Notes under the pieces: generated by a model | What the model was told of the DNA's origin: nothing | Databases searched by the model: none | What the model saw: only the letters and a program-made list of their open reading frames with translations | Position numbers and translations under genes: made by a program | Shown here: one piece after another, positions 1-64,000 of the stretch | Numbering within the stretch: position 1 is the stretch's first letter | Layout: every line of letters begins with the position of its first letter | Assembly: GCA_965140445.1 (NCBI GenBank) | Contig: OZ223236.1 | Coordinates: 3,714,498 to 3,778,497 of the forward strand | Length of the DNA stretch: 64,000 nt | Source: Candidatus Ozemobacteraceae bacterium | Lineage (GTDB): Bacteria > Muiribacteriota > Ozemobacteria > Ozemobacterales > Ozemobacteraceae | Reading direction: 5' to 3'

Positions 1-1980
1 CTCAAAATTATGAAACTCCTGAGACAGACTCTCCATTTTTTCTGCTTCTAAATACTGTTTATTACTCCAAATTTCATAAGCCGCAGAGCATAACATAAGT
101 TCTTTTCTAGTTTGAATTCTAATTTTTTCAACATTTAACAATTCGGCTTCAGTAAGAACTTTGGTAGCTTCTTCAATAGAGCCTTCCTTGCTTGCAAATT
201 CAATGCGACTTTTTTCGGCAAGCTTTTCAATAGCTTCAAGGTCGTCTGAGAGTTTTTGAATTTGAATCTTAAATTTTGGATCAAAAATTTCCAATTGTAA
301 GCATGTTTCTGCCAACTGAAGAAGGGCTTTCTTCTCTTTTTCTGGATTATTGGGTTTTCGCTTTTTTTGATTTTCGTCGACCTCTCCCGCCTGAATTGCA
401 AGCAAAACATCGCTAAATGCCTGATCGAGAGAATTTTGAAAAAAATTATCCTTTGAGTTCTCAAGGTTTATTCTATTTTCTACATCCTGAAGCAACTTTA
501 ATGCTCCTGGAACGTGGGCCAGTGCAAATGACTTCAAAACTTCAAAAGCTTCATCTCTTAATGTGGGATTGGGATCTTCAAGTAGTATTTCTAGAAGCGA
601 AACAAAAGGGGCTTCCTTGCATTTAATGATAATATTTAAAGCAGCTCTTCTAAATGACTCTCGCCCCTGTACAATCATTCTTCTTGTTTGTATAAAGGCA
701 TCCACTTTATTGGCGCGGCTTAGAGCTATTATCGAATTTGCTACTACCATGCTGCTTTTATCTTCGAGCAAGTTCAACAATTTATCCACTGCAGAATTGA
801 CATCAATTTTGTCAATTGCTTCCACCGCATTAGCTCTGACTCTATCGTCTGGATGGCTTAACAAGTTAACCAGATACTCTTTTGCCTCCAGGATTTTATA
901 TTTGCCTGCAAAAGCTGTCATAAAGGCAAGCAAGAAAGGATCAGATTCCTTAAAAAATGCTTTTAAAAACATTCCTTCTTCGTCTTTCGAGAATTCCTTT
1001 CTAAGCTGACAAATAGCAATATACCTGCTTGACGGGTCCTCAGACTCTATCATTATTGCAAGTTCTTTAGGAGGTTTCTTCTCTAACTTTTGGGCAGCAA
1101 TTACATCAAGACTCTCAGAAGCTTTTAATCCAGCTCTTTCTATGTTTAGTAAAATTTCATCGGCAACGGGATTCCCCTCGCCTTTTTGCTGCTTAAGAGC
1201 TTCCAATGCTTTCTTTCTGACGGACTCTTCAGCATCCTTTAACGCGATCTCACCCAAAGCAACGAGAGCTTGTGGAGATTTTAGTTTTTTATATGCATAA
1301 ATTGCAGATTCCCGGAACCAAACTCTGGTGTCAGAGGCCATAGAATTCAATAAAGAATATACAGCCGGACCTCCAAAGCTTTTTAAAGCCATAATCACAT
1401 TTGTTTTTACGCGATTATCGGGATCACTTATGCAGGGAATAATAAAGCGGTATGCATCTTCTGTTCCTATGTTTGTTAAGCTTTCAATAGTATTTGCTCT
1501 AATTCTCGAATCCTTGTGTGACAAATACTGGCTTAAATAATGAATGTCTTCAGGTAATTGATAAATTCCTAATGCAAGAATAAAACGCGCTTTAAGCTGA
1601 ACCAACCCTTCTTTGGCTAATGCTTTATGAATCAAGCTGTGGTATTTGCTCTGGCCCTCTTTGCCTGCTTTAAAAATTTTCTGCAATCCTGCAAAGCGTG
1701 CATATGGGTCCTCAGAAGAGAGAAGACAATCTACTTCCTGGGTTTGATAACAACTTATCTTCTCCCCTTCAAACTTTTCGGCTTCTAATTGATCCAATGC
1801 TTTTCGAGCCTGGTATCTAATTTCTTCATTTGGGTCAGAGCCAGCAAGTCGGGAAAGTTGCTCAAAAAAATCGCCATTTCTTTTTTCTACTATGATTTCT
1901 ATAGCTTGCTTTCTGGCGGAATCCTCTTCTGAGTTCAACAATTCCGAGATACTATTTTTAATATTTGTATTCTGATCCAT
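1..1980 (-). CDS. HEAT-repeat (PBS-lyase-like) protein; partial, C-terminus lies beyond position 1.
   Basis: Translated the reverse complement by hand. Apparent start is ATGGATCAGAAT (rc of 1969-1980), giving MDQNTNIKNSISELL... The frame stayed open to position 1 in that reading. It shows repeated ~30-aa units such as DxxVRxxAxxALxxIG and NRVKTNVIMALKSFG, which is the HEAT repeat pattern. The ORF track omitted it because it runs off the window edge. The plus-strand ORFs 417-626, 563-1009 and 1328-1540 are antisense within it. Confidence 0.55.
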   Translation of the reverse strand, partial: MDQNTNIKNSISELLNSEEDSARKQAIEIIVEKRNGDFFEQLSRLAGSDPNEEIRYQARKALDQLEAEKFEGEKISCYQTQEVDCLLSSEDPYARFAGLQKIFKAGKEGQSKYHSLIHKALAKEGLVQLKARFILALGIYQLPEDIHYLSQYLSHKDSRIRANTIESLTNIGTEDAYRFIIPCISDPDNRVKTNVIMALKSFGGPAVYSLLNSMASDTRVWFRESAIYAYKKLKSPQALVALGEIALKDAEESVRKKALEALKQQKGEGNPVADEILLNIERAGLKASESLDVIAAQKLEKKPPKELAIMIESEDPSSRYIAICQLRKEFSKDEEGMFLKAFFKESDPFLLAFMTAFAGKYKILEAKEYLVNLLSHPDDRVRANAVEAIDKIDVNSAVDKLLNLLEDKSSMVVANSIIALSRANKVDAFIQTRRMIVQGRESFRRAALNIIIKCKEAPFVSLLEILLEDPNPTLRDEAFEVLKSFALAHVPGALKLLQDVENRINLENSKDNFFQNSLDQAFSDVLLAIQAGEVDENQKKRKPNNPEKEKKALLQLAETCLQLEIFDPKFKIQIQKLSDDLEAIEKLAEKSRIEFASKEGSIEEATKVLTEAELLNVEKIRIQTRKELMLCSAAYEIWSNKQYLEAEKMESLSQEFHNFE

Positions 1981-2049
1981 TTTATTAATATAACTTGAAT
2001 TTAAATATAATAAAAACGCGCTGAAAACTCAGGTTTTCAGCGCGTTTTA

Positions 2050-4101
2050 TTACCAGGCAAAAAGAGCACTATCTCCCGGCTTTAAAGTATAAGCCATATG
2101 TCCTGATTCGATTTTCCAATTGGAATCCCCGGAAAACTGCACGAGATTTTCGAGAAACGATGTTTCAGAAGGTAAACACCAATCCAGCTTAATGCTACCT
2201 GACTTTTCATTATTCAAATCTCGATTAAATAACACAAGAATGTGTTGATCGCCAGACTTTCGAAGAAAACAAATTACATCCTGAAAACCGGTCTCAAGTA
2301 GACCAAATGATTCAGTGCTTTTGTCCATGGCTGCAGCAGAAAAGTTTTTTCTTACTTCAAGAACTTTTTTCATGAAATCCAGCATTTCATGCTCGCCGTC
2401 CCATTTATAACCACAAAGATCAAACAGAGCTAATTTGCTGCCTTTGATTCTTTCCAAATCATCGTTAGAAAAATCTAATCCAGTATTAACCGGTACAACT
2501 TCACCGAGTTCCTGCCCTGAATGGATAAAAGGAATAGCTCTAGGCAACATAGTATTGACGAGGAATGCATATTTGGCATACTGCAAGCCCCCTTCCCTGC
2601 CAGCTGCTCTAGGAGTATTGTGGTTTTCAACTGCGCCAAAGAATGATAATGGCACTCCCTGGTTTCCAATATGATTTAGCAAATCATACATACCGTCCCT
2701 GCGATATTCTACCCACCAGGCATATCCAACTACCGCGTTATATCCAGCTTCAACGCTGTCATCTTTAATTTCAAAATTTTCTGACAGGAATGCAAAATCA
2801 GGGTCTTTTTCTCTTGCTGCATTTATAATTTCCTGCATCAACGAGACGGGAACCGCATGCCCCATATCAACCATGACCCCATCAATACCGAAAGTATCCT
2901 GATAGTAAGGAACAAGTTCTCTCAAATGTTTCCATAAACTTTTATTGGCAAGTTCAGGTCTGGCAAGCTTTTTATCATACATTCTAATAGTGTTATAAGC
3001 GATATAATTGAATTCAGGCGCGTCATGATTCTCATCATTATACATTCTCAAATAAGTAACATCGCCCCATGGTGGTTGGTTATCATCTGGTGGCCAGTCT
3101 GCAAAAGCCCCTGGAATTCTAACAGTATTTCTCAAACCTGTTTTTGGGTCTTCTGAAGAAGCCCGAATCTCACCATTTTCTTTCATTTGAATGCTTTCAG
3201 GAGCAGGAATTGCTTTAAAAAAGTTCCTATAATTTTCAGGGGGGGCAGGAAGATCGTTAAAGTCGGATGACTCAACTTTTCGATTAATTATATCCAGAAC
3301 TTCTCTGGAAAAAATTGGATTTCCATAATTCTGAGCTGCAACGTCCAGATTTTTCTCTGACGGATCTCTGTCTGCAACTTTTTCATCAATCCAATAAAAC
3401 CACTCAGGATGCTCTTTAATCCAGTCAGAATCTTTGCTTGCCGTCCTAAAAACAAATTCGGTGATTACACGAATTCCAACCAGGTGGCAGGCTTGAATAA
3501 ATGCTTTAAATTGCTCTTCCACATCCATATTTACAAGTGGGTCGGCTTGTGTAGCCTCAAGTCTATAAGGATTTTGAATTGCATATGGAGAACCAAGTTC
3601 GCCTTTATTTCCATCTTTTCCGATTGCTGTAACAGGTAAAAGATGTATCACACTTGCACCCAATCTTTTAATATATCCAAGCAGTGCGATAGATTTAAGA
3701 AAAGTTCCTGATTCCCGACAACCTTCAAGATTAAGGGTGAGATCTTTCTTGTTACCGCCAATTTGACCATCAGCATCATGATCATAAGCAGAAGTCAATC
3801 TTACAAAAACGTTAAAAATGGTTTCTTTTTCTATCCAGTTTCCACCATTTCCATCAGGCAATTGCCCATTTAAGGACTTTATCGGGTCAACATCTGACAA
3901 GGCGTTTTTTTCTATTCCATCAATATGATTTAGAAAAAATTCCGCTGGGTTAACCTTAATCGGTGTACCGTCATTAGAGCCTTCTGTTCCAATTGGAGTC
4001 CATAGAGAAGGAACATTATAAACATACGGAACCTTCTTGTTCTTAAGTTCTTCGAGCTGATTTTTTAATGTGGCAAGGGGGGTATTAGGGGAGATTGGCA
4101 T
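2050..4101 (-). CDS. GH13 alpha-amylase-family glycoside hydrolase (amylase / maltosyltransferase-like).
   Basis: 683 aa. GH13-type regions: FVRLTSAYDHD, GIDGVMVDMGHAVP (catalytic region II-like) and FLSENFE. Length and motif layout fit a GH13 TIM-barrel enzyme; the specific activity is not resolvable by eye. Confidence 0.65.
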   Translation of the reverse strand: MPISPNTPLATLKNQLEELKNKKVPYVYNVPSLWTPIGTEGSNDGTPIKVNPAEFFLNHIDGIEKNALSDVDPIKSLNGQLPDGNGGNWIEKETIFNVFVRLTSAYDHDADGQIGGNKKDLTLNLEGCRESGTFLKSIALLGYIKRLGASVIHLLPVTAIGKDGNKGELGSPYAIQNPYRLEATQADPLVNMDVEEQFKAFIQACHLVGIRVITEFVFRTASKDSDWIKEHPEWFYWIDEKVADRDPSEKNLDVAAQNYGNPIFSREVLDIINRKVESSDFNDLPAPPENYRNFFKAIPAPESIQMKENGEIRASSEDPKTGLRNTVRIPGAFADWPPDDNQPPWGDVTYLRMYNDENHDAPEFNYIAYNTIRMYDKKLARPELANKSLWKHLRELVPYYQDTFGIDGVMVDMGHAVPVSLMQEIINAAREKDPDFAFLSENFEIKDDSVEAGYNAVVGYAWWVEYRRDGMYDLLNHIGNQGVPLSFFGAVENHNTPRAAGREGGLQYAKYAFLVNTMLPRAIPFIHSGQELGEVVPVNTGLDFSNDDLERIKGSKLALFDLCGYKWDGEHEMLDFMKKVLEVRKNFSAAAMDKSTESFGLLETGFQDVICFLRKSGDQHILVLFNRDLNNEKSGSIKLDWCLPSETSFLENLVQFSGDSNWKIESGHMAYTLKPGDSALFAW

Positions 4102-4392
4102 TTAATTCCTCCGGTGGATTTCTGGGGCAAAAGAACAAAATATAATGCGAAAATTTTATCATAAAGAAAAGCATTTAACCAGTTGCCCAAGAATTTCCTG
4201 GACTAAAATAACAAATTTTGCGTTAAAAACTTCTGAATGAGTTACCAATAATTAAGAAAAAATAACTTGTTTATGCCTATTTTAAAGAAGTTTGGATGAC
4301 ATTTTAGTATTACTTTACAAATCGATACTTTTTGATTAATATCTTACTGTCGATTAAGACATTAAAATGAATCAATTCGAAGGAGTTTTACC

Positions 4393-4563
4393 ATGGCTAT
4401 CAAAGTAGATACTGAAAAATGTGTTGGATGCGGAGCTTGCACAGGAACTTGTCCCGTAGAAGTACTTGAAATGGTTGATGGAAAAGTAGCTTACAAAGGC
4501 GACGGTTGTATTGAGTGCGGCGCATGCGTTTCTTCATGCCCAGTAGAAGCTCTTAGCCTGTAA
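4393..4563 (+). CDS. Small 2x[4Fe-4S] ferredoxin, 56 aa; absent from the ORF track.
   Basis: MAIKVDTEKCVGCGACTGTCPVEVLEMVDGKVAYKGDGCIECGACVSSCPVEALSL. Two CxxCxxCxxxCP motifs. RBS AGGAG at 4381-4385, 7 nt before the ATG. Followed by a terminator. Confidence 0.75.
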   Translation: MAIKVDTEKCVGCGACTGTCPVEVLEMVDGKVAYKGDGCIECGACVSSCPVEALSL

Positions 4564-4622
4564 AACAAGCTTATTTCGAAAAGTTTTTCGAACCTTCTGG
4601 TTTGTAGACAATTCGGATCCAT

Positions 4623-4657
4623 AAAAAAAAGAACCGTAAAAACGGTTCTTTTTTTTA
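4623..4657. terminator. Bidirectional rho-independent terminator between the ferredoxin (+) and the coiled-coil gene (-).
   Basis: aagaaccgt-aaaa-acggttctt hairpin, flanked by an A8 run upstream and a T7 run downstream. Confidence 0.6.
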
Positions 4658-4674
4658 TGGATTTTTTTATTTGC

Positions 4675-5820
4675 CTAAAGGCTATCGATAAGCTTTTCCA
4701 ACTTCTTTACTCTTTCATTATCTTCAGGGTCTTTAACTTCGTTGGTCTTCTTTTCTTCAGGGAAATCTGGATTTTCAACAGCTGGTAGCGGTTCGTTTTC
4801 AGCAGAATCGTCCACTACAGTACCCGCTGGTGGCTGACCATAATCGTTTTCTGGCGGTTGCATAGGAGAAACCTTTACCTCTGGAGGAGCGAGCTTTGAA
4901 TCAGCATTATTTGAGTCACTATCCTTGTAACTTCTAATTGGGCTCATTTCGTTGGCTTGTTTTACTTCCAGAACTTCTTTTTCAAGAGTCTCGACAGCAT
5001 CTTCTGCTTCATTCAGGTTCTCAACAGCTTCTTTTAATTCTTCTTTTTTCGCTTCAATATCGTCGTCCAGCCTTCTTCGTCGTCTTTGATACAAATCATC
5101 CTTTAGGGTATGCCACATTCGATTTGCTTTATCTCTCTCATCCTGAAGTTCCTGCAACTCTTTTTCAATCTGCGGAACTCGGTTTTTCAGGCTGTCTTTA
5201 TTCTTGTACATCTCACTAAGCTTTTCGGCGTTGGCCTGGTTTTGAGCTTCGGTGGCCCCAAACTTCTCAACCTTTTCCATTTCACTCCAGGCCTTTAAGC
5301 GCTCTTCTCTTAGCTGTGAAGCATATTCGGATTGCACACTTGATTGAACTTCAGCGGTTGCTTTAATTCTTTCCATCAGCATGGAAGTTTTTTCTTTAAC
5401 CTTATCATCCTCAACCAGATCATAGACCTGCTGATAGTATTTCAGCGCATTTTCTGAATCGGAAAAACACACCGCAGCAATAAAACCAAGGGTTTCAAGT
5501 AATTCTACATTTTTTGGATCCTGAGCAAGCTTATTTTCTCTGTCTTTCTGAAGCGCGGCAATCAGCCCCTCATCGTCAAAAGCTAATATTGATCGCGATT
5601 TTCTGATTGCCTTGGCATAAATTTCAATTGCATCCGCAACCTTTCCCTGCTTTTTAAGCGCAACAGCATCCTCAAAAAGAATTTCCGCCTCTTCTTTTAA
5701 AGACTCCGGGTTTGCTTCAGCTTCCTGGGCATAAACAGCTTTGTTAAGTTCAAGATCAATGCAAGCTGGACCTAAACCACATAAAATTCCAACTAAAAAT
5801 CCGGCCGCCAATTTTCGCAT
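4675..5820 (-). CDS. Secreted/periplasmic coiled-coil protein with TPR-like N-terminal segment and acidic C-terminal tail; hypothetical.
   Basis: Start reassigned to the ATG at 5820, which gives MRKLAAGFLVGILCGLGPAC... as a signal peptide and has an AGAGG RBS 6 nt upstream; the track start at 5859 adds 13 residues. Long heptad-rich E/K/Q/L stretches. C-terminus is rich in D/E/P/N. Confidence 0.5.
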   Translation of the reverse strand: MRKLAAGFLVGILCGLGPACIDLELNKAVYAQEAEANPESLKEEAEILFEDAVALKKQGKVADAIEIYAKAIRKSRSILAFDDEGLIAALQKDRENKLAQDPKNVELLETLGFIAAVCFSDSENALKYYQQVYDLVEDDKVKEKTSMLMERIKATAEVQSSVQSEYASQLREERLKAWSEMEKVEKFGATEAQNQANAEKLSEMYKNKDSLKNRVPQIEKELQELQDERDKANRMWHTLKDDLYQRRRRRLDDDIEAKKEELKEAVENLNEAEDAVETLEKEVLEVKQANEMSPIRSYKDSDSNNADSKLAPPEVKVSPMQPPENDYGQPPAGTVVDDSAENEPLPAVENPDFPEEKKTNEVKDPEDNERVKKLEKLIDSL

Positions 5821-6028
5821 GAGAAACCTCTCAGAAATTAATAATTGTAATGTTACCACACCGAGAATTTGAGTAACAAGACTACTTTACAATAAAAGAA
5901 TTTTCCCAGGCCAGATTTCCGCAAATTTGGTTGACTTAAATTGACTCAAAGTGCTATTAGAATAGTTACTCAGCCCATAGGAAAGGAATTTTGGGCAAAT
6001 TTTTAGAAAAGACTACAGGAGACACAAA

Positions 6029-7111
6029 ATGACGAAGAGAGTTTTCAATTTTTCTGCCGGCCCAGCCGTTCTTCCAGAAAAAGTTTTGCAAAAAGCTGCG
6101 GATGAAATGCTTAATTACAAAGATAGCGGCATGGGAGTAATGGAACTCAGCCATCGCTCTGCAATTTATCAAGAAATTATTGATTCAGCTGAAGCTGGCC
6201 TTCGTAAGCTAATGAATATTCCTGCTAATTATAAGGTTCTATTTCTTCAGGGCGGAGCATCAACACAGTTTTTGATGATCCCAATGAACCTCGCAAAAAG
6301 CAAGAAAGCAGACTACATTAATACTGGTAGCTGGTCAAAGAAAGCAATCAAAGAAGCAAAAAAATATGGTGTTGATGTAAACGTTGTTGCATCCTCAGAA
6401 GAATCAGTTTTCAATCATATTCCAGAAATAGATGCATCCAAAATTCGTAAGGATGCTGACTACCTGCATGTTACTTCTAATAACACAATTTATGGAACCA
6501 AGTTGATGGACCTTCCAAAAACTGACCTTCCAATAGTTGCTGATATGTCTTCCAACATTATGAGCGAAAAAATCAACGTTGAAGACTACGGTTTGATCTA
6601 TGCAGGCGCGCAAAAGAATATTGGTCCAGCTGGTGTAACTATTGTTATCGTCCGCGAAGATCTACTAGGGCTTGTAGAAAATCTTCCAACCATGCTTGAT
6701 TACCAAACCCATGTAAAAGATGGTTCAATGTTTAATACTCCTCCAACCTATGGCATTTATATTGCCCGACTGGTTTTTGATCACATGATTGAAATGGGCG
6801 GAGTTGAATATTATGAAAAGCTTAACCAGAAAAAAGCTGCCATGATTTATGAAGCAATTGATAATTCAAAGCTCTTTAGAACACACGTTGCAAGTCCAAA
6901 AGATAGATCACTTATGAACATTCCTTTCTTCACTGACAGTGAAGACTTAAACAAAAAATTCCTGAAAGAAGCCGAGGCTCTTGGAATGGTTACTATGAAA
7001 GGTCACAGAAGTGTTGGCGGCATGAGAGCATCTGTATACAATGCGATGCCAATCGAAGGCTGTGAAAAACTTGTAGAGTTCATCAAGAAATTCGACCAGG
7101 AAAATTCTTAA
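6029..7111 (+). CDS. serC: Phosphoserine aminotransferase.
   Basis: 360 aa. [20 protein letters not shown]... matches the SerC N-terminus (FNFSAGPA). Class V aminotransferase length. Followed by serA. Confidence 0.9.
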
Positions 7112-7123
7112 TTTTCAAAATTT

Positions 7124-7152
7124 GAAGACCTGCGAAAGCAGGTCTTCTTTTG
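7124..7152 (+). terminator. Hairpin and T-run after serC (possible attenuating terminator).
   Basis: gaagacctgc-gaaa-gcaggtcttc followed by ttttg. Confidence 0.45.
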
Positions 7153-7180
7153 TAAAAAAGCATTTTTAAAGGAAGGGAAT

Positions 7181-8107
7181 ATGACAAAAATTATTTTAGT
7201 TGCAACAGAAAAACCTTTTGCTCCAGAGGCAATAGATCAAATGAAGAAAGCGGTTGCCGCTACTTCTGGGTATGAATTAAAACTTCTCGAAAAATACACT
7301 GACAAAAGCCAGCTAATTGAAGCTGCTAAAGAAGCTGACGCAATGATTATCCGCAGCGACAAAGCTACCAGAGAAGTAATTGAAGCCGGCAAAAGGCTTA
7401 AAGTAATTGTTAGAGCCGGAGCTGGTTTTGACAATATTGATTTGCAAGCATGCACAGACAATGACGTAGTAGCAATGAACACGCCAGGCCAAAACTCTAA
7501 TGCAGTTGCTGAATTAGCAATTGGCATGATGATTTTTATTGCAAGATGCAAATTTTCCGGTAAATCTGGAACAGAACTTAAAGGCAAAAGAATAGGAATT
7601 CATGCTTACGGAAACGTAGGCCGTGGAGTAGCAACAATTGCCAAAGGCTTTGGAATGGAAGTTGGAGCTTTCGATCCGTTTGTTCCTGCTGAAAAAATGG
7701 AAGAAGAAGGCATCAAAGTTTACACTAAAGTAGAAGACATGTATGCAGATTGTCACTACGTTTCTCTTCATATTCCAGCAAATGATAAAACAAAAAAATC
7801 AATTAATTTTGATCTTTTAAACCTTATGCCAAAAGACGGAACTCTTGTTAATACAGCTAGAAAAGAAGTTATTTGTGAAGAAGGTTTAAAAAAGGTTCTG
7901 GCTGAGCGCCCTGACTTTAAATACGTTTCTGATGTTGCCCCAGATAATAAAGCTGAACTGGAAGCTGAATTTGGTGACAGACTCTTCTTCACCCCAAAGA
8001 AAATGGGTGCCCAATCAGCAGAAGCTAATATTAACGCTGGCGTAGCTGGTGTTGATCAAATAGTAGGCTTCTTTGAAAATGGTGATGTTAGATTTAAAGT
8101 TAACTAA
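7181..8107 (+). CDS. serA: D-3-phosphoglycerate dehydrogenase, short form without ACT domain (D-isomer-specific 2-hydroxyacid dehydrogenase family).
   Basis: 308 aa. NAD-binding motif GIHAYGNVGRGVA. Sits immediately downstream of serC. Confidence 0.75.
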   Translation: MTKIILVATEKPFAPEAIDQMKKAVAATSGYELKLLEKYTDKSQLIEAAKEADAMIIRSDKATREVIEAGKRLKVIVRAGAGFDNIDLQACTDNDVVAMNTPGQNSNAVAELAIGMMIFIARCKFSGKSGTELKGKRIGIHAYGNVGRGVATIAKGFGMEVGAFDPFVPAEKMEEEGIKVYTKVEDMYADCHYVSLHIPANDKTKKSINFDLLNLMPKDGTLVNTARKEVICEEGLKKVLAERPDFKYVSDVAPDNKAELEAEFGDRLFFTPKKMGAQSAEANINAGVAGVDQIVGFFENGDVRFKVN

Positions 8108-8125
8108 GAATTAGTTAAGTTAAAA

Positions 8126-8161
8126 CAAAAAAATGCCACTAATTTAGTGGCATTTTTTTTT
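8126..8161 (+). terminator. Rho-independent terminator after serA.
   Basis: atgccact-aattt-agtggcat followed by T9. Confidence 0.6.
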
Positions 8162-8180
8162 ATGCAGTTTTTTGTTATTT

Positions 8181-11100
8181 ATGCTAAAATCCAATTTCTC
8201 AAAAAAAAAAATGTCAAAAATTGTGAAAAATTTATTTATATTAACTTTATCATTATTACTATTTTTCCCAAGTTTCCTTTGGGGAGCCATTTTACCCTAC
8301 CCCGAAGTTGTGAATAGTCAAAAGTATGATCAGGAAGAACTTTACCGCCTGTACAAGTTTTATAAAATTCGCCCCGCTACCGTAGACCTATGCCAAAGAA
8401 TTGCTGATAAACTTGAAGGAATGGATGCTATTGAGCTGGCAATAGAATGGCATAAGCATACCCTTGAGCTACCCTTAAAACCAGAAATTCGTTCTAAAAT
8501 AAATAAAAAAATAGAAGAGCTTTCAAATTACTCTCCGGAGATGAAGCAAAATTTACCACTTACTGAAAAAGACAAACTGATTGCCAGCGCGACCATTCTA
8601 GAAGATTCTAATTCTCCCGACCAATCGGCTATAAATTACCTTCAAGCTTATGAATTAAGCAAAGAGCCGCAGTTACTTGTTGCTGCAATAGAGCGTTTTT
8701 CGTGGGCCTCTAAACCTTCATCAGCCCTAAAAGCCTATGAGAAGCTACTTAGAACCAAGGGCTATAAGACTACAACAACCGATCTGCAGAAAATGGGCGA
8801 ACTAGCAGAATGGGCAACCAATTATCCAAAAGCTCTTTATTATTACAAGCGCGTTTTTAAACGTTCACCATCTCTAGCAAACGGAGAAAAAGTTGTCCAG
8901 GCCCATCTGGCTTTAAATGAAAATGCTGAAGCAGCATCATTAATGGAAAAGTTAATTCTTAAATACCCTCGTTCAAAAGGCTTAAGGGCACAGTTGGTTG
9001 ATATTTATTCATGGCAAGGCAAAACAGATAAAGCAACCGCACTTTTAGAACAGTTGCCTAGCAGATACTTGACCTTAGAAAGGCTTTTTATGCGAGCCAG
9101 TGAGTATTTAAAAACCTCACAAAATGAAAAATGCCTTAAAGACTGCGACAGTATAATTCTAAAAAAAAGAAGAAAAACGGCTCCAGAGAATGCAATAAAA
9201 GCAGCAATCATTGCAATTAGTTCGATTCAACAAACTAAGACCTCAACAAATGCTTCAAAATATAAGGACGTCATCGTCAGAAACTTTAAATATCTAAGAA
9301 AAACAGGTTCGCTTGAACCTTTTGAGCTGGTGACTGTATTTCGAGTTTTAGCAGAAAACGCCGAGGCCAAAAATGACCTGAACCAGGCTGCTTCTTATAG
9401 AGAGAAGCTGCTTTTTGTTGAAGATTCCGACCAGGAAAGCCTGCTAAAACTGGCTGAAATTTACACAAAACAAAATAACCTGTCTTCTGCCATTAAAGCT
9501 TATGAAAAATTGCTCAAGATAACCCCTGAAGATCCATACTTAAAGAATGATCTTTCTCAACTTTATATAAAAACAGGACAGGCGTGGAAATCGGTACAGA
9601 TTCTTGAAGGCGCTTACCAAGCAGGGGAATCTCCAGAACTTCATAGGCAAGAACTTCTAAACGCTTATAAAGCCAACAATAACAAAAGAAAAATAGCCAG
9701 CTTTTTGCAAGAAAACCAACAAGACTTTCAAGTTGAAAGAAGAGAACTAATCAATGCTTACCTTGAAGCTGGAGAAAACTGGGAAGCAGCCCAATTAATA
9801 TTAAAGGAATTGGAGCAAAACCCATTTGACGATGACCTTGCAAAAACACTAAAGGAACTTTCGCCTTATTATCCCCAACAATATAAAACCTTTAAGAAGC
9901 ATGAACAGCAGTGGATTGAAAAGAGCTATAACAAACAGATTGCATCAATAACCCTGGCCTTAGAAAAGAACCCGGTAAACGTATCGCTTTTAAAGGAAAG
10001 AGCAGCAGTTTACACATATCTGAATAAGCCCGATCGGGCCATGCAGGACTACAAACTGGTCTTTAAGATAAGCAAAGGTGAAGTGGATAGCCTGAAAAAA
10101 GCTATTGAGACTGGCGAGTGGGCAGGAAAATCTCCGGAAGTTAAAGAACTAAGAAAGTCATTGAATAGGATTGAACCTGAAAACGCCTCTAATACTCAAG
10201 CTCTGGCACAACTTTACGCATCCGATCAAGATTTTTCCAAAAGCTATGAATTGTTTAAATCATTAGAAAACAATTCTTCACTCGATCCCGTAATTCTTAA
10301 CACATCAGCATTTCAGTCCTACGAGTGGTCTGGGCGGTCCCATAGCACGAAAAAATTGATTGATGAACTCAGGAATAAGATACAAAACCATAAAGACAAT
10401 TTTGCAAAAAAATCCTATAAAAGTCAGAAAAATCATTTAAGAGCCAATATCGGCCCAGTTTTCAGAACCTCATTTAATTTTTTCCATGATACGAGCGATC
10501 TTTATGACTCAAGATTTAACATCTTTTCAAGATTTAACGTGCAGCAAAATAGCTTAATGGAGTTTGAAATGAGAGACCATTCCTTCACATGGGATGGAAC
10601 AACACAAAGAAGTTTTAAAGGTTCAAGTTTTAGTCTCAGGAAAAAACACACTAATTTGAAAAGAGATCTGACTTATGGCCTGAATCTGTTAAGAGACAGA
10701 ATAGACAACGATACGGCAATTTATCTGCCCGAGGTTTCCTACAGATTTAAAGGGCATAAAAAATGGACAGAATTAGGATTCAGCGAAAATGTAATTTTTG
10801 ACACCCCCGAATCCATGCGGCAAAACATTAAATACCGAAAACTAAGTGTAACTCACCAGAGAGAAATCAATAAATACAATGATCTCAGATTATATTACGA
10901 AGTGGGTAGAAACAGTGAAAAAATAGACAAACATCTATATAGTCTCACCTGGGATCATGTGTTAGGCAACGACCCATTCAGATCAATTCAATACTCTTAC
11001 ACAGTTGAAGATTCAGATCTGGAATTTGATGATAGATTTTATTATGAAGATTATCTTCAAACTCATCAAATTGGATGGTATGGAGAACAGAAAGTTAAAA

Positions 11101-11327
11101 ACACCGGCTGGCGAGAAATGCTTGCCAACTGGTATGTCTATTACGGAATGGATGGAGCAGGCAATGCATTTAGAGGCATATCTGCTGGTCTGGAAGGCTA
11201 TATGAAAAATAATTTATTCTGGCGATTAGCTGGAGATTTAAGAGATTCTTCACAAACAGGAACCCCAGGAGCACGCCCCTATAACTATTGGGACTACACA
11301 GCTTCTATTGAATGGAGGGGATGGTAA
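8181..11327 (+). CDS. pelB: PelB-like exopolysaccharide export protein: signal peptide, long TPR array, C-terminal outer-membrane beta-barrel.
   Basis: Track ORF starts at a TTG (8172). ATGs at 8181 or 8211 give the signal peptide MSKIVKNLFILTLSLLLFFPSFLWGA. Residues ~50-700 are TPR-like (repeated AxxYxxLL / Y-K-x-A patterns). The last ~330 aa are Y/W/N/S/R-rich and end ...WDYTASIEWRGW, a typical OM-barrel C-terminal aromatic. Translationally coupled to pelD/E/F/G. PgaA and BcsC have similar architecture, so the PelB call rests on context. Confidence 0.6.
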   Translation: MLKSNFSKKKMSKIVKNLFILTLSLLLFFPSFLWGAILPYPEVVNSQKYDQEELYRLYKFYKIRPATVDLCQRIADKLEGMDAIELAIEWHKHTLELPLKPEIRSKINKKIEELSNYSPEMKQNLPLTEKDKLIASATILEDSNSPDQSAINYLQAYELSKEPQLLVAAIERFSWASKPSSALKAYEKLLRTKGYKTTTTDLQKMGELAEWATNYPKALYYYKRVFKRSPSLANGEKVVQAHLALNENAEAASLMEKLILKYPRSKGLRAQLVDIYSWQGKTDKATALLEQLPSRYLTLERLFMRASEYLKTSQNEKCLKDCDSIILKKRRKTAPENAIKAAIIAISSIQQTKTSTNASKYKDVIVRNFKYLRKTGSLEPFELVTVFRVLAENAEAKNDLNQAASYREKLLFVEDSDQESLLKLAEIYTKQNNLSSAIKAYEKLLKITPEDPYLKNDLSQLYIKTGQAWKSVQILEGAYQAGESPELHRQELLNAYKANNNKRKIASFLQENQQDFQVERRELINAYLEAGENWEAAQLILKELEQNPFDDDLAKTLKELSPYYPQQYKTFKKHEQQWIEKSYNKQIASITLALEKNPVNVSLLKERAAVYTYLNKPDRAMQDYKLVFKISKGEVDSLKKAIETGEWAGKSPEVKELRKSLNRIEPENASNTQALAQLYASDQDFSKSYELFKSLENNSSLDPVILNTSAFQSYEWSGRSHSTKKLIDELRNKIQNHKDNFAKKSYKSQKNHLRANIGPVFRTSFNFFHDTSDLYDSRFNIFSRFNVQQNSLMEFEMRDHSFTWDGTTQRSFKGSSFSLRKKHTNLKRDLTYGLNLLRDRIDNDTAIYLPEVSYRFKGHKKWTELGFSENVIFDTPESMRQNIKYRKLSVTHQREINKYNDLRLYYEVGRNSEKIDKHLYSLTWDHVLGNDPFRSIQYSYTVEDSDLEFDDRFYYEDYLQTHQIGWYGEQKVKNTGWREMLANWYVYYGMDGAGNAFRGISAGLEGYMKNNLFWRLAGDLRDSSQTGTPGARPYNYWDYTASIEWRGW

Positions 11328-12766
11328 TGTTAAATAGAAATAAGCACCCCCTTTGGCCTTATCTAGAAGCAGTAATCTTTATAGCAATTCTGTCAGCGAT
11401 TGATTTTTATTTTTTCCCTGATAATGCTGGATTCAGAGGAGCTTCATTTAATCCACTTTGGATACCAGTCATATTAATTTCTGGCAGATATGGAACAGCA
11501 CCAGCAATTTTCACGGGACTCTTATGTAGCTTTTATTATTATTACACAACAAATTTAGAAAACTTCTTTTTTGGAGAATTCTCCTTATCATCTTCAGACA
11601 AATTGTTGATGTTTTGTTTCCTTTTTTTTGGTGCCTGGATGGGCCAAATGTATGACAGGATCATATATCGCTATTTCAGCCTTGAATCTGACCATCAAGA
11701 TTTGCAGGAGCAATTTGATAATCTTTATCAGCATTACAAAGCTTCAAAGGAAACCAATAAAGAACTTGAAAAAAAACTTATTAAAAAGCATACAACGGTT
11801 TCAAATCTTTATTCCATGGCCAAAAACCTTGAAAGTCTTAAAGAAGAAGAACTTTATAAAGCAACTTTAGATCTGGTTGAAAGATTTATTCATGCCAGAA
11901 AAGGCGCATTCTATCTCAAGAATAAAGATGGGAAGTTATTCCCGGTAGCATCGTTTGGATATGAAGAAGACCCAACCGATATGCTTACTCAGAAAGCAGA
12001 AAAAAACGCCTTGATTCAGCAAGCAATAAAAAGTGACCTGCCAATATCTTTTCTGGATGGATTTAAAAATCAGCCCGAACTCGAAGAATCTGAAAAATGC
12101 CTCCTTGCCGCTCCAATAAAGTTATTAAGCTCTGCCGAAAATGTGGGTCTAATAACGATCGACGATTCATCTTTCATCAACCTGAATGCTGGAAACATGA
12201 GGATTCTTGGAATTATAGCGGATTGGGTTGCAAATGCTATCCAAAAAAGCAAACTTGTTGCGGATTTAAAGGAAAAAGAAATTAGTGATGCGCTTTCAGG
12301 AACTTATTCTTACAAGTTTTATCTCACAAGATTGAGTGAAGAAGCCAGCAGATTTATGCGCCACGGCACTCCATTTACGATGGTACTTATGGAATTAAAA
12401 GACTTTAAAAAACTCCCTGAAGAAGCTCAAAAGTCTACTTTAAAAACCCTTGGCGAAATCTTTAAAAGATCCATTCGCTATCATGATCTCATTTGCCGTT
12501 ACAAGACTTTAGGTATTTTCGCTTTTCTCTTTCCGTTGTCAGAGGAAGCAGACAGCTCTTTCCATATGAAACGATTAATCAGCAATATTCAAAATTATCA
12601 CCTTAAACCTTTTAAAAATGGAAAAGAGCTAGATATTAAGGTGGTCTTCCAGACAGTTAAGGATCAGCAACCTGTAACGCTTTATCGTTTGCCACCATCA
12701 GAAGCAGCTGAGATACTGATTGATCATATAGACAGATTAATGGAAAATAATGAAAAGACTGCTTAA
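11312..12766 (+). CDS. pelD: PelD-like c-di-GMP receptor: 4 TM helices, GAF-like middle, degenerate GGDEF with intact RxxD I-site.
   Basis: 484 aa. N-terminal hydrophobic segments. C-terminal GGDEF-fold alignment: DALSGTYSYKFYLTRLSEEASRF...MELKDFKKL...RYHDLICRYKTLGIFAFLFP. That is RxxD (RYHD) followed by RY-KTLGIF where active cyclases have RY-GGEEF. Overlaps pelB by 16 nt. Confidence 0.6.
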   Translation: MEGMVMLNRNKHPLWPYLEAVIFIAILSAIDFYFFPDNAGFRGASFNPLWIPVILISGRYGTAPAIFTGLLCSFYYYYTTNLENFFFGEFSLSSSDKLLMFCFLFFGAWMGQMYDRIIYRYFSLESDHQDLQEQFDNLYQHYKASKETNKELEKKLIKKHTTVSNLYSMAKNLESLKEEELYKATLDLVERFIHARKGAFYLKNKDGKLFPVASFGYEEDPTDMLTQKAEKNALIQQAIKSDLPISFLDGFKNQPELEESEKCLLAAPIKLLSSAENVGLITIDDSSFINLNAGNMRILGIIADWVANAIQKSKLVADLKEKEISDALSGTYSYKFYLTRLSEEASRFMRHGTPFTMVLMELKDFKKLPEEAQKSTLKTLGEIFKRSIRYHDLICRYKTLGIFAFLFPLSEEADSSFHMKRLISNIQNYHLKPFKNGKELDIKVVFQTVKDQQPVTLYRLPPSEAAEILIDHIDRLMENNEKTA

Positions 12767-13934
12767 CATAGTTGCTATTATAATAGGCCTCATTGCAAAC
12801 CTGGTAGAGCTTTATTCCGTATGGCTCCTAACATTATCAAAAGAGCCTGTTTCTTTTGTTAATTCTCTAGTTTTACATCTTGTTGCCTCTATTTTAATAT
12901 TCATCGCTGTAGCCTTTAGCTTTAAAAAGGTTCAAAAAGAAACACCAGATGACAATAAACTCGCAGAGCAAGAGACTGAGGAAGAGTTTGAGCACATAGT
13001 TCACCCCGAAATTGAAATACTGGAAAGAGCAGAAAAAGAGTTAGAAACCAAAGAAACTGAACAGGTAAAAAACCCACTATTGTGGCCTTCCTTTTTCCTT
13101 TCCTTCTTTCTTCCTATTTTTGGTGTTTTGGTAACCTCAGTGTTGGCAATTCTTATCTCCCCAAACGAAAAGAAAGAGTCAGAAGTGTTTGACGATTACA
13201 TTGATTATATAAGATTAAATGCATCAGACAGGCCAAGATTTAGCTCAATTAATTTTGAATCTCATGTTGCTGGAAAACTTAATTTAGAGCCAATTGTTGA
13301 TTTACTGAGCTCAAACAAGAAAAGTGTTGTCTGGGGTTCATTGGAAAACCTTTCGCATCGAAGCGATAGCCTGGCGGTTTCATTAATCAAACAAACCATT
13401 CAACGAAGTGATATGGATATTAAATATCTTTCCAGCCTTGGACTTGACAGAATTGAGAGTTCATTTTCCAAAAAGTTGGCATTACAAAGAACAGCCTTAA
13501 AAAAGGACAGTTCAATAGAAAATTATTTAAATCTGTTTAAAATAGTTCTTCAATATATTAACTCAGGGCTCCTTGACAAAGAATTGAGTGAAAATCTTAT
13601 TATTGAAACGCTTGAATCAATAAGCCAGGCAAATGAAACTTATCCTGGAAATCCCACCATAGATTCTTATAAAGCAACTCTATTGCTAAATTTAAATAGA
13701 TTAGAAGAAGCAGGAGAAATCTTTAAAAACCTTATAGATAAAAAAATGCTTGCAGATAATTTTAAAATACAGGCCTGTGAGGTCTTTTTTCAAAAAGCAG
13801 ACCTGGAAATAGTAGAAAAGCTGATAGCTGAACTGACTAACAATGAATTTAATCAGGGCTTCATTGAAAAGGTTCAATTTGAAACAGAGCTTTCTGATTT
13901 AAGAGAATTCTGGCTCAAGGAAGAGAATATTTAA
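12750..13934 (+). CDS. pelE: PelE-like inner-membrane TPR protein.
   Basis: 394 aa. 2-3 N-terminal TM helices (IVAIIIGLIANLV..., LVLHLVASILIFIAVAF, FFLSFFLPIFGVLVTSVLAILI) followed by a helical TPR-like domain. Position between pelD and pelF. No family-specific motif was recognisable, so this is a context call. Confidence 0.4.
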   Translation: MKRLLNIVAIIIGLIANLVELYSVWLLTLSKEPVSFVNSLVLHLVASILIFIAVAFSFKKVQKETPDDNKLAEQETEEEFEHIVHPEIEILERAEKELETKETEQVKNPLLWPSFFLSFFLPIFGVLVTSVLAILISPNEKKESEVFDDYIDYIRLNASDRPRFSSINFESHVAGKLNLEPIVDLLSSNKKSVVWGSLENLSHRSDSLAVSLIKQTIQRSDMDIKYLSSLGLDRIESSFSKKLALQRTALKKDSSIENYLNLFKIVLQYINSGLLDKELSENLIIETLESISQANETYPGNPTIDSYKATLLLNLNRLEEAGEIFKNLIDKKMLADNFKIQACEVFFQKADLEIVEKLIAELTNNEFNQGFIEKVQFETELSDLREFWLKEENI

Positions 13935-13935
13935 A

Positions 13936-15453
13936 GTGACTAATAAAGAATTTCCACAGGTAGACATTGAACTGGTATTGGAAGGAAGCTATCCGTATGT
14001 AACCGGAGGGGTTTCAGCCTGGACTCATAGATTAATAAAAGGAATGCCTGAAAAAACCTTTGGCATTGTACATTTAGCCTCGCGGCCGGCAGACACGGTT
14101 AAAATGAAGTTTGACCTGCCCGAAAATGTCTTGTATCTGCACCATATTTATATTCACGATCCCTCTTTTATGGCTGGAAAAAGCTGTAAAGAAATAGAGG
14201 GGAATAAATTTTATAACAGCATGTATAATATGCATATTGAAGCGAGACACGGGAGCGTTCTGAAGTTTAAAGATCTGGTAACCAAACTGACTTCAGATAA
14301 ATGCATTTCATCTTTAAAGGAAATGTTTTACAGTGAAAAGGCATTTGCTCTGTTAATAGCCCTTTACAAAAAAGGCTTTGAAAATAGCTCATTCATTGAT
14401 TTTTTCTGGACCTGGCGTTACATGCACGTTCCGCTATTTCAGATTTTTCAAACAAAAAAAACAAGACCTAAAATAATTCATGCGGCTTCAACTGGCTATG
14501 CTGGTTTTTATGCTGCCATGAGAAAAATGGTTGATAATATTCCGTTTCTGCTTACCGAACATGGCATATACACTCGAGAGCGAGCCATAGAAATAGTGCG
14601 TTCAGAAACCATTTTTACGGAAAACACAGAGGATAGCCAGATAAATTTTGATCAAGGCACCTTTAAGCGTCTATGGTTAAGCTTTTTTGAGGTCATTGGA
14701 AAATGGACTTACCAAACAGCAGATCAAATCATTACTCTCTTTGAAGGCAATAAAAACGCTCAAATTGACTTGGGTGCCCCCGCAGAAAGAATTGAGATTA
14801 TTCCAAACGGGATTTCGCTCGATCAGTTTATGGGAATAAGAAAGAAAGGCCTGCCAAATAAAGAAAGTCTACAGATTGGTTTTGTTGGCAGAGTCGTTTC
14901 AATCAAGGATTTAAAAACACTTTTAAGATCCATGAAAATTGTAACTTTAAAATACCCAAAAGCCATACTTCATATTATTGGGCCACTTGAAGAAGAAAAA
15001 GAATATGCCAAAGCAATGATAAGACTTTCGCACGACCTTGGAATCTCAGATAACGTAAAATTTCATGGCACACAAAATGTAAAAGTGTTCTACCAGGATC
15101 TTGACTTGCTTGTATTCACCTCAATATCTGAAGGACAGCCTTTAACAATGCTGGAAGCGATGGCTGCAGGTCTTCCAATTGTTGGAACAGACGTGGGTGG
15201 ATGTAGGGAGCTGGTAGAAGGAAGAACAGAAGCCGACCAGGAGCTGGGCGCCTGTGGGATTATTACCAACCTTTCTGCTCCGGGAGAAACTGCAAGGGCA
15301 ATAATAGATATTTTAACCAGCAAAGATTTATTTCAAGCAATGGTAGTCTCTGGTAGAGAGCGTGTTAAAGCTTATTACTCCCAGGAAAATGTATTGCAAT
15401 CTTACAAGGCAATCTATGAAAAAAATCTGACTATGGTTTCAGGGAAAAACTGA
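13936..15453 (+). CDS. pelF: PelF-type GT4 glycosyltransferase.
   Basis: 505 aa. N-terminal EGSYPYVTGGVSAWTHRLI (PelF/DUF3492-like). C-terminal GT4 motif region EGQPLTMLEAMAAGLPIVGTDVGG. Confidence 0.8.
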   Translation: MTNKEFPQVDIELVLEGSYPYVTGGVSAWTHRLIKGMPEKTFGIVHLASRPADTVKMKFDLPENVLYLHHIYIHDPSFMAGKSCKEIEGNKFYNSMYNMHIEARHGSVLKFKDLVTKLTSDKCISSLKEMFYSEKAFALLIALYKKGFENSSFIDFFWTWRYMHVPLFQIFQTKKTRPKIIHAASTGYAGFYAAMRKMVDNIPFLLTEHGIYTRERAIEIVRSETIFTENTEDSQINFDQGTFKRLWLSFFEVIGKWTYQTADQIITLFEGNKNAQIDLGAPAERIEIIPNGISLDQFMGIRKKGLPNKESLQIGFVGRVVSIKDLKTLLRSMKIVTLKYPKAILHIIGPLEEEKEYAKAMIRLSHDLGISDNVKFHGTQNVKVFYQDLDLLVFTSISEGQPLTMLEAMAAGLPIVGTDVGGCRELVEGRTEADQELGACGIITNLSAPGETARAIIDILTSKDLFQAMVVSGRERVKAYYSQENVLQSYKAIYEKNLTMVSGKN

Positions 15454-15454
15454 T

Positions 15455-16894
15455 ATGGCAGGAATTGGATTTAGACTTCAAAGACTTGTTGACCACGGGT
15501 CCTATACTTTTAGTTTGCGTGGATTTCTTTTCGCAACTTTTCTTGTTGCCGGCCCCTGGATTACCACGATTGCAGTAATCAGTATTTTTTCAAACTTCAC
15601 TCACCTTGGCGGACTTGATTACGACATTTTTAGAACCTCAATTATTTATTTTTATGCCTTTTCTCTTATTTTAACAGGCCTCTATCAAATGCCTCTCACT
15701 CGCTACCTAGCAGATGAGTTGTTTGCTGAACGCCTTGAATCTCTAGTTTCATCCTATCTTGGAATGATAGTCTTCGTTTCTATTACTCAAGGGGTTTTTG
15801 CAGCAATTTACGCCAGTTTTATTCCCCTATCGCTTTTATACAAAACCCTTTTTGTAACAGGTTCTGTTACAGTGGCTCTTCTGTGGCTGGCTGGCATTTT
15901 TTTAAGCTGCTTACGCGATTTTGAATATATTGGCTGGATCTATATTTTTGGTGGGTTAATAAGTCTTGCTGCTGGAATCCATCTTGAGCCCTATTTTGGC
16001 ATGGAAGGCACCTTAGCCGGCTTTATCACTGGCCAGCTTCTTACCTGGTTGGGTATTTCCTGGAGAATTTGCGTTGAATTGGGCGAAGGAAAAATGCAGA
16101 CCAGCTTTGAGTGCCTAAATTCGCTCAAAAACTACAAACTTCATCTTATAACTGGCCTTTCATACAACCTCGCAATATGGCTGGACAAATTCATCTTTTG
16201 GTTCTCAGATATTGGCTCAGAAGCAGTAAAAGGCTTACACTATTTTCAAAACTATGACGTGCCAATTTTTCTTGCCTATGTTTTCGTTATTCCCGGATTA
16301 GGAATTTTCCTAACTAGAGTAGAAACTGATTTTTATAGAACTTACAGGGCTTTTTATGGGGCTATTCTTGAGAAAAAACCTCTCAAAATGATCATTGCCA
16401 AATATAAGGATATTAAATCTACGATTGATCTAACTACCTGGGAACTAATAAGAATCCAGGGAGCAATAGCAGCCATAATATATATTTTTGCCCCAGAACT
16501 GCTTCGCCTAATCCACTATTCAACAGATTTTACAAGCGTCCTGCGCTGGGGAATTCTGGCGGCCTTTTTTCAGGTTCTTTTCCTGGTCTATTCTCTACTT
16601 TTGCTTTACTTTGAATTCCGTTGTGAAGCTACAGCATGCAATCTAATGTTTTTATTCATAAACGTTATTTTTACTTATCTTACTGTCGCATACAGAATGG
16701 AATGGGCCTACGGAGCCGGCTACTTTTTGTCAACTTGTATTGCCGCGCTGTCTGCGAGATTTATCCTCTATCACCGATTAAAAAAGCTTATTTTTTACAC
16801 TTTTATGACCCAGAAAATGCCTGGAGAAATAAATTCTTCTTTGCTTGAACTGGACATGCAAGTGCGTGGAAACACCCTTTTTAAGGAAGAATAA
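15455..16894 (+). CDS. pelG: PelG polysaccharide exporter-like polytopic membrane protein.
   Basis: 479 aa with ~12 hydrophobic segments. N-terminus MAGIGFRLQRL, the characteristic PelG-family start. 1-nt gap to pelF. Confidence 0.75.
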   Translation: MAGIGFRLQRLVDHGSYTFSLRGFLFATFLVAGPWITTIAVISIFSNFTHLGGLDYDIFRTSIIYFYAFSLILTGLYQMPLTRYLADELFAERLESLVSSYLGMIVFVSITQGVFAAIYASFIPLSLLYKTLFVTGSVTVALLWLAGIFLSCLRDFEYIGWIYIFGGLISLAAGIHLEPYFGMEGTLAGFITGQLLTWLGISWRICVELGEGKMQTSFECLNSLKNYKLHLITGLSYNLAIWLDKFIFWFSDIGSEAVKGLHYFQNYDVPIFLAYVFVIPGLGIFLTRVETDFYRTYRAFYGAILEKKPLKMIIAKYKDIKSTIDLTTWELIRIQGAIAAIIYIFAPELLRLIHYSTDFTSVLRWGILAAFFQVLFLVYSLLLLYFEFRCEATACNLMFLFINVIFTYLTVAYRMEWAYGAGYFLSTCIAALSARFILYHRLKKLIFYTFMTQKMPGEINSSLLELDMQVRGNTLFKEE

Positions 16895-16895
16895 G

Positions 16896-18746
16896 ATGAA
16901 ATTTTTTTTAAAAAAAGTTCTGTTTCTTTATTTTATTCTGGTTATTTCGACAGCTTTTTGTGAAGCCAGGACACAGCAATTTCTCATGATTGAAGACAGT
17001 GAATCAGAAGCTTCCAAAACCATATCATATAACTTAAAAAAAACCATGGCCGACGCGAGCCTGGCAACGCGAGCAATAGACAAAAAAGAGCTCCTGGATT
17101 TTTCCTTTGAAATGGTATCTGAGTTTTCCGGAATTGTATTTACCAGCGACAGCAGTTCCGACTATCTATATGGTCCAGATGCAATAAGGTTTGTGGAAGA
17201 AGGCGGAACAATGGTTTTTGCCCACCATTCATATCCAGAAGACTACATTGAAAAATTTGGGATTAAACCTGTCACAACTATAGCCAACCTATGGAATTCT
17301 GCTAAAGGAATAAAATCGGTTAAACCTGTATTCAGAGAAACCAGGTTTGAGTTAGCTACAGGAAGCTTTACAACTGGCTGCATGAACATTTCCTTTTCTA
17401 AAGAATGGGAGCAACTCTTGAGTTTTGCTGAACCGGATATTCCTTTGCTTGCAACAAGAAAATTTGGCAATGGCAGTGTCGTATACTGGAACTCATCATG
17501 TTTAAGCTCTAAACTTTATCGTGGGATTTTTCTGTTTTCATTATTAAAATCACTACCAGTCTCGGCGATGAGTGTTCACAATGCTTTTTTAATGCACCTT
17601 GATGACTCTCCTCCACCTGCTTATGGAATAATGGAAGGGCCAGTTGCCCGAGATCTGGGGATGAAGGATTACGACTTTCATAAAAGAGTATGGGTTAAGC
17701 AGGTTTTTCCTATTCTTGATTCGTATAAGCTAGCGCTGACACATTTCTTAACCTTCACCTATGATGGCAAAATTCAAGGTCCGTTTCAAAAAAAGTCGGA
17801 CAGAGAACCTTTTTTTTCAGATTATTTGAAATTACTTCGTGAAAGAGGAGACGACTTTGGATTTCATGGTTACAATCATCAATCTTTAACTATGGGAAAA
17901 AGTCCATCCACACCCTGGACAAGTAGAAAAGAAATGGCTGATTCGGTCAGAACTGGTTATCAGCTTTGGAATGAAATGGGCTTGCCGCCGACACTTGCCT
18001 ATGTCCCACCAAACAATGTGATTGATGAAACAGGGAAACTGGTTATTTCTGAGGAATTTCCATCCATCAGGGTTATTTGCAGGGTTTACAACGATGGTGA
18101 TGAATATTATTCAAGAAATTCATCTGGCTTTTTAGCAGGAATTGGAAAAGTTAACAACGAAGCCATGAAAAAGATTCTAAGTCTTTATGCGAGCAGGCGT
18201 GCTATGACATCACCAAAAGCCAGAGAATTCTTTAGAGGTGATGAATATGGGGTTGACCCAGAAAACCCCAAATTTCTTAACCTGCCCCGTCTTTCAAGCG
18301 GACACTTCTTAACTGAATTTGAACAGGCTTTCATTCTTAATGGAATAATGGCACATGGGATCGCTGTCCATTTCTTTCATCCTGATGACATTTATGATCC
18401 TTCCAGACGTGAAAAAAGCTGGGAATACACCTTAGCCGCATTAAAGCGTTTACTCATATTTTTTAATAAAAACTTCGATTTTGCCAGGAAAATTCATACT
18501 TCCAGTTTTTTAACGGACTTTAAAAAATATGTCTTTGGAAATGCAGAAATTCAAATTGAGAATAGCAATTTGTTAAAAATTAAAACTGATGGTCGAAGAT
18601 TCTTTTACCTTTTTTGTGGGAACAATAAATCTGTAGAACCACTTATTGAAGGTGGAAAAATTCTTTCAAAAGTAGATGAGAACGTTTATTTAATTGAATT
18701 GTCTGGCAAAGAAGCCAGCGTAGAGTTCCAGCGAAAAATGAATTAA
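16896..18746 (+). CDS. Secreted PelA-like polysaccharide deacetylase (CE4-like) protein, paralog 1.
   Basis: Start moved to the ATG at 16896 (MKFFLKKVLFLYFILVISTAFCEA signal peptide; RBS AAGGAAG); the track start at 16845 overlaps pelG. CE4-like motifs: LMHLDDSPP (DD metal/acid motif) and FHGYNHQSL (HxxxH). ~60% identical to 19629-21473. Confidence 0.55.
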   Translation: MKFFLKKVLFLYFILVISTAFCEARTQQFLMIEDSESEASKTISYNLKKTMADASLATRAIDKKELLDFSFEMVSEFSGIVFTSDSSSDYLYGPDAIRFVEEGGTMVFAHHSYPEDYIEKFGIKPVTTIANLWNSAKGIKSVKPVFRETRFELATGSFTTGCMNISFSKEWEQLLSFAEPDIPLLATRKFGNGSVVYWNSSCLSSKLYRGIFLFSLLKSLPVSAMSVHNAFLMHLDDSPPPAYGIMEGPVARDLGMKDYDFHKRVWVKQVFPILDSYKLALTHFLTFTYDGKIQGPFQKKSDREPFFSDYLKLLRERGDDFGFHGYNHQSLTMGKSPSTPWTSRKEMADSVRTGYQLWNEMGLPPTLAYVPPNNVIDETGKLVISEEFPSIRVICRVYNDGDEYYSRNSSGFLAGIGKVNNEAMKKILSLYASRRAMTSPKAREFFRGDEYGVDPENPKFLNLPRLSSGHFLTEFEQAFILNGIMAHGIAVHFFHPDDIYDPSRREKSWEYTLAALKRLLIFFNKNFDFARKIHTSSFLTDFKKYVFGNAEIQIENSNLLKIKTDGRRFFYLFCGNNKSVEPLIEGGKILSKVDENVYLIELSGKEASVEFQRKMN

Positions 18747-18765
18747 TTTAAAAACTTACAGAATT

Positions 18766-19587
18766 CTAAAAATCAGGAAAAACCTTATCCAGGTCACGTG
18801 TTGAAAAACATGGCAAGAAACCAAGCTTTGCAGCTTTTTCAGAGATTTCTTTCATCTGAAGCCTCTTTCTCGTATATTCAAGTATTCCTACGAACTTGCC
18901 TGCTTTTTTGATTTTAGAAAGCTCTTTTATCTTCTCTTTTTGCCAGGTTTTATCAACTTTTTCTTCCGCCCATGAAGCAAAAAGACCTTCTTGAACAATG
19001 CCATTATAATTGTCCATTATTCTTTTATCCTCGTACAACCCGTGGCTATTCTGAAATAAAAGTATGACTTTGGGATTTGATTTTCGCCACTTTTCTGCAA
19101 GGCGTTCAAGGAAAACAACCATTCTTTCTTTGTATTCTTCAGTATCTTCATAGATTTCCCAGGCATCAGTAATGTCTAAGTAAAAACCGTCAAACCCTTT
19201 TGCCAGTATTTCATCTGAATAGGATTGAATTATATCAAACCACTTTTCTTCCCAGTATTTTACCGGGAAGTTGCCAGTCCATACAGGGTTTTCATTGATT
19301 ATTAAATCTTTAACTTCTGGTTTTTTAAAATAGCTACGGTATTCTTCTGCTTCACCTATAGATAAATAGGCCAAAACATATTTTTTTGTTTTTTTTAAAA
19401 ACTTAATCTCAAAGGGTTTGTATGCATCTGGATCAACTACCACTAAATCTGACGAGGTCTTCAAAACAGAAAATAATCTTTGCTTGTGATAGACGCAAAA
19501 CCAGTTCTTTGGTTTAATATTATCAAGGGCTCCAAAGCATGGAAAGACACAAAGCATTAATGCCAAAAATATTATTCTCTGAATCAT
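18766..19587 (-). CDS. GH114-family glycoside hydrolase (PelA hydrolase-domain-like, TM1410-type TIM barrel), secreted.
   Basis: 273 aa with signal peptide MIQRIIFLALMLCVFPCFG. YLSIGEAEEY and GFDGFYLDITDAWE motifs, typical of GH114 endo-alpha-1,4-hexosaminidases. Confidence 0.6.
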   Translation of the reverse strand: MIQRIIFLALMLCVFPCFGALDNIKPKNWFCVYHKQRLFSVLKTSSDLVVVDPDAYKPFEIKFLKKTKKYVLAYLSIGEAEEYRSYFKKPEVKDLIINENPVWTGNFPVKYWEEKWFDIIQSYSDEILAKGFDGFYLDITDAWEIYEDTEEYKERMVVFLERLAEKWRKSNPKVILLFQNSHGLYEDKRIMDNYNGIVQEGLFASWAEEKVDKTWQKEKIKELSKIKKAGKFVGILEYTRKRLQMKEISEKAAKLGFLPCFSTRDLDKVFPDF

Positions 19588-19628
19588 ATGCTACAATCAA
19601 CCCCAATTAAATTTTAAAAGCAAAAAAA

Positions 19629-21473
19629 ATGAAAAACATAATCAAACTAATAACAACGTTCTTTTTTATAACTATAATAATACCCGCTTTTGCAGAATTC
19701 AAAAAGCAACAATTTTTGCTGATTGAGGATCAGGAATCTAAAACCTCTCAACAAATTTCATATAACATTGAAAAAGCCATGTCGGGCGCAAGCTTATCAA
19801 CAAGAAGGCTTGAGAAAAAACAATTGCTGGACTTTTCTTTTAACGATATTTCCTCTTTTACCGGAATTATTTTCACCAGCGACTCCTGCCCTGACTATCT
19901 TTATGGACCAGATGCTAAAAATTTCGTTTTAGATGGTGGAATTCTTTGCTTTGCCCACCAGTATTATTCGCAAGAGTATATAAGTGATTTTGGCGTATCT
20001 CTAGAATCTGGAGAATCAGATGCAATCTATGAAGATGCTCGGGGAGTAAAAAGCCTTAAGCCCATTTTTAACGATGAATATTTTGAAATGGCAAAAGAGG
20101 GGTTTACGACTGGGAGGATCAAGCTCTCTTTTTCAGCTGAATGGGAAACTGTTCTTAATTATATCAACCCGGAAAATTCGCTGCTTTTAACACGAAGATT
20201 TGGAAAAGGAAGCATAATTTATTGGAACTCCTCTTGTTTGACATCCAAACTTTTTAGAGGAATATTCCTTTTCACCCTTTTGAAGTCTCTTCCTATTTCA
20301 GCCATGAGCGTTCACAATGCTTTTTTAATGCACATCGACGATTCACCACCTCCAGCCTATGGAATAATGGAAGGACCTGTAGCTAGAGATTTTGGAATGA
20401 AGGACTATGACTTCCACAAAAGAGTCTGGGCTAAGGAAGTCCTACCTATGCTTGATGCAGCTGGCATAAAGCTCACCCATTTTTTAACTTTTGCTTATGA
20501 TGGAAAAATTAAAGGGCCTTTTCTAAAACAAAGCGATAGAGAGCCATTTTTCTCCGAATTTCTTAACATATTAAGAAAAAGGGGCGATGACTTTGGGTTC
20601 CATGGATACAACCATCAATCTCTTACAATTGGCCATAGTCCATCAACCCCGTGGAAAAGCCTTGATGAAATGTTGGATGCAGTAAAAGCGGGCTACAAAA
20701 TCTGGCAGAAACTGGGACTACCCCCCACCCTCTGCTATGTTCCACCAAATAATGTAATAGATAAGCATGGCAAATTAGTCTTATCAGAAGGTTTTCCAAG
20801 CATAAGAGTTATTTGCCGAGTTTACAAAGACTATGATAATGATCATTTCGCAAAAAAATCCACTGGTTATATTGCAGGACTTGGAAAAGTTGACAGCAAA
20901 GTAATGAAGAAAATTTATAGTCTTTATGCAAGCCGAAAAGCCATGACTTCACCCAAAGCGAGAGAATATTTTAATGGCGATGAATTTGGATTAGACCCAG
21001 AAGTTCCAAAATTTCTTGACCTGCCAAGATTGTCCAGTGGACACTTTTTGACTGAATATGAAAAACTTCAGATTTTAAATGGAATAATGGCTCACGGAAT
21101 TGCGGTTCATTTTTTTCATCCTGATGACATATATGACCCCGCCAGACGTGAAAAGAACTGGGAATATACTCTTTCATCATTAAAAAGGCTTTTACTTTTC
21201 TTTTCAAAGAATTTTGGTTTCGCACGAAAGTTACATACTTCAAAATTTGTTCAGGATTTTAAAAAATACGTTTTTGGAAACTCGAAAATCTTTTCAAATG
21301 GCGAAACAAAGTTAAAAATTCAACAAAAAGGCAGAAGATTTTACTACTTGTTCAGGCGTGACGCTTCAAATATTGCACCTAAAATCACTGGAGGAAAAAT
21401 AATAGCCGAAGTTGAAAAAGGTAAAATTTTCCTCATCGAGCTTAAAAGCCAGGAAGCAAACATAGAAAACTAA
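19629..21473 (+). CDS. Secreted PelA-like polysaccharide deacetylase (CE4-like) protein, paralog 2.
   Basis: 614 aa with signal peptide MKNIIKLITTFFFITIIIPAFA. Conserved LMHIDDSPP and FHGYNHQSL. Collinear with paralog 1 along its whole length. Confidence 0.55.
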   Translation: MKNIIKLITTFFFITIIIPAFAEFKKQQFLLIEDQESKTSQQISYNIEKAMSGASLSTRRLEKKQLLDFSFNDISSFTGIIFTSDSCPDYLYGPDAKNFVLDGGILCFAHQYYSQEYISDFGVSLESGESDAIYEDARGVKSLKPIFNDEYFEMAKEGFTTGRIKLSFSAEWETVLNYINPENSLLLTRRFGKGSIIYWNSSCLTSKLFRGIFLFTLLKSLPISAMSVHNAFLMHIDDSPPPAYGIMEGPVARDFGMKDYDFHKRVWAKEVLPMLDAAGIKLTHFLTFAYDGKIKGPFLKQSDREPFFSEFLNILRKRGDDFGFHGYNHQSLTIGHSPSTPWKSLDEMLDAVKAGYKIWQKLGLPPTLCYVPPNNVIDKHGKLVLSEGFPSIRVICRVYKDYDNDHFAKKSTGYIAGLGKVDSKVMKKIYSLYASRKAMTSPKAREYFNGDEFGLDPEVPKFLDLPRLSSGHFLTEYEKLQILNGIMAHGIAVHFFHPDDIYDPARREKNWEYTLSSLKRLLLFFSKNFGFARKLHTSKFVQDFKKYVFGNSKIFSNGETKLKIQQKGRRFYYLFRRDASNIAPKITGGKIIAEVEKGKIFLIELKSQEANIEN

Positions 21474-23544
21474 GCGCTTTTAAAGCATTTTGCTCATCAA
21501 GATGACGAGCAATACATTCGCCAAGGTCGCTTATAGAAAAAGGTTTTTTTAGTATTTCGGAATCGGTTCTATCCAGGAAATCATCTGGAAGTTCTTTCCG
21601 GCTATAGCCAGTACAAAATACTATTGGAACACCTTTTCGAATTTCACAGATTTTTTCAAAAGCATCTCTGCCATTTAATTCTGGCATTACAACATCAAAA
21701 ACCAGTAGATCTACATTATCTGGATTACTTTCAAATGCTTCTAAGGCTTCTTGTCCATCGGACACAGCAATAACATTGAATCCCAGCTTTTTCAGCATTC
21801 TTTTGGAAAGCTCCCGCACCATCTCTTCATCTTCCGCAAGGATAGCTGTTTTACCAGGAAACTTATTCTGGTAAATCTTTTTATCAGTTCCCACTAGTTC
21901 ATAAACTGGTGTTATTTCTCCAGACACCGGCAGAAAAACTCTAAAAGTTGAACCCTGTCCAACCTTGCTCTCAACATTGATTTTACCCTTATGTCTTTTA
22001 ACAATTCCATGAACTGATGCAAGGCCCATTCCAGTGCCCTCGCCAGATTTTTTGGTTGTAAAAAATGGTGTAAAAATTTTCTTCTGAATTTCTGGTGGAA
22101 TGCCCTCTCCATGATCAGCAACTTCAATTACTACATATTTACCCTTTTCACTTTTCTGAACGGCACCATGCCGGCTTAAATCGCCTCTAATTACAGATAT
22201 CTCAATCGAACCTGACTTGTTTTTCTTCATTGCATCACGCGCGTTTACGCATAAATTAGTCAGAATCTGGTCAAACTGACTTGGGTCCACAACGAAATAA
22301 ATTTCATCCTGATAGGGCTTAAAGTTTATTTTATAAGTTTCCCCTATAATTCTTTTTATCATACCTACAATCTGAGTAACTTGCTTGTTTACTTCAATCC
22401 TTTGGGGCTTAAAAGTCTCCCTCCTGCTAAAAAACATCATTTGCTTAACAAGGCTCTGTCCTCTTAAACCTGCCTCAACAATACCTTCTAATAGTGATAA
22501 GTCCTCAGAGTTTTCTGAAATTTCGGGAGCCATTAATTCCGCATATCCAAGTATAGCCTGCAAAATATTATTGAAATCATGAGCCACACCGCCAGCTAAA
22601 CTCCCCATAACTTCCATTTTCTGAACCTGTCTTTGCTTTTGCTCTCGGTTTTGAAGTTCGGTAATATCAATAACTGAAACAAGAATTAGTTCATAATCAC
22701 CATTTTCATCAATCTGAGGCGATGCTGCAATGGAGAAAACATGATCAGTATTTGTTTTTATACTGTTGCTAAAAGCAAATTTTTTTAAAACCTGGGCTTT
22801 CTTTATCGGGCATTCCTTACAGATACCGGAAGATTTACAAATTACCTCATTACATTGTCGAAATTGCATATCAGAGAATTCCAGACCAAATACTTCCTGG
22901 CTGGAAGCATTTGCCCAAACAATTCGCAGATCAGAATCAAAATAAAATAAACAGTCCTGAACCCTCTGCAAAACTGCTCGGTTACTAATTAATGAATCTG
23001 CCATAAGCTTCTTAAAAGCTGTTGATTCAGTTGAATCATAAAAACTGATTGCTATTGATTCTGAATCTAGTTGAAATTTTTTTACAGAATAAGTGCGCCC
23101 CGATTTGCCGAGAAAAATATTGAAACATTCATTTTCAGACTTTTCTTTTATATTTTCTTTCAAAATTTTAGAATCCTTGCCAAAAATATCAATCAAAGAG
23201 ATTGATCTATTTGGAAAATCTGCATAGGAAAATTCTTTTTGAAAAGCTTTATTTGCAGCAATCAAAGAAAAGTCTTCATCGTCATTTACCAGTAATGATG
23301 GTTCGTTTAAAGAATCAAAAAAATGCAGTATCTTCTCATCTCTCTTTGCAACTTCTGATTGGCTAATTCTAAATTTTTTACGGAAAAAGTTTGCAATGAA
23401 AACAGCTAAAACAAGCATAAAGAAAGCAAAAACTATTGAGAGGCTTATCCCTGATTTTATGCCGTTATTAGCATAAAGATCGGCATAAAGAACCAAAGAA
23501 CATCCAAGAATAAAAACGGATAATTTCCAACATTTCTTACTCAT
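21442..23544 (-). CDS. Hybrid sensor histidine kinase (TM, PAS, HisKA, HATPase, receiver).
   Basis: 700 aa. N-terminal TM. H-box GVAHDFNNILQAILGYAELM. G-box region GEGTGMGLASVHGIVKRH. C-terminal receiver ILAEDEEMVRE...DLLVFDVVMPELNGRD. Its 3' end overlaps the pelA-like paralog 2 convergently by ~30 nt. Confidence 0.8.
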   Translation of the reverse strand: MSKKCWKLSVFILGCSLVLYADLYANNGIKSGISLSIVFAFFMLVLAVFIANFFRKKFRISQSEVAKRDEKILHFFDSLNEPSLLVNDDEDFSLIAANKAFQKEFSYADFPNRSISLIDIFGKDSKILKENIKEKSENECFNIFLGKSGRTYSVKKFQLDSESIAISFYDSTESTAFKKLMADSLISNRAVLQRVQDCLFYFDSDLRIVWANASSQEVFGLEFSDMQFRQCNEVICKSSGICKECPIKKAQVLKKFAFSNSIKTNTDHVFSIAASPQIDENGDYELILVSVIDITELQNREQKQRQVQKMEVMGSLAGGVAHDFNNILQAILGYAELMAPEISENSEDLSLLEGIVEAGLRGQSLVKQMMFFSRRETFKPQRIEVNKQVTQIVGMIKRIIGETYKINFKPYQDEIYFVVDPSQFDQILTNLCVNARDAMKKNKSGSIEISVIRGDLSRHGAVQKSEKGKYVVIEVADHGEGIPPEIQKKIFTPFFTTKKSGEGTGMGLASVHGIVKRHKGKINVESKVGQGSTFRVFLPVSGEITPVYELVGTDKKIYQNKFPGKTAILAEDEEMVRELSKRMLKKLGFNVIAVSDGQEALEAFESNPDNVDLLVFDVVMPELNGRDAFEKICEIRKGVPIVFCTGYSRKELPDDFLDRTDSEILKKPFSISDLGECIARHLDEQNALKALSFLCLLPGF

Positions 23545-23577
23545 TCAATCCTCTTAAAAATGACTTTTTCTGTAACT

Positions 23578-23973
23578 CTATTTTTTTTGTTTTTTCTTTC
23601 TTAACTCGGCGAATTCAGGGTAAAGCCTGGCAAAGCATTCTTCACAAAATCCGTGTGAGAAATCAACTTCTTTCTCATTTTGCAGCCACTTATCAATTTC
23701 AACCCATTTTTCATCTGATTTGATCTTTTTGCATCCAGCGCAAATGACCTGAAAGCTTTCCAGATAACGAATTTTCTTTTCAAGGCGTGAAAACCAGAAA
23801 AAGTTTGCCAACGCCAGAGCAAAAATAATGATGCTCTCTAATAAACACTCGGAAACGTTAACAGGTGTAGCCTGGCCACCAAACATTGCAACCAGATCAA
23901 AATATTCATTTACCCAGATGAAAACGATTAAAAGAACGTGACTACACATCACCTGGCAGGAAATTCTGCTCAT
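23578..23973 (-). CDS. Small membrane protein with C-terminal CxxC...CxxC zinc-ribbon; likely cotranscribed with the downstream histidine kinase.
   Basis: 131 aa. Two hydrophobic helices, then CAGCKKIK...HGFCEECF. 33-nt gap to the HK start on the same strand. Confidence 0.4.
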   Translation of the reverse strand: MSRISCQVMCSHVLLIVFIWVNEYFDLVAMFGGQATPVNVSECLLESIIIFALALANFFWFSRLEKKIRYLESFQVICAGCKKIKSDEKWVEIDKWLQNEKEVDFSHGFCEECFARLYPEFAELRKKKQKK

Positions 23974-24055
23974 ACAAAAAGAATCCTCAATTTTTTATTT
24001 TATTCTTTAACTAGTATACGTTTGAAATTAATAAAATGCTTCAAAGTTTTTAGAT

Positions 24056-24090
24056 AAAAAAAAAGCCCCGAAATTTCGGGGCTTTTTTTT
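24056..24090. terminator. Bidirectional rho-independent terminator.
   Basis: A9-gccccg-aaattt-cggggc-T8. Confidence 0.65.
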
Positions 24091-24093
24091 ATT

Positions 24094-25530
24094 TTATTTA
24101 TAGGGTTTCATCCCTGGGAACCTTGATTCATAGTCGGATAGCATACCACCAGCCACACCAGAAAGGCCAATCAAACCAATTAAGTTAGGAAATGCCATTA
24201 GTCCATTTGCAATATCTGAAAGATTCCAAACAATTTCCAATGGAATTGCAGCTCCAATGGGAATAAGTAAAACATAAACAATTCGATAAATAAACACTGC
24301 TTTTTTAGCTCTGCTTGGATTAGAGTCAAACAAATATCTAACAGACCTGTCGCCGTAGTAACTCCAACCAACCATAGTGGAAAAAGCAAAGAAGACTAAT
24401 CCAAAACTAACTACATGGTGACCCCAGGATACAGTTTCTTTGAAAGCTGCTGCGGTTAATTCAGCTCCTTTAAGTCCTTTTAAAGCAACAGGAGCCTCAG
24501 CTGCAAAATAGCCGCTGGTAATAATTACTAAAGCTGTCATAGTACAAACAACAATTGTGTCAATAAAGGGGCCCAACATTGCAACCATTCCTTCACGGAC
24601 CGGTTCCTTGGTTTTCGCTGGAGCATGAGCAATAGCAGCTGAACCTAAGCCCGCTTCATTTGAAAACAACCCTCGGGCAACTCCCCATCTCATGGCCTGA
24701 GCCACCGAGAACCCCAGCACACCACCAACCATTTCGTTCATTCCAAATGCAGAAGAAAAGATTAATTTGAACGCCGGCAATATAGATTGATAATTTTTTG
24801 ATAATATTATCAGACAACTGATTACATATCCTAGTGCCATTATAGGAACTATTTTATCAGCCACCCTGGCAATCCTTTTAATCCCACCCAATATAACAAA
24901 ACCAACCAGAACAGAAATTACCAGACCAATTAGAAATCTAGCCATCGGGAAAGTTCCCTCTGGAGATTCTGCAATCCATCCCCATTCCACAATATAGCTA
25001 TGGAGTGGACCAGCAACAGAGTTTGCCTGAACCATATTGCCGATTCCAAAAGAGGCTATAAAGGCAAACAAAGCAAAAGCGAATCCAAGAGCAGGTTTTT
25101 GCAACCCATCACGGAGAAAATACATAGGCCCGCCAGTAACTTCCCCATCCGAGTCGATGCTTCTATATTTTTGCGCCAACAGACAAGAAGTAAACTTAGT
25201 GCACATTCCAATAAATGCAGTTACCCACATCCAAAACACTGCTCCAGGGCCGCCACTAACCAAAGCGGTCGCGACACCAGCAATATTTCCAGTGCCAATA
25301 GTTGCTGATAAGGCTGTTGAAAGAGCTTGAAAATGGGTGATTTCTCCATGGTCATCCGGGTCATCCCATTTTCCAGTTATTAATGACCAGGCATGCTTAA
25401 AAAACCTAACCTGAACAAGTTTCATACGGAAACTTAACCAGATCCCTGTGCCAACAAGAAGGAACATTAAAAAATATCCCCAGACATAACCATCAATGGT
25501 TGCAATTAGTTTGCTAATCTCTTCCAACAA
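24094..25530 (-). CDS. Alanine/glycine:cation symporter (AGCS family).
   Basis: 478 aa polytopic. AGCS signature region FQALSTALSATIGTGNIAGVATAL. Confidence 0.85.
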   Translation of the reverse strand: MLEEISKLIATIDGYVWGYFLMFLLVGTGIWLSFRMKLVQVRFFKHAWSLITGKWDDPDDHGEITHFQALSTALSATIGTGNIAGVATALVSGGPGAVFWMWVTAFIGMCTKFTSCLLAQKYRSIDSDGEVTGGPMYFLRDGLQKPALGFAFALFAFIASFGIGNMVQANSVAGPLHSYIVEWGWIAESPEGTFPMARFLIGLVISVLVGFVILGGIKRIARVADKIVPIMALGYVISCLIILSKNYQSILPAFKLIFSSAFGMNEMVGGVLGFSVAQAMRWGVARGLFSNEAGLGSAAIAHAPAKTKEPVREGMVAMLGPFIDTIVVCTMTALVIITSGYFAAEAPVALKGLKGAELTAAAFKETVSWGHHVVSFGLVFFAFSTMVGWSYYGDRSVRYLFDSNPSRAKKAVFIYRIVYVLLIPIGAAIPLEIVWNLSDIANGLMAFPNLIGLIGLSGVAGGMLSDYESRFPGMKPYK

Positions 25531-25630
25531 ATTCCTCCAAATAACTATTTTTTTACTATTTCGACTCTTTCATTTTTTTTCATAATCTTTATTTAAAACC
25601 ATGGCTTTCAAGAAACACTTTTGCCAATCT

Positions 25631-26359
25631 TTAAACATCCTGGAAGGCAATAATTTCCTTCTTTATATCTTCATATAATTTATCAAGCCATTTAATTTCT
25701 TTAATAGATGGCGGCGCTTCATTCTTTCGAAAATCTACAGGACTAATTATAACTTTGCACTTTTTCAAACCTGCATGGGCCGCGAGACAAAAAATTTCTT
25801 CTATGGCCGGGTCACCTACCGGAATACATCCTATGGTAACAGAGTTTCCATGAATCATTATATCGCCACCCAAAGCTTTTCTTCCGTCTTCTTTAGCTCG
25901 ACTCAAATCAAACTCATTTGGATAAGATATCTTAAGTGACAGATGAAACATACTATTTGGATTTAAGTATTCTATTCCATAAATACCCTCAGGTATCTGT
26001 CGGTCTCCATCTTTCAATTTTGGGCCTAACTTGCCTGAAAAAGCAGTAAAGGGATAAGTCTTTATCAGGTAATTTTTACCATTTAATTCAGTCCAGGCTT
26101 CCAGAGTTCTGCTACTCTTTATCGCTACGAAAGAAACATTAGCAGGAAATCCCTCTACTCCGATATTTAACAAATCTACCTCTAATTTTTTCAAAATCCT
26201 GGATTTAAGTTTTGAGACCACTTCTTCCACAGTTTTTTTCCCCTTAAATTTAAGCAAAAGAGGGCGAAATAAATATCTGAATTTAAAAGCTATAACCCCG
26301 CCAATAAGCAAAGCTATAAAAGAAATAGAGATTAGTTTCAATCGGGAGATTCTATGCAT
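25631..26359 (-). CDS. L,D-transpeptidase (YkuD fold), membrane anchored.
   Basis: 242 aa with N-terminal TM. Catalytic motif IHGNSVTIGCIPV (H...GC). Confidence 0.65.
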   Translation of the reverse strand: MHRISRLKLISISFIALLIGGVIAFKFRYLFRPLLLKFKGKKTVEEVVSKLKSRILKKLEVDLLNIGVEGFPANVSFVAIKSSRTLEAWTELNGKNYLIKTYPFTAFSGKLGPKLKDGDRQIPEGIYGIEYLNPNSMFHLSLKISYPNEFDLSRAKEDGRKALGGDIMIHGNSVTIGCIPVGDPAIEEIFCLAAHAGLKKCKVIISPVDFRKNEAPPSIKEIKWLDKLYEDIKKEIIAFQDV

Positions 26360-26519
26360 TTTTGCATTCTATCATTCCGGATTCTCTAGTACAAGCAGTA
26401 GTGAGAGCATAAAAAAAGAATCTCTCCAAAACATAGAATATTTAAGCCTCCAATTGAATGAATAGCTTTATCGAAAAGAGATTGACTGATAGAATGGTAT
26501 CCCCTAACTGGAGAACAAA

Positions 26520-28679
26520 ATGAAACATCGCCAAATCCAAAAGAAATTTCTTCTACTTATATTTCTTTTATTAAGCATTACCTCAAATGCCGCTTCAAAC
26601 TCTTTGTTTAAAGATTTTGTTGATTATGTTTCTGTATTCTCCCACGGAGAACCCGCCGGTAAAGACCACATTCCATCAATCGATTTCTCACATCCCTTTT
26701 CTCAACAAGCAATACTCCCTGAAGTTTTTAAAGAGATTTCCGCAAAACACCTGAAAAAAGATCTTCTAAAAAATTCAATTGCAAAAAGCAGATTCGTGGA
26801 AAAAACACTCTGTTCGGAGTCACAATCACTCCCTATAGAAAACCTTATAAAAGCTTACAAATACTCCATTGGTTCACGCGAAGAGCTGGAAATTTTAAAA
26901 AAATTAGCAGCAAAGTTATCCCGTGAAGGGAAAGTATTCCCCGATACTGTTTTGAAAGTCCTCAACCTGTATAAAATGCGTTCATTAAGCATTGCACAAA
27001 ATCAATTCCCAAAATCTATATCCAGGGCTTCAATCACTGGGGAAAAATTCCAGGCGTTTTCAATGAGAAAAAATTGGAGCAAAAGCCTGACAAGAGAATT
27101 TAAAGAATTTCTTGTTGAGTTTGGACTTAATGAAATTGCCCTGGCAGCCTCCGCCAAAACCCTTACATTTCTGGGAAAACAAAATGAAGCCAAATCTCTT
27201 CTGGCAAGAGCTTTACTGATAAATCAAAATACTAAATCAATCGCAGAAAAAGACCCTACATTGAAAGCGTTGCTCCCACAAGACAATTCCGATAAGGCTT
27301 TTTTGCCTGGGGTCGAGGTGAGAGAATACGACGGGATTGACCAATTAGAACTGAACTACAGTTTAAATTCACAAAAAAAACAAAGCAAAATTCTTATCTG
27401 GGACAATGGAAGTTTTCTTGAAAAGAAAAGCAATGTCCGAATCCCCTCATGGGTAATCTCGCAGCTTATGGTAGAACTTCAAAATAGCACGCCATCTGAT
27501 TCACCATTAACCAAACTGATCATGCTTGAGCATCGCCCTAAAATCTCAATAAAAATCCACAGAAACAGACTTCGTTCACCGATTTTCATTTTTTCCAACA
27601 GCAACACTCCGCTAATGCTTCCAGTCAATTTCTACCAAAACAATAAGCTAAGCCACTCTTATTCAGAAAATACCGGAAAGCTCCTTTTACTTTTATCCAG
27701 TTGGCTTGGAATAAGTCATGAAGCCTTGCAAAGCTCCAAACAAGCAGAAAGCAGTTGGACCCCGATATCTAATGATATTACTATCAAAAGTAATTTTTCT
27801 TTTCCAGAATTGGCTTCTCTTGAATACACTTACGGCAAATCACGAGACTCATTCATGGAAAAAGTAAAAAATGAAATTCGTAATTTCCCGGTATGGGAAA
27901 TGACTCACTCAGAAACATACCTTTCCACAGAAGAAAAAAATATCAACGATTTTCTTTTAATAGCTCAGTTCAAAAACAATTCAAGAATTAGAACCTCCAA
28001 AGAAATAAAGATTATAACCTGGGCGATTAATGACAGGAACAATAAAACAAAATGGCTTACAGGAGAAAGTAATGATTTTTTTTCAACAGTAGAAATTGTT
28101 GAACAGAGCCTTTTGCAATCGATTGGATTTGAAAAATCCACAACCCTTATTACACCGTTTCATGGCGACATAGATTTTGATGCTTTCCCAGGGTTAACTG
28201 GCTGCTACAGGCTCTGTGAATTTCTCACCGAGCATTCGCTAAGTTTTGAAGACACTGGAAAATACAATTCCGTTTTGAAGACCAAACAAACAGACATGGA
28301 AACCGGTAGCGAAATTGAAACAATCTTTTTGCCCGGTGCACAAAGTCATGTGATAACCGACCTTGTTTTACATAAAAAAGCAATCATTTGCCCTATGGGA
28401 AACCAGCTACTGGCATTTATCCTGTCTCCAGAAAGCCTATTTAGCGATATAACTAAAATCAAATACACCAAAGGCAAAATTACCCTGTCTTTAAACAACA
28501 CCACCGAAAAATCAAACCTGCACAATTATTTGTCTACATTGAAAATGAATGGCTTAAAATATGAGGTAACCGAATCTCAAAGAAATTTTAACCTGCAGAT
28601 ATCTTTAACTAATAAAGACCTGATGATCGGAAAAAACTTTAAACTTTTTGTTAAAACAAAGGCGGCAAAACAATGGTAG
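26520..28679 (+). CDS. Large secreted hypothetical protein.
   Basis: 719 aa. Signal peptide MKHRQIQKKFLLLIFLLLSITSNAAS. No recognisable catalytic motif. Overlaps the next gene by 7 nt. Confidence 0.45.
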   Translation: MKHRQIQKKFLLLIFLLLSITSNAASNSLFKDFVDYVSVFSHGEPAGKDHIPSIDFSHPFSQQAILPEVFKEISAKHLKKDLLKNSIAKSRFVEKTLCSESQSLPIENLIKAYKYSIGSREELEILKKLAAKLSREGKVFPDTVLKVLNLYKMRSLSIAQNQFPKSISRASITGEKFQAFSMRKNWSKSLTREFKEFLVEFGLNEIALAASAKTLTFLGKQNEAKSLLARALLINQNTKSIAEKDPTLKALLPQDNSDKAFLPGVEVREYDGIDQLELNYSLNSQKKQSKILIWDNGSFLEKKSNVRIPSWVISQLMVELQNSTPSDSPLTKLIMLEHRPKISIKIHRNRLRSPIFIFSNSNTPLMLPVNFYQNNKLSHSYSENTGKLLLLLSSWLGISHEALQSSKQAESSWTPISNDITIKSNFSFPELASLEYTYGKSRDSFMEKVKNEIRNFPVWEMTHSETYLSTEEKNINDFLLIAQFKNNSRIRTSKEIKIITWAINDRNNKTKWLTGESNDFFSTVEIVEQSLLQSIGFEKSTTLITPFHGDIDFDAFPGLTGCYRLCEFLTEHSLSFEDTGKYNSVLKTKQTDMETGSEIETIFLPGAQSHVITDLVLHKKAIICPMGNQLLAFILSPESLFSDITKIKYTKGKITLSLNNTTEKSNLHNYLSTLKMNGLKYEVTESQRNFNLQISLTNKDLMIGKNFKLFVKTKAAKQW

Positions 28680-31048
28680 CCAGATCCCCTAAAAAAGAAT
28701 TTCCAGCAATAATAGCAACGATTGTTTTAGCTTTTTTTATACATTACCCCATTTTCGCACAAAGCTGGCAGGTTTTTACCGTTGACAATGGCCTGCCATC
28801 AAGTAATGTAACAGCTTTCTCATCTAATCCAAAGTATCTGGCAGCTGGAACAAACTCGGGAATTGCGCTTTATGACGGAGATTCAAGCTCATGGCAAATC
28901 CCCCCTTTTCCAGAAGAAATAGCATCTGCCTCAGTTAAAGACCTGGCATTTGACCAGAATGGAGGACTTTGGATAGCAACATCAATGGGGGTTATTAATT
29001 ATTACGGAAAACGTCATTTCGTATATGGCAAATCAGACGGTTTACCAAATGTTGATGCAGACAGAATTCAGGTCTCTAAGAACAAAGTCTTTGTTGGCTG
29101 CTTCGGAGGCTATGTTTCAAGCGCTGTGATTCCCCAGGGAGGAAGAACTTCATTTGTTCCGGTTAATTATAGTCATTTTGAGAAAAACCAGGGCCTGAAA
29201 ATCCGAGCGGTTGGAGTCTCCGGATTGGCAATGAATTCTTCTGCAAGAGGTTGGTATAGCTCCATGGGAGAAGGCCTGGTAGAAATGATTGGAAGCAATG
29301 AATACCCAATCAACACCAGCAACGGCCTTGCAGCGGATTGGGTTAATGATTTCTTTATATTCGAAAGCAAATCCAAAAAAAAGCATATTCTTGCAGCAAC
29401 AACAGATGGCATCAGTCTTCTCAAGGACACAAACGTTTACATGAACATCCGGGTACCAGACGGAGAAGCCTGGGCAACTTCGATAGCTGCAATTAAAGAT
29501 GAAGCAGACATAGCTCCATTTATGGACAAGGATGATAAAACAGAGGATGAGACCAAACTTCATGAATTTCTGGAAGGCAGAATTATCTTTGTTGGAACCA
29601 GATCCCACGGACTTTGGCGTTTTAGAAATGGCTACTGGAAAAATTTTACCGAAAGTAATTCCCAGCTTCCTGGAAACTGCATTAACAGACTTTTTGTGCT
29701 TGGAAAAAAACTTGTAATTGCCACAAATGCCGGCCTTGTACTCATGCCAATTCATTCACAAATGTTTGACGAGTTTAAAAATACAGGAATCGGCAATGCA
29801 TACGCGAAAACGATTTTCCCAATGCCCCCATCCTTTCAATATATGATTCCTTTTAGACAGGTTCTACGCGGCAAAGATTACTGGTTTACGCACAAACATG
29901 GCTTAAGCAGATATAAAACCAAGGCAATTGTAACCAATCTCGATACGGCGGAAAATGTTACTCACAGCTCACGAATGGAACTTTCCCCAGAGGAACAAGA
30001 AAAAATAGCCAAAACTACCACATTTCAAGAATTTCCGGATTTAAAAGAAGGTCGGGAAAATGTTGAAGGCAGTTTGTGGCAAATGTTCAGCAATGAATAC
30101 ATGACTTCTTTCGATGAAAGAATCCTATTCCCAATTTATTCCAACAATATTTCCAGAATAGCAATAAACCAATCAAACCAGGATCTATGGATAATTTTTG
30201 AGAACAAACGTCTTTGTCGACTAAGCTTTAAAATGAAACTTAACCGTAAAGTTTCCCCTCCTGAAATGCTTGAAACTCCCGTCTGGGAATTTATGGACAA
30301 ATATCAGCCATGGTCAGGTGACACAATTTTAACCACAGTCTGGTTTAACGACGGCAAACTCTATATTGGTACCAAGGGAGATGGCTTTTACATTCTAAAG
30401 AATTCATCAACCCGTGAATATGAAAAAAATCCATTTGAGTGGCAACACTATGGCATATACGAAAGGCTACCTGTTTCAACTGTTCTGGAATTTACAAAAT
30501 GGAAGTATCAAGACGTGGATTACCTGGTTTTAATGCATCCGCAAGCAATCTCTTTGTGGAATGGAGAATTCTTTTCAGAGCTTTCTATTGGTGGAATGCG
30601 AAAAAATCACTGTATAGCTGCAGACAATAATGGAAATCTATACGTTGGCACCGATGGTGGTCTCGTTAGAGTGACTGAAAAAGGCAAAACTTACTCTTAC
30701 ACCTGCGGTAATGTATTTCTAGAATCTGATTACATAACCGCAATCGGCATTCCCCCATCAAACTCCAAACGAAAGACAGGAATTTGGGTGGCTTGCGATA
30801 AAGAAGCATCGTTCACCGCATTAAACGACAACTTCAATGGCTCAGACCAGCCGCCAAATGTGTACACACTTCCTGACGGAACAAAGAAAGTAGTTGAATT
30901 AGATATTGATGGTGCTTCGATGCATTTCTTTGATGGCCAAACCTGGGAAAAGTGGAAAGTCCCGGGCGTAACAAGCATGTTCATAGACAACGACTACTTA
31001 TGGACAACATCAAACATTAGAGTAAGGCGTTTTCTTGTTCCACGATGA
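28673..31048 (+). CDS. Secreted beta-propeller protein with Reg_prop-like (two-component-regulator propeller) repeats.
   Basis: 791 aa with signal peptide. Repeats NGGLWIATSMGVINYYG, GKLYIGTKGDGFYIL and GNLYVGTDGGLVRV fit the G-LW-GT-GL motif. Confidence 0.5.
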   Translation: MVARSPKKEFPAIIATIVLAFFIHYPIFAQSWQVFTVDNGLPSSNVTAFSSNPKYLAAGTNSGIALYDGDSSSWQIPPFPEEIASASVKDLAFDQNGGLWIATSMGVINYYGKRHFVYGKSDGLPNVDADRIQVSKNKVFVGCFGGYVSSAVIPQGGRTSFVPVNYSHFEKNQGLKIRAVGVSGLAMNSSARGWYSSMGEGLVEMIGSNEYPINTSNGLAADWVNDFFIFESKSKKKHILAATTDGISLLKDTNVYMNIRVPDGEAWATSIAAIKDEADIAPFMDKDDKTEDETKLHEFLEGRIIFVGTRSHGLWRFRNGYWKNFTESNSQLPGNCINRLFVLGKKLVIATNAGLVLMPIHSQMFDEFKNTGIGNAYAKTIFPMPPSFQYMIPFRQVLRGKDYWFTHKHGLSRYKTKAIVTNLDTAENVTHSSRMELSPEEQEKIAKTTTFQEFPDLKEGRENVEGSLWQMFSNEYMTSFDERILFPIYSNNISRIAINQSNQDLWIIFENKRLCRLSFKMKLNRKVSPPEMLETPVWEFMDKYQPWSGDTILTTVWFNDGKLYIGTKGDGFYILKNSSTREYEKNPFEWQHYGIYERLPVSTVLEFTKWKYQDVDYLVLMHPQAISLWNGEFFSELSIGGMRKNHCIAADNNGNLYVGTDGGLVRVTEKGKTYSYTCGNVFLESDYITAIGIPPSNSKRKTGIWVACDKEASFTALNDNFNGSDQPPNVYTLPDGTKKVVELDIDGASMHFFDGQTWEKWKVPGVTSMFIDNDYLWTTSNIRVRRFLVPR

Positions 31049-31128
31049 TGATAGTTTAACGGTAAGATTTAAATCGACACAGAGCTTATCAGGTCGTATA
31101 ATTCACCTGAATTTAAGGACGGTTACTT

Positions 31129-31749
31129 ATGAAAAATGAAATACCCTGGCAATTAACAGAGGACAAAACCCTCCCGATGACCCTATCAGAAAAGGGTTTA
31201 GATTTTAAAGGAAAAACAGCCTTTTTCTTTTACTTTTCTGGCATCCTGGCCACTCTATCTATGTCATGGGTGGCAATGTTATCCATAAAGTTACTATACA
31301 TGGCTCACAAGGACGCTTCAGTCCCCAGAACTTACGTAACAATCGGAATCATGTGCTTCGGGATCAGTGCGGTTGCACTATATAGCTTCTATAAGCTTTA
31401 CCACAACCGAAAAGCATATTCTAAAGAAATCACAATTAAAGATGGCTCAGTTGTTTTCCTGGAAAAAACCATAGATGGAAAAACAGAATGGACCGAGAAA
31501 ATCAAAAAATTTGATGGCATAGTTTTAAAACACTACGTTTATCGCGGGGTGCAATCCTGGTATATAGTTCTGGATCATAATGACAAAACCAAAAACATAG
31601 TCCTCTTTGCCCCTGGTTTCGAGGATAAAGCCATATCTGAAGATGAAAAACGCAAGAAATTAGCTCAATACGGCACCCTTTTTAACCTTTTAACCACATT
31701 TGAGCGTCCAGAAGACACATCAGACGAAGATAAAAGCAAAAAAGAATAA
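31129..31749 (+). CDS. Hypothetical membrane protein (2 TM) with acidic C-terminus.
   Basis: 206 aa. Hydrophobic stretches FFFYFSGILATLSMSWVAMLSI and VTIGIMCFGISAVALYSF. Confidence 0.4.
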   Translation: MKNEIPWQLTEDKTLPMTLSEKGLDFKGKTAFFFYFSGILATLSMSWVAMLSIKLLYMAHKDASVPRTYVTIGIMCFGISAVALYSFYKLYHNRKAYSKEITIKDGSVVFLEKTIDGKTEWTEKIKKFDGIVLKHYVYRGVQSWYIVLDHNDKTKNIVLFAPGFEDKAISEDEKRKKLAQYGTLFNLLTTFERPEDTSDEDKSKKE

Positions 31750-31770
31750 CCTGAAAAAGGAAATTAGATA

Positions 31771-32337
31771 ATGAATAAAGGAAAATCCAGCTGGCCAGCA
31801 GCAACTCTTTTAAGCCCGGTTCCAGCGGTAATGGTTAGTTGTCAGAACGAAAACAAAGCCAATATTATTACAATAGCCTGGGCGGGAACGATAAACTCAG
31901 CTCCTCCCATGCTATCAATCTCAGTTAGAAAAGAAAGGTTTTCTTACGATCTTATTAAAGATTCTGGAGAATTTTGTGTAAATGTTCCCGACAAGAAACT
32001 AGCCAAAGAAACTGATCTTTGCGGTGTAATCTCTGGTAAAACAATAGATAAGTTTCATGAATCCGGTCTGACAAAAGGCAATAGCATCCACATAAATGCC
32101 CCTATAATAATGGAATGCCCTTTAAATATTGAATGCAAAGTAACCCAGGAAATTGAACTTGGTTCTCACAACCTCTTTCTTGCCGAGATAGTTGGTATTC
32201 AGGTAACAAGCGACCTTATTGATAAATCAGGCAAACTCAATCTCAACAAAAACGGCCTGCTCGGCTTTGCTCACGGACACTACTATCAACTAGGCAAAGA
32301 ACTTGGGCAATTCGGCTTTAGTGTAAAAAAGAATTGA
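31771..32337 (+). CDS. Flavin reductase-like (FMN-binding split-barrel) protein.
   Basis: 188 aa. WPAATLLSPVPAVMVSC...IITIAWAGTINSAPPMLSISV matches the flavin_reduct domain N-terminus. Confidence 0.65.
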   Translation: MNKGKSSWPAATLLSPVPAVMVSCQNENKANIITIAWAGTINSAPPMLSISVRKERFSYDLIKDSGEFCVNVPDKKLAKETDLCGVISGKTIDKFHESGLTKGNSIHINAPIIMECPLNIECKVTQEIELGSHNLFLAEIVGIQVTSDLIDKSGKLNLNKNGLLGFAHGHYYQLGKELGQFGFSVKKN

Positions 32338-33602
32338 AAACATACGATATAGCAATTGTTGGAGCTGGTGCCGCTGGCTTGATAGCCGCTGGAGTCTGCG
32401 GAAACGCAGATCTTTCCACGATAGTTGTCGAATCCATGAAGTATCCCGCCCGCAAGCTCAGGATTTCAGGAAAAGGCCGATGCAACCTCACCAATACCGA
32501 GGAAATAGACAAGCTGCTTCTCCACTTTAACAACCGCGGAAGATTCCTGAAACACGCCATCAAAAGTTTTACGAATATAGATCTTCGTGATTTCTTCTCA
32601 AAGCTTGGCGTTGAAACGATCGAAGAGCGAGGAGGCAGGGTTTTTCCCAGCAGTCAGAGCGCAATTGAAGTAGTAGACGCCCTGAAAAAATGGTGCGAAA
32701 ATTCAGGAGCAAAACTAATCACCTCAACTCCCGCAAAAGGCCTGTTATTCGAAAAAGGTAAATGCGTTGGAGTTAAAATAAACGGAAATCAGCAAGCAAT
32801 TTACGCAAACCACGTCCTTCTTGCAACAGGCGGCCGATCCTACCCGGGGACTGGTTCTACCGGAGATGGATATAACTTTGCAAAATCCGTGGGCCACAAA
32901 ATTATAAAGCCCCTCCCCTCTCTTGTCGCGCTAGTAACCGATCCGATTCCAGATCCGGCAATATGTGGGCTTCAGCTAAAAAACGTCAAAGCTGAGTTAT
33001 GGAACAATGGAAAAAAAATCACAGAACAGTTTGGTGAGCTCCTTTTTCAGGCAAAGAGCATTTCTGGCCCCATAATCATCACTCTTTCAAGAACCGCAGT
33101 CCCTCTTCTGCAAACCCGCGAAAATAAGGTAGAGATTCTAATTGACCTCAAACCTGCTCTGTCATTTGAGCAGCTGGATCAAAGACTTCTGCGGGAAATT
33201 GCGTCAAATCCTAAAAGATTGCTTCAAAACATACTTGAGTCACTTCTCCCCAAAAAATTAACTGGAAAATGCCTGCATGATCTTGAATTAAAACCCGATT
33301 TAAAAGCCTCAGATATCAGCAGCCATGCCAGAAAATCCATACGAAAATGGCTGAAGGAACTTAGATTTTCTATAAAATCCCCCGCACCATGGGAAGAAGC
33401 TATTGTTACTGCAGGTGGCGTTTCTACAAAAGAAATCAATCCAGTAACCATGGAATCAAAGTTAGTGCCCAACCTCTACTTTGCCGGAGAGATTATCGAC
33501 GTTGACGCTGATACTGGTGGATACAATCTTCAGGCGGCCTTTTCTACAGGAATACTCGCGGCCAGAAGCATAATTGAGAAAACAAAAAATAAAAACCAAT
33601 AA
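32334..33602 (+). CDS. HI0933-family FAD flavoprotein (BaiN/aminoacetone-oxidase-like).
   Basis: TTG start overlapping the previous stop. YDIAIVGAGAAGLIAA dinucleotide-binding motif. TGGRSYPGTGSTGDGY is the HI0933 signature. Confidence 0.7.
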   Translation: MKTYDIAIVGAGAAGLIAAGVCGNADLSTIVVESMKYPARKLRISGKGRCNLTNTEEIDKLLLHFNNRGRFLKHAIKSFTNIDLRDFFSKLGVETIEERGGRVFPSSQSAIEVVDALKKWCENSGAKLITSTPAKGLLFEKGKCVGVKINGNQQAIYANHVLLATGGRSYPGTGSTGDGYNFAKSVGHKIIKPLPSLVALVTDPIPDPAICGLQLKNVKAELWNNGKKITEQFGELLFQAKSISGPIIITLSRTAVPLLQTRENKVEILIDLKPALSFEQLDQRLLREIASNPKRLLQNILESLLPKKLTGKCLHDLELKPDLKASDISSHARKSIRKWLKELRFSIKSPAPWEEAIVTAGGVSTKEINPVTMESKLVPNLYFAGEIIDVDADTGGYNLQAAFSTGILAARSIIEKTKNKNQ

Positions 33603-33702
33603 AACAAACCCTGCAAAGCCTGAAAAAGTTTTGCTAGCCGCAAAGCCTTGACTTTGCATTTTGACTAACTGATAATGTGAAAAAAGCTCGAAAGGACAAT
33701 TA

Positions 33703-35319
33703 ATGCTAATTAGATTAAGACAGGTTGAAGTATCACTTGAGTATACAGACGAGGAAATTAAGGAATCAGCTGCAAAGAAAATTAAATGTAGTCCAACGGA
33801 TATTGTTTCCTTTTTTATTGAAAAACGCTCATTGGATGCCAGACCACGCCGCGTAGAACCGGCTTTCATCCTTCAGCTTGAAATTCATTTAAAAAGCCAC
33901 GTTGAAGTCAACTGGGCACACAATAGAGATCTGGATGAAATAGACCCTCCCAAAGAGGTAGAAGAAGTAACCTTTCCAAAATTTAAGGAAGACAGAAAGC
34001 GACCGATCGTTATTGGAGCTGGCCCCGCCGGACTAATGGCTGCATTCCATCTTTCAGTAATGGGTTTTAACCCGATTGTCCTCGAAAGAGGTTCCCAGGC
34101 GGAAGAACGCCAGGATCAGGTAACTGCTTTCTGGCGTGGAGGAGCTTTCAATCCAGAAAGCAATACTTTGTTTGGAGAAGGCGGAGCAGGTTTATTCTCA
34201 GACGGCAAACTTACTGCCAGAAGCAAGGACAAGCCAAGAATCAGACTTTTCCTTCAAACTTTAGTTAGATGTGGAGCACCAAAAGAAATCCTGATGGATT
34301 CAGAGCCACATGTGGGTAGCGACAATCTTCTCAGGATTGTTCCTAATCTGAGAAGAATGATTGAAGAAAATGGCGGCGAAATCAAATTCAATTCTCCAGT
34401 GACTGACATTTCCATTGATGATGGAAAGGTTAGCGGAGTTTCGTGCGGTTTTTCATACTACCCAACTGACGATATAATTCTGGCCACAGGGCATAGTGCC
34501 AGAGATGTTTACAGAATGCTCTCTTCAAAAGGAGTTGCCCTTGAATCTAAACCTTCTGCAATAGGAATCCGCCTTGAGGTGCCGCAACACCAGATCGATT
34601 CTTCTCAATATGGCAAGTTTGCTGGTCACAAAGCCATGGGAGCAGCAAATTTCAAACTCACAAGAAAAGGCGATGATAGAACCAGAGCTTGCTACAGTTT
34701 CTGCATGTGCCCAGGTGGTTTAACAATATCCTGCGCATCAGAAAAAGACGGCCTTACCACTAATGGTATGAGCTACTCAAGCAGAAGTGGATTTTATGGT
34801 AATGCAGCTTTCATAGTCCCGGTTGGACCAGAGGACTATGGAATGTATGAAGGCCCAGATAAAGCCCCTGAACTGGCAGGCTTAAATTTTCAGGCGCACA
34901 TTGAACAAGCGGCTTATAAAGCTGGCGGCAACGGTTTCAGCCTTCCCGCCTTAAGATTGCAGGATTTTCTCGCGGATCGCGTATCAGAAGACCTCCCGGA
35001 AGGCAGATCATGCAAAAGATCCAGACCAGCTGATTTCAGAAGCATACTGCCTGAATTTATAATAAAAACCCTGAAAAAGACAATTCCACCAATGTTACGC
35101 CAGTTAAAAAGTGTAGACCAGGCTGAAGCTATTATGTATGCAGCAGAAACAAGAAGTTCAAGCACAGTTAGAATCTTAAGAGATGATACAGGCCAATCTC
35201 CCAATGTGTTGGGCCTTTATCCAACAGGAGAAGGTTCTGGATATGCCGGAGGAATTGTCAGCTCTGCAGTAGATGGGCTAAAAGCGGCCGAAACCCTTGT
35301 AGAAAAATATAAATACTAA
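33703..35319 (+). CDS. FAD-dependent dehydrogenase (COG2509-like).
   Basis: 538 aa. VIGAGPAGLMAA FAD-binding motif. Size and architecture typical of the uncharacterised NAD(FAD)-utilising dehydrogenase group. Confidence 0.6.
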   Translation: MLIRLRQVEVSLEYTDEEIKESAAKKIKCSPTDIVSFFIEKRSLDARPRRVEPAFILQLEIHLKSHVEVNWAHNRDLDEIDPPKEVEEVTFPKFKEDRKRPIVIGAGPAGLMAAFHLSVMGFNPIVLERGSQAEERQDQVTAFWRGGAFNPESNTLFGEGGAGLFSDGKLTARSKDKPRIRLFLQTLVRCGAPKEILMDSEPHVGSDNLLRIVPNLRRMIEENGGEIKFNSPVTDISIDDGKVSGVSCGFSYYPTDDIILATGHSARDVYRMLSSKGVALESKPSAIGIRLEVPQHQIDSSQYGKFAGHKAMGAANFKLTRKGDDRTRACYSFCMCPGGLTISCASEKDGLTTNGMSYSSRSGFYGNAAFIVPVGPEDYGMYEGPDKAPELAGLNFQAHIEQAAYKAGGNGFSLPALRLQDFLADRVSEDLPEGRSCKRSRPADFRSILPEFIIKTLKKTIPPMLRQLKSVDQAEAIMYAAETRSSSTVRILRDDTGQSPNVLGLYPTGEGSGYAGGIVSSAVDGLKAAETLVEKYKY

Positions 35320-35322
35320 CTT

Positions 35323-36780
35323 CTAATTTGAAGCCTGAGAGCTGTTGCTTTCAGGCTGTATAGCATAAAGCCAGTAGCCTTTTCGGTATATCCAAAAGGC
35401 TACTGTTGTTGAAATGAAGTTGCTAAAAATCATTGGCCACCATATTGAAGTATAGGACTTATCCCCCAAAATAGAAGCACACCAGACAAGCAAACTGTGA
35501 ATTGTCCCGGTTTGCCATGGTATCGCTGCCACCAGATACCCGGAAAGCAAAAAAGCCATTGGAATTCGAACTATCCATAGGCGCACCAGGTCAACTATCA
35601 TTACAGGCTTTGTATATCCGCTTCCATTAAATACACCCCAAAACATGAAAAGAAAGCCAAAAATCCATACCGCAATAGAGTTTATCTTTAACATTTCATT
35701 TGCATAGCCCACGACCAAAGGATCATTTATAAAAACAGCAGAAAGGCTATCGCCATGAAAATATAAAAGAGATGAGCCAATAGTCATGATTATCATCACA
35801 AGAACCAGCGACACGTGAAAGCTTCTAATCGCCCGATCCTTTTTTCCCGCCCCCAAACATTGTCCTATTATACTGGACAAAGCATTACTCATCCCCATTG
35901 GAGGCATCATTATAAAGTTAACGAAACGAAATCCAATGGAATTTGCAGAAATAATTTCTGTCCCGAATTTATTTACCAACCCCTGCATAACAACAAATCC
36001 AAGCGAAGTTGTGGTTTGAGCCAGCGAAGCAGGAATACCAATTCTTAGAATCTCTTTTATTTTTAAATAATCTGGCCTCAACATGGCAAAAGAAGGAATA
36101 TAGCTGGCAAAATATCTCTTCATGACATAAAAGGAAAGAATCACTGAAAAAGCTCTTGAAATTAGAGTAGCTAAAGCCGCGCCCTCTAACCCCATCGCCG
36201 GACAACCAATCCAACCATAAATCATTATTGGATCAAGAACCAGATTCACAATTACTGAAATAAGGTTTATAACCATTGGAGACATGCCATCGCCGATTCC
36301 CATGGCAAAGCTTTGAAAGCCAAAAAAAACAAACATCAAACCCATGCCAAACATAATTAAGCGAATATAGATTTGAGAGGACTCCAATATTGTTTCCGGA
36401 GTGTTCAACAAGAGAAGCACAGGCTTAATAAAAAATAGAGCGATTGCAAAGAAAATAAGCATAAATACAGTCAGCAAAAGACCGACCTGTCCTAAATACA
36501 TGCGGATTTTCTCTGGCTCATTCGCGCCTTTGAATCTTGATATCAAAGCCGTTGTAGCAACTGCAATGCCCTGACCAAGTGAAGCAAATAGAAAAACAAG
36601 CGGAAAAGCAATTCCGGTAACCGCCACAGCCTCTGTAGAACCACTAGCTAATTGTCCAAGCCAGTAAGTATCCGTCAGATTGTAAACAACCTGAATCAGA
36701 TTCGAAAACATCATGGGAAGCGATAATACAATAAGATTCTTAACAATACTTCCCTCTGTGAGGTTTCGGCCGTCGGCCAT
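35323..36780 (-). CDS. MATE-family efflux transporter.
   Basis: 485 aa with 12 predicted TM. The N-terminal region IVKNLIVLSLPMMFSNLIQVVYNLTDTYWLGQL is the MATE hallmark. Confidence 0.85.
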   Translation of the reverse strand: MADGRNLTEGSIVKNLIVLSLPMMFSNLIQVVYNLTDTYWLGQLASGSTEAVAVTGIAFPLVFLFASLGQGIAVATTALISRFKGANEPEKIRMYLGQVGLLLTVFMLIFFAIALFFIKPVLLLLNTPETILESSQIYIRLIMFGMGLMFVFFGFQSFAMGIGDGMSPMVINLISVIVNLVLDPIMIYGWIGCPAMGLEGAALATLISRAFSVILSFYVMKRYFASYIPSFAMLRPDYLKIKEILRIGIPASLAQTTTSLGFVVMQGLVNKFGTEIISANSIGFRFVNFIMMPPMGMSNALSSIIGQCLGAGKKDRAIRSFHVSLVLVMIIMTIGSSLLYFHGDSLSAVFINDPLVVGYANEMLKINSIAVWIFGFLFMFWGVFNGSGYTKPVMIVDLVRLWIVRIPMAFLLSGYLVAAIPWQTGTIHSLLVWCASILGDKSYTSIWWPMIFSNFISTTVAFWIYRKGYWLYAIQPESNSSQASN

Positions 36781-36844
36781 ATAATCATTCCTTTTCTTTA
36801 TCGGTCAGATTCTACACCAGTATCACCTGTACATCAACAAAAGC

Positions 36845-36878
36845 AAAACCGGCTTTTCAAAAATAAAAAGCCGGTTTA
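36845..36878 (-). terminator. Rho-independent terminator after trpB (minus strand).
   Basis: aaaccggcttt ... aaagccggttt hairpin. On the minus strand it is followed by TTTTGCTTTTGTT. Confidence 0.5.
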
Positions 36879-36900
36879 ACGTTAATCTCGAATAATATAC

Positions 36901-38172
36901 TTAGCCTTGAGCTATCTTTTTCTGCATTTCTTCCATTGTATCGCCATAGTTTTCGGTTACAAAATCAATGTCTTTGTCTCCGCGCCCACTCAGGTTAACC
37001 AAAATAGACTGATATTTCTTCTCTTCTGCGAGCTTAATGGCATAAGCGACAGCATGAGCACTCTCAAGTGCCGGAATGATACCCTCAACGCGGCTTAAAA
37101 GATAGAAAGCTTCCAGGCATTCCTTATCTGAAACATGAACATAATTAATTCGCCCTTCGTCCTTCAAAAAACAATGCTCCGGGCCAACACCAGGATAGTC
37201 CAGTCCACTTGCAATTGAGTATACAGGGGCGGGTTCTCCTTTCTCATCTTGAAGTAGATAACACTTAAATCCATGAATAACTCCTGGTTTACCATGAGTC
37301 ATAGTTGCTGCATGGTCTCCGGGTTTAAACGACCTTCCCGCAGGTTCCACCCCGTAAATTTCCGTGCCTTCATCTTCAAGAAACGCTGAAAATAAACCTA
37401 TCGCATTACTACCGCCCCCAACGCTTGCTACAAGGTTGTCAGGGATTTCGCCTGTCATTTCAAAAAACTGCTCTCTTGCTTCAATTCCCACAATGCGTTG
37501 AAATTCTCTCACCAGCATTGGAAACGGATGCGGTCCTACAACTGAGCCAATACAATACATTGAAGTATCAGGATCTTCCAGATAAGCCACAAAAGCAGAG
37601 TCAACTGCTTCCTTGAGAGTTTTTAAACCAGCACTTACCGGAACAACTTTGGCCCCAAGCAATTTCATTCTGATAACATTTGGATGCTCTTTTGCAATAT
37701 CCACTTCACCCATGTGAATTTCGCAATCGAGACCAAAATAGGCTGCTGCAGTGGCTAGCGCAACACCATGCTGCCCTGCCCCAGTCTCAGCGATAAGCTT
37801 TTTCTTGCCCATATATTTAGCCAGTAATGCTTCGCCCATACAATGATTAAGTTTGTGCGCACCGGTGTGATTAAGATCTTCGCGTTTCAGGTATATCCTG
37901 GCACCGCCCAACTGATTTGAAAGCCTTTCAGCAAAATAAACAGGGGTCGGTCTTCCCTGATAATGCTTTCTAATAGATCTTAGCTCTGAGATAAATTTAT
38001 GTGATTTGCTTATTGTAAGATAAGAATGGGTAATCTGTTTAAAATGGTCAACTAAAACCGGGGGCAAAACCGCGCCACCGTATGGCCCAAAGTTACCATC
38101 CATATCGGGAAATTTTCTAAGATAATTGCTTTCCATTTCTGTCTCCTGAGTATAAATAAGTGCTTCAATCAT
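36901..38172 (-). CDS. trpB: Tryptophan synthase beta subunit, standalone (no trpA nearby).
   Basis: [54 protein letters not shown] matches the TrpB PLP-binding region. The true start may be the internal Met (MESNYL...). Confidence 0.85.
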
Positions 38173-38247
38173 TCCCGAAATATCTAAGGGTTTAATCTAC
38201 TATCGGGAAAAAAATACTCAAAATAAACAGAAAAGTTTACGGCAAAC

Positions 38248-38787
38248 TTATCCTTTAGTTTTTAATACTTTCATTAATCTGTCGTAAAGAACTACATTCA
38301 CGCACATTGCCAGGTTTAAGCTTCCGTCGGTAGGAATATAAACAACATCCCTGCAATAACTAAGAGTTTTCTTTCCAAGAGTCATATTTTCCCCACCAAA
38401 AATATAAAAGGCCTGGGGAGGATGTACATAATCCACTAACGACACAGCACTGTCTACAAGTTCAACAGCTACCGGAACGTAGCAATAAGGAATGGCCGAA
38501 TGCAAATCATCTACCTGCAAAACCGGAGTGGTCATATAATCTTTATTGACGTCTGAACCAGCTCTTTCCAGCTGTTTTCCGGCTATGGCAATCATATTTG
38601 CACCAAAGCAACCGGCAGCTCTAAAAACAGAGCCTATATTTACATTTTTTCTTGGGGACTGCAGCCCTATTGCGCATGATCCAATTTTTCTTCGATCATA
38701 GCGCGATCCTTCATGATTTTTTAATTGAAAAAATTTCTCTAAATTTTCTGCGATTTGATTGTAATCCATTATTCTTCTTTCAGCCAA
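38248..38787 (-). CDS. SPOUT (SpoU/TrmH-class) RNA methyltransferase.
   Basis: 179 aa. Motifs GSVFRAAGCFGA and LNLAMCVNVVLYD resemble SpoU motifs 1 and 3. Overlaps the upstream HK by 8 nt. Confidence 0.6.
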   Translation of the reverse strand: MAERRIMDYNQIAENLEKFFQLKNHEGSRYDRRKIGSCAIGLQSPRKNVNIGSVFRAAGCFGANMIAIAGKQLERAGSDVNKDYMTTPVLQVDDLHSAIPYCYVPVAVELVDSAVSLVDYVHPPQAFYIFGGENMTLGKKTLSYCRDVVYIPTDGSLNLAMCVNVVLYDRLMKVLKTKG

Positions 38788-40720
38788 TAAGCTCTACAAT
38801 TGACTTTATCAATGCGTTTTTCTGGTAGGGCTTTTGTAGAAGAATTCCTGGAATTTTTAACATATACTCAGTTTCAAGAAGATCGCTACTATATCCGCTA
38901 GCAAACAAAACAGGGACGCCAGATTTAATTTTAGAAATATTGTCATAAACATCTCGGCCATTCATTTCTGGCATGATCATGTCCAGTATCAATAAATCTA
39001 TCTGCTCTGAATTTTCTTTAAATAGTTCTACTGCTTCCGCCCCGTTCGTGGCTTCAATAACATTACAACCAGCGGAATTTAAAGTCCTTAAAACCAGTTG
39101 GCGAACCATTTTATCGTCTTCTGCAACAAGAACATTCTTGCCAACGAGAGCAGTAGAATCAGTCTTTTGATCAACAACAGGAGCTTTTTCGATATTCTTA
39201 ACATTTTTCTTTTCAGGGAAGAACATCTTAAAACTCGTACCTTTTTTATGCTCACTTTCCAGAATTACATAAGCGCTATGTCTTTTTAAAATAGCATAGA
39301 CCATGGATAAACCAAGGCCGGTACCCCGTCCAACGTCCTTAGTAGTAAAAAACGGTTCAAATACCCGATCAATGTAATCAGCAGGAATTCCACAGCCATT
39401 ATCCTCAACCGTTAAAACCACATAATCACCAATAGGAATGTAGCCATTTACAGTTAAAATTTCTTCATTTACAAATTTTTCTTCAAGATTAAATTCAATT
39501 TGCCCTTCTCCGAGCATCGCATCTCTTGAATTAATGCAGAGATTCACCAAAATCTGCTCCAATTGGACAGGGTCTCCATAGATCATTAATTCTGGAGCAA
39601 ACTTCCCAATATTTAAATTTATTCCATCTCCCAAAACAGACCTTAGCAATTTCATTAAAGCAGGGATCAATACCGAAAGATTAATAAGCTCGAATTTTAG
39701 ATCCTGAGATCTGCTAAAACTAAGCAACTGCTTTACAAGCATCATCGACTTTTCGCCTGCTTCAAGAATATTGTTAATCTCATCAATTTCGCCAATATCA
39801 GAGAATTTATCTTTTGCAATCTCTGCATAGCCCATAATTACTTGAAGGAGATTGTTAAAATCATGAGCAATTCCTCCTGCAAGGCTTCCAATCGCTTCCA
39901 TTTTTTGCGACTGACGAAGTTGAGAGTCCATTTCAACCTTTTCAGAGATATCTTGCAAAATCCCAGACATTTTTATCGGGTTTCCTACTTCATCAAATTC
40001 TGAAACCTTGCCCTGACAATGAAGCCAGACAAAATTCCCCTTGAAATGTTTTGCCCTGAAGTCCACTGAAAAATATGGAATATCTCCCATTAAATGTTCA
40101 TTTAGTCTCTTTAGAACAGACTTTTGATCGTCCTTATGTATATAGGGGTTTTCATCCCAGAACCTGAACTCGAGTTCCCTGTCTGGATATCCAAGCAAAC
40201 ATGAAAGGTTCTTCATACATAAAATCTCCGCGGTTGATGGATTCCAACCCCACAGAGCAATCCTGCCTTCGCGCAAAACGTCTTCGAGCCAATTTTGAGC
40301 TTCAGCTATTGAATTTAAATTGCACTTTGCTCCTTCTGACCAATCACCAACTATAGAACCAATATTTTCATCTTTTGAGTAAAAGCTTTTTTCAAAAATA
40401 TGAATCTCGTCTTTATTTTTTCCTGGCTCCAATACCAATTCAAGCTTACCATCTGGGAAACCTTCAATCCTGGCACATTCTTTAATAAAAGACTGCGCTA
40501 AAAAACATTCAATCTGAAGAGTGTTTTGCTTTTGAAATTGAAAAAAAGAGTCTTCAACAGAAATTCTTGCCCCAAGCGTAGATACGAAAACCTCATCCAG
40601 CTTTTTTCCATTCGCATACTTAAAAAAAGGAAGTAAACGAAAGATAACACTCTCCGAATTGGTTTTAATAATTTTCCCAGCCAAATCCGAAACTAGTAAC
40701 CACTTTTCTTGCTTAATCAT
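38780..40720 (-). CDS. Hybrid sensor histidine kinase (PAS, HisKA, HATPase, receiver), cytoplasmic.
   Basis: 646 aa. H-box GIAHDFNNLLQVIMGYAEIA. GRGTGLGLSMVYAILKRH. Receiver VLVAEDDKMVRQ...DLLILDMIMPEMNGRD. Paralogous in its core to 21442-23544. Confidence 0.8.
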   Translation of the reverse strand: MIKQEKWLLVSDLAGKIIKTNSESVIFRLLPFFKYANGKKLDEVFVSTLGARISVEDSFFQFQKQNTLQIECFLAQSFIKECARIEGFPDGKLELVLEPGKNKDEIHIFEKSFYSKDENIGSIVGDWSEGAKCNLNSIAEAQNWLEDVLREGRIALWGWNPSTAEILCMKNLSCLLGYPDRELEFRFWDENPYIHKDDQKSVLKRLNEHLMGDIPYFSVDFRAKHFKGNFVWLHCQGKVSEFDEVGNPIKMSGILQDISEKVEMDSQLRQSQKMEAIGSLAGGIAHDFNNLLQVIMGYAEIAKDKFSDIGEIDEINNILEAGEKSMMLVKQLLSFSRSQDLKFELINLSVLIPALMKLLRSVLGDGINLNIGKFAPELMIYGDPVQLEQILVNLCINSRDAMLGEGQIEFNLEEKFVNEEILTVNGYIPIGDYVVLTVEDNGCGIPADYIDRVFEPFFTTKDVGRGTGLGLSMVYAILKRHSAYVILESEHKKGTSFKMFFPEKKNVKNIEKAPVVDQKTDSTALVGKNVLVAEDDKMVRQLVLRTLNSAGCNVIEATNGAEAVELFKENSEQIDLLILDMIMPEMNGRDVYDNISKIKSGVPVLFASGYSSDLLETEYMLKIPGILLQKPYQKNALIKSIVELIG

Positions 40721-40847
40721 TTTTTCCTTCGCTATCTTTATAAGAGCTTTTTTCGATCCTCGAATAAATAGTAACAGAACTTTTTCCTATTTTGAAACGT
40801 TTTACGTCCCATAATAAAAAAAGGAACAGTAAAAACACAAAAAGCGG

Positions 40848-40935
40848 GAAAAAAAGGGCCCCTGGATAAAATACCAGGGGCAAAGTGAGAGGATCTTTTG
40901 AGAGGATACGTGAAGTCGCGCGGGGACGCGACTAA
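40848..40935 (-). ncRNA. Candidate small RNA 3' end or leader attenuator: two GC-rich hairpins, two CCUCUC motifs and a U-run, on the minus strand.
   Basis: Minus-strand reading: GUCGCG-UCCCCG-CGCGAC hairpin (40915-40932), AUCCUCUC x2 (rc of GAGAGGAT at 40887-40894 and 40900-40907), then GCCCCUGG-uauuuuau-CCAGGGGC hairpin (40857-40881) followed by CCUUUUUUU. GC-rich perfect stems stand out in a ~38% GC, 750-bp intergenic region. Confidence 0.35.
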
Positions 40936-41339
40936 GCGTAAAAACAAAGGTTCAACCTGTTAACCAGTTACGATCTTTGGATTGACAAAAACATGCGTTA
41001 ATAGACCATAAATCGCCGAAGCGAAAGGTTTTAAGATTGATCCCTAATTATCAAAGAACGAATTTCTATGTAAGCAATATCTATGCCAACTTATTTTTTT
41101 CAAACAACCTACAAAACACAAGAAAACCCCCAGTCTTTTGAGTGCGATTTTTTCACATGTGCACTTTTCGCACGTTAGTTTTCGCACACTCGACTCTGAC
41201 CAGTCTTTTTTCAACTTATCTTAGTCCAAAAAAACTGTTTGCCCCTATTCAAAGCTAGATCAAACAACTATAGGTGTAGAATTTTAATCTTAACATGAAA
41301 TTTTGGACCCAGATGATAAGGGCAACTGCAAATGTAGAT

Positions 41340-41368
41340 TTGAAATAATTGAAGATTACCTATATAAT
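41340..41368 (+). promoter_or_regulatory. Sigma70-like promoter for hslO.
   Basis: TTGAAA (41340-41345), 17 nt spacer, TATAAT (41363-41368), ~105 nt upstream of the hslO ATG. Confidence 0.35.
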
Positions 41369-41472
41369 ATTGCGCAAATCTTATTGTAAACTGATTCCCT
41401 TACACACCATTTAAGTATTTAATAAGCTTTAAGCTGATTGAATAACTGCCGGAAACCAACAAGGAATTAACG

Positions 41473-42354
41473 ATGGATCAATTAATATACGGGTTCTCCA
41501 ACGAAAAAAAAATATCTCTCACATTTGTAGACGTCACCGACACAGCTAAAGAGTTAGAGAAAAAGCATCTCTCAGGCCCTACAGCCGGAAGATTTCTTGC
41601 TGAAGCTCTTGTTTCAGTAGCACTGTTGTCTGGAGAGCTTGGCCAGCCTGACGAAAGAATTTCCCTGCAAGCACAGGTTGACGGCCCTATAGGTGGATGT
41701 TTTGTGGATGCATCAAAAGATGGCAGTCTTAGAGGATATTCAAATATTAAAATTTTGAATAAATTTGATGAATCTGATCAAACCCCTTTAGCCGAGGTTC
41801 TTGGAGACAATGGAGCTATCACTCTCATCCATTCAAGTAAATTCCATGTTCTATCTCAAAAACGTTTTCAATGTTCTCCATTAAACCTTAGACACGGAAT
41901 AGCCAGATACTACAATGATGACCAGAATAAACCCACCGCGGTAGAAATCAGTGCAGTATCAAGATCTCATTATCTTCACAATGCTACAGGGCTTATGGTT
42001 ACAAGAATGCCAGAAGGAGATTCAGAAGACTTTGTTCCACTCCTTGAAAGATTTAACGACAAAACAATCCAAAAAGCTTTAAATCAAATGGTAGATATTG
42101 AACTAATGGGAGCGAGGCTCGGTTTAAATGATTTGAAAATCATTGAAAAAAGGCCCCTGAAGTTTAATTGCACCTGTAGTCATGAAAAAGTTATTAATTC
42201 GCTATCATGCATGAAACTTGATGAGCTTAACGAGTTCATTGAGACAAAAACAGAGCCAGAAGTTACCTGTCACTTCTGCAGCAATACTTATCGGGTTTCA
42301 ATTCAAGAAGTAACCAATCTGATTCTATCAATTTCAGAAAAGCCAAAGGAATAA
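41473..42354 (+). CDS. hslO: Redox-regulated chaperone Hsp33.
   Basis: 293 aa. N-terminal Hsp33-type region LSGPTAGRFLAEALVSVALLSGEL. C-terminal zinc centre CTCSHEKV...CHFCSNTY (CxC...CxxC). Confidence 0.85.
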   Translation: MDQLIYGFSNEKKISLTFVDVTDTAKELEKKHLSGPTAGRFLAEALVSVALLSGELGQPDERISLQAQVDGPIGGCFVDASKDGSLRGYSNIKILNKFDESDQTPLAEVLGDNGAITLIHSSKFHVLSQKRFQCSPLNLRHGIARYYNDDQNKPTAVEISAVSRSHYLHNATGLMVTRMPEGDSEDFVPLLERFNDKTIQKALNQMVDIELMGARLGLNDLKIIEKRPLKFNCTCSHEKVINSLSCMKLDELNEFIETKTEPEVTCHFCSNTYRVSIQEVTNLILSISEKPKE

Positions 42355-42362
42355 AAAGGGAA

Positions 42363-44297
42363 ATGAGTAAAGTAATTAAAGCCCCCTTCGGCTCATGGGA
42401 TTCCCCATTAACAACCGATAAAGTAGTTGAAAAATCGGCTTCATTAGGGGAAGTAAAGGTCTCTGAAAACGGAGAAATTTACTTTCTTGAATTTCGTCCC
42501 ACAGATAAAGGAAGAACCGTTTTAGTAAAGCTTGAGAATGGGGAAAAACAAGACATCACCCCTTCTCCGTATAATATAAGAACCCGTTTGCATGAGTATG
42601 GTGGCAGCTCAATCCTTTTTTCAGACAATTGCTACTATTTTTCAGAATTTTCTGACCAAAGAATCTATAGGCACGACCTCGGGTCTAAACCAGTTCCAAT
42701 TACCCCAGAGAAGCCCTGGAGATTTGCTAATTTCACCCTGGACAAGTCCAGAAACCTTCTTTTTTCAATAATGGAAGATCATTCTGAAAGTTCCCATGAA
42801 CCAGAGAACTGCATAGCAAAAATCAATTTATCCACAGGCCAGGTTGAAAAAATCCTTACGGGTTATGATTTCTATTCTTCACCAGCACTTAGCAATGACG
42901 GAAAGCGCCTGGCGTATTTCTGTTGGAATCACCCTCAAATGCCATGGGATGGTAATGAATTATGGGTTGCCGATCTTGATGAAAATGGAGAGGTCCTTAA
43001 TAGAACGCTGATTACTGGAGGAAAAAGAGAATCCACCTTTCAACCAGAATGGTCATCTGATGGTTCTCTTTATTATGTGACAGACAAACAAAACGGTTGG
43101 TGGAATTTGTATAGAAACGATTTCACCACTGAAAAGAATCTTTACCCCATTGAAGCAGAGTTTGGCCGTCCTCAATGGAAAATCGGCGATAAAAGTTTCC
43201 TGATCATAGATGAGAATCTTACAATTTTCACATTTAACCTCAAAGGAACCTGGAAAATTGGCTTGATGGATAAGCGAAAAGAAACACCAAGAGTCTTTGA
43301 CTCAGTAATTTCGAGCTTTTCATCATTGAATTATCACAATGGTAAGATTATATTTCTAGGCGCTTCACCAGTTGACTCCCCCGCAATATTTTCTCTGGAT
43401 ATTGATTCAGGCGAATTTGAAAAGCTATTTGCCCTGGAAAAAATCCCAATAGAAAAAGAATTTATTTCTGTACCAGAAGCTCTTGAATTCCCCACCGATG
43501 GCGGAGAGACAGCACACGCTTTTTTTTATCCTCCATGTAATCCAGGATACGAAGGTCTTGATAAAGAGCTCCCCCCTCTAGTGGTAATGAGCCACGGAGG
43601 TCCTACGGCTTGCGCCTCTAATATTCTTGCAATTGCAACCCAATTCTGGACAACCAGAGGATTTGCCGTGGTGGATGTAAATTATGGCGGAAGCACTGGC
43701 TATGGAAGAGAATACAGAGAGCGCTTACATGGAAACTGGGGAGTTGTCGACATGCATGATTGCGAAAACGCAGCTCAGTATCTAGCTCAAAAAGGCTTAA
43801 TAGATAAGAATAGAATTGCAATTCGTGGCGGCAGTGCGGGTGGATACTCTACCCTATGTGCCCTCACCTTCTTAAATAGCTTCCATGTCGGAGCCAGCTA
43901 TTTTGGCGTAAGCAACCTTGAAGCACTTGCCAGAGATACCCATAAGTTTGAAGCCAGATATTGCGACAGCATGGTTGGCCCATATCCAGAGGCCAAAGAA
44001 ATTTATTATAAAAGATCTCCCATAAATTTTACGGAAAAGCTCTCTTGCCCGGTTATATTCTTTCAGGGATTAGAGGATAAAGTTGTTCCACCAAACCAAG
44101 CTGAAGAAATGTATAAAAAACTCATTGAGAAAAACCTTCCCACAGCATATATGGCCTATCCAGGAGAAGCCCATGGTTTTAGAGAAGCTGCCAATATAAA
44201 GCATTCTCTAGAAACGGAACTTTACTTCTACTCAAGGGTTTTTAACTTTGAACCCGCTGGAAACATAGCAAAAATTGAGATTAGAAATCTAAAATAG
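42363..44297 (+). CDS. S9-family serine peptidase (beta-propeller + alpha/beta-hydrolase).
   Basis: 644 aa. Catalytic Ser in GGSAGGYS. C-terminal PGEAHGF His motif. N-terminal ~380 aa propeller-like. Confidence 0.8.
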   Translation: MSKVIKAPFGSWDSPLTTDKVVEKSASLGEVKVSENGEIYFLEFRPTDKGRTVLVKLENGEKQDITPSPYNIRTRLHEYGGSSILFSDNCYYFSEFSDQRIYRHDLGSKPVPITPEKPWRFANFTLDKSRNLLFSIMEDHSESSHEPENCIAKINLSTGQVEKILTGYDFYSSPALSNDGKRLAYFCWNHPQMPWDGNELWVADLDENGEVLNRTLITGGKRESTFQPEWSSDGSLYYVTDKQNGWWNLYRNDFTTEKNLYPIEAEFGRPQWKIGDKSFLIIDENLTIFTFNLKGTWKIGLMDKRKETPRVFDSVISSFSSLNYHNGKIIFLGASPVDSPAIFSLDIDSGEFEKLFALEKIPIEKEFISVPEALEFPTDGGETAHAFFYPPCNPGYEGLDKELPPLVVMSHGGPTACASNILAIATQFWTTRGFAVVDVNYGGSTGYGREYRERLHGNWGVVDMHDCENAAQYLAQKGLIDKNRIAIRGGSAGGYSTLCALTFLNSFHVGASYFGVSNLEALARDTHKFEARYCDSMVGPYPEAKEIYYKRSPINFTEKLSCPVIFFQGLEDKVVPPNQAEEMYKKLIEKNLPTAYMAYPGEAHGFREAANIKHSLETELYFYSRVFNFEPAGNIAKIEIRNLK

Positions 44298-44299
44298 TT

Positions 44300-44352
44300 A
44301 AAAAAACAAAGGCCAGAGCTAAAGTCATTTTAGTTCTGGCCATTTTATTTTC
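44300..44352. terminator. Bidirectional terminator between the S9 peptidase (+) and xth (-).
   Basis: ggccagagctaa ... ttagttctggcc hairpin with T-rich flanks on both strands. Confidence 0.5.
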
Positions 44353-44361
44353 CGGATTCTT

Positions 44362-45174
44362 TTACTCAAATGTTGCCCAGACAGGAGCATGGTCTGATGG
44401 TTTTTCCATTGCTCTTATTTCCAGATCGATTCCAGAATCAGTAAATCTTTCAGAGAAAGCTTTTGAAGCCAGCAATAAATCTATGCGCAGGCCACGCTTT
44501 GGATCATCTTCAAATCCCTTACTTCGGTAATCAAACCAGCTAAAAGTATCAGAAACATCAGGAGAGAACTTTCGATACAGATCAACCAGTCCCCAGTTTA
44601 CCAGAGCTTCCAACCACTCCCTTTCTTCAGGAAGGAAACAACATTTCCCGGTCTTAAGCCATCTTTTGGCATTTATAGGACCAATTCCAATATCATTATC
44701 ACCGGGCGCAATGTTCATGTCGCCCATAATAACCAGGTTATCGGTTTTTTTAAAATCTGACTTCAGGTAATCAAGAAGATCTGCATAAAACTTTTGTTTT
44801 GCAGGAAACTTGGTTGGATGATCCCGGCTTTCGCCTTGCGGAAAATACCCATTAATAATTACAAAAGGCTTACCTTTATCATCCTGGTAAGTTCCGGCAA
44901 TTAATCTTCGTTGCGCAAGTTCATCATCACCGGGAAACCCTTTTCGAATGTCCACTGCTTTCTTCAAAGACATTAAAGCAACTCCGTAATGCCCCTTCTG
45001 CCCAAAAAAATCCACATGGTATCCCATATCATCAAAGGCCTTAACCGGAAAAGCGTCATCGACAACCTTAATCTCCTGCAAACCGACAACATCAGGACGA
45101 TGCGTTTCAACAAATTTCTCAACTTGATGTAATCTTGCTCTTATTCCATTTACATTGAATGATGCTATTTTCAT
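44362..45174 (-). CDS. xth: Exodeoxyribonuclease III.
   Basis: [17 protein letters not shown]... is the canonical ExoIII N-terminus. Start reassigned to the ATG at 45174 with a GGAG RBS (270 aa); the track start at 45258 adds 28 residues. C-terminal SDHAPV motif. Confidence 0.85.
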
Positions 45175-45445
45175 TTTTTCTCCATTTATCGGAAAACCAC
45201 CTCGGGGCCGTTCAATTAAATCCTGGCACTCAGCTTCGATGGTTGTTTCCAGAATCAAAAATACAGTTCAAATTTTAATGTTTTAAGACTCCAAATCTTC
45301 AAACAAAAGATTTTTATGAGTCATCATTCTAACAAATTTACCTAAACTTTGGCAGTATGGTTTTGCAGAGTTAGCCCCAATAACAAAAAAAAACTTTTTC
45401 GAAAAAAATCAGTATAATAATAAGATATTAACTTAGGGGTACCTT

Positions 45446-46645
45446 ATGCGATATAGATTTTTTATGCTATCAGCGCTGCTCTCAATGCTTTTTTTCTCAG
45501 CAACTTTATCTGCCAATCCTTTTTCAGAGGAAGAAATTTTCGTTCCGGTGAATGTTCAGATTGAACAACCAGCATCCGAAATAGAATCAGCTCAAGTAGC
45601 TTCTTTTACCACAATTGAAACGCTTGTCGCCTCCGATTCATTGTCTTTGTGGAAAGATCTTCAAAAACTCTATGGAACCCTGGGAAAACGTACAGGCAAA
45701 CAAAACACCCACAGCGACAGCGAAAACGCCGTAGAACACCATTTAGATGGGTATGACAACTTAGATATTGATATTGATGGTGATAACTACTGCGGACAAT
45801 TTGCAATGAGCACGCTGCTAAACGGCATGGGAATTGAAACTGACCCGCAAAAAGTTTATCAGGAATCCAACCCGGCTGGCATTTTCACCGCGCCACCTAC
45901 AATTGTAGAATATTTGCGTATGAACGGCATAAAAGCCAAAATGAAAAACCAGGCCTCGGTTAACGATATAGTTAAACGTATTGATGATGGAAAACCTGTT
46001 ATGGTTCTTGTTGATTCAGGCGATGGCATCCCCCACTGGATTTGTATTACTGGTTATGACACCGATGATAAAGGCAATGTAACATCTGTTAGGATGCGTG
46101 ATTCATACTGGGGAACCAGAGGTCCACACACAATGAGCATCAGCGACTTTGAAAAAGCATGGAAATCACCATTTGGCAGTGGAACCCTTAGCAGTCTTGT
46201 AAGCTATTCAAATCTACTGATTGATAATTATGGAACTTATCCACCAAACTCAACCCCTCCAATTTATCCGGGCACATTTGACACTGCAACCGAAGACAAT
46301 ATGGCATCAGGTATTAACGATGTGGTTAATGGCTGGAAAAACCACTCAGTATCCAAAGTTATCGGTGGTGCTTCCAAATTACTTCTGGGTCTTCCAGGAG
46401 CAATTGGCGGCGTAGCTTCTAATTTTGCAGATAAAACAAGTCAGAATTGGATGGAATGGGGCCGAAATAAGATGGGTGAAAACGGTCTTGGAAACAAGAT
46501 CCTTGGCGGCGCAGCTTTTGCAGGCGGAGCAATAACTAATACCGTAGCCAAAGCAGGAAAAGCAGTCTCCAACCTTTGGTCCAGCCAGGTTTCAATCATT
46601 GGAAATGGTATTAAAAAGCTTGGTTCTCTTTTTTCAAGAAACTAA
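45446..46645 (+). CDS. Secreted Peptidase_C39_2-like (papain-fold) domain protein with glycine-rich C-terminal tail.
   Basis: Signal peptide MRYRFFMLSALLSMLFFSATLSANPF. Catalytic Cys context DNYCGQFAMSTLLNGMGI. His context IPHWICITGYD. The last ~110 aa are a G/A/N-rich low-complexity tail (GGASKLLLGLPGAIGGVASN...GGAAFAGGAITN). Confidence 0.5.
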   Translation: MRYRFFMLSALLSMLFFSATLSANPFSEEEIFVPVNVQIEQPASEIESAQVASFTTIETLVASDSLSLWKDLQKLYGTLGKRTGKQNTHSDSENAVEHHLDGYDNLDIDIDGDNYCGQFAMSTLLNGMGIETDPQKVYQESNPAGIFTAPPTIVEYLRMNGIKAKMKNQASVNDIVKRIDDGKPVMVLVDSGDGIPHWICITGYDTDDKGNVTSVRMRDSYWGTRGPHTMSISDFEKAWKSPFGSGTLSSLVSYSNLLIDNYGTYPPNSTPPIYPGTFDTATEDNMASGINDVVNGWKNHSVSKVIGGASKLLLGLPGAIGGVASNFADKTSQNWMEWGRNKMGENGLGNKILGGAAFAGGAITNTVAKAGKAVSNLWSSQVSIIGNGIKKLGSLFSRN

Positions 46646-46660
46646 CCTATTTATCATATA

Positions 46661-46706
46661 AAACAATGCCCCCCGATCCGCAATTGGATCGGGGGGCATT
46701 GTTTTT
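46661..46706. terminator. Bidirectional rho-independent terminator.
   Basis: aatgccccccgatccg-caat-tggatcggggggcatt followed by gttttt. Confidence 0.6.
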
Positions 46707-46730
46707 CAGCAAATAACAAAGAACCTGGCC

Positions 46731-46910
46731 TTAACCATTAATTTCTTCCAGTATTTCCAGAATATCATCATTGCATTGCCCGCATACGGTTGAAGCCTCT
46801 GTCACTTCTCCAACTTCCTTGACGGTTTTTAACGATTTCTCTTTAATCGCCTTAACAATTTCACTTTTATAAATGCCCTTACAAATGCAAACCAATTTAT
46901 CCTCTTCCAT
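46731..46910 (-). CDS. Bfd-like [2Fe-2S]-binding domain protein, 59 aa; absent from the ORF track.
   Basis: MEEDKLVCICKGIYKSEIVKAIKEKSLKTVKEVGEVTEASTVCGQCNDDILEILEEING. CxC...CxxC spacing matches the Bfd-like domain. GGAGG RBS (rc of 46916-46920), 5 nt before the ATG. Confidence 0.55.
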   Translation of the reverse strand: MEEDKLVCICKGIYKSEIVKAIKEKSLKTVKEVGEVTEASTVCGQCNDDILEILEEING

Positions 46911-47014
46911 GTTTTCCTCCGTTATTAGTTCCTGGCTTTTTTTAGTCCTCTAATATAAGTTTAAGATACTTTTTTCCAGAGTCAAACAAAGTTTCTCAAC
47001 CTGCCTGCTTTTGA

Positions 47015-50000
47015 TTAATTTCCTATGCAATACCCCTTTAATCTTGCCAGAAGATTAACTTTATTCATTTGCTCTATTGAGTTTACTGAAGTGCTGAAAA
47101 GGTCTGGATTACCAACAATTATCGCCAGGGCCTGAGCTCTTGAAATTGCCACATTAATTCTATTTTTATCAAAGATAAAATCAATGCCTCTGGGTGATTC
47201 TGAAGGATCACTTGTGCATAAACTGAAAAAGACTACAGGCGCTTCCTGTCCCTGAAATTTGTCCACGCTTCCAACCTTGGCGAATTCGCCAAGAGCTAAT
47301 TTTAGCTTATTCACCTGATGGTTGTAGGGAGCAACAAAAAGCATATCATTCCAATCTATAGCTTTCTCGGCACCATGTTTATCAACATAAATTCGACCAA
47401 GAAGCTCATTGGCTTTTTTAGCAATTAACTCCGCTTCTTCATCACTGGCCTGAGTATTTCCCTCATGTTCAACTGGAATAAAAATGATCCCGGCAGACCT
47501 GTCCAGCTCTCCAACATATCCTTCTGGAACCTGAATTTTCTGTTGATCATTTTCTGGTGAGGATTTTAACTTTCCTTCATATATAGCTTCACTAATATAA
47601 TCATTTACAGAAGAATGCATTCTGTAGGTTGTGCCCAGAAAAACACCCATATTATCTGGAATAATTGGTGATTCGTGCAAAAGGAAATCCAGGATTGATA
47701 ATCCGCTATCTTCAGGATGAATGCCTTGTGATGGCTGGCCAAGTTGCATTTGGTCACCCATTAAAACCAGATTTTCAGCAGAACGACTCATACCAACCAG
47801 ATTTGCAACAGCAACCTGCCCGGCTTCATCAATAAACAAGTAATCAAACTGCTTTTCCCAATCAGTTCTACAGAAACCCCAGGCCGTAGTTCCAACAACA
47901 CAACCGTCCTGCAGCTGCCCAAGAATATCTGCATTCTTCAGAACCGAGATTCCATTTTCCTCAATTTCCGGCCCGGTATTTTTGGAACAAATACATTGAG
48001 CCGATATATTGTTTTCCCTACAATGCCGAGCAACACCAATAAGAAGATTATTAATCGCTTTATGGCTATTACTTGAAATCCCAATTCTTTTCCCGAGACT
48101 AACAAGTTCAGCAATTATGTGCTTCCCGGTGTAGGTTTTGCCAGAACCGGGCGGCCCCTGAATGGTCAGATAACTGTTGTCTAAATTTACGACAGCTGAA
48201 ACAATTTCCTTCAATCTATCAGAAGGATTTTCGCAATTTACAACTGGTTTTTGAGAATCAATTCGACCCTTGATACGAGGGGGATTTCGATGCAAAAAGT
48301 CACCAATTGCAGTGCCCTCGAATTTACCAAATTCATAATCCGTTACCACCGCGTCTATTGATTGTGGGATAGGATCGGGCCTGATGTATTCATCTGGGAT
48401 TAAAGTTAAAATCTGGGGAAGGTCAGAACCAGAAGTTACTACAAGTTTTCCCTTTGAAAGGTCACTTTCCTCATCTAACAACGCCGCCCTTAAAAAGTTT
48501 CCCTTACTGTCCTCTTCTCCTACCACATAATAGTTTTTTGCGTTTGCCTTGAACTCCTGCTCCGGATTAAATTTGTATTCATAGGCAAGGTTTCGTGACC
48601 TGGGTTTAGGCTTAAAAGGTTCCCTTGAAGTTCTTATGCAACCTGCAAGACAATCAATATCATTAACAAGTTCTTCAACTTCAAGACCGATTCTATCAAA
48701 TAATCTCCAGAAAACCGGCTTTGCTTCGCGACGATGGAATTCCAATGTCCAGGCAAGGTTTTCAGAAATCCGTGCTTTAGTTCTATCTTCTTTTGAAGCT
48801 CTTTCAAGAAGTTTATCGCGAAGCTTTGTGCGATTAGTAACCTCTTCAGGGAGTTCAGGCTCCTCGGTTTCCACTTTTCCAATAAACTGGATTCCATTAC
48901 TTTGCTGCTGTTCTCTTAACCATAAAACTAATTCCTGTGTAGAGTTACAATCATCAATATTGTAGTCTCTTATATCCTTTAAAACCTTTGAGGTTTGCCA
49001 GGTGTCGCCGTCTAAACCATTTCTGGAATTTTCACGCCACTCTTCATAAACCACAACAGAATCACCACCACAACCAACTTCGGTTTCTCTCTTGCCTCGG
49101 TAGAGGTGTTCCACATTTTTAATTGAATATCTTGGCTCACCGACCAGCAATGCACCTTTAACGACTTTATACAAATCCACAAAAACTTCGTTTCTGAGTA
49201 ACTGATCAACCTCAAATTCACAAACTCCATATCTGCTCATAAGCTTTCTACAAGCAGCTATCTCATAATTTGCATAATGATATATGTGCATAGTTCTATC
49301 TTTTTCCCAGAGTCCATAAACCCATGCAATAAATTCTTGAAAAGCCTTTTTTTCCTGTATTCTGTCGTGAGCCCAGAAATCCTTAAATTGTCTGTTTCCA
49401 TTCTCATCAACAAAAGTGCATCCCCATAAGTATTCCAATCCCCCATCATCCAATGGAAATCCCTCAATATCAAAAAACACATCATTGTCCGAATGCGGGG
49501 GAAGTAATGCCAAACCAATCTTTCTACCTTCCGGGTGGTCCTTAACTTCAAACAGAGGCGGAATTCTGCCTGCGCTTCTCTTCTGGATGGATGCCTGAGC
49601 CTTAATATTATCAAAGGTTGCCATGCTCAACCCGGAAATGCGTTGTACGTTTGAACTGATTAAAGCTTCACATGTATATATGCCGGCTTGATTAAGCTTT
49701 TTCACATTGGATCGGGTAATATTTGCGATTTGCGACAGGTGATCCCTTTCCTGTAATATTTTCTCTGCGTAGGTTCCCCATGCACCAAAGCTTCTCGAAT
49801 CGTATGGGTCCGGCATTTCTTTCGGATTAAAATTACTTTGCTCGTGCAGAAATCTTTCTTTTAAGGCCAGGTAATAAAAAAAGTAATCGTCAGTTTTTAA
49901 CTTCTCAATATCGCCTCTGCCAAGAGCTAAAGTTATTGTTTTTGGTCTGGAACCCTGAACGGACTCCAAAATGTCAGAATAGCAACAAAGCTGAGTAACA

Positions 50001-50449
50001 AACTCAGGTCTGGCTCTTGATGCAAGTTTTGTATCAATTACCTCATACAAATAATCTCCAAAACGACTGGAACCTGGCACCTTAATAAGAAAATCGGCAA
50101 ATCCACGAAATGAAAATGCTTCAAGAACTCCCTGAAAAATTATATCAACTCCACTTTCCATGGCACTCAGGGTTTTAAGCAGTCGCTGCTCAACCTTTTG
50201 TTCGCTGGATTCCCCATCGCCTGACAAATCTGCAATGGTTTTCCCTTGTTCCTCAAATTCCTTTAATAATTTTTTCTCCAGATCCAATCCTTTTTTTGCC
50301 AGTAAACCTGACAAATCATCAGCTGGATCAGCTTGTGGAACTAAATCCGGATGCTCCATTCGTAACCGATTCATCCAACTCGCAAAAGGGCTTACCATGA
50401 AAGTTGTTAAATCAGTTGGAGAGTATACAATCTCATTTCTTTTAAACAT
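47015..50449 (-). CDS. Fusion of a TM0106-family RecB-like PD-(D/E)XK nuclease, an RNase-H-like domain and an SF1B (Upf1/Dna2-like, AAA_11/AAA_12) helicase.
   Basis: Track ORF starts at a TTG (50536). The ATG at 50449 has the RBS GGGGAAAAA-ATG, giving 1144 aa. Nuclease motifs GFADFLIKV and YEVIDTKLASRARPEFVTQLCCYSD (D...E-x-K). Central region YLWGCTFVDENG...MHIYHYANYE. Helicase motifs: Walker A GPPGSGKT, motif II FIDEAGQV, GDQMQL, TYRMHSSV and VDKFQGQEAPVVFFSL. Confidence 0.75.
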   Translation of the reverse strand: MFKRNEIVYSPTDLTTFMVSPFASWMNRLRMEHPDLVPQADPADDLSGLLAKKGLDLEKKLLKEFEEQGKTIADLSGDGESSEQKVEQRLLKTLSAMESGVDIIFQGVLEAFSFRGFADFLIKVPGSSRFGDYLYEVIDTKLASRARPEFVTQLCCYSDILESVQGSRPKTITLALGRGDIEKLKTDDYFFYYLALKERFLHEQSNFNPKEMPDPYDSRSFGAWGTYAEKILQERDHLSQIANITRSNVKKLNQAGIYTCEALISSNVQRISGLSMATFDNIKAQASIQKRSAGRIPPLFEVKDHPEGRKIGLALLPPHSDNDVFFDIEGFPLDDGGLEYLWGCTFVDENGNRQFKDFWAHDRIQEKKAFQEFIAWVYGLWEKDRTMHIYHYANYEIAACRKLMSRYGVCEFEVDQLLRNEVFVDLYKVVKGALLVGEPRYSIKNVEHLYRGKRETEVGCGGDSVVVYEEWRENSRNGLDGDTWQTSKVLKDIRDYNIDDCNSTQELVLWLREQQQSNGIQFIGKVETEEPELPEEVTNRTKLRDKLLERASKEDRTKARISENLAWTLEFHRREAKPVFWRLFDRIGLEVEELVNDIDCLAGCIRTSREPFKPKPRSRNLAYEYKFNPEQEFKANAKNYYVVGEEDSKGNFLRAALLDEESDLSKGKLVVTSGSDLPQILTLIPDEYIRPDPIPQSIDAVVTDYEFGKFEGTAIGDFLHRNPPRIKGRIDSQKPVVNCENPSDRLKEIVSAVVNLDNSYLTIQGPPGSGKTYTGKHIIAELVSLGKRIGISSNSHKAINNLLIGVARHCRENNISAQCICSKNTGPEIEENGISVLKNADILGQLQDGCVVGTTAWGFCRTDWEKQFDYLFIDEAGQVAVANLVGMSRSAENLVLMGDQMQLGQPSQGIHPEDSGLSILDFLLHESPIIPDNMGVFLGTTYRMHSSVNDYISEAIYEGKLKSSPENDQQKIQVPEGYVGELDRSAGIIFIPVEHEGNTQASDEEAELIAKKANELLGRIYVDKHGAEKAIDWNDMLFVAPYNHQVNKLKLALGEFAKVGSVDKFQGQEAPVVFFSLCTSDPSESPRGIDFIFDKNRINVAISRAQALAIIVGNPDLFSTSVNSIEQMNKVNLLARLKGYCIGN

Positions 50450-50756
50450 TTTTTCCCCGCATCTTGCAAATAAATGTGCATAACCTATATGCGTCCGAAG
50501 ATCCCAGTTTATACATTTAAATATAGGATTCTTCAAAAGTTATTGTGCTCTTAACTTAACTTTTTATCAAGAGTGAAAAGAATAATACACTTTTAAATAT
50601 CCATTATTACTAAATCGCTAATATTAATGATGCATGGAATCATTTATTAACACGATGTGTTATACTTGAGATGTTGGAACTTTATGGTTCTGGTATTGGG
50701 ACTCCTTGAACAACCAGCATCTGAAATTGCAATAATTGAGAAACTTAGGAGCCAAT

Positions 50757-50918
50757 ATGGAAGGCAAAACAGGAACCAGAGTAGTATTACCAGGAATTTA
50801 CAAATGCAAAGAGCACCCGGAAGCCAATAAGACTTTTACAAAGGGCGCAGTATTCACCCCTTGTTCAAGAGCAGGCAGTCATGGAACAACCTGGGTATTA
50901 GTAAGAAAAACCGGTTAA
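50757..50918 (+). CDS. Small hypothetical protein (53 aa) with two Cys and several His.
   Basis: AGGAG (50746-50750) sits 6 nt before the ATG at 50757. Sequence MEGKTGTRVVLPGIYKCKEHPEANKTFTKGAVFTPCSRAGSHGTTWVLVRKTG. Followed by a palindrome and a terminator. The track models it from an upstream TTG. Confidence 0.35.
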   Translation: MEGKTGTRVVLPGIYKCKEHPEANKTFTKGAVFTPCSRAGSHGTTWVLVRKTG

Positions 50919-50944
50919 TTAATTAACCCGCATCTAATAATAAA

Positions 50945-50997
50945 AACAGGCAAATATCATTGCAAAAAAACGTTTCAATGATGATGCCTGTTTTTTG
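50945..50997. terminator. Bidirectional intrinsic terminator, for the small ORF (+) and the pilin operon (-).
   Basis: aacaggca...atcattg / caatgat...tgcctgtt hairpin followed by T6. On the minus strand it is followed by TTTTTATTAT. Confidence 0.55.
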
Positions 50998-51004
50998 TTA
51001 CCAC

Positions 51005-51673
51005 CTAGAAAGGCTGGGCTTTAACGTATAAATTCTTTTTTAAAGTTTCAACAAGGGGTCTTTTAATCGAAACATTTGCTGGCGGGCGAAGTATAAACGA
51101 CATATTTAACATTGCCCCGGAAACCTCTTCATCAGAAGGATCTATTGCACCTTCAAGAACGTATTCATACCCTGTTTTTTTTGAGTAAACCACTGTTTTG
51201 GCTTCAACCTCTACCCTATCAACATCTGTTAGTTCAACAGATTGAGGCAATAGCTTATAATCTGGTGGATTCCCGGCAATTTTAGTTCGTGAATATGTTA
51301 ATTTCCGGTTTTTAAGAATCAAAGAGCATAGAATCTGATATTCAATACTGCCATCATCGTTGAAATGATTTCTGGTAAATTCCAGAAGCTCTGGTCCCAG
51401 TCCGTTAGAATTGTAGCTTAGTGGGCAATCGTCTATGGTTGGCAATGGATCACCTGCAACAACCTGAATTCGCCTTGATGCCTCACCCAAATCATCTTTC
51501 AAAAGCTTGATAAGGTATTGTAACTTTCGGGAATGCTCCTGTTTCCAAGCCGAAATCATATAGACTCTACTACTGGAACTTTGCAGACGATAGATTACCA
51601 GCATAACCAAAACCATCAGGCTAACCCCGATGAGTAACTCTACCACGGTAAAAGCTTTATTGTAACGTTTCAC
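51005..51673 (-). CDS. Pilin/pseudopilin-like protein with atypical prepilin N-terminus (AFTVVELLIG).
   Basis: 222 aa. MKRYNKAFTVVELLIGVSLMVLVMLVIYRL has a class III signal-like N-terminus with Ala instead of the usual Gly at -1 and a conserved Glu at +5. Confidence 0.5.
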   Translation of the reverse strand: MKRYNKAFTVVELLIGVSLMVLVMLVIYRLQSSSSRVYMISAWKQEHSRKLQYLIKLLKDDLGEASRRIQVVAGDPLPTIDDCPLSYNSNGLGPELLEFTRNHFNDDGSIEYQILCSLILKNRKLTYSRTKIAGNPPDYKLLPQSVELTDVDRVEVEAKTVVYSKKTGYEYVLEGAIDPSDEEVSGAMLNMSFILRPPANVSIKRPLVETLKKNLYVKAQPF

Positions 51674-52218
51674 AATGAATACCTGTCGATCTGCACCAGC
51701 TCTTCATACTTTCTCATTGTATCTTTGTAACGAACATCTATTTTTATCCTTAAAAAGTCTCTTTCATATCCACCAACGCTTTTTTTAATTAGATTGCAGC
51801 CCCTGACCCATGCTGAATAATTATTTTTCCCAGAATCGGGCAAACTATCTATATAAACAGTCCCCAGGCCTTTTAAATCAGTATGTTCCAGTGGAATATT
51901 CAAGCTATCCAATTTGCAGAAATCCATATACCAGCTGTTAATAAATATGTCTGCCCCCTGCACTGCTTTTCCGGCAACAAGTTCTTTGTGATAAGCATCT
52001 GTCTTATAAAAGGCTGAGGGCAAAAGCTTCAATTTAAAGAGTAACAGTTGAGCAAGCCCCTTCGCTACCCAATCTGCCTTTCGATGCTGGTCAATCTGGG
52101 TTAGGCTTTTTTTCTGGCTGTTGTAACGCAAAAACAAAGTAGAACTTAATGACGCAAACAGCGCACCAAAAATAATCACCATAATCAAAGCTCCACCATT
52201 TTTATTCAGTTTAATCAT
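51670..52218 (-). CDS. Minor pseudopilin-like protein (GspK/PilX-like, lacks Glu+5).
   Basis: 182 aa. N-terminus KNGGALIMVIIFGALFASLSSTLFL. Overlaps its neighbours by 4 nt. Confidence 0.35.
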   Translation of the reverse strand: MIKLNKNGGALIMVIIFGALFASLSSTLFLRYNSQKKSLTQIDQHRKADWVAKGLAQLLLFKLKLLPSAFYKTDAYHKELVAGKAVQGADIFINSWYMDFCKLDSLNIPLEHTDLKGLGTVYIDSLPDSGKNNYSAWVRGCNLIKKSVGGYERDFLRIKIDVRYKDTMRKYEELVQIDRYSL

Positions 52219-52219
52219 T

Positions 52220-52804
52220 TCAAGTTCCCAAATCTGCTATACAGGTAGATAGAATAAACTTTCTTTCTGATTTTCCTTGAATACATGTAACCGTAGCCCA
52301 AATTGTAAAAATTTCTTCAGTGGTAGTGTATTTTGCAGTAAAGGTTGAAACACTGGCTCCAATGCCACCTTTGTAACCACATTTCCCATAATTAAAAATG
52401 GTGGAAACCCCATCTGCCTCACCCGCGATCCTTTTTAACTCCACCTTTATAAAATAATCAGCATTACTGCCCTGATGATTTAATTTAACTCCTTTGAAGG
52501 AAGGCTTTTCGGTTCCAACTGGCAAATCAAAAGTTCTGGAAACTGCTTCGCCGGGAAATTTAATATCCATCTTCACAACCTGATTTGAAGAAAAAGCATC
52601 AGAAAGAGTGGTAAATCTGGTCGTTTTTATTGTGTTTAATGCTGAATCTGCAAGGTTTAATGCAAAACCTTCATCCATTTGTCGATTAGTTAAGCCATAG
52701 GATTTTATTAAAACATCAAGGGTTGGCAAAAGCGTTATCCCTGCTATCAGAATGGCTACAAGAATTTCAATAAGTGTAAATCCAGAATTACCCTGAGAAG
52801 CCAA
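52220..52804 (-). CDS. Type IV pilin / T2SS pseudopilin-like protein with canonical prepilin leader.
   Basis: 194 aa. MASQGNSGFTLIEILVAILIAGITLL is the canonical G-FTLIE N-methylation motif. Confidence 0.75.
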   Translation of the reverse strand: MASQGNSGFTLIEILVAILIAGITLLPTLDVLIKSYGLTNRQMDEGFALNLADSALNTIKTTRFTTLSDAFSSNQVVKMDIKFPGEAVSRTFDLPVGTEKPSFKGVKLNHQGSNADYFIKVELKRIAGEADGVSTIFNYGKCGYKGGIGASVSTFTAKYTTTEEIFTIWATVTCIQGKSERKFILSTCIADLGT

Positions 52805-52807
52805 TTT

Positions 52808-55231
52808 CTACCTCATATGCCTTTGTTCAAGCGTTCTTATTCGAGCTTTCTGATCCCTAATCTGAAAAAATAGACGTAGGGTTCGCGAATTACCCGCCAC
52901 ATCCTTTGCTATTACAGTTATAGAAGGATTATTATTGCTTAATGAAATTAGATCCGGAACTGAGCTACCATCGAACAGCTTCGAACTGGGATCACGGAAA
53001 ACAATTTTGTAAGGACCATGCAAACAGCTATTCCAGGCTTCAGTTGAAGAAATTGTCGGCTCAAATTCTGTGCTAGAACCGTTTTTACAACTAATCTTAA
53101 GCTCTTTTATCCCACTCCCCGGAGTGGAGTTGTAAGAATCTACAACAGCCTCAGGCATCCTTCCGCCCTCATTTGCAACATATCTTGAATTATCTTGAGT
53201 CCAGACACGTATCTCGTATTCCACATCTTCTTCAAGTGGAAAAACATTAAAAACATCCAGACTCTCGCCAAAGCCCAAGCGCTTTCTCAAAGAATCTGCA
53301 TTGCTTACATCCTGATTTAATTTTCCTGTTGTTTTTACCGTATCGCTTTCACCATAGTCTTCAAGTGAAAAAAGCTTCCGGAAGAATGAATTTTTCTGAT
53401 CTGCCCCAGAGGTTACCAACCCTTTAACAGTATTATCTGAACCAGCAAAAATTGCACTTCGGTTTTCTGAATCTCCTCCGGTTTCGCCCATTCTAATCTC
53501 GATGGGCATAAAGTAAACCGAATCTGTGGCGATAAACTCCTGATAATCAAAAAGCAACCCGGCAGTAAAATCCTGAAATTCACTTTTATTCCACATCCAG
53601 GATGGCACTGCTTTTTCAGGGGGTGGGAAACAAATATTATATTTTAAACTACTATCGCTTTTTGCCTTCTGCTTATCTTTCAGATTTACCACACTTATCA
53701 TAATGTTTGGACGGTCGTTGTCATAAAGTCTTATATAGCCCGTTTCTTGCGGTAAGTATGGACTTTCAACAGCTCTGTCTGTAGGAGGCAAATCTCCTGG
53801 AGCCATAAATGGAAACGGTTTGGCGGTAGGAGGATCAGTTAAAAGATCATCTCCGTATTTATAATTATGCCTTTTTCCAGATCCTGGTGCACAGACTCCG
53901 TAGCAATTCCATGGCTCATTATCTGCTACAAAGGAATCACTGGGATTCAGATTGTTTGAGCCATCCCATGCGTAGATTGAATATTCCATCGTTCCATGAA
54001 AGTGAGACGGCAATTGAATAGGATTTGGTGCAAGTCCTCTGCCAGACTTAGAAACATAGGTTTCATTTGCGAACTTACTAAATCGAAACTTCCCGTCACT
54101 GGAATTTTTTGCATCAAAGGTCCACGAAGCTGGCGCCAGTGCTATATTACAAGCAATACTATTGGCCCAAATGTTTTCATCGTAAAACTTAAGAGATAAT
54201 CTGCGAAAATCTCCTGTTGTGTTTCTAATTACTGAAACTCCATCCGTAGCATCTGCTGTTGGTAAATAACCATCTGTTGACTGAGTGTAGGTAGTAAAAT
54301 CCCTTATCTCCGGTGGAGTTCTATCGAGCCAATGTATCTGACCACCATTAGCTATATAATTGCTTGCGACGATTTCTTTATTCGCATCCCAACTTTTTCC
54401 CGAATGCATTATTGAGGTGGGTGAAAAAGAAACAAGGTATTCAACACGGGTGTTACTTCTGTTATGGCAACAGTATGTTCTGGTGTATGTGCTTCCATCA
54501 GAACGATGATATGTCCTGGTGTAACTATCACCATCACAAACGCATCTATGGCAATTAAAACTTGATTTACTACTTTCAACAAGATTCTGCCACTCTGATC
54601 CGGTAGTATACCACCAATCACTTCCAGAACCTAAATGAACGCTATAAACCTGCATCCCCGGATGGTCTGAAGTTGGCTCCAATTTGTATTCGGCACCAGC
54701 TCTTTCGATTCCCATGTAAGAATACATACAAAATGCAGTATCGCTATGACTATGTCCAACTCTGCCGCATCCAGAACAAGGCCAATTGTACAATGAATTC
54801 CAATCAGATTGGGAGCCGGAAAAATCAGCTGGCATCGCAGGTGGCTTTGAATGAATCCCATCACAAATTTCTATAAAAGACCCATCTCCCGGGTCCTTAA
54901 AAATATAGATTATTTGATTGCTGGAATATTTTTTCTTGAGACTATTTAACTGGGATTCGGTTAAATGACTTTTTGAGACATGAGCAGCAAAACTGCTATA
55001 TGAAACGACTTTTGCACCAGAAAGGAATAATTTCATAGGTATTTTTTCCACGTCCTCAAAAGTATCAATTCTCCAAGGTTGAGGAGTTTGGGAAAAATGA
55101 CCATTAAAATCAAAATATAAATGATTAAAAATCAGATTCTCAAGTGCTTTCTCGCTAGAAATGGCAGAAAAAGCTGCAATAGTATGAGAAAAAAGAAAAA
55201 ACAAAACGAGATAAGCTGTGACTCTTTTCAA
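52808..55231 (-). CDS. Large secreted Cys-rich protein encoded first in the pilin operon (candidate pilus tip/adhesin-type protein).
   Basis: 807 aa. Signal peptide MKRVTAYLVLFFLFSHTIAAFSA. Cys-rich block CSGCGRVGHSHSDTAFC...CHRCVCDGDSYTRTYHRSDGSTYTRTYCCHN with YTRTY repeated. No prepilin motif. 3-nt gap to the downstream pilin gene. Confidence 0.45.
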   Translation of the reverse strand: MKRVTAYLVLFFLFSHTIAAFSAISSEKALENLIFNHLYFDFNGHFSQTPQPWRIDTFEDVEKIPMKLFLSGAKVVSYSSFAAHVSKSHLTESQLNSLKKKYSSNQIIYIFKDPGDGSFIEICDGIHSKPPAMPADFSGSQSDWNSLYNWPCSGCGRVGHSHSDTAFCMYSYMGIERAGAEYKLEPTSDHPGMQVYSVHLGSGSDWWYTTGSEWQNLVESSKSSFNCHRCVCDGDSYTRTYHRSDGSTYTRTYCCHNRSNTRVEYLVSFSPTSIMHSGKSWDANKEIVASNYIANGGQIHWLDRTPPEIRDFTTYTQSTDGYLPTADATDGVSVIRNTTGDFRRLSLKFYDENIWANSIACNIALAPASWTFDAKNSSDGKFRFSKFANETYVSKSGRGLAPNPIQLPSHFHGTMEYSIYAWDGSNNLNPSDSFVADNEPWNCYGVCAPGSGKRHNYKYGDDLLTDPPTAKPFPFMAPGDLPPTDRAVESPYLPQETGYIRLYDNDRPNIMISVVNLKDKQKAKSDSSLKYNICFPPPEKAVPSWMWNKSEFQDFTAGLLFDYQEFIATDSVYFMPIEIRMGETGGDSENRSAIFAGSDNTVKGLVTSGADQKNSFFRKLFSLEDYGESDTVKTTGKLNQDVSNADSLRKRLGFGESLDVFNVFPLEEDVEYEIRVWTQDNSRYVANEGGRMPEAVVDSYNSTPGSGIKELKISCKNGSSTEFEPTISSTEAWNSCLHGPYKIVFRDPSSKLFDGSSVPDLISLSNNNPSITVIAKDVAGNSRTLRLFFQIRDQKARIRTLEQRHMR

Positions 55232-55311
55232 TTTAATTACTCCCGCTTCTTATAATGGCGATGCATACGAGAATAAAATTGAAAAAGTAACGCCGATTTA
55301 AAACTGTTAGA

Positions 55312-56709
55312 TTATTTTACTATTTTTCCTGGATTCAAAATATTTTTTGGATCAAAAACCATTTTAATCTGCTTCATAAGTTGAAGCTGTACCATTCCAG
55401 AAACAGTCTCCAGATATGGTTTCTTTGCAAATCCAATCCCATGCTCACCTGAGACCTGCCCACCCATCTCTTTTGCTTTAGCATAAAATCTATCAAAAGC
55501 TTTGTTTAAGCGGTCTATAAAAACAGGCTTGGAAAGATCGTCCCTGAGCATGTAAACATGAAGATTCCCATCCCCGGCATGACCAAAACTTCTGATTCTT
55601 ATCTGTTCTTCCGCCTCAACAATCTTTGTGAATTTAACAAAGTCAGCAACTTTATTGCGCGGAACAACCACGTCACATTCATCCATTTCTGTTGTAGAAG
55701 CCTTTATTGCTTCGAGAAAAGCTCCTCTGGCCGACCATATCATTTCCTGACGCTCCTGAGTGTCAGAAATAAGAATATCCAGCGCTCCCTTTTCTAAACA
55801 GATTTCTGCAACCTTTTCGTAAGCTTTTTCGATTTCTTCTCTGGACTGTCCATCAAAGGTTAAGAGCAAGTAGGCATCTGAAGAAGAATCGGGAAACTTC
55901 TTCCCCAAAAAGTCTTCGGAATTTTCTATTACAGCTCTCTCCATATACTCAATTGCAGTTGGAATAACCTTCGATTGAATTATCAACGGAACAGTTTCGA
56001 TTGCTTTGCCAAGATCGGGAAACGGAATCAATAGACTAATTGCTTTTCCGGGACGAGGAAGAAGGCGCAAGACTGCCTTGGTGACAATACCCAATGTTCC
56101 TTCGGAGCCCACGATTAAATCCTTTAAACTGTAGCCGGAACTATTCTTCACGACTTTCCCACCAAACCAGGTTACTTCACCTGTGGGCAAAACAACCTCC
56201 AGTCCTCTAACGTAATCTCTGGTAACTCCATATTTAACTGCACGCATTCCGCCAGCATTAGTATTTATATTCCCGCCGATTGAAGCACTTTTTTCTCCGG
56301 GATCAGGAGGATAAAATAAGTCATGGCTTTCAACAAATGCTGAAATTTCCATTAAAAGAACGCCCGGTTCTACTGTTAAAGTCAGGTTTTCCTGATCCAG
56401 CTCAATAATACTATTCATTCTGGCCGTGCTAAGCATTATTCCGCCGTGAACTGCGACCGAACCACCGACAAGTCCCGTGCCCTGTCCTCTGGGAGTAACA
56501 GGAATAGAATGTTGATTCGCGTATTTCAGAATATTCGATACTTCTTCGGTGCTGCCAGGGAAAACAAGTAATTCTGGATAGCTTTTTAAATCACCCAACT
56601 CATCATGGCTAAAATCCTCATGAATATTGCTGCCATCCATAACGTTTTCTGCACCGCAAATTGATTTTAAATAATCAATATCTTCTCTTGTTACTTTTTT
56701 ATAATTCAT
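55312..56709 (-). CDS. lctD: FAD-linked oxidase of the GlcD / D-lactate dehydrogenase family (LctD-like).
   Basis: 465 aa. FAD-binding PCMH-type N-terminal domain ([11 protein letters not shown]). Overlaps etfA by 4 nt. Confidence 0.8.
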
Positions 56710-57896
56710 ATTCGCAGTCCATTTTTTTCAATCTTTTTAATAAGCGCAGGAACTACTTCGTAAATATCTCCTACCACAGAAAAATGTGCTACTTCAAAAA
56801 TAGGGGCATTTGGATCACTATTAATTGCAATTATATTATCTGCGCCTTGCATTCCGGCTGAAAATTGAACTGAGCCAGAAACTCCGCAGGTTATTATAAG
56901 CTTTGGTTTAACCGTTCTACCACTAAGCCCGATTTGAGATCGGGAGTCAAACCATCCCTGCTCGATTAGTGGGCGGGTTCCTGCAACCATTGCCCCAAGC
57001 GAATCTGCCAAAGTATAAATCATGTTCAGGTCAGCTTTTTTCTTTAAACCCTTTCCCACAACAACAATTGTTTCAGCATCTTCGATAGATTTAACCTTCT
57101 CTTTAGGCTTAACTTCAAGAACTTCGATTGCAGACTCAAGCTTAGAAGGCTCTAATGAGCACAATTCAATTCTTCCTTCTGGTTTGCATTTTTCTGGAGG
57201 ATTAAAAATTTTGTAGCGAACTGTAGCAAATTGTGGCCTGTGATTGGGGGTGTGGATGTGAGCCATAATATTGCCACCATAAGCAGGCCTAATCTGGTCA
57301 ATGTCCGTATTTTCAGCCACATCCAGCAGAGTACAATCAGCCGTCAGACCAGTTCTGAATCTTGCCGCAAGACGGGGAGCGAGAGATCTTCCTATTGGGG
57401 TACCTCCAACGAGAATACTGGACGGTTTAATCTTGTTAATAAAATCCTCAAATGCAGCTGAATAAGGCTCAATTCTAAAATACTTAAGCTCTGGATAGTC
57501 ATAAAAAAGAATTCTATCGACCCCATACTCAAGAAGCTCTTGAGCAACAGAAAGAAGATTTTGCCCTATTAACAAACAATAGACAGGTTGAGAAATTTTT
57601 CCTGCCAACTCTTTCGCTTTGCCGATAAGCTCAAGAGAGACGGGATGTATCTTACCTTCGGTTTGTTCTACATAAATCGCGATACCCTTCCATAGACTTT
57701 TATCCACAGAGTTTAAAACAGCCTCATCTATCCATTGAAAAACATCCGGGCGTTTTATTACACAAGCTTTGCACATGCGGCAACCAGAATCAATTTCCAG
57801 CTTCCCGTCCACACAAACAATAGAGTTAAATGGACAAATTTCAGCCAGCTTTTTGGGGTCTTCTCCTGGAACAGGCATAATCTTTATCATACTCAT
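56706..57896 (-). CDS. lctC: Electron transfer flavoprotein alpha subunit with N-terminal [4Fe-4S] ferredoxin domain (LctC-like).
   Basis: 396 aa. N-terminus [11 protein letters not shown]...GCRMCKACV gives cluster ligands. C-terminal EtfA region [28 protein letters not shown]. Confidence 0.85.
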
Positions 57897-58681
57897 AAAA
57901 ACTTGAGCTCCAGCAATTTGTCATAAATCTTTTCAGACAACTCTTCAGAACTGCCTTTCCAAATCTGTTTTCTTAAATTAGTTTCAGGAGGAAAAACTTT
58001 TAAGACCTGAGTTGGTGATCCTTTTAGCCCATATTTTTCTGGTTCAGAATCTGGAAGATCTGCTAGTCCAAGTCTCTTTACCTTTTTGTCTTTTGCTGCC
58101 AATTTCCGTTTGAAAGAAGGTAGCCGAGGCTGGAAAATCCCTTTTTCAACAGTAATTAAGCACGGGAAACCAACCTTTACTATCTCAACAGTTTCTGGCA
58201 TGTCCATTTCAAGAACTAATTCCGCTTCATTTGCATCAATTATTCTTCGAACATTTGCCACATGGGGAATTCCAAGAAATTCAGCAATCTCAGGGCCGAC
58301 CTGACCAGTGTCTCCATCGGTTGTTTGTCTTCCACAAATTATTAGATCCGGGAGGCCTAAAGAAACAATTCCCTGAGACAGTGCATAAGAAGTCGCTAGA
58401 ACATCTGCTCCAGCAAAGCTTTTATCGCTTAATAAAACGCCATCATCTGCTCCAAGCATGAATGTTTCACGCAAGGCAATTTCTGTTTGCGGTGGTCCCA
58501 TGCTGATAGCACACACCTTTGCATCTAGTGATTCTTTAAGTCTTACAGCTGTTTCCAGGGCATAAAGATCGTAGGGATTAATTTTAGAATCAACCCCTGC
58601 TCGCTTAAGAGTCTTGGTTTCTGGATCAATGTCAACTTCTGTGCTATCCGGAACTTGTTTTATGCAAACAAATATATTCAT
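57893..58681 (-). CDS. lctB: Electron transfer flavoprotein beta subunit (LctB-like).
   Basis: MNIFVCIKQVPDSTEV is the canonical EtfB start. Start placed at the second Met (58681); the track start at 58699 adds MHYNIC. Confidence 0.85.
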   Translation of the reverse strand: MNIFVCIKQVPDSTEVDIDPETKTLKRAGVDSKINPYDLYALETAVRLKESLDAKVCAISMGPPQTEIALRETFMLGADDGVLLSDKSFAGADVLATSYALSQGIVSLGLPDLIICGRQTTDGDTGQVGPEIAEFLGIPHVANVRRIIDANEAELVLEMDMPETVEIVKVGFPCLITVEKGIFQPRLPSFKRKLAAKDKKVKRLGLADLPDSEPEKYGLKGSPTQVLKVFPPETNLRKQIWKGSSEELSEKIYDKLLELKFL

Positions 58682-58762
58682 ACAGATATTGTAATGCATT
58701 CCGGATCAAAATTTCATTAGAATTGAAAATTAAATTTCTTCTTTTTAATATATTAAAATAAT

Positions 58763-58801
58763 AAAAAAAAGCCGGCTACTTAAAGTTAAGCCGGCTTTTT
58801 C
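58763..58801. terminator. Bidirectional rho-independent terminator between etfB and fusA.
   Basis: A8-gccggct-acttaaagtta-agccggc-T5. Confidence 0.6.
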
Positions 58802-58812
58802 AAATTCAATTC

Positions 58813-60900
58813 TTATTTTTCTTTTAGAGGTTTAAGGATTTTTTCTGCAATACTTGGTGGAACTTCAATATAGTGAAGAACTTCCATAGAGAAACTGGCG
58901 CGTCCCTGAGAAAGAGATCTCAGATGCGTAGAATAGTTAAACATTTCAGCCAAAGGAACATGGCACTCAAGAGTTCGCATATCATCACGAATTTCCATAT
59001 TTACCACTTTCCCACGTCTGGAGTTAATGTTTCCAATAATGTCGCCCAGATACTGCTCAGGAGTTTCAACTTCAACCTTTGTATATGGTTCAAATAGCGC
59101 CGGAGAAGCTTTTGCCATTCCAAGTTTCATAGCTTCAATAGCTGCAACCTTGAAAGCAACAATACTACTGTCAACTTCATGGTAGGATCCATCAAGCAAA
59201 GTTACCTTAACATCAGAAACAGGCTTCTTGGCCAGAGGGCCTTCAGTTAAAGCTTCACGAATTCCCATTTCAATTGCCGGGAAGTAAGTTGAAGGAACCG
59301 TTCCACCCTTAATCTGAGTTTCAAACACAAACCCGCCACCACGTGGTAAAGGTTCAATATCCATAATAACGTGACCATACTGACCACGACCACCAGATTG
59401 CTTGGCACATTTGCCTTCTGTTGAAACTTTTTTACGTAGTCCTTCACGATACGCAACCTGTGGAGCGCCAACTGTTGCCTGAACATTAAATTCACGCAAA
59501 ATTCTATCTACAATAATTTCAAGGTGAAGCTCACCCATACCGGCAATAATAGTTTCGCCAGTTTCTTGATCCATTGAGGATTTAAAAGTAGGATCTTCAT
59601 CCATAAGTGTATGAAGCACTGTACTCAATTTCGCCAGATCAGCCTTTGTTTTTGGCTCAATTGCAACAGAAATAACTGTTTCAGGGAAAGTAATTTTTTC
59701 AAGAATAGGTGAATCTTTTTCTGCAGCAAGAGTATCTCCGGTTCCGATTCTTTTCAAACCAACAATAGCTACAATATCCCCGGCCTGAACAGATTCCAGA
59801 TCTTGTCGCTGATTAGCATGCATCTGCAGAATTCTACCAACGCGTTCTCTCTGGCCCCTGGTTACGTTATAAATCTGATCACCAACGTTAAGAGTTCCAG
59901 AATAAACACGCATATAAACTAGCTTTCCGATATGAGGCATAGAAGCGACTTTAAATGCCATTGCCGAAAACGGAAGGTTTGGATCAGCTGGAATCTCAAT
60001 CTGCTCAAGAGTTTCCTGATCAAATGCAATAGATGGCGGAATATCAAGTGGAGAAGGCAGATAATGAACGATAGCATCCAGCAATGCCTGTACACCTTTG
60101 TTTTTGAACGCAGAACCACTGATAACAGGAACAACCTGATTGTCTATAGTAGCCTGGCGTATTGCCTTCTGAATGAGATCGTATTCGATTGGTTCTTCAG
60201 CAAGGTATTTCTCAAGAATTTCATCGTTACAATTGGCCAAAGTATCAATTAAAACGGTTCTTGCAGCATTTGCCTCTTCAAGAAGTTCTGCCGGAATTTC
60301 ACCCGACTCAATCATTTTGCCTGCTGGAAAACCTTCAGAAACAATCCATGTTCTGGTGGTCATTGTTACCAGGTCTACGTGCCCAATGTAACTTTCTTCT
60401 GAGCCAATTGGCATGGTCAAAACAAGCGGCGTGGAGTTAAGGCGTTCTTTAACCTGAGTTACAACCCTGTCAAAATTAGCCCCAACCCTGTCCATTTTGT
60501 TTACAAATGCAATTCTAGGAACATTATATTTATTAGCCTGTCTCCAAACTGTTTCGGACTGTGGTTGAACACCTGCGACCGCACAAAAAAGAACGGCACA
60601 TCCATCCAAAACCCTGAGAGATCTTTCTACTTCAGCAGTAAAATCAACGTGACCAGGAGTATCAATAATATTAATGTCTGCGTCAAGCCACTGGCACTTT
60701 GTTGCAGCGCTGGTAATGGTAATACCACGCTCCTGCTCCTGAACCATCCAGTCCATAGTTGCAGTTCCCTCATGGGTTTCACCAATTTTATAGTTCCTGC
60801 CGGTAAAATAAAGAATTCTTTCAGTTGTAGTGGTTTTGCCGGCGTCAATGTGAGCAATAATGCCAATGTTTCTGACTCGCTGCATGTTTTCCTGTTGCAT
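58813..60900 (-). CDS. fusA: Elongation factor G paralog (standalone, not in the str operon).
   Basis: 695 aa. [26 protein letters not shown]1 motif. DTPGHVDF. Full five-domain EF-G length. Confidence 0.9.
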
Positions 60901-61080
60901 TGTAAAAGTGTGTCCTTTGTGTGATTAAGTGCATTGCGAGGAGTGGTCGTAAAACCCTGACGAAACCTTGAATTGCAATTCGCAGTTTATTTAAAGATTA
61001 GTACGCTCCTGAAGGCGAAGCCAGTAGTTTAAACTAATACAGGCTTTCAGTCAAGCAAAGATTGCTGCAATGTAAAAAAA

Positions 61081-61581
61081 TCAGCTATCTTTTAATTCTG
61101 TGCTCAATGAAGCATCTCTAAGAGCTACCCTTGAAGCCTTATCAACTAAGGAAAACAACTGGTCCAGCAGATCCTTTTCTCCTGAATTCTTGTGCCCTTT
61201 AAGTTTAACCAGCTGCAAGTCCAGTTCATCTAAAATTTTATAAAATTTCAAATATAGATCTTTATTTTTTAACGGTATGCCCTTTTTGTTTGAAAAATTA
61301 CAGCCTTCCATTCTTTTACGCCTGCCAGGCAAACCAACAATGTTCTGAGAATCAGTATAAATTATGAGTTTACTATTGGAAAAATCGTTCTCTGCCAGCG
61401 CCCAAAGCAAAGTCTGCAATTCAAGTCTGGTTGATGAAGTATTACTAAAATGCCTTACCTTAACCAGTTCTTTCGCAACTCCAATATCAATGTGCGTTGA
61501 TTCAAGCTTTAAATATGCTCCAAAACCGACCTTAGCTATTGGATCAACACTTACGTCAGAAAAAAGGATTGTTTCTTTCAT
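61081..61581 (-). CDS. RNase H-like (type 1 ribonuclease H fold) protein, divergent.
   Basis: 166 aa. LIIYTDSQNIVG (TDSQY-like) and LKGHKNSGEKDLLDQLF (GH.G..N..AD-like, degenerate). Confidence 0.5.
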   Translation of the reverse strand: MKETILFSDVSVDPIAKVGFGAYLKLESTHIDIGVAKELVKVRHFSNTSSTRLELQTLLWALAENDFSNSKLIIYTDSQNIVGLPGRRKRMEGCNFSNKKGIPLKNKDLYLKFYKILDELDLQLVKLKGHKNSGEKDLLDQLFSLVDKASRVALRDASLSTELKDS

Positions 61582-61630
61582 TAAATTTAATCGAGACCTT
61601 CTGCACTTAATTTTCGCCTATTTCCATGGC

Positions 61631-61675
61631 AAAATAAAATACAGGAGATCCATTCCCCTGTATTTGGTTTGTTTT
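61631..61675. terminator. Bidirectional terminator after the TfoX_N gene.
   Basis: atacagg-agatccattcc-cctgtat hairpin with T-rich flanks on both strands. Confidence 0.45.
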
Positions 61676-61695
61676 ATGTGAATAAAAGAATGATT

Positions 61696-62025
61696 TTATT
61701 TTGGAGGTAGTGAATCTGCAAAAGTCTCGCAGAGATTTACCCAAACCTTCAAATCATCATCATTTGTAACACCATCTGGTTTAACCATAACAAATCCAGG
61801 TATCGGAGCACCCATCAAATCCATTGGACGGGCATGTGGCAATGTTAAAGCTTCCTGATACTTATCTGGACCGACTCGAGCCATCAGATCATCATTCAAA
61901 ACACCAATACATTTGTGGTTTGAGACTTTGAATGCAAGGCCGCCATACATCCCTTCTTCCTGCAAATCACTTCTGTGTGATAAGGCCTCTCTTAATCTTT
62001 GCGCTAAAGTTTCGTTATAAGCCAT
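61696..62025 (-). CDS. TfoX/Sxy N-terminal-domain protein.
   Basis: 109 aa. MAYNETLAQRLREAL...MYGGLAFKVSNHKCIGV resembles the TfoX_N domain. Confidence 0.45.
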   Translation of the reverse strand: MAYNETLAQRLREALSHRSDLQEEGMYGGLAFKVSNHKCIGVLNDDLMARVGPDKYQEALTLPHARPMDLMGAPIPGFVMVKPDGVTNDDDLKVWVNLCETFADSLPPK

Positions 62026-62171
62026 AGTTCATTTCCAATCCTTTTTTGAAGTCTATGCCTTTTAGTGGCATCAATTTTAAGTTCTGGAAAACTTACCAGA
62101 TTCATTTATTCATGGCAAATTACTGTAATTCTGTAGTTTGAGCAAATGATTTTTTGGAATTTTGCTCTGGG

Positions 62172-62861
62172 TTAATTAATTCTATTTCCTGGGCTAGTCT
62201 TTAAAGCTTCATACAAGGCAAAGCTATCAAACAATAATTTTTTAAACCCACCCGGCTCAATTCTTTTCCCCAGGTGAAAAACCATTATTCTGTCAGCAGC
62301 TTCGAACTGGATATTTTCATCTTTGAGCGATACAAATCTATTACGCAATCTCTGGTTAAACAATTTTCGAACCAAAGCCTCATTATCACCCTGCAGGACG
62401 AAAGCATCAGAAAAGTTCTTGTCCTCTGCAAAATTGATGTCCTGGCCACCAAAAAGCTTACCAAGAAAATCAAACAATCTGATCTCTTTGCGCAAAAAGC
62501 ATCTGGGAAGAGACAGATCTGGTGACTCCAGCAAGCACACGCTTTGGATGTGAGTCTGACTGTTTTTGCCATGTCCGGTAACGTATGAATATTCCGCAAT
62601 AATAATTTCAACGTTATCTTTACTGCCAATTAAGCAATTTCTCGCTCTTCTACTTCGGCCAGTGCTAAATAGCTTGAGCTTTTCGAACTTTTGAAAAATC
62701 CCATTGGAATATTCTATATACTTAAAGCCCGTGCTGCTGGATATTTTTTTCCAGCCTTCTCTTCGCTTTTTATCCATTATCTGGGAATAAATAAAGGCAA
62801 TAACGGCTAAAACAATAAAAAAACCAAAACCGCAATAAAGGATTAATTCACTTTTATCCAC
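62172..62861 (-). CDS. Membrane-anchored hypothetical protein, tandem paralog A.
   Basis: 229 aa with N-terminal TM. Shared core ...YSYVTGHGKNSQTH...FDFLGKLFGGQDINFAEDKNFSDAFVLQG...KDENIQFEA. Confidence 0.5.
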   Translation of the reverse strand: MDKSELILYCGFGFFIVLAVIAFIYSQIMDKKRREGWKKISSSTGFKYIEYSNGIFQKFEKLKLFSTGRSRRARNCLIGSKDNVEIIIAEYSYVTGHGKNSQTHIQSVCLLESPDLSLPRCFLRKEIRLFDFLGKLFGGQDINFAEDKNFSDAFVLQGDNEALVRKLFNQRLRNRFVSLKDENIQFEAADRIMVFHLGKRIEPGGFKKLLFDSFALYEALKTSPGNRIN

Positions 62862-62879
62862 TATATCTCCTGCAATAAA

Positions 62880-63665
62880 CTATGCTTGATCGTTCTGTCT
62901 GGCTTTTATAGCATCAAAAATGGCAAAGCTATCAAAAAGCATTTTCTTAACTTCATTTGGCTGAATATATTTGCCCCGGTGAAAAATCATTGTATTACCA
63001 AGAGCTTCAAATTGGATATTTTCATCTTTAAAACTGCTGAAACGATTGCGAACTTGTTGGTTAAACAGGTTTCGAACGGCACCTTCATCTTCCCCCTGTA
63101 AAACAAAAGCGTCAGAAAAAGTTTTATCTTCCGCAAAGTTAATGTCCTGCCCACCAAAAAGTTTTCCAAGAAAATCAAAAAGCTTCACTTCTTTTCTTAC
63201 AAAACAATGCGGAATAGACAGTTCAGGGCTGGAAAGCAAGCATAGGGTCTGCATATGCGTAGTGCTGTTTTTTCCGCTGCCAGTGACATAAGAATAGTCA
63301 GCTAAAACGATTTCCACTTCTTCTTTCGAACCACGTAGACAGTTATAAACATCATGCCTTCTACCTTTACTGAACAGCTTTAGTTTGGAATAGGTAGATA
63401 AAATCTCTGGTGCTTTCTCGTAATATTCAAAACCTGTGCTTGCGGCAATTTTTCGCCAGGCCTCTTTTCGTTTCTTTTCCTGAAGCCATGCATAATAGAC
63501 CAACCCTACAATAAAAATCAAAACTCCTATAAATATTGCTACACCTACAAAATCTTCACTCATAAGCCCTCCAAAAAGTTTTGCTTCTAAATTTAAACTT
63601 CCATCAAAGTAAAAAAATGCGCCAGAGTAACATCCATCAAAACCTCTGTTAACATAATGATACAA
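62880..63665 (-). CDS. Membrane-anchored hypothetical protein, tandem paralog B.
   Basis: 261 aa. >70% identical to paralog A over the C-terminal 200 aa, with long identical nucleotide runs. Confidence 0.5.
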   Translation of the reverse strand: MYHYVNRGFDGCYSGAFFYFDGSLNLEAKLFGGLMSEDFVGVAIFIGVLIFIVGLVYYAWLQEKKRKEAWRKIAASTGFEYYEKAPEILSTYSKLKLFSKGRRHDVYNCLRGSKEEVEIVLADYSYVTGSGKNSTTHMQTLCLLSSPELSIPHCFVRKEVKLFDFLGKLFGGQDINFAEDKTFSDAFVLQGEDEGAVRNLFNQQVRNRFSSFKDENIQFEALGNTMIFHRGKYIQPNEVKKMLFDSFAIFDAIKARQNDQA

Positions 63666-63672
63666 AATTTTT

Positions 63673-64000
63673 CTATTGAGCGATATTTTCTTTTAAAGCC
63701 TCCACAATTTCAAGGCCATTTGCCAGCATTTGAGGCATTTCAGCTGGTTCAATAAATCGGCTATAATGAAAGAGAACAACATCCTCAAAAGCCTCAAATC
63801 TAATATCTTCCTTCTTCAGGCTTACGAAACAATTTCTCACCTTTTGTGAAAAATAGGTTTTAACATCATATTCATCCGAACCTTTCAAAATAAAATCGCT
63901 TGAAAAAGCAAAATCATTTTCAAAGTTAATATCCTGCCCGCCCAGAATTTTTATCAGATAGTCTAGCCCCAACGCCTCAGGCAACAAATTGCATCTTGGC
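63673..64000 (-). CDS. Tandem paralog C; partial, N-terminus beyond the window end.
   Basis: GGQDINFENDFAFSSDFILKG...EDIRFEAFEDVVLFH aligns to the middle and C-terminus of paralogs A and B. The reading frame stays open to position 64000. Confidence 0.45.
   Translation of the reverse strand, partial: PRCNLLPEALGLDYLIKILGGQDINFENDFAFSSDFILKGSDEYDVKTYFSQKVRNCFVSLKKEDIRFEAFEDVVLFHYSRFIEPAEMPQMLANGLEIVEALKENIAQ

Follow-up and report, generated by a model that had tools for sequence, protein, structure and literature searches.

Gene content and layout of the pel locus

We analyzed a 64-kb stretch of DNA (the window) that contained a cluster of eight open reading frames (ORFs), and all of the coordinates listed for these ORFs in the original prediction were exact. 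The analysis confirmed that the cluster was a genuine Pel-type biofilm polysaccharide locus of a hybrid kind, with no linked pelC found, and the original interpretation held for the most part, with several details revised. The gene order was pelB'-pelD-pelE-pelF-pelG-pelA_DA1, followed by an antisense hydrolase gene and pelA_DA2.

As judged from the spacing of starts and stops, the first six genes were tightly coupled; coupling had been proposed for five genes, and the coupling held up but the number did not. The pelB' and pelD genes were joined by a TAATG overlap, with the true pelD start at position 11327 and a GGAGG sequence ahead of it. The pelD and pelE genes overlapped by 17 nt, and gaps of 1 nt each separated pelE from pelF, pelF from pelG, and pelG from pelA_DA1, for which the true start was the ATG at position 16896.

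The locus lay next to serA, as originally described. About 100 nt separated the serA stop (position 8107) from the probable pelB' start, which was the ATG at position 8211 rather than the TTG at position 8172. A hairpin scan and inspection of the sequence revealed a symmetric, terminator-like hairpin with a 15-bp stem, flanked by an A-run and a T-run (8127 to 8159), between serA and the pel locus. Because a strong hairpin and T-run followed serA, the locus was probably not transcribed by simple read-through from this gene.

On the other side of the locus, Pfam identified a convergent gene for a hybrid histidine kinase/response regulator (PAS-HisKA-HATPase-REC; 21442 to 23544, minus strand). 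This gene overlapped the 3' end of pelA_DA2 by 32 nt, and the same neighbor was present in loci L001 and L008. From its context, the kinase might be considered a candidate regulator.

The PelD-PelE-PelF-PelG core

The assignments of pelF and pelG were unambiguous. PelF (13936 to 15453, plus strand), a putative cytoplasmic GT4 glycosyltransferase with an N-terminal DUF3492 domain, scored 461 bits on the NCBIfam equivalog model NF038011 (cutoff, 100 bits) and 263 bits on PF11997 (DUF3492), and it was about 35% identical to a proteobacterial PelF. PelG (15455 to 16894, plus strand), the predicted polytopic inner membrane component of Pel export, matched PF16933 over its full length (374 bits; model positions 1 to 452) and was 33% identical to Noviherbaspirillum PelG. 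By BLAST score, both proteins resembled their counterparts in a proteobacterial locus more than those in a Gram-positive-type locus.

The PelD-like receptor (11327 to 12766, plus strand; 479 aa, with the ORF listed from position 11312 as 484 aa) was homologous to canonical PelD when compared via hhalign with negative controls (98.0%; E value, 1.6e-13), and a BLASTP comparison with Noviherbaspirillum PelD yielded an E value of 2e-5. In a Pfam scan, the PelD_GGDEF model PF16963 did not match the protein. An N-terminal hydrophobic (membrane) region was followed by a GAF domain (GAF_3) and a degenerate GGDEF domain, in which the GGDEF position read KTLGI and the RxxD I-site was kept as RYHD (residues 384 to 387). 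The RxxD motif was conserved, and the GGDEF motif or A-site was degenerate, in all five PelD proteins of the clade. The gene located between pelD and pelF (12750 to 13934, plus strand) encoded a 394-aa protein with three hydrophobic segments and a helical C-terminal part. The proposal that this protein was PelE-like was borne out by hhalign, which aligned 254 columns with canonical PelE (97.5%; E value, 5e-12; controls, 0.1 to 0.2%). No Pfam model matched the protein, nor does one match canonical PelE itself.

A structurally PelB-like exporter

The first gene of the operon, pelB' (8211 to 11327, plus strand), encoded a protein of 1,038 aa (1,051 aa when the ORF was listed from the TTG at position 8172). 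In the full-length structural model, an N-terminal signal or anchor helix preceded a TPR-like solenoid of about 40 helices and about 700 aa (residues 38 to 747), and Pfam also detected TPRs. The 16-strand C-terminal barrel that had been expected was indeed predicted for the last 300 or so residues, with a pLDDT of 90.6; it spanned residues 750 to 1036 (DNA positions from about 10458 to 11324) and ended in EWRGW. The best structural match of the barrel was PelB of the PelBC complex (9h80_M), and it resembled PgaA and BcsC to about the same degree.

Comparisons at the sequence level gave a different picture from the fold. The PelB-barrel model PF24604 had no match to PelB' at an E value of 0.01 or below, whereas Noviherbaspirillum PelB scored 198 bits. 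An hhalign comparison with canonical PelB gave 0.4%, a PDB profile search returned no matches, and the PgaA model TIGR03939 scored 43 bits against a cutoff of 367. Among 1.84 billion proteins, the barrel family was represented just 13 times. Thus, the prediction of a PelB-like TPR/β-barrel porin stood with regard to fold and position but not with regard to membership of the PelB sequence family, and the name PelB' is a structural and positional assignment that draws on the predicted model. A crude estimate of the lumen charge of the barrel was near neutral (−4 for PelB' and between −2 and +5 for the remaining 12 members of the family); the lumen of Pseudomonas aeruginosa PelB is described as clearly anionic, and a near-neutral lumen counts against the Pel-export reading.

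Separate deacetylases and hydrolase

As originally predicted, the functions of PelA were split. The hydrolase and the DUF2194/CE26 deacetylases were encoded by separate genes on opposite strands, and there was no bifunctional PelA. The two deacetylase genes, pelA_DA1 (16896 to 18746, plus strand; 616 aa, with the ORF listed from the TTG at position 16845 as 633 aa) and pelA_DA2 (19629 to 21473, plus strand; 614 aa), encoded proteins with CBM114 and CE26 domains. Each protein scored 235 bits on PF09960 (DUF2194), with additional DUF2334/Polysacc_deac_1 matches, and the DUF2194 proteins matched PDB entry 9zau, a 593-aa DUF2194-type chain taken as Bacillus cereus PelA_DA (E value, 2.9e-43). We therefore retained the description of two paralogous secreted deacetylases but replaced the label CE4-like with CE26/CBM114 PelA_DA-type. 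The motifs DD, HGYNH, PPNN, PRLSSG, and HPDD were intact in both paralogues, and the residues kept were those shown to be catalytic in previous work (PMC13254593).

DA1 and DA2 were 64 to 65% identical and were sisters in a tree. The five related loci that covered this region had a single deacetylase copy, which was located beside the hydrolase gene in L003, L008, L010, and L013, and DA2 was the positional orthologue of this single copy. By these comparisons, DA1 and DA2 are in-paralogues, and DA1 is an extra copy specific to this genome. The N-terminus of the deacetylases consisted of one hydrophobic segment with an end site resembling AFA|E or AFC|E (AxA-like in the clade relatives), a pattern that may point to a cleavable signal peptide more than to a membrane anchor.

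A standalone antisense hydrolase gene (18766 to 19587, minus strand; 273 aa) was located between the deacetylase genes, as stated in the original prediction. The GH114 label was corrected, however, since the nearest family was GH191 (TM1410). The product was a putative secreted endo-α-1,4-galactosaminidase-like enzyme and an analogue of PelA_H. It scored 84 bits on PF03537 (Glyco_hydro_114; cutoff, 27 bits) and 145 bits on TIGR01370, which was under the cutoff of 181. The E values were 1e-23 to 1e-24 with PDB entry 9ep5 and TM1410 and 2e-6 with PelA (9cgy). In alignments with TM1410 and PelA, the putative catalytic residues D138 and E200 fell on the YLD and E positions. With a barrel exporter on one side and a separate hydrolase and PelA_DA-type deacetylases on the other, the locus had the predicted mix of a Gram-negative porin and a Gram-positive-style split PelA.

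PelC searches and conservation in related loci

PelC has been described as a hallmark of Gram-negative Pel systems that is unique to these systems and essential in them (PMC12141448, PMC7112168). We searched all six-frame ORFs of at least 40 aa with one PelC sequence (phmmer) and with a 3-sequence HMM. The best E values in the window were 1.7 and 0.69, compared to 1e-59 and 1e-61 for the positive controls, in agreement with the claim that the locus has no pelC. Within 10 kb on either side of the locus in L001 to L003 and L008 to L010, the best PelC E values were 0.27 to 1.3, and no PelC-sized gene was called in L013.

Synteny was kept in relatives: the layout of pelB', pelD, pelE, pelF, and pelG with DUF2194 and hydrolase genes was found in L002/L003, L008, L010, and L013, and L009 had part of it. 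The relatives, with proteins at 40 to 72% identity, carried the NCBI name "Candidatus Riflebacteria/Rifleibacteriota bacterium." The locus is a variant of the known Pel pathway, and it is conserved within a clade in which the members that have names are Riflebacteria; judged by these names, the host most likely belongs to the same candidate phylum. That pelA and pelB can be rearranged was in itself already known (PMC7112194).

Proposed mechanism and alternative explanations

The locus probably specifies all the parts of a synthase-dependent system that makes a Pel-type polymer (α-1,4-GalNAc/GalN) in a diderm host, with export that does not involve a PelC ring. The steps of the mechanism are inferred from characterized homologues. 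PelF would polymerize the chain in the cytoplasm, and PelD, PelE, and PelG would form the inner membrane complex. Binding of c-di-GMP to the retained RxxD I-site of PelD is predicted to switch the system on. In the periplasm, one or both of the secreted CE26 PelA_DA-type enzymes would partly de-N-acetylate the polymer, and the separately transcribed GH191-like galactosaminidase may trim it. The polymer would then follow the TPR solenoid and leave through the 16-strand PelB' barrel with no PelC ring taking part, as is the case for PgaA and BcsC. Judging from its genes, this is apparently a diderm Pel system that works without PelC.

Two other explanations concern the exporter. PelB' could come from a different, PgaA- or BcsC-like export system and lie beside pelDEFG by chance, which we consider highly improbable. 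A PgaA or BcsC with its own synthase had been raised in the original prediction; we found instead that the TAATG start/stop overlap joins pelB' to pelD, and a Pfam analysis of the 45 ORFs of at least 120 aa in the 64-kb window yielded no BcsA- or PgaC-like (GT2) synthase. Furthermore, a gene of the PelB' barrel family was located directly upstream of pelD in all of the clade loci examined (L008, L009, L010, and L013), and a 1,051-aa protein that is 24% identical to PelB' occupied the same position in L002. It is also unlikely that the system is of a canonical style, with PelB' still needing a PelC ring and pelC located elsewhere in the 5.2-Mb chromosome. The DNA examined was 64 kb of about 5.2 Mb, pel genes are rearranged in some lineages, and PelC is reportedly essential in P. 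aeruginosa (PMC12141448), all of which would fit an unlinked pelC. However, PelC was missing near the six loci searched while all other components stayed clustered, and PelB' was not similar in sequence to members of the PelB family, in which PelC docks onto the periplasmic rim and the TPRs. Moreover, the structurally equivalent exporters PgaA and BcsC function without a lipoprotein (PMC12141448).

The chemistry of the product is a further point at which the proposed α-1,4-GalNAc/GalN machine might be misread. If the PelFG-type synthase had been repurposed and the enzymes acted on some other amino-sugar polymer, the product would be a related polysaccharide of different composition. The modest identity of PelF to its proteobacterial counterpart, the caution that divergent pel operons may yield polymers of other composition (PMC7112194), and the finding that the Thermotoga maritima GH191 enzyme had no activity on GAG are in line with this idea. 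On the other hand, α-1,4-GalNAc/GalN chains are the only characterized substrates of the CE26 (PMC13254593) and Env-GH191 (on Pel) families, catalytic residues were conserved in the deacetylases and the hydrolase, and PelF scored far above the cutoff of the PelF equivalog model. A different chemistry therefore seems quite unlikely.

Implications for Pel export

We tentatively raise the possibility of a third architectural class of Pel systems, in which a lineage-specific PelB' exports the polymer without PelC and CE26 and GH191 enzymes serve as periplasmic modifiers. Since Riflebacteria are treated as a phylum of diderm Terrabacteria, the locus could in that case lie close to the diderm ancestor of the Gram-positive pelDEA_DAFG arrangement, which would be derived by loss of the exporter. 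Alternatively, a Pel core could have been independently reequipped with a porin. With either origin, Pel export would not inherently require PelC.

Because the other components are clustered, no PelC was found nearby, and the exporter has the fold of PelB, PgaA, and BcsC yet comes from a separate sequence family, the clade offers a natural experiment on whether Pel export itself depends on the PelC ring or whether only the proteobacterial arrangement of PelB and PelA does. Early surveys are said to have located pel loci via PelC searches, an approach that would have overlooked diderm systems without PelC. The inferred location of the enzymes suggests that a "Gram-positive" CE26 deacetylase and a separate hydrolase are able to function in the periplasm, and the two intact deacetylase paralogues provide a route to study what determines the pattern of deacetylation. 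The host bacterium is uncultured, and its system is known here from genes and models.

Comparison with known systems

Like pelABCDEFG of P. aeruginosa, the locus contains PelD, PelE, PelF, and PelG in the same order, a PelD with a degenerate GGDEF domain and an RxxD I-site, and a TPR solenoid fused to a 16-strand outer membrane barrel. In contrast, P. aeruginosa has a single bifunctional PelA (GH166 plus CE21) and PelC, neither of which was found at this locus. In addition, pelB' is first in the operon and directly precedes pelD, the barrel and PelD fail the PelB and PelD_GGDEF Pfam models, respectively, and the deacetylase genes follow pelG and are present in two copies.

With pelDEA_DAFG of B. 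cereus ATCC 10987, the locus shares a monofunctional DUF2194-type deacetylase (CBM114 plus CE26) with identical catalytic motifs (PMC7112168, PMC13254593), a separate glycoside hydrolase gene (pelA_H) on the opposite strand, and all four proteins PelD, PelE, PelF, and PelG. It differs in having an outer membrane TPR/barrel exporter, a duplicated deacetylase gene that follows pelG instead of lying between pelE and pelF, and possibly a signal peptide in place of a membrane anchor at the deacetylase N-terminus. Furthermore, no galE-like epimerase gene was found among the ORFs of at least 120 aa in the window.

In the case of PgaA and BcsC, which export PNAG and cellulose, the cognate synthases (PgaC/D and BcsA/B) were not found among the 45 ORFs of at least 120 aa in the window, and the exporter gene is coupled to pelD. 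For the hydrolase, which falls below the curated TIGR01370 cutoff, the GH191 endo-galactosaminidases (TM1410 and Env-GH191) are the best sequence matches and have the Asp/Glu pair in alignment, and Env-GH191 degrades Pel (PMC12054363).

Gene content and organization of the Pel locus

All eight open reading frames (ORFs) of the original prediction were found exactly where they had been placed. The product of pelF (13936-15453) matched the NF038011 equivalog with 461 bits (cutoff, 100) and contained DUF3492 and GT4, and the product of pelG (15455-16894) matched PF16933 over its full length with 374 bits. Family searches also identified GAF and GGDEF domains in the 484-aa protein, TPRs in the 1051-aa protein, DUF2194, DUF2334, and Polysacc_deac_1 matches in the 633-aa and 614-aa proteins, and a Glyco_hydro_114 match in the antisense 273-aa protein.

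The genes were coupled as proposed, but the junctions gave six coupled genes instead of five. The stop codon of pelB', the probable TPR/barrel exporter gene, overlapped the real pelD start (11327, preceded by GGAGG) in the sequence TAATG, and pelD overlapped pelE by 17 nt. Single-base gaps separated pelE from pelF, pelF from pelG, and pelG from pelA_DA1 (DA1), one of two DUF2194 deacetylase genes, whose real start was the ATG at 16896. The antisense hydrolase gene and the second deacetylase gene, pelA_DA2 (DA2), were divergent and 41 nt apart. The 3' end of DA2 was overlapped by 32 nt by a convergent gene for a PAS-HisKA-HATPase-REC hybrid kinase (21442-23544, minus strand). This neighbor recurred beside the locus in two related loci (L001 and L008), and the kinase may be a regulator of the Pel system.

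The probable start of pelB' was the ATG at 8211, which opened a signal-like N terminus (MSKIVKNLFILTLSLLLFF...). A hairpin of 15 bp and its T-run (8127-8159) lay between the serA stop codon (8107) and this ATG, so insulation of the locus from serA is more probable than simple read-through. Scans for sigma-70 promoters and terminators within the locus yielded matches at chance level only. Reading by eye, without scoring, we noted a candidate extended -10 element (TGcTAAAAT, 8182-8190) upstream of pelB' and just 3' of the serA hairpin. An 11-nt poly-A run (8201-8211) ended in the probable pelB' start codon, and a near-identical ENA contig seemed to differ in length around 8182-8211.

Several other features of the window were recorded. 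Two pseudopilin-like genes on the minus strand (51005-51673 and 52220-52804) encoded N-terminal methylation motifs and were adjoined by an 807-aa ORF (52808-55231, minus strand) with no Pfam match. In a 1173-aa protein encoded at 47015-50536 (minus strand), an SF1 helicase (AAA_11/AAA_12) was joined to a domain of the RNase_H_2 superfamily. At 26520-31048 (plus strand), overlapping ORFs of 719 and 791 aa had a faint Reg_prop repeat as their sole family match.

PelD and PelE

The PelD-like and PelE-like proteins of the window and four related loci were aligned, and the profiles were compared via hhalign with canonical PelD and PelE from three proteobacterial pel loci (L005 to L007). PelD matched canonical PelD at 98.0% (E, 1.6e-13; 381 columns) and PelE matched canonical PelE at 97.5% (E, 5e-12; 254 columns), with cross-controls at 0.1-0.2%. 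The defining signature of PelD is a conserved RxxD I-site combined with a degenerate GGDEF. The I-site was kept in all five PelDs of the clade, i.e., the window and its related loci (RYHD in the window), and the GGDEF position was degenerate in each of them (KTLGI, RDKDM, KDEGV, DNPSS, and KDPSR). Because the Pfam PelD_GGDEF model matched canonical PelD but not the window protein, the latter is a divergent PelD.

PelB' resembles the PelB exporter in predicted structure

In word-indexed searches for homologues, full-length PelB' recovered only a frameshifted copy of itself and generic TPR proteins, and the barrel alone recovered no match. Exhaustive HMMER searching of 1.84 billion representative proteins, with residues 740-1051 as the query, produced only 13 relatives. 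All 13 were 874 to 1110 aa long with a C-terminal barrel domain, an aromatic terminal residue, and a common DTPEA motif. An AlphaFold2 model of the barrel, generated with the alignment of relatives (pLDDT, 90.6; pTM, 0.82), had the 16 beta-strands that had been anticipated at the C terminus of the 1051-aa protein, and Foldseek matched this model to PelB (E, 2e-11; TM, 0.76). In the full-length model (pLDDT, 84.8), an N-terminal helix and a TPR-like solenoid of about 40 helices (residues 38-747) preceded the barrel. Based on these models and the Foldseek match, the predicted fold and architecture of PelB' are those of the synthase-dependent exporter class.

Pfam B-barrel_PelB_C did not match PelB'; it matched the Noviherbaspirillum PelB with 198 bits. 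A profile of the PelB' barrel family had no match among PDB sequences, and hhalign of the barrel with three proteobacterial PelB barrels gave 0.4%. Since both of these comparisons were empty, the link to PelB is structural only, and PelB' is a positional and structural analogue of PelB from a distinct family. Window PelB' was 24% identical to the protein at the same position in a related locus (L002) versus 65% for their PelGs, which fits the rapid divergence reported for outer-membrane Pel components (PMC7112194). A crude lumen charge from strand alternation was near-neutral and, without coordinates, too rough to argue for or against a cationic cargo.

PelC was not found in the window or in related loci

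The PelC of the Noviherbaspirillum locus was checked against PDB entries 5T11, 5T10, 5T0Z, and 9H80_C and then used as a query. Six-frame ORFs of at least 40 aa were searched with the single sequence (phmmer) and with a three-sequence HMM; the positive controls gave 1e-59 and 1e-61. As expected from the original prediction, neither search found pelC within the 64-kb window (best E, 1.7 and 0.69). In six related loci (L001 to L003 and L008 to L010), no E value was better than 0.09 with phmmer or 0.27 with the HMM, both at the level of noise. In another related locus (L013), no gene of PelC size was called between pelB' and pelD, and ten separately scanned window ORFs of 131 to 229 aa had no relevant Pfam match. 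We lean toward the view that Pel export is PelC-independent here.

Deacetylases and the antisense hydrolase

The DUF2194 proteins matched PDB 9zau (E, 2.9e-43), a 593-aa protein deposited as "predicted membrane protein, putative," which we infer to be the crystal structure reported for B. cereus PelA_DA in PMC13254593. The families CBM114 and CE26 were founded on B. cereus PelA_DA (PMC13254593). In both paralogues and throughout the clade, every catalytic element described in that work was found: DD (catalytic base and Zn binding), HxxxH, Pro, the Arg that coordinates the base, and the acid His together with the Asp that activates it. The proteins earlier labeled CE4-like are of the CBM114 and CE26 type. 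Read by eye, the N termini of the clade PelA_DA proteins resemble cleavable signal peptides more than the membrane anchor of the Gram-positive type.

DA1 and DA2 were mutually closest (64% identity, with no orthologue above 51%) and were sisters in a neighbor-joining tree. Relatives had a single DUF2194 copy adjoining the hydrolase; therefore, DA1 is a duplicate specific to this lineage that was inserted between pelG and the hydrolase gene. A recent assembly duplication was considered for this pair, which had been correctly recognized as paralogous. It was rejected on two grounds: protein identity between the copies is only 64-65%, and the gene calls of an independent ENA contig also include the first copy.

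The best matches of the hydrolase were TM1410 and 9ep5 (E, 1e-23 to 1e-24), and PelA was matched more weakly (9cgy; E, 2e-6). The catalytic Asp and Glu aligned (D138 and E200). Together with an environmental homologue, TM1410 defines CAZy family GH191 (PMC12054363); we took 9ep5, whose entry name does not say, to be that homologue. The protein earlier labeled GH114 is closest to GH191. With the hydrolase and deacetylases encoded by separate genes, the PelA functions are split, as had been proposed.

Conservation of the locus and alternative explanations

Comparative synteny indicated that the layout pelB'-D-E-F-G plus DUF2194 and GH recurs in L002 and L003 (uncultured MAGs), L008 (Logan SRR35927064), L010 (GCA_015233155.1), and L013 (GCA_964472075.1), and in L009 as far as its contig reaches. 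The closest species representatives had 65-72% PelG identity, and the nearest named one was a "Candidatus Rifleibacteriota" MAG. Six DUF2194 homologues (38-47% identity), one of them on the L010 contig, were named Candidatus Riflebacteria or Rifleibacteriota by NCBI. The source organism is thus probably, though not certainly, one of the Riflebacteria, a group regarded as diderm Terrabacteria that possess OmpM (bioRxiv 10.1101/2021.05.31.446380).

Two further loci were noted. L001 (ENA ERZ21869602 ctg75386l, 2756-15914), on a metagenome contig, was the same locus with many split genes: pelB' was present as 736 and 321 aa, and pelE, the hydrolase gene, and DA2 were in pieces. These splits are most likely frameshift errors of long-read assembly, not pseudogenes. 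In L012 (ENA ERZ27257034 k141_701226, 10001-18245), genes for a DUF2194 protein of 821 aa and for a GH114-like hydrolase adjoined that for a TPR/HEAT protein of 1324 aa, and neither pelF nor pelG was present within 10 kb.

Two alternative accounts were weighed. A 16-strand barrel behind TPRs might belong to a stray PgaA or BcsC, but this was ruled out by the TAATG overlap, the conserved synteny, and the lack of a BcsA- or PgaC-type synthase among the window's 45 ORFs of at least 120 aa, all scanned against Pfam. Horizontal acquisition of the locus was weighed against its GC content (0.35-0.39), which was not distinct from that of the flanks, and against the serC-serA linkage, which was kept upstream in L002 and L008.

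Comparison with known Pel systems

Published Pel systems are of two kinds, Gram-negative pelABCDEFG and Gram-positive pelDEA_DAFG (PMC12141448, PMC7112168). PelC, the outer-membrane lipoprotein of the former, has been described as essential as well as "a hallmark" and "unique to Pel biosynthesis" (PMC12141448, PMC7112168); in the latter, the deacetylase is of the DUF2194 type and PelA_H is divergent (PMC7112168). Earlier work has documented rearranged pelA and pelB (PMC7112194), so gene order alone is not new. In the literature, we did not find a description of an outer-membrane TPR-porin combined with no PelC and Gram-positive-type enzymes after pelG, and among the papers listed by a search joining Riflebacteria and Pel terms, there was no mention of Riflebacteria.

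Novelty is limited in two ways. First, other diderms also have DUF2194 beside pelFG. A spirochaete locus (L011, JGI 3300009784, 6897-14771), named Treponema sp. by NCBI, had the Gram-positive order pelD-pelE-DUF2194-pelF-pelG, with pelD fused to an epimerase/SDR domain and no TPR/barrel gene, and seems to represent a diderm without a dedicated Pel outer-membrane exporter. An F. nucleatum locus (CS401_RS04325-04355) included DUF2194, pelF, pelG, and polygalactosaminidase genes. Second, window PelF and PelG scored 306 and 207 bits against a proteobacterial locus, compared with lower scores of 256 and 55 bits against the Treponema locus of Gram-positive type, so the window locus looks mosaic, not simply "Gram-positive plus a porin."

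The observation was confirmed and the interpretation behind it was supported with refinements; we consider the mechanistic reading as a whole to be quite probable. The locus is a clade-conserved variant of the Pel system and offers, above all, a natural test of whether Pel export inherently requires PelC. In evolutionary terms, it may also be intermediate between the two Pel architectures known so far.

Follow-up and report, generated by a model that had tools for sequence, protein, structure and literature searches.

The pel locus of a Candidatus Ozemobacteraceae bacterium raises the question of why one exopolysaccharide operon should end in two deacetylase genes placed on either side of an opposite-strand hydrolase gene. 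The window analyzed here is a stretch of 64,000 nucleotides from contig OZ223236.1, and in its interval 16896-21473 two paralogs, A and B (616/614 aa), flank a hydrolase of 273 aa. A preliminary description made from the sequence alone had already placed these reading frames exactly there, and the motifs that it quoted (LMH[LI]DDSPP, FHGYNHQSL and YLSIGEAEEY) are all present. The explanation that we consider probable is that this is the modification end of a Pel locus with a split PelA, carrying two predicted-active deacetylases and a GH191-type hydrolase.

Paralog A, the hydrolase gene and paralog B lie at the 3' end of a pelB-D-E-F-G operon, and the region has the following features:

8127..8159, no strand assigned: palindromic GC-poor hairpin bordered by A/T runs, separating the serA-like gene from pelB (terminator scan, 15-pair stem)
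8172..11327, plus strand: PelB-like TPR protein of 1051 aa with a long C-terminal region (multiple Pfam TPR families; weak NCBIfam PgaA/TPR matches)
11312..12766, plus strand: PelD-like candidate c-di-GMP receptor (Pfam GAF_3 and GGDEF)
12750..13934, plus strand: PelE-like membrane protein between pelD and pelF, without a Pfam family
13936..15453, plus strand: PelF GT4 glycosyltransferase, the polymerase (NCBIfam equivalog NF038011 PelF, 461 bits versus a cut-off of 100; Pfam DUF3492 and Glycos_transf_1)
15455..16894, plus strand: PelG inner-membrane exporter (Pfam PF16933 PelG, E 1e-111, full length)
16896..18746, plus strand: paralog A, predicted CE26/CBM114-type Pel de-N-acetylase of 616 aa from the ATG (DUF2194, 9ZAU homology)
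18766..19587, minus strand: predicted secreted GH191-like hydrolase of 273 aa (Pfam GH114 superfamily; TM1410 family)
19588..19628, no strand assigned: divergent AT-rich intergenic spacer of 41 nt between the hydrolase gene and paralog B
19629..21473, plus strand: paralog B, predicted CE26/CBM114-type Pel de-N-acetylase of 614 aa (DUF2194, 9ZAU-type residues)

The core of a Pel system, PelD, PelE, PelF and PelG, is thus present in one cluster. The hairpin ahead of pelB is likely a bidirectional terminator that delimits the pel transcription unit on its 5' side. The PelB-like protein, presumed to be the outer-membrane export scaffold and porin, shares 22-32% identity and an orthologous position with the first gene of pel loci L003-L005, L009 and L081. 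The PelD-like protein combines a GAF domain with a degenerate GGDEF domain in which KTLGI occupies the GG[DE]EF position; its I-site, RYHD at residue 389, is intact, making it a candidate c-di-GMP receptor. The PelE-like protein is assigned by position and by its 26-38% identity to the same gene in the pel loci of relatives, and by these only. In the window pelB and pelD leave no space between them for a pelC-like gene, and none occurs in the syntenic locus L081. In P. aeruginosa, PelC is essential.

The two paralogs are collinear, as the preliminary description had stated, and their identity is 65% (83% positives) over 594 aa with 3 gaps (E = 0) rather than the approximately 60% given there. 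Both match Pfam DUF2194 at 235 bits (cut-off 30, E about 1e-69). Their sole relative in the PDB at the sequence level is B. cereus PelA_DA, 9ZAU, which is matched by phmmer with paralog A at 2.8e-43 and by a profile of 28 sequences at 1.3e-72. The phmmer alignment runs in two stretches, residues 33-399 and 449-556 of A, that cover the CBM, CE and C-terminal parts. Since 9ZAU, from B. cereus ATCC 10987, is the founder of families CE26 and CBM114 (PMC13254593), A and B are assigned by homology to CE26/CBM114, the B. cereus PelA_DA type or "Gram-positive" split form of PelA.

Other family assignments were considered and rejected. The paralogs had been described as CE4-like, with residues 520-800 of PelA proposed for comparison. 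When the five CE4 motifs were checked, the fold and the DD and HxxxH motifs stood, and membership in either group did not. No CE4 entry in the PDB is matched by the profile at E <= 1, and Pfam Polysacc_deac_1 is marginal (24.3 bits for A versus a cut-off of 23.1, and 20.6 bits, under the cut-off, for B); only the fold is held in common. The placement of motifs also departs from classical CE4: judged by homology to 9ZAU, the Arg is found approximately 90 residues beyond MT3, and the Asp that activates the acid comes after MT5. PelA's deacetylase domain in P. aeruginosa (residues 520-800, CE21) is not matched by phmmer or profile at E <= 1. In the pelABCDEFG operon of that organism PelA unites a GH166 hydrolase, a reductase-like domain, a CE21 deacetylase and a beta-jelly roll in one polypeptide, whereas here the hydrolase and deacetylase are separate reading frames, pelC is missing at the locus and the modification genes come last in order. 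The eukaryotic A. fumigatus proteins Agd3 (CE18 and CBM87) and Ega3 (GH114) are more distant, with an identity of only 9% and no sequence-level match for Agd3.

Paralog A begins 1 nt after the pelG stop codon. An alternative TTG start at 16845 would give a form of 633 aa, but the ATG is preferred because it is preceded by a Shine-Dalgarno-like AAGGAAG and opens an MK... signal-like N-terminus resembling that of paralog B. The parts and putative catalytic residues of the two proteins are as follows:

Paralog A, aa 1-24: signal-like N-terminus
Paralog A, aa 25-222 (nt 16968-17561): CBM114-like alpha/beta/alpha domain
Paralog A, aa 223-520 (nt 17562-18455): CE26 domain
Paralog A, aa 521-616: beta-sandwich
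Paralog A, putative catalytic residues: D236/D237 (nt 17601-17606), H324/H328 (nt 17865-17879), P371/P372, R465, H495/D498 (nt 18378-18389)
Paralog B, putative catalytic residues: D237/D238 (nt 20337-20342), H325/H329 (nt 20601-20615), P372/P373, R467, H497/D500 (nt 21117-21128)

Both copies have the three-domain CE26/CBM114 layout of B. cereus PelA_DA, in which an alpha/beta/alpha CBM is followed by a distorted (beta/alpha)7 esterase barrel and a C-terminal beta-sandwich. A further likeness is that the B. cereus gene (pelDEA_DAFG) adjoins pelF and pelG and encodes no fused hydrolase domain. There are also differences. Identity to the Firmicutes-type homologues (P0029, P0032) is only about 23-28%. 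The B. cereus protein carries a membrane anchor helix that contacts PelG, whereas A and B have signal-peptide-like N-termini with predicted cleavage, judged by eye from their hydrophobic segments (an AFA|E site in B). A clade-specific insertion of roughly 45 aa, a low-confidence part of the model, lies between MT3 and the catalytic Arg (residues 400-447 of A). Finally, B. cereus has one deacetylase gene rather than two, and the operon described here includes the presumed outer-membrane component PelB, which points to a diderm host.

The preliminary description had raised the possibility that one paralog is a catalytically dead scaffold, and a carbohydrate-binding pseudoenzyme aiding the other copy would be a similar case. 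We regard this as very unlikely. All eight residues with catalytic or metal roles in B. cereus PelA_DA (D262, D263, H350, H354, P405, R458, H488 and D491; PMC13254593) are identical in A and B, and the motif contexts are also identical, with LMH[L/I]DDSPP and FHGYNHQSL in both. Across the alignment of 28 sequences seven of these positions are invariant, and the proline position is conserved in at least 90%. Conservation between the two copies is highest in the CE domain (76% identity). Furthermore, no asymmetry between A and B is detected by Tajima relative-rate tests using 5 outgroups (p = 0.22-0.90), and pN/pS within the species is 0.14 (A) and 0.16 (B), compared with 0-0.17 for the other pel genes. 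Both copies are under purifying selection and are evolving at equal rates. Between A and B, dS is saturated.

The paralogs might instead have diverged in substrate handling: the CBM114-like and beta-sandwich domains could make them differ in the pattern of deacetylation, the chain length preferred or processivity, and so give Pel a particular charge pattern. The CBM (56%) and C-terminal (53%) domains are indeed less alike than the CE domain, one CBM position studied in B. cereus is different in the two copies (H111 in A, Q111 in B), and the B. cereus CBM lengthens the binding cleft and sets length dependence. Four CBM residues were probed in B. cereus, E115, R140, W147 and D231, which correspond here to D85, to H111 in A and Q111 in B, to Y117 and to S205/206. 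Acidic or aromatic character is retained at D85 and Y117, lost at the D231 position, and R140 is not conserved; because only two of the four positions keep their character, carbohydrate binding by the N-terminal domain is less certain. The same gradient among domains is found between orthologs, however. The ratio of CBM to CE identity is 0.73 for A and B, 0.56-0.84 for six ortholog pairs and 0.84 for the tandem pair of locus L008, which amounts to no excess divergence of A from B. Divergence in substrate handling thus appears unlikely, although less so than a dead copy.

The hydrolase gene faces paralog A across a 19-nt gap, in convergent orientation, and is oriented divergently from paralog B. 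Its product contains AYLSIGEAEEY and had been described as GH114. This holds at the level of Pfam, where Glyco_hydro_114 (PF03537) scores 84.1 bits against a cut-off of 27 over profile positions 18-228 of 231. In CAZy terms the nearest family is GH191: the best PDB matches by phmmer are Env-GH191 (9EP5, 5.4e-24) and TM1410 (9EUX, 2.8e-23; 2AAM, 6.3e-23), and the CAZy GH114 structures Ega3 and FsGH114 give no phmmer match at E <= 1. The TIGR01370 model of the MJ1477/TM1410 family detects the protein (E 2.5e-42), with a score of 145 bits that falls under its 181-bit cut-off. Similarity to PelA_H (GH166) is weak (2e-6 and 5e-4).

Asp156 and Glu225 of TmGH191, for which catalytic identities are known (PMC12054363), align with D138 (nt 19174-19176) and E200 (nt 18988-18990) of the hydrolase, its putative nucleophile and acid/base. 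Among 8 homologues from the clade, D138 is invariant in all and E200 is present in 7, with a gap in the eighth. Its fold is predicted solely by alignment with solved structures over 214 residues, as the single-sequence AF2 model has a pLDDT of 43. Like the GH191 founders, the protein appears to be a small secreted single-domain enzyme with an Asp nucleophile and a Glu acid/base. It is a candidate endo-alpha-1,4-galactosaminidase closest to the founders Env-GH191, which prefers Pel (PMC12054363), and TM1410. Its functional analogue in B. cereus would be PelA_H (BCE_5582). In B. cereus, loss of the separate hydrolase gene by deletion results in a hyper-biofilm (PMC7112168).

A hydrolase gene that is separate and oppositely oriented has already been described for bacilli (PMC7112168). 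As in the bacilli, the gene lies apart from the pel synthase genes; the difference is that here it sits between two deacetylase genes and does not flank the operon. The syntenic locus L081 has the order serA-pelBDEFG, an opposite-strand hydrolase gene, one DUF2194 gene and a convergent kinase gene, and L001, L002 and L009 have the same core of pelG, hydrolase and single DUF2194 gene. Separate hydrolase and deacetylase genes occur in all close relatives, and this organization is by comparison ancestral in the Riflebacteria-like clade. Keeping the enzymes as separate cistrons had been read as pointing to sub-functionalisation. This trait is shared with the relatives, and only the second deacetylase copy is specific to this lineage.

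The phylogeny against single-copy homologs places A and B as sisters in 100/100 bootstraps. The single deacetylase of the syntenic relatives occupies the position of paralog B, which is on synteny its positional ortholog. From this position and the tree, paralog A is a lineage-specific extra copy. There is a negligible chance that the arrangement stems from an error of assembly or annotation, for instance a repeat that was collapsed or mis-joined. A and B have only 65% nucleotide identity and no near-identical tracts, and L083, an independently assembled metagenome sequence from the same species, repeats the A / hydrolase / B order with 98.6% nucleotide identity over 21.6 kb, the differences being SNPs and 1-nt homopolymer indels.

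Two deacetylase copies were found in only 1 of 161 other loci, L008 of Riflebacteria MAG nHGRbin4, which belongs to the same broad clade and has the only other adjacent DUF2194/CE26 pair found at a pel locus. Its copies are directly tandem, no hydrolase gene was detected in the locus, and the second copy is degenerate, having lost the catalytic acid and base. The L008 copies are deeply diverged, about 27-32% identical by domain, and bear no sign of a common duplication with A and B.

A simpler account of the second copy is redundancy, either an increase in dosage or a neutral retained copy, without division of labour. Symmetric rates and identical active sites are what this account would predict, and within-operon locus duplications are common in synthase-dependent exopolysaccharide operons generally (PMC7112194). 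Yet the 35% amino acid divergence and saturated dS imply long coexistence with both copies under purifying selection, while fully redundant duplicates are usually lost. The rarity of second copies, with one copy degenerate in the only other case, and the different transcriptional contexts of A and B also argue against it. We consider redundancy doubtful, though it is the strongest of the alternatives.

Our preferred explanation, the split PelA with two active deacetylases, would operate as follows. Pel would be an alpha-1,4-GalNAc/GalN exopolysaccharide of a diderm, Riflebacteria-like bacterium in which separate genes replace the bifunctional PelA of Pseudomonas. PelD (as c-di-GMP receptor), PelE, PelF (the GT4 polymerase) and PelG would carry out synthesis and passage through the inner membrane. 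In the periplasm the secreted A and B, both predicted to be active, would strip part of the N-acetyl groups by metal-dependent chemistry, in which Arg activates an Asp base, an Asp-His-His site binds the metal and Asp activates a His acid. This would leave a cationic polymer to exit via PelB, and a secreted endo-galactosaminidase of the GH191 type, whose gene is on the opposite strand, would trim or limit it. Paralog B would have stayed where the ancestral copy lay, in divergent orientation to the hydrolase gene, and paralog A, from a duplication within the lineage, would now be joined to the synthase operon. Because of these positions the copies most likely differ in the timing or amount of expression, with A expressed together with the synthase and B independently, a difference in regulation or dosage suggested by gene arrangement only.

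A more elaborate division is conceivable but rather improbable. Paralog A, produced in step with the synthase, would deacetylate during biosynthesis, and B and the hydrolase would make up a remodelling module under separate control, with the 41-nt divergent region in common. Between A and the convergent hydrolase gene the scan detected no intrinsic terminator, so that strong transcription of pel could continue antisense through the hydrolase gene into B, making synthesis and cleavage mutually exclusive. The shared spacer is 41 nt here versus about 106-127 nt in single-copy relatives. A promoter scan performed at chance level (39 found versus 41.9 expected), and its matches in 19588..19628 are not above chance. 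The 3' end of paralog B shares 32 nt with a hybrid histidine kinase gene that converges on it.

The locus departs from the usual form of a known system, though not in a surprising way; all of its parts come from characterised families and nothing is overturned. The newly defined CE26/CBM114 deacetylase, so far regarded as the Gram-positive form of PelA, would also serve PelB-containing, diderm Pel systems, and its pairing with a GH191 hydrolase and without PelC broadens the picture of Pel modification across bacteria. The intact paralogs are a natural pair in which to ask what determines how far, and in what pattern, Pel is deacetylated, and the L008 pair, in which one copy is degenerate, may provide a second comparison.

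At the 3' end of a pel operon, two collinear paralogous genes encoding putative Pel de-N-acetylases (A and B) surround an antisense gene for a 273-aa glycoside hydrolase. This arrangement, reported in the preliminary description, is confirmed: the ORFs are in place, every motif quoted there was found, and the gene order is repeated in an independent assembly. The end-to-end alignment of A and B has 65% identity and 83% positives. The genes of the operon and its 3' end are as follows.

8172-11327, plus strand: pelB, TPR protein of 1051 aa (ORF and Pfam)
11312-12766, plus strand: pelD, GAF and degenerate-GGDEF protein (ORF and Pfam)
12750-13934, plus strand: pelE, membrane protein of 394 aa (ORF)
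13936-15453, plus strand: pelF, GT4 glycosyltransferase (ORF, Pfam and NCBIfam)
15455-16894, plus strand: PelG-family protein (ORF and Pfam)
16896-18746, plus strand: paralog A, 616 aa (ORF; operon 3' end)
18766-19587, minus strand: hydrolase, 273 aa (ORF; operon 3' end)
19629-21473, plus strand: paralog B, 614 aa (ORF; operon 3' end)

The independent assembly, L083 (ENA ERZ21869602 ctg75386l), is from the same species and matches window positions 6894-28526 with 98.6% nucleotide identity over 21.6 kb and the same arrangement. Gene calls for pelB, the hydrolase, paralog B, the kinase and the symporter are split in L083, mainly by 1-nt homopolymer indels, which are apparently sequencing errors and not signs of pseudogenes; the split in pelE is not indel-based. 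Decay of paralog B in L083 was considered and rejected, as nearly all indels are 1-nt homopolymer-length differences scattered over many genes, including all five inside paralog B. There is also one 9-nt insertion at 21486 between L083 and the window.

The gene row is compact, lies on the plus strand and follows a hairpin at 8127-8159. The glycosyltransferase is a PelF equivalog in NCBIfam (461 bits against a cut-off of 100), and the gene after it matches PelG in Pfam (E 1e-111). The GGDEF protein retains the I-site RxxD (RYHD, residue 389) and has KTLGI at the GG[DE]EF position, which, judged by sequence, is as expected for PelD, the c-di-GMP receptor. Together these matches identify the row as a pelB-D-E-F-G operon. 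PelC is essential in P. aeruginosa. No pelC-like gene was found at the pelB/pelD junction, where pelB directly overlaps pelD (window 11312-11327; 3392-3407 in the syntenic relative L081). The hairpin, situated between a serA-like gene and pelB, is a perfect 15-bp palindrome with A7/T7 runs on its flanks and resembles a bidirectional terminator. Neither the Rfam scan nor the tRNA scan of the window returned a match.

On the other side of the locus, a hybrid histidine kinase gene (PAS-HisKA-HATPase-receiver; 21442-23544, minus strand) is convergent with B and overlaps its 3' end by 32 nt, a layout kept in the syntenic relative (L081 11874-15011). A second, paralogous kinase core (38% identity) is found at 38825-39952. 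A 131-aa ORF at 23578-23973 (minus strand) matches no Pfam family; its product is predicted to have two hydrophobic segments and contains two CxxC pairs (CAGCKK and CEEC). L083 has an ORF of equal length in the same position.

Both A and B are assigned to DUF2194 in Pfam (E about 1e-69), with a borderline Polysacc_deac_1 signal; no NCBIfam model matches either. When A alone or a 28-sequence profile was compared with all PDB sequences, the sole significant relative was 9ZAU (E 3e-43 and 1e-72, respectively), and no CE4, Agd3 or PelA entry was reached at E <= 1. [quoted passage not shown] The closest relatives of the paralogs are from Rifleibacteriota MAGs, with identity of 52% or less; the homologue search did not return B because a fragment of 151 aa represents its cluster. 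Near its N-terminus each paralog has a short hydrophobic core of 14-15 residues, with small residues in positions -3 and -1 (AFA|E in B), suggesting soluble periplasmic enzymes with cleaved signal peptides. In contrast, B. cereus PelA_DA is membrane-anchored. Relative to PelA_DA, the esterase domain carries an insertion of ~45 aa between the proline-bearing motif MT3 and the catalytic Arg (window 18093-18236; A residues 400-447; equivalent in B). The insertion is kept across the Riflebacteria-like clade (consensus ...MKNIFSMYASR...) and is modelled at pLDDT below 50.

It had been proposed that one paralog could be a catalytically dead scaffold. In PelA_DA, D262 is the base, D263, H350 and H354 are metal ligands, P405 is the MT3 proline, R458 activates the base, H488 is the acid and D491 activates the acid (PMC13254593). 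The counterparts in A (D236, D237, H324, H328, P371/372, R465, H495 and D498) and B (D237, D238, H325, H329, P372/373, R467, H497 and D500) are all identical to these and occur in identical motif contexts. Across a 28-sequence alignment of the clade, the seven catalytic and metal positions are invariant and the proline position nearly so. Saturation at synonymous sites (pS 0.78) rules out a dN/dS estimate for A versus B, so relative-rate tests and within-species pN/pS were used instead. Tajima tests with five outgroups revealed no rate asymmetry between A and B (p = 0.22-0.90). Between the window and L083, A has a pN/pS of 0.14 and B one of 0.16, similar to the other pel genes (0-0.17). Given intact residues, symmetric rates and low pN/pS, a dead scaffold is unlikely in the window.

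A and B are sisters in 100 of 100 neighbor-joining bootstraps, and the next clade contains the homologues P0002 and P0003 at about 50% identity. Synteny between the window and the contig encoding P0002 (L081/L082) extends from the serA-like gene to a YkuD gene; the order on that contig is pelBDEFG (+), hydrolase (-), a single DUF2194 gene (+) and hybrid kinase (-). The single-copy core also occurs in L001, L002 and L009. This layout places B at the ancestral position and makes A the extra copy. A sits exactly between the pelG and hydrolase stops: its ATG, preceded by AAGGAAG, is 1 nt past the pelG stop codon, and 19 nt separate it from the hydrolase gene. The duplication is old, with saturated synonymous sites, a dN of 0.28 and no tract above about 74% nucleotide identity. 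Gene conversion between A and B was considered and rejected on the same figure, taken over 300 nt. In a metagenome scan no sequence exceeded 48% identity, so a finer dating of the duplication is not possible.

The two-copy state is rare. The comparison covered 161 other CE26 loci, drawn from GTDB species representatives and JGI metagenomes. Two adjacent CE26/DUF2194 genes occur in just one of them, L008 (JADFZL010000006.1, Candidatus Riflebacteria nHGRbin4), a second pel locus of that MAG.

10001-11632 of JADFZL010000006.1: L008 first copy
11881-13584 of JADFZL010000006.1: L008 second copy

The second copy retains the metal ligands and the Arg, but its motifs (FEDSPPP and HCYFPFEHE) have E in place of the base D, F in place of the acid H and E in place of the activating D, making it a candidate pseudo-deacetylase beside a pel operon. 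On these substitutions, the dead-copy idea appears to be realized at L008 and not in the window. Two Riflebacteria MAGs, JADFZL (L004 and L008) and JADFYG (L005 and L007), each have two complete, diverged pel loci on separate contigs with a CE26 gene in each. L003-L007 have the CE26 gene pointing towards pelG, opposite to its orientation in the window, and a divergent hydrolase beside it was detected only in L003 and L005.

The hydrolase matches Glyco_hydro_114 in Pfam (84 bits against a cut-off of 27), so the earlier assignment to GH114 stands at the superfamily level. As a CAZy label, GH191 fits better: among solved structures the closest are 9EP5 (Env-GH191; 5e-24) and Thermotoga TM1410 (about 3e-23), PelA_H scores 2e-6, and no CAZy GH114 structure is among the PDB matches. 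GH191 was split from GH114 for Env-GH191, which prefers bacterial Pel, and TM1410 (PMC12054363). In NCBIfam the top match is to the MJ1477/TM1410 family, whose trusted cut-off the hydrolase does not reach (E 2.5e-42). Catalytic Asp156 and Glu225 of TmGH191 align to D138 and E200; among eight homologues adjoining the relatives' pel loci, D138 is invariant and E200 is found in seven, the eighth having a gap at that position of the alignment. The single-sequence AF2 model is poor (pLDDT 43).

[quoted passage not shown] The CE26 enzymes would then partially de-N-acetylate the polymer, the cationic product would leave via PelB, and the hydrolase may limit or remodel the polymer. Deletion of the separate hydrolase gene in B. 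cereus produces a hyper-biofilm phenotype (PMC7112168).

In concrete terms A and B differ only in their context: A is joined to the synthase operon, and B still forms the ancestral divergent pair with the hydrolase, over a spacer of 41 nt. This difference favors a regulatory or dosage division between them. Biochemical divergence is a live alternative. Identity between A and B is 56% in the CBM, 53% in the beta-sandwich and 76% in the esterase domain; ortholog pairs show the same gradient (CBM/CE ratio 0.73 for A/B, 0.56-0.84 in comparison pairs), so it gives no signal of altered substrate handling. Simple redundancy of the two enzymes is also a live alternative to the regulatory or dosage division. 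A promoter scan was at chance level and carries no weight; a terminator scan saw none at the A/hydrolase junction, which is likewise given no weight.

As in the window, bacilli encode the deacetylase and the hydrolase separately, with the hydrolase gene on the opposite strand (PMC7112168; PMC7890745), and EPS operons commonly contain duplicated loci (PMC7112194). In the literature searched we found no description of a "Gram-positive" CE26 enzyme within a PelB-containing operon without PelC, of CE26 paired with a GH191 hydrolase, or of two intact CE26 copies being kept. Among the collected loci, CE26 in PelB-containing operons without PelC is widespread, based on PelD/F/G genes adjoining CE26 genes (57 of 82 loci). 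Examples are L010, L011, L012, L019 and L027, with many more among L001-L163, and the diderm hosts include Nitrospirota, Planctomycetia, Omnitrophota, Spirochaetes, Bacteroidota and Balneolales. In the literature, the CE26 enzyme has been described as the Gram-positive PelA variant.

What the first reader, a model, noticed from the sequence alone, without database searches (positions are those of the whole stretch)
47015..50449. Monocistronic 1144-aa RecB-like nuclease + RNase-H-like + SF1B helicase fusion
A single gene combines a TM0106-family PD-(D/E)XK nuclease (YEVIDTKLASRARPEFVTQLCCYSD), an RNase-H-like central domain and a complete Upf1/Dna2-like SF1B helicase (GPPGSGKT, DEAGQ, GDQMQL, VDKFQGQE). 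It is bracketed by a terminator on one side and a 220-bp AT-rich promoter region on the other, with no partner genes. Nuclease-helicase single-protein architectures of this kind include Dna2-like repair enzymes and recently described single-gene anti-phage systems such as Nhi. A defence or specialised end-processing role is plausible. The ORF-track start is a TTG; an ATG 29 codons in has a strong RBS.
Basis: partly seen in the sequence, partly recalled or inferred. Interest (0 to 1): 0.6.

Follow-up and report, generated by a model that had tools for sequence, protein, structure and literature searches.

The report
Dna2-like nuclease–exonuclease–helicase, likely defence gene
This is an intact gene for one large protein that joins a DNA-cutting domain, a DNA-trimming domain and a DNA-unwinding motor; it belongs to a widespread, unstudied family that in other bacteria usually sits among anti-virus defence genes and on plasmids, so it is a good but unproven candidate for a one-protein defence enzyme.

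Summary
The ORF is real: window 47015-50449 on the minus strand, 1144 aa from the ATG. Homolog alignment supports that ATG over the upstream TTG.

It has three domains, and the catalytic residues of each are at least 98% conserved across 131 diverse relatives:
- a Cas4/Dna2-type PD-(D/E)XK nuclease;
- a PolB/MrfB-type DEDD 3'-5' exonuclease fold;
- a Upf1/Dna2-type SF1B helicase.

Mouse Dna2 is the best full-length structural match. Unlike Dna2, Bad and Cas4, this clade has lost all four iron-staple cysteines (S20, R219, G222, A228). A third of the wider family keeps them.

"Monocistronic, no partners" is only partly right. A 59-aa Bfd-like ferredoxin ORF lies 104 bp downstream, before the only strong terminator. 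It is not conserved next to homologs.

The window's own neighbourhood is housekeeping. The family as a whole behaves differently:
- it is taxonomically patchy and shares no conserved synteny;
- full-length copies occur on 59 plasmids and on no phage;
- some copies are interrupted by IS elements;
- copies repeatedly sit beside BREX, type I R-M, McrBC, GmrSD, AbiE, HerA and SIR2 genes, and directly downstream of WYL/BrxR regulators.

It is not Nhi or Mokosh, and I found no paper naming it. Best reading: a mobile Dna2/Bad-like DNA-end degrading enzyme, probably anti-phage or anti-plasmid. The main rival is accessory DNA repair.

The parts
47015..50449 (-). Coding sequence of the 1144-aa nuclease-exonuclease-helicase. 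ATG at 50449, stop codon at 47015-47017.
   Evidence: ORF listed. Start supported by alignment with 115 homologs. AF2 model has pLDDT 88.7 and pTM 0.82.
50534..50536 (-). Alternative upstream TTG start (1173-aa version), used in the public gene call. Probably not the true start.
   Evidence: P0275. Homologs begin at the ATG position. The promoter-like -10 element ends at 50542.
49745..50449 (-). aa 1-235: Cas4/RecB/Dna2-type PD-(D/E)XK nuclease domain. Motifs E58, D119, D139-x-K141 and Q153xxxY157. The iron-staple cysteines are replaced by S20, R219, G222 and A228.
49565..49732 (-). aa 240-295: small helical module, possibly helix-hairpin-helix DNA-binding.
   Evidence: Helices 246-254, 260-265 and 276-292 in the model. 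Only a weak match to the Dmc1 N-terminal region, aa 243-287, E 0.085. Tentative.
48899..49492 (-). aa 320-517: RNase-H-fold DEDD-type 3'-5' exonuclease-like domain. Key residues D327, E329, H391, Y392, E396, Y496 and D500.
48380..48850 (-). aa 534-690: helical stalk (aa 534-595) plus a six-stranded beta-barrel (aa 600-685) linking the nucleases to the motor, as in Dna2 and Upf1.
   Evidence: Secondary structure of the models. Dna2 5EAN is the only solved structure whose Foldseek alignment runs ~1,230 columns, the length of the protein.
47018..48217 (-). aa 745-1144: SF1B (Upf1/Dna2/IGHMBP2-like) helicase core. Walker A G768-T772 (K771), DEAGQ 874-878, GDQ 898-900, QGxE 1066-1069, R1097 and R1104.
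   Evidence: AAA_11, AAA_12 and AAA_30. PDB sequence matches to IGHMBP2, Upf1 and Dna2. Foldseek. Conservation.
50450..50735 (.). AT-rich (31% GC) divergent intergenic region. Contains a sigma-70-like TTGATA-17-CACAAT at 50570-50542 on the minus strand.
   Evidence: Consensus match only, not shown to be functional.
46731..46910 (-). 59-aa Bfd-like [2Fe-2S] ferredoxin ORF, 104 bp downstream on the same strand, with a GGAGG ribosome-binding site. Possibly co-transcribed. Not a conserved partner.
   Evidence: PF04324, E 5e-15. Absent next to homologs.
46660..46705 (.). Strong intrinsic-terminator hairpin flanked by an A-run and a U-run. Probably bidirectional, ending both this transcription unit and the convergent C39-peptidase gene.
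   Evidence: 20-nt perfect inverted repeat. Fold -40.9 kcal/mol, z -6.4.

Best explanation
The gene encodes a catalytically intact, single-polypeptide DNA-processing machine of the Dna2/Bad type.

Inferred mechanism, by analogy with Dna2 and Geobacillus Bad:
- The C-terminal SF1B motor loads on a 5' single-stranded tail, flap or DNA end and moves 5'->3'.
- It feeds that strand through the N-terminal Cas4-type PD-(D/E)XK endonuclease, which sits ahead of the motor.
- The extra central DEDD-type 3'-5' exonuclease domain, which Dna2 lacks, trims the complementary 3'-ended strand.
- Both strands of a DNA with a free end would therefore be destroyed.

The family behaves as a horizontally mobile accessory gene. 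Its most likely biological role is stand-alone immunity against invading linear or replicating DNA (phage or plasmid), often under a WYL/BrxR-type regulator. In this genome it is a solitary copy with its own promoter, inserted among housekeeping genes.

Shown here: the ORF, the domain folds, the intact active sites, loss of the Fe-S ligands, the family's distribution and its gene neighbourhoods.

Inferred, not shown: helicase polarity, DNA rather than RNA as substrate, the division of labour between the two nucleases, and the defence role itself.
For: Architecture and active sites:
- Domain hits above threshold.
- AF2 model pLDDT 88.7.
- Best full-length structural match is Dna2 5EAN, E 2e-26.
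- All three catalytic motif sets are invariant in 115 close homologs and at least 98% conserved in 131 distant ones.

Accessory and mobile character:
- More than 150 clusters (at 50% identity) of full-length relatives, in patchy taxa.
- No conserved neighbour.
- 59 plasmids carry full-length copies, 27 of the 79 matching records are conjugative, and no phage carries one.
- Copies are interrupted by IS110 (L026) and by IS5.

Defence association:
- Pooled scans of 127 non-redundant neighbours are topped by GmrSD, Eco57I/type IIG, type I R, McrBC, AbiEii, BrxC/D and WYL.
- Individual loci sit next to BREX-1 plus a Ppl-like TrlF ATPase, type I R-M, McrBC, GmrSD, AbiE, a HerA pair, SIR2 plus an ATPase and PLD plus SNF2.
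- A WYL/BrxR regulator lies directly upstream in five independent loci: L030, L039, L054, L058 and L060. BrxR-family regulators are known to co-localise with defence islands (PMC9122601).

Biochemical precedent:
- Bad is a 5'-3' helicase and ssDNA endonuclease that prefers 5' overhangs. It sits next to a type III-like methyltransferase, and its authors proposed a restriction role (PMC7430649).
Against: - In this window there is no defence or mobile gene within about 10 kb. The neighbours are Hsp33, an S9 peptidase, ExoIII, a Bfd-like ferredoxin, pseudopilins, ETF and EF-G. There is no tRNA and there are no flanking repeats.
- GC content matches the genome: 40.4% against 38.8%.
- The two nearest homologs, at 67% identity (L040, L041), also lack obvious defence neighbours.
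- No member matched any full-length PADLOC model, and NCBIfam gives only the generic family name.
- No phenotype exists for any member.
- WYL regulators also control DNA-damage responses (DriD, PafBC; PMC9122601). Alphaproteobacterial plasmid copies sit in clusters with SbcC/SbcD-like genes, which fits repair equally well.
- My neighbourhood tally has no formal genome-wide background control.
Confidence: 0.55

Rival explanations
1. Accessory DNA-repair or damage-response enzyme. In this reading it is a Dna2-like end-resection or flap- and crosslink-processing nuclease-helicase. It would be induced by WYL-type damage sensors, carried as cargo on plasmids and islands, and act on the host's own damaged DNA rather than on invaders.
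For: - Closest solved structures are repair and replication enzymes: Dna2; MrfB (mitomycin repair exonuclease), MGME1, Exo5 and AdnAB.
- WYL regulators include the damage-response activators DriD and PafBC (PMC9122601).
- Alphaproteobacterial plasmid copies sit in clusters with SbcD-like and SbcC-like genes.
- A metallophosphoesterase gene overlaps the start of the 67%-identical homolog.
- In the window the gene lies about 1.8 kb from xth (ExoIII), in a housekeeping region.
Against: - Distribution is patchy with no conserved synteny.
- Copies are repeatedly wedged between restriction, BREX, McrBC, GmrSD and Abi genes rather than repair genes.
- IS-disrupted copies are tolerated.
- xth is on the same strand but separated from the gene by the bfd-like ORF, a strong terminator and a convergent gene, so they are not co-transcribed.
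Confidence: 0.25
2. RNA-targeting surveillance enzyme. The Upf1-like motor would translocate on RNA and the nucleases degrade phage or aberrant transcripts, as proposed for the Mokosh MkoA/MkoC helicases.
For: - Best sequence matches of the helicase core are to RNA/DNA helicases: IGHMBP2, Upf1 and Sen1.
- The best PADLOC matches are MkoA and MkoC, E 5e-44 and 3.5e-22, covering the helicase part only.
Against: - Both nuclease folds are closest to DNA enzymes: Cas4, Dna2 and MGME1; PolB proofreading exonuclease and MrfB.
- The only full-length structural match is the DNA enzyme Dna2.
- There is no PLD domain and no Mokosh partner.
- The related enzyme Bad acts on DNA (PMC7430649).
Confidence: 0.07
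3. A selfish mobile-element function. It would serve plasmid or ICE maintenance, processing of the element's own transferred DNA, or exclusion of competing elements, rather than protecting the host from phage.
For: - Many copies are on plasmids and ICE-like islands: 59 full-length plasmid copies, and 27 of the 79 matching records are conjugative.
- Copies lie near T4SS, NikA and integrase genes.
- One BREX-adjacent cassette is about 100% identical across unrelated hosts.
Against: - The window copy, and many others, are chromosomal with no element genes nearby.
- On mobile elements the gene sits in the defence-cargo region, not in the transfer or replication modules.
- Anti-plasmid exclusion would in practice count as a form of defence.
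Confidence: 0.08

Closest known systems
TM0106 family RecB-like putative nuclease (TIGR03491 / COG2251) fused to tandem AAA_11/AAA_12 helicase domains
   Same: The protein is a member. TIGR03491 scores 230.6 bits against a cut-off of 97. The PF13482 and helicase domains are in the order that Majorek et al. 2014 (PMC3985635) catalogued for COG2251. More than 150 clusters of full-length relatives exist, and RefSeq annotates plasmid copies under this family name.
   Different: Nothing substantive. The family is a database category with no demonstrated function. The window's clade is the Fe-S-free branch of it.
Eukaryotic Dna2 and Geobacillus stearothermophilus Bad (bacterial DNA2-like helicase-nuclease; PMC7430649)
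   Same: - An N-terminal RecB/Cas4-type nuclease precedes a stalk and beta-barrel and a C-terminal SF1B helicase.
- Spacing from nuclease motif III to Walker A is similar to Bad: 632 aa here (D139 to K771) against 665 in Bad (D150 to K815).
- Like Bad, the family is sporadic and found next to restriction-type genes.
   Different: - There is no iron-staple 4Fe-4S cluster: S20, R219, G222 and A228 occupy the four Cys positions.
- An additional DEDD 3'-5' exonuclease domain is present, which Dna2 lacks. Bad's central domain was reported as having no detectable homology.
- Sequence relatedness to Bad itself could not be tested because its sequence was not retrievable with these tools.
Nhi (nuclease-helicase immunity, Staphylococcus epidermidis SERP2475; bioRxiv 10.1101/776245)
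   Same: The logic is the same: one polypeptide with an N-terminal PD-(D/E)XK nuclease plus an SF1 helicase, patchy and plasmid-borne, found near defence genes. Nhi is experimentally anti-phage.
   Different: Nhi is 606 aa, with an HsdR-like nuclease and a DUF2075 (PF09848) helicase. The protein here scores 13.8 bits on PF09848 against a cut-off of 24. It has a Cas4-type nuclease, a Upf1-type helicase and an extra exonuclease domain. It is an analogue, not a family member.
Mokosh MkoA / MkoC (Upf1-like helicase defence proteins)
   Same: The helicase core is related. PADLOC MkoA matches at E 5e-44 over aa 852-1130.
   Different: The match covers only part of the helicase. There is no PLD nuclease domain or partner, and the N-terminal two-thirds of the protein are unrelated.
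RecBCD / AddAB / AdnAB end-processing helicase-nucleases
   Different: Those enzymes are multi-subunit, use SF1A or mixed-polarity motors, place the nuclease at the C-terminal end behind the motor, and are Chi-regulated, conserved housekeeping genes. The protein here is a single chain with an SF1B motor, an N-terminal nuclease and a separate DEDD exonuclease, and it is an accessory gene.

Membership tests
TM0106 / COG2251 nuclease-helicase family | Whole-protein score above the curated TIGR03491 cut-off | tested here: met
   230.6 bits against 97.45, over aa 79-511.
TM0106 / COG2251 nuclease-helicase family | PD-(D/E)XK motifs (D, D/ExK, QxxxY) present | tested here: met
   D119, D139-T-K141 and Q153-x3-Y157. 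Invariant and at least 98% conserved.
TM0106 / COG2251 nuclease-helicase family | PF13482 RNase-H-like domain followed by tandem AAA_11/AAA_12 helicase domains | tested here: met
   PF13482 at 82.9 bits against 22; AAA_11 at 51.9 and AAA_12 at 95.9, both against 27. The architecture is described in PMC3985635.
Dna2 / Bad iron-staple nuclease-helicases | RecB-type nuclease N-terminal to an SF1B helicase, with a connecting barrel and stalk | tested here: met
   Foldseek top hit is Dna2 5EAN, E 2e-26, aligned over about 1230 columns. Secondary structure.
Dna2 / Bad iron-staple nuclease-helicases | Four conserved cysteines ligating a 4Fe-4S cluster: one N-terminal, plus CxxC-x5-C after motif IV | tested here: not met
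   The window has S20, R219, G222 and A228 at the four columns. Those columns are 98-100% Cys in 43 of 131 family representatives.
Dna2 / Bad iron-staple nuclease-helicases | Direct sequence homology to G. stearothermophilus Bad (WP_053413574), including its central domain | not tested
   The Bad sequence is not in the paper's text or supplement, and no tool could fetch it by accession.
Dna2 / Bad iron-staple nuclease-helicases | 5'-3' ssDNA translocation and unwinding, plus ssDNA endonuclease activity | not testable with these tools
   Requires biochemistry. Inferred only from SF1B membership.
Nhi | DUF2075 / PF09848 SF1 helicase core | tested here: not met
   PF09848 at 13.8 bits against a cut-off of 24. 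Nhi's definition is taken from 10.1101/776245.
Nhi | About 600-aa protein with an HsdR-like N-terminal nuclease | tested here: not met
   This protein is 1144 aa. Its nuclease is closest to Cas4 and Dna2.
Mokosh (MkoA/MkoC) | Full-length match to the MkoA or MkoC profile, plus a PLD nuclease domain or partner | tested here: not met
   The match is partial, aa 852-1130 only. There is no PLD in the protein or next to it.
Defence-island gene (operational definition) | Homologs recurrently adjacent to known defence genes in unrelated genomes | tested here: met
   Roughly 15-20 of about 30 independent contexts qualify. This is a hand tally with no formal background control.
Defence-island gene (operational definition) | This copy itself lies in a defence island or mobile element | tested here: not met
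   Neighbours within about 10 kb are housekeeping genes. There is no tRNA and no flanking repeats.
Defence-island gene (operational definition) | Experimental protection against phage or plasmid | not testable with these tools
   No phenotype was found in the literature searched.

The most novel reading that the evidence does not exclude
This large, architecture-stable family would be an unnamed single-protein immune effector, often regulated by WYL/BrxR. It would work as a one-polypeptide RecBCD/AddAB-like machine: an SF1B motor carrying two different nucleases, a Cas4-type endonuclease for the 5' strand and a proofreading-type exonuclease for the 3' strand, that shreds invading DNA from free ends. 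If so, it would also supply the missing physiological role for bacterial DNA2-like enzymes such as Bad. It would further show that the iron-staple cluster is dispensable, since it has been lost in the window's clade.
Probability: 0.4. Interest if true: 0.65.

Novelty: new variant of a known kind. Interest (0 to 1): 0.5.

Why it matters
Nuclease-helicase enzymes such as RecBCD, Gabija, Hachiman, Nhi and DdmD are a recurring solution for telling invader DNA from self DNA. This family is abundant: more than 150 clusters (at 50% identity) of full-length members, on chromosomes, islands and conjugative plasmids. It is highly conserved yet has no assigned function. It matched no full-length PADLOC model, and NCBI's 2026 models give it only the generic family name, not an anti-phage one.

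If it is a defence enzyme, it adds a compact single-gene system with an unusual dual-nuclease design. It would also answer the question left open in the Bad paper of what bacterial DNA2-like enzymes are for. Because one branch of the family keeps the Fe-S cluster and another lacks it, the family is a natural experiment on the role of the iron-staple cluster in Cas4/Dna2-type nucleases.

For this particular window the result is more modest: a well-preserved solitary copy in a housekeeping region.

Tried and rejected
1. Presence/absence polymorphism of the gene. On first reading, contig L057 seemed to lack the gene. BLAST showed the gene is present at 98% identity; its gene calls are only fragmented by assembly indels. 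What L057 lacks is the adjacent pseudopilin cluster.

2. A conserved metal site formed by C400, C410, C501, C600 and C604, possibly linked to the neighbouring Bfd-like ferredoxin. These cysteines are invariant only in the close subfamily. Across the wider family they become L, R or L, and the Bfd gene is not a conserved neighbour. Rejected.

3. Nhi membership. Rejected.

4. Mokosh, DpdJ, PLuB, ProA or Hhe membership. All matches are partial and cover only the helicase or P-loop region.

5. A conserved operon partner. All-against-all clustering of neighbours found none. The BREX-adjacent five-gene cassette is a single element copied at about 100% identity.

6. Retrieving the Bad sequence from the paper's supplement. 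Not present.

7. Literature searches for a published name for this architecture: TM0106, PF13482, COG2251, RecB-like plus anti-phage, Dna2-like plus anti-phage, Cas4-like plus SF1 helicase, and bacterial DNA2-like. They returned only the 2014 catalogue entry and the Bad biochemistry paper. The 'TrlF' search returned only spectroscopy papers.

8. Identifying the host organism. The genome is a 5.2-Mb contig held by NCBI and ENA, but no name was returned.

9. Mobile-element scars around the gene. No tRNA and no meaningful direct or inverted repeats were found.

Full report
**Observation**

It lies on the minus strand, with its stop at 47015 and possible starts at TTG 50536 (1173 aa) or ATG 50449 (1144 aa). 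All quoted motifs are present.

- In an alignment with 115 homologs, the N-termini coincide with the ATG (M1 conserved in at least 90%).
- A sigma-70-like TTGATA-17-CACAAT at 50570-50542 would start transcription about at the TTG. I therefore take the ATG as the start.
- The public gene call for this genome used the TTG.
- The motif before the ATG is GGGGA, a moderate rather than strong Shine-Dalgarno match.

Two details of the description need correcting.

- No terminator follows the stop codon. Downstream there is a 104-bp spacer, then a 59-aa ORF on the same strand with a GGAGG site. It is a Bfd-like [2Fe-2S] domain protein (PF04324, E 5e-15). Only then comes a very strong hairpin at 46660-46705 (20-bp perfect stem, -40.9 kcal/mol, z -6.4). 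That hairpin probably also terminates the convergent C39-peptidase gene.
- The AT-rich upstream stretch (30-31% GC) is a divergent intergenic region shared with a small plus-strand ORF at 50736-50918.

**Anatomy**

Sequence profiles give three modules.

- TIGR03491 (TM0106 family RecB-like nuclease) covers aa 79-511 at 230.6 bits against a cut-off of 97.
- PF13482 RNase_H_2 covers aa 324-511.
- AAA_11, AAA_12 and AAA_30 cover aa ~748-1115.

PDB sequence matches cover only the helicase: IGHMBP2, Upf1, Dna2 and Sen1.

An AlphaFold2 model built on the 115-sequence alignment is confident (pLDDT 88.7, pTM 0.82). Its layout is:

- aa 1-235: alpha/beta nuclease domain
- aa 240-295: a small helical module, possibly helix-hairpin-helix (only a weak Dmc1 N-terminal match)
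- aa 320-517: RNase-H fold
- aa 534-595: helical stalk
- aa 600-685: six-stranded barrel
- aa 745-1144: two RecA-like domains

Foldseek against the PDB puts mouse Dna2 (5EAN, 5EAX, 5EAW) first, at E 2e-26. Dna2 is the only entry whose alignment runs ~1,230 columns, about the length of the protein; the matches ranked next (IGHMBP2, Upf1, Sen1, ZNFX1, nsp13) align over only ~600-700 columns, which fits the helicase part.

**Active sites**

In the 115 close homologs (58-68% identity) the following residues are invariant:

- Nuclease: E58, D119, D139, K141, Q153, Y157.
- Exonuclease-like domain: D327, E329, H391, Y392, E396, Y496, D500.
- Helicase: G768, G770, K771, D874, E875, Q878, R943, R1097, R1104.

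In 131 far more diverse representatives (35-60% identity, from the exhaustive search) every one of these is still at least 98% conserved. All three activities are therefore under purifying selection and are intact in the window copy.

**Loss of the iron-staple**

Dna2, AddB, Cas4 and Bad nucleases carry a 4Fe-4S cluster held by one N-terminal Cys and a CxxC-x5-C after motif IV (PMC7430649).

- Forty-three of the 131 representatives, the more distant branch, have exactly this signature.
- In the window protein those four columns are S20, R219, G222 and A228.

So the family descends from iron-staple nucleases, and the window's clade has lost the cluster.

Other cysteines are invariant in the close subfamily (C400, C501, C600, C604). 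Most of them (C400, C410, C604) are not conserved family-wide, so I dropped the idea of a second metal site and of a link to the adjacent ferredoxin.

**Family size and distribution**

The word-indexed search returned more than 2600 hits. Full-length proteins at 58-68% identity come from Colwellia, Advenella, Acinetobacter, many Legionella and numerous metagenomes.

The exhaustive search gave 2083 representatives at E <= 1e-30. The best 150 are nearly all full length, at 1100-1160 aa.

In species-representative genomes the gene turns up in Alcaligenaceae, Psychrobacter, Cellvibrionales, Francisellaceae, Nitrosomonas, Rickettsiaceae, Caulobacterales, Latescibacterota, Oligoflexales and Chloroflexi MAGs. 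Identity is about 42-62% regardless of phylum.

Full-length copies lie on 59 plasmids; of the 79 plasmid records with any match, 27 are typed conjugative. No phage genome carries one. Some copies are interrupted by an IS110 element (L026) or an IS5 element (Picosynechococcus plasmid). This is the profile of a dispensable, horizontally moving gene.

**Neighbourhoods**

All-against-all clustering of ORFs around 36 loci found no neighbour shared beyond close relatives, with a maximum of 6 loci. The Bfd-like ORF is not a recurring partner.

I pooled 127 non-redundant neighbours (within three genes either side) and scanned them.

- The most recurrent Pfam families were GmrSD, Eco57I, ResIII, N6_Mtase, WYL, SWI2_SNF2, McrBC, type I R domains, AbiEii and BrxC/D.
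- The top PADLOC matches were type IIG and type I restriction enzymes, MADS, HEC-06 and Orf5.

Individually annotated contexts:

| Locus | Neighbouring genes |
|---|---|
| Colwellia MT41 | Integrase/excisionase island with BrxR, DUF4258, IS66 |
| L. pneumophila | hsdMSR plus DUF6119 directly upstream, on a NikA-bearing element |
| Vibrio tubiashii conjugative plasmid p123 | BREX-1 pglX-pglZ-brxL, SMEK, two hypotheticals, the gene, then an overlapping TrlF ATPase related to the anti-phage protein Ppl. About 100%-identical copies occur in Dasania and in two MAGs. |
| Piscirickettsia plasmid | DEAD helicase upstream; SIR2 plus ATPase downstream |
| L053 | ArdA, type I R-M, integrase |
| L054 | BrxR directly upstream; PLD plus SNF2 downstream |
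| L. gratiana | HerA pair |
| L052 | IS elements |
| L008 | AbiEii directly upstream |
| L027 and Acaryochloris plasmid | McrBC directly upstream |
| L023 | GmrSD directly upstream |

A WYL-domain regulator sits immediately upstream in five independent loci (L030, L039, L054, L058, L060) and close by in two more. BrxR-type WYL regulators are known to co-localise with defence systems and islands (PMC9122601).

Some contexts lack defence genes. These are the window, its two nearest homologs (L040, L041), and L004, L006, L014 and L025.

My hand tally is roughly 15-20 defence or mobile-element contexts out of about 30 independent ones. I did not compute a genome-wide background.

**The window itself**

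Within about 10 kb the genes are a SpoU methylase, a hybrid histidine kinase, Hsp33, an S9 peptidase, ExoIII, a C39-like peptidase, the Bfd-like ORF, the target gene, a small ORF, three pseudopilins plus an 807-aa protein, an FAD oxidase, ETF alpha and beta, and EF-G.

- There is no tRNA and there are no flanking repeats.
- GC content does not deviate: 40.4% against 38.8%.

So this copy is a solitary, apparently long-resident gene. The case for defence rests on the family, not on this locus.

**Mechanism (inferred)**

By analogy with Dna2 and Bad, the SF1B motor should move 5'->3' on ssDNA with the Cas4-type endonuclease ahead of it, cutting the translocated strand. Bad is a 5'-3' ssDNA motor and endonuclease that prefers 5' overhangs, and its helicase is auto-inhibited by its own nuclease (PMC7430649).

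The extra DEDD domain has an intact proofreading-type active site and is well suited to degrade the 3'-ended complementary strand. Together these would give a single-chain enzyme that destroys both strands from a free end or flap.

Free ends and replication intermediates are typical of phage and transferred plasmid DNA. That would give a crude discrimination between self and non-self, as argued for RecBCD, Gabija, Hachiman and Nhi.

DNA rather than RNA as substrate is favoured by both nuclease folds and by the full-length Dna2 match. It is not proven.

**Rivals**

- The strongest rival is an accessory DNA-repair or damage-response role. WYL regulators also drive damage responses (DriD, PafBC). 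Alphaproteobacterial plasmid copies cluster with SbcD-like and SbcC-like genes. The nearest structures are repair enzymes.
- An RNA-targeting role and a selfish mobile-element role are less likely.

**Comparison with known systems**

- The protein is a bona fide member of the TM0106/COG2251 nuclease-helicase family. That architecture was catalogued in 2014 with a predicted 3'-5' exonuclease activity (PMC3985635) but was never characterised.
- It works like, and descends from the same stock as, Dna2/Bad-type iron-staple nuclease-helicases. It fails their defining Fe-S feature and has an additional exonuclease domain.
- It is not Nhi (different nuclease, different helicase family, half the size).
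- It is not Mokosh (partial helicase match only).
- NCBIfam's 2026 models give it no anti-phage name.
- My literature searches found no paper assigning it a function. That is an absence within the searchable library, not proof of absence.

**Verdict**

The gene is an intact member of a large, mobile, uncharacterised Dna2-like nuclease-exonuclease-helicase family associated with defence islands. It is a new variant of a known kind of system. It is worth an experimental test, but it would not surprise a specialist. Interest 0.5.

Noticed in passing
window 51030-55284 (compare L057 5795-5834): A public contig 98% identical to the window (L057) lacks the block holding three N-methyl pseudopilin genes and the 807-aa ORF. 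Only a 51-nt fragment remains at the junction. This is either a presence/absence polymorphism or an assembly collapse, right next to the target gene's promoter region.
   Followed up: partly
window 46731-46910 (-) and 46660-46705: A 59-aa Bfd-like [2Fe-2S] ferredoxin ORF is followed by a perfect 20-bp hairpin flanked by an A-run and a T-run. The hairpin is probably a bidirectional terminator shared with the convergent C39-like peptidase gene (45446-46645, +).
   Followed up: yes
window 50736-50918 (+): A small divergent ORF (53 aa from the ATG at 50757; MEGKTGTRVVLPGIYKCKEHPEANKTF...) has no Pfam match. It shares the AT-rich intergenic region with the target gene.
   Followed up: partly
L003, L022, L031, L047, L050 (Vibrio tubiashii plasmid p123, 65.6-84 kb): A cassette is about 98-100% identical across a Vibrio conjugative plasmid, Dasania phycosphaerae and MAGs labelled Dehalococcoidia and Chloroflexi. 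It runs BREX-1 pglX-pglZ-brxL, SMEK, a 480-aa ORF, a 350-aa ORF with a faint NucS_C match, the TM0106-helicase, and a TrlF/Ppl-like ATPase. This is either a very promiscuous element or mis-binned MAG contigs.
   Followed up: partly
L058 (Sphingomonas pISP0) 5898-17258; L060 (Mesorhizobium pOM4) 958-10360: On alphaproteobacterial plasmids the Fe-S-branch homolog forms a recurring cluster. It has a divergent WYL regulator, an SbcD-like 'DNA repair exonuclease' and an SbcC-like AAA ATPase. In pISP0 there is also a very large DEAD/DEAH helicase. This may be a multi-gene system in its own right.
   Followed up: partly
L040 9051-10013 (closest long-contig homolog, 67% identity): A metallophosphoesterase (Metallophos) gene overlaps the start of the homolog by 13 nt, and a 4Fe-4S ferredoxin-like gene follows it. 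L054 also has a Metallophos gene nearby. This may be an association with an Mre11/SbcD-like partner in some lineages.
   Followed up: no
L026 1455-2501; Picosynechococcus plasmid NZ_CP014001.1 25836-30190: Homologs are interrupted by an IS110-family transposase (L026) and by an IS5 transposase (the plasmid). L009, L035 and L036 look frameshifted. Inactivated copies are tolerated.
   Followed up: partly
Family alignment columns matching window residues S20, R219, G222, A228: About one third of family representatives keep the Cas4/Dna2 iron-staple cysteines, and the rest have replaced all four. Within one family this gives a natural comparison of branches with and without the Fe-S cluster.
   Followed up: yes

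Follow-up and report, generated by a model that had tools for sequence, protein, structure and literature searches.

A conserved cassette of three pilin-like proteins and a large secreted protein as a candidate type IV filament tip module

A four-gene operon in the window, the 64-kb stretch of DNA analysed here as a whole, encodes a large protein with a Sec signal peptide (BIG) followed by three small pilin-like proteins and, as judged from sequence comparison, is one copy of a conserved cassette found in several bacterial phyla. We lean towards the reading that the operon specifies a tip or priming module for a type IV filament, which could be a pilus or a T2SS-like pseudopilus, and that BIG probably rides on the tip of this filament. 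BIG itself is best read as a functional counterpart of the PilY1/PilC family, to which it shows no detectable homology; this role is suggested by its layout and by its pilin partners.

Results

Operon structure and surroundings

All four minus-strand ORFs occur in the order and at the coordinates originally predicted (Table 1), with gaps of 3 nt and 1 nt at the first two junctions and an overlap of 4 nt at the third. The BIG gene is preceded by a ribosome-binding site (GGGAG at 55244–55240, 8 nt 5′ of the start codon), and just upstream of the 80-nt intergenic region lies a weak sigma-70-like match (55338–55311; promoter scan) that agrees at 9/12 positions and does not rise above chance. At the other end of the operon, the hairpin that follows the J-like gene (–23 kcal/mol, z –3.35 against shuffles) was missed by a consensus terminator scanner because of its long loop. 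Homologues at 64–71% identity on metagenomic contigs, together with distant positional homologues in other phyla, indicate that the four genes are real and not chance ORFs.

Table 1. Features of the operon and its flanks (positions within the window; slash, end of the leader)
Feature	Position	Strand	Basis
BIG gene, 807 aa, TTG start	55231..52808	minus	ORF and translation
I-like gene, 194 aa, MASQGNSG/FTLIE	52804..52220	minus	ORF and translation
K-like gene, 182 aa, MIKLNKNGG/ALIMVII	52218..51670	minus	ORF and translation
J-like gene, 222 aa, MKRYNKA/FTVVELL	51673..51005	minus	ORF and translation
Terminator-like hairpin and U-tract directly 3′ of the J-like gene	50936..50994	minus	RNA fold
80-nt intergenic region 5′ of the BIG gene	55232..55311	minus	sequence

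A Pfam search of the other large ORFs of the 64 kb agrees with the original prediction that no gene for an ATPase, platform protein, secretin or prepilin peptidase lies nearby. Neither a major pilin nor a fourth minor pilin of the FimU/GspH type was found within the 64 kb, and a regex search of all six frames revealed no further class-III signal peptides in the window. The filament itself is thus not seen, because the 64 kb hold no major pilin and no assembly machinery. The operon is neighboured by genes for a GlcD-type oxidase and a helicase, and a Pel polysaccharide operon is located 30 kb from the cassette. Scans of the window against Rfam and for tRNAs gave no match, and nothing significant came from a PHROGs search.

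Three pilin-like proteins of the I, K and J classes

The evidence supports the assignment of the three small proteins as pilin-like members of the I, K and J minor-pilin classes. Each begins with a class-III signal peptide: G/FTLIE in the I-like protein, G/ALIMV without Glu5 in the K-like protein, and A/FTVVE in the J-like protein. These are the features that had been proposed for them, namely a GFTLIE prepilin, a GspK/PilX-like protein lacking Glu+5 and an AFTVVELL leader with Ala at –1, and all could be read in the translations; the Ala at –1 recurs in J-like orthologues. Pfam N_methyl was matched by the I-like protein above threshold (1.7e-6), and by the J-like protein just below it (7.8e-4). 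Over its N-terminal 55–64 residues, the I-like protein also matched the NCBIfam models for PilV (6.6e-7; 29.9 bits versus a cut-off of 52.2) and GspI (5e-5; 23.7 bits versus 44.35), both under the curated cut-offs, with T4aP PilV giving its best NCBIfam score. The NCBIfam GspK model was matched by the N-terminal 54 residues of the K-like protein (9.1e-4; 18.8 bits versus a cut-off of 130) and by 4 of the 16 members of its family (best 1.2e-6). The K-like leader follows the pattern (K/R)G(V/I/G/S)A(L/I) typical of GspK, and G8 and A10 are invariant in the family alignment. With 182 residues set against the 307 positions of the GspK profile, the K-like protein lacks the GspK alpha-domain; it is presumed to be the top subunit of a minor-pilin cap. 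The class assignments are to be read in the light of scores that stay under the curated NCBIfam equivalog cut-offs for GspI, GspJ, GspK and PilV (family-wide best E-values about 1e-6), and of matches to the curated I, J and K models that mostly cover the N-terminal helix. When profiles of the four families were searched against PDB sequences, only weak matches to pilin N-terminal helices resulted. For the J-like protein, which scores 17.3 bits against the NCBIfam GspJ cut-off of 64.85, structure modelling gave a pilin fold of the GspJ/PilW type that superposes best on XcpW, EpsJ and GspJ; the concern that the small proteins might lack pilin folds does not hold for this one.

The large protein

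By the same kind of comparison, BIG is a member of an uncharacterised protein family, and a rare one, with 55 cluster representatives among 1.84 billion. It has no sequence match in Pfam, NCBIfam or the PDB, and the family profile matched no PDB sequence. The comparison with PilY1 that the original prediction had suggested came out negative, as the PilY1/PilC beta-propeller (PF05567, IPR008707) was matched by none of 42 family members (Pfam, E≤0.01), nor was a catalytic or toxin domain detectable in these 42. An AF2 model of BIG, built on an alignment of only 3 sequences, reached a pLDDT of 26 and a pTM of 0.17; the same 3 proteins were all that the 42-sequence family alignment retrieved in a word-indexed protein search.

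Following a Sec signal peptide with predicted cleavage after AFSA (by eye), the N-terminal region of BIG (residues 1–295) is variable, with a mean consensus fraction of 0.24, whereas the C-terminal ~500 residues (296–807) are conserved (0.39). Conservation reaches the very last residues (0.51–0.55), and the C-terminal region is characterized by the motifs DRTPPxI, DNDxPNI, RLEDYxxSDT and EDVEY..W.DDNVKW, and by a near-invariant tail, IRxLExKH. The Cys-rich YTRTY-repeat block that had been described in BIG stands in part. Among its 807 residues BIG has 15 Cys, of which eight fall in the stretch 152–255, and the triad C227/C230/C232 is aligned as Cys in 37–38 of 42 family members. The repeat, by contrast, amounts to two YTRTY copies within a hypervariable basic linker of the N-terminal third, and is lineage-specific, being absent even from 53%-identical homologues. 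Comparison of the family profile with itself revealed no internal repeats, which rejects a repeat architecture detectable by sequence.

A cassette conserved across phyla

The genomic context of distant BIG members was examined by a genome-contig scan with a family sub-alignment. Thirteen additional loci share the order BIG-I-K-J and 2 others have BIG-I-K; their sources are Riflebacteria, Melainabacteria and other MAGs. Neither of the two metagenome-contig scans gave a match. Each pilin of the window matches its positional counterpart alone: the sole match of the I-like protein in the Riflebacteria cassettes is their first pilin (E 1e-13 to 5e-11), and that of the K-like protein in other cassettes is the middle pilin gene (E about 1e-14). 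Such position-specific matches indicate that the cassette is real. The placement of the large gene first is the rule for this cassette. Of the original proposal of a minor-pilin priming or tip module, the pilin classes and the link to the large protein, now seen across phyla as expected of such a module, are upheld, whereas its status as a one-off is not. We also considered a gsp operon fragmented by misassembly, which the original prediction had named as a possible source of error; this is ruled out by the recurrence of the same four-gene unit, without gsp neighbours, in independent assemblies.

The linkage of BIG to pilins is not obligatory, since downstream of the gene in its two closest homologues (52–53% identity) lie genes for an asparaginase and a methyltransferase rather than pilins. 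Many distant paralogues also stand alone, some of them sharing a MAG with a cassette copy, as in RUG334 (locus L019 with L025 and L033) and Avigastranaerophilus (L020 with L024). The closest homologues of the trio lie on contigs (L003 and L005) that break inside the I-like gene, so that within this lineage the linkage of BIG to the trio is shown for the window only. In other phyla, the Riflebacteria cassettes are flanked by genes for a TPR protein and a GAF-nucleotide cyclase, and the Melainabacteria cassette by one for a GAF-HD-GYP protein. These GAF-enzyme neighbours are reminiscent of PilY1, which is linked to second-messenger signalling (PMC8806160).

Discussion

Comparison with known minor-pilin systems

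A close parallel in design is provided by the PilY1/PilC systems (FimU-PilVWX in Pseudomonas and Myxococcus, PilHIJK in Neisseria), in which minor pilins, including one without Glu5, are likewise encoded beside a very large non-pilin protein. The multiple BIG copies in one genome parallel the paralogues PilC1/PilC2 and PilY1.1-3. BIG shares the signal peptide and the pilin adjacency, kept in conserved synteny, and its variable N-terminal and conserved C-terminal regions follow the arrangement described for these large proteins (bioRxiv 10.64898/2026.09.18.752573). Its C-terminus is conserved to the last residues, like that of the PilC plug, which beta-augments PilK (PMC7541494; bioRxiv 10.64898/2026.09.18.752573), albeit with an unrelated tail sequence. 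The cassette differs in holding three pilins rather than four, with no FimU/PilH/GspH type, in placing the large gene first with the order I-K-J, and in its flanks in other phyla, where TPR and GAF-cyclase genes take the place of pilE or fimS/algR.

The same three pilin classes form the T2SS tip GspI-GspJ-GspK (PDB 3ci0, 2ret, 3nje; XcpGHIJK model 9a1f), and the K-like protein resembles GspK in its leader and in lacking Glu5. Unlike the T2SS tip, the cassette has the order I-K-J instead of I-J-K, scores under the equivalog cut-offs, lacks adjacent gspG, gspH and gspC-F, and co-encodes a large secreted protein. Another four-gene cassette, Verru_Chthon A-D (TIGR02596-TIGR02600), combines prepilin-type proteins with a large partner and is repeated in bacteria of the PVC group; our literature search found no paper on its architecture. 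Three of 15 J-like proteins show a weak N-terminal match to Verru_Chthon protein C, but the J-like protein of the window scores 15 bits against the TIGR02599 cut-off of 256.5 and BIG has no match to these models. The big-protein-first order does differ from fimU-pilVWXY1E and gspGHIJK, as the original prediction pointed out, yet has a precedent in the cyanobacterial genes hpsA-D (PMC6495340, PMC4284469).

A possible mechanism

As a tip or priming module, the operon would depend on other parts of the genome for the motor, platform, secretin, prepilin peptidase and major pilin. The peptidase would process the three small proteins, which could then form an I-J-K-type cap with the Glu5-less K-like subunit on top, as in the GspK-GspI-GspJ and PilHIJK complexes. 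BIG would be exported by Sec to the periplasm, where its conserved C-terminal region may dock on the cap, and would thus be carried to the filament tip with its variable N-terminal region exposed, possibly as an adhesin or sensor. The near-invariant tail might bind the K-like subunit as the PilC/PilY1 'plug' binds PilK; the charges of this tail (+0.6) and of the K-like C-terminus (–0.75) are weakly complementary.

A bolder version, which we put forward tentatively and hold to be rather less probable, is that BIG founds an undescribed class of tip proteins, convergent with PilY1/PilC and wired to cyclic-nucleotide signalling via its GAF neighbours. Sec export, a variable outward N-terminus, a conserved docking region and a tail plugging a Glu5-less minor pilin would then have arisen in a protein unrelated to PilY1/PilC in sequence, and perhaps in fold. 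With such direct wiring in Riflebacteria and Melainabacteria, the cassette would represent a self-contained surface-sensing tip module.

Alternative explanations

The most serious competitor, which we nonetheless regard as unlikely, is a dedicated secretion cassette, in which BIG would be a T2SS-like cargo that is released, and the I, K and J proteins a cargo-specific pseudopilus tip pushing it through a secretin. Substrate contact is generally ascribed to the GspIJK tip, BIG resembles T2SS substrates in bearing a Sec signal peptide, and T2SS proteins figure both among the best family matches of the K-like and J-like proteins (GspK, GspJ) and as top structural matches (the pseudopilins XcpW, EpsJ and GspJ). 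However, the I-like protein scores best against a T4aP pilin, PilV, and the K-like protein is PilX-sized without the GspK alpha-domain. A variable N-terminus combined with conservation of BIG to its last residues is more readily expected of a docking subunit than of a free enzyme or toxin. No catalytic or toxin domain was detectable across the 42 members. Moreover, T2SS pseudopilin genes sit inside a gspC-O cluster with ATPase, platform and secretin genes, and no gsp genes were found nearby in the window or at the loci with scanned cassette flanks.

Improbable, in our estimate, is a polysaccharide or motility accessory like HpsA-D, with pseudopilins that adapt a T4P motor for polymer export and BIG as an envelope component instead of a tip adhesin. 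The hpsA-D genes have the same order, a protein of unknown function followed by three pseudopilins that are thought to work with a T4P motor encoded elsewhere (PMC6495340, PMC4284469). The cassette is carried by Melainabacteria, the sisters of Cyanobacteria, the I-like protein has weak N-terminal matches to HpsC and HpsB, and the window contains the Pel operon, though 30 kb away. These matches (HpsC 18.5 bits versus 200; HpsB 14.8 versus 150) leave the cassette outside the NCBIfam Hps models, none of which is matched by BIG, and unlike hpsA-D it has no glycosyltransferase genes beside it, either in the window or at the loci with scanned flanks. That BIG is functionally unrelated to the trio and adjacent by chance in this genome would suit its solitary distant paralogues and its two closest homologues, which have no pilin genes after them; such a coincidence is very hard to reconcile with a four-gene order kept in 13 other loci of distant lineages, with the position-specific homology of the pilins, and with gene spacing that suggests translational coupling.

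Significance

To our knowledge, large non-pilin proteins that functionalise pilus tips have so far been known mainly from the PilY1/PilC family, and the way in which such proteins are retained at the tip is just beginning to be understood. If the tip-module reading is true, BIG would represent a second family of this kind, unrelated to the first in sequence and linked to an I/K/J set, and the design of tip modules would be more general than PilY1. Three pilins and a single partner would make up a compact system suited to the plug model of tip docking, and a function would be gained for a protein family currently without annotation, present in this organism and in poorly known phyla such as Riflebacteria and Melainabacteria. 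The recurrent cyclic-nucleotide enzyme neighbours further suggest that tip contact may be linked to second messengers.

An operon of one secreted protein and three pilin-like proteins

Four closely packed minus-strand ORFs occur exactly where the original prediction placed an operon, and its three pilin leaders (GFTLIE, ALIMVII without Glu at +5, and AFTVVELL with Ala instead of Gly at –1) read identically in the translations. The first gene encodes a large protein with a typical Sec signal peptide (BIG), followed by a trio that we term I-like (GspI/PilV type), K-like (GspK/PilX type) and J-like (GspJ/PilW type). The first two junctions are gaps of 3 nt and 1 nt, and at the third the genes overlap by 4 nt; RNA folding places a hairpin and U-tract 3′ of the last gene (–23 kcal/mol, z –3.35), and the base composition of the operon is that of its surroundings. 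Pfam N_methyl is matched above threshold by the I-like protein and just under it by the J-like protein, and a six-frame regular-expression scan of the 64-kb window found no further class-III signal peptides. Pfam assigned the other large ORFs to a Pel-type polysaccharide operon, sensor kinases, an EtfAB/FAD-oxidase cluster, EF-G, an SF1 helicase and housekeeping genes; in keeping with the earlier claim that no machinery lies nearby, none encodes a filament ATPase, platform, secretin or prepilin peptidase.

Positions of the operon genes, other window genes and homologous loci (L numbers: contigs from the searches that hold BIG or trio homologues; slash: cleavage site)
Feature	Position	Strand	Description
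BIG	55231..52808	-	807 aa; TTG start; GGGAG site 8 nt upstream
I-like	52804..52220	-	194 aa; leader G/FTLIE
K-like	52218..51670	-	182 aa; leader GG/ALIMVII; no Glu5
J-like	51673..51005	-	222 aa; leader A/FTVVELL
Pel-type exopolysaccharide locus	8172-21473		PelB-like TPR, PelD-like GAF-GGDEF, PelF-like DUF3492-GT1, PelG; two DUF2194/DUF2334 proteins; GH114 hydrolase on opposite strand
Secreted protein	45446-46645	+	399 aa; Peptidase_C39_2-like domain; Gly/Ala-rich C-terminal region
Helicase	47015-50536	-	1173 aa; RNase_H_2-type nuclease and SF1 helicase domains (AAA_11/AAA_12)
Oxidase-Etf genes	55312-58699	-	FAD-linked oxidase (GlcD-like, from translated sequence), EtfA with N-terminal ferredoxin-like part, EtfB
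Tandem ORFs	62172-63987	-	three paralogues, 229, 261 and 104 aa; 104-aa ORF beside window edge
L001 BIG homologue	10001-12487
L002 BIG homologue	2865-5330
L003 contig start	1-25
L005 contig start	1-52
L004 contig start	1-57
L003 chemosensory cluster	1868-10507	-	two CheY-like receivers, two Cache-MCPs, CheW, CheB
L007 TPR protein	6430-8004		equivalents in L008, L011, L016, L018
L007 GAF-cyclase	12070-13698		equivalents in L008, L011, L016, L018
L020 TPR protein	5148-6647		Melainabacteria; upstream of cassette
L020 GAF-HD-GYP	11080-12918	-	adjoins cassette on other strand

Directly upstream of the operon, the oxidase-Etf genes look like an electron-bifurcating lactate/hydroxyacid dehydrogenase cluster; directly downstream, across an AT-rich spacer of ~470 nt, lies the helicase gene. 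The tandem ORFs share the motif FDFLGKLFGGQDINFAEDK.FSDAFVLQG behind an N-terminal membrane helix, and Pfam returned no match for the 229-aa member. A collection of 15 billion proteins contains the products of the other three operon genes, all from one 5.2-Mb record, yet lacks the exact K-like sequence; public annotation of that record may have missed the gene or assigned it another start.

Classes of the pilin-like proteins

None of the three small proteins reaches a curated NCBIfam cut-off, and their matches mostly cover the N-terminal helix; these sub-threshold matches are yet class-specific (I-like: PilV, E = 6.6e-7, and GspI, 5e-5; K-like: GspK, 9.1e-4; J-like: GspJ, 3.3e-3). Among orthologues gathered from other loci, GspK was matched by 4 of 16 K-like proteins (best 1.2e-6), and ComGF and GspJ by 12 and 4 of 15 J-like proteins, respectively (best 1.1e-6). 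The closest structural matches to the J-like model are XcpW (9.4), EpsJ (9.3), Thermus TTHA1219 (9.0) and ETEC GspJ (8.3), with the next hit at 5.9; the J-like protein is therefore a GspJ/PilW-type minor pilin and has the GspJ fold. By alignment, the K-like protein carries the marks of the GspK/PilX/PilK class, namely a basic leader, Gly, an Ala-Leu/Ile start and a missing Glu5, although it is far too short to hold the GspK α-domain. The Ala at –1 of the J-like protein is kept in close homologues and recurs in some J-like and I-like proteins of Riflebacteria, and so is a tolerated natural variant rather than an error. The three lie outside any gsp or pil operon and putatively act like GspI/K/J or PilV/X/W.

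Family and layout of the large protein

BIG matched nothing in Pfam, NCBIfam, PHROG or PDB sequences, and a word-indexed search of 5.8 billion proteins returned only BIG itself and two homologues at 52–53% identity. Among 1.84 billion cluster representatives, a full HMMER search picked out 55 relatives (E ≤ 1e-30 for 16), mostly of 700–800 aa and aligning over the C-terminal ~500 residues; nearly all family members begin with a signal peptide, and 0 of 42 near-full-length members has a Pfam domain, NCBIfam domain or PDB sequence relative. Conservation, taken as the mean fraction of sequences with the commonest residue, rises from 0.24 (residues 1–295) to 0.39 (296–807) and 0.51 in the last 47 residues. 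Family motifs include DRTPPxI, DNDxPNI, RLEDYxxSDT and EDVEY...W.DDNVKW, and a near-invariant IRxLExKH tail reaches the C-terminal end. The Cys triad C227/C230/C232 is present in 37–38 of the 42 members. The previously described YTRTY repeat is a duplication within a hypervariable linker, and even the closest homologues do not share it; profile self-comparison detected no internal repeats. Structure prediction of BIG gave a pLDDT of 26.

Conservation of the gene order

A genome-contig scan with the BIG family sub-alignment gave 28 loci, mostly from MAGs of Candidatus Riflebacteria/Rifleibacteriota/Ozemobacteraceae, with some from Candidatus Avigastranaerophilus (Melainabacteria) and other MAGs. 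ORF analysis showed 13 of these to hold BIG, a ~200-aa pilin (motif G/A-[VLI]-[TS]-L-[VI]-E), a ~180-aa Glu5-less protein and a ~230-aa pilin, in that order, so that the big-first arrangement, earlier contrasted with the fimU-pilVWXY1E and gspGHIJK orders, is the common one of this BIG-I-K-J cassette. L019, cut by a contig edge, and L020, where no J-like gene was found, show the order BIG-I-K. In phmmer comparisons, the window pilins matched only cassette proteins of the same position (I, ~1e-13; K, ~1e-14; J, ~1e-10); the four-gene unit is thus orthologous across very distant lineages.

More distant BIG paralogues (L024–L033) stand alone with no pilin genes nearby, in two cases in a MAG that also holds a cassette copy (RUG334, L019 with L025 and L033; Avigastranaerophilus, L020 with L024). 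Contigs L001 and L002, which carry the BIG homologues closest to the window protein, likewise show a stand-alone gene, with asparaginase and methyltransferase genes downstream in both. The contigs with the closest trio homologues (L003, L004 and L005, metagenomic, 64–71% identity) end within the trio or shortly ahead of it, two of them in the I-like gene, hiding what lies upstream. Linkage of BIG to the trio inside the window's own lineage is therefore seen in the window alone. A repeat at this place, or variation between strains, may lie behind these breaks.

The cassette of the Riflebacteria-type loci tested has a ~500-aa TPR protein ahead of it and a ~545-aa GAF-class III adenylate/guanylate cyclase behind it; no filament machinery was found in the cassette flanks scanned. 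Such cyclic-nucleotide signalling neighbours recur at cassettes in other loci, and the window is without them. In L003, the closest relative, the chemosensory cluster directly follows the trio on the opposite strand.

A proposed tip module

In the established picture, minor pilins of the I, J and K classes (PilV/W/X, PilI/J/K) form a complex that caps and primes type IV filaments, its uppermost subunit being the one that lacks Glu5 (PDB 3ci0 and 9a1f). PilY1/PilC, a large protein exported by Sec and not itself a pilin, occupies this cap in type IVa pili (PMC7541494). BIG has the same layout, a near-invariant C-terminal tail and co-inheritance with such a cap; we therefore propose it, by analogy, as the tip partner of the I/K/J cap and a functional counterpart of PilY1/PilC, in which case the machinery and major pilin would be encoded elsewhere. 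A simple check of charge complementarity between the BIG tail and the K-like C-terminus gave a weak signal. BIG fails PF05567, the one sequence-defining feature of PilY1/PilC, as well as the HpsA and Verru_Chthon models. It should be placed in a new family with a proposed PilY1-like role rather than filed as a PilY1. The minor-pilin trio and its conserved link to BIG are consistent with the original suggestion of a minor-pilin priming complex with a tip-located protein, in which the tip role is one that we infer.

Two other readings remain alongside the tip partner. BIG could be the cargo of a type II secretion arrangement, with the trio as its dedicated tip, or the four proteins could form an Hps-like accessory set for polymer export; hpsA-D has the identical big-first order (PMC6495340, PMC4284469), set against the failure of BIG to match HpsA. 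Orthology of the four-gene unit across very distant lineages makes a fortuitous adjacency of BIG and the trio very unlikely, and likewise rules out misassembly as the source of the operon. Overall, the cassette is best read as a tip module in which minor pilins are paired with a large protein of another kind, and its interest would rise if BIG turned out to be a tip protein of distinct structure, or if the connection with cyclic-nucleotide enzymes had a role in the cell.
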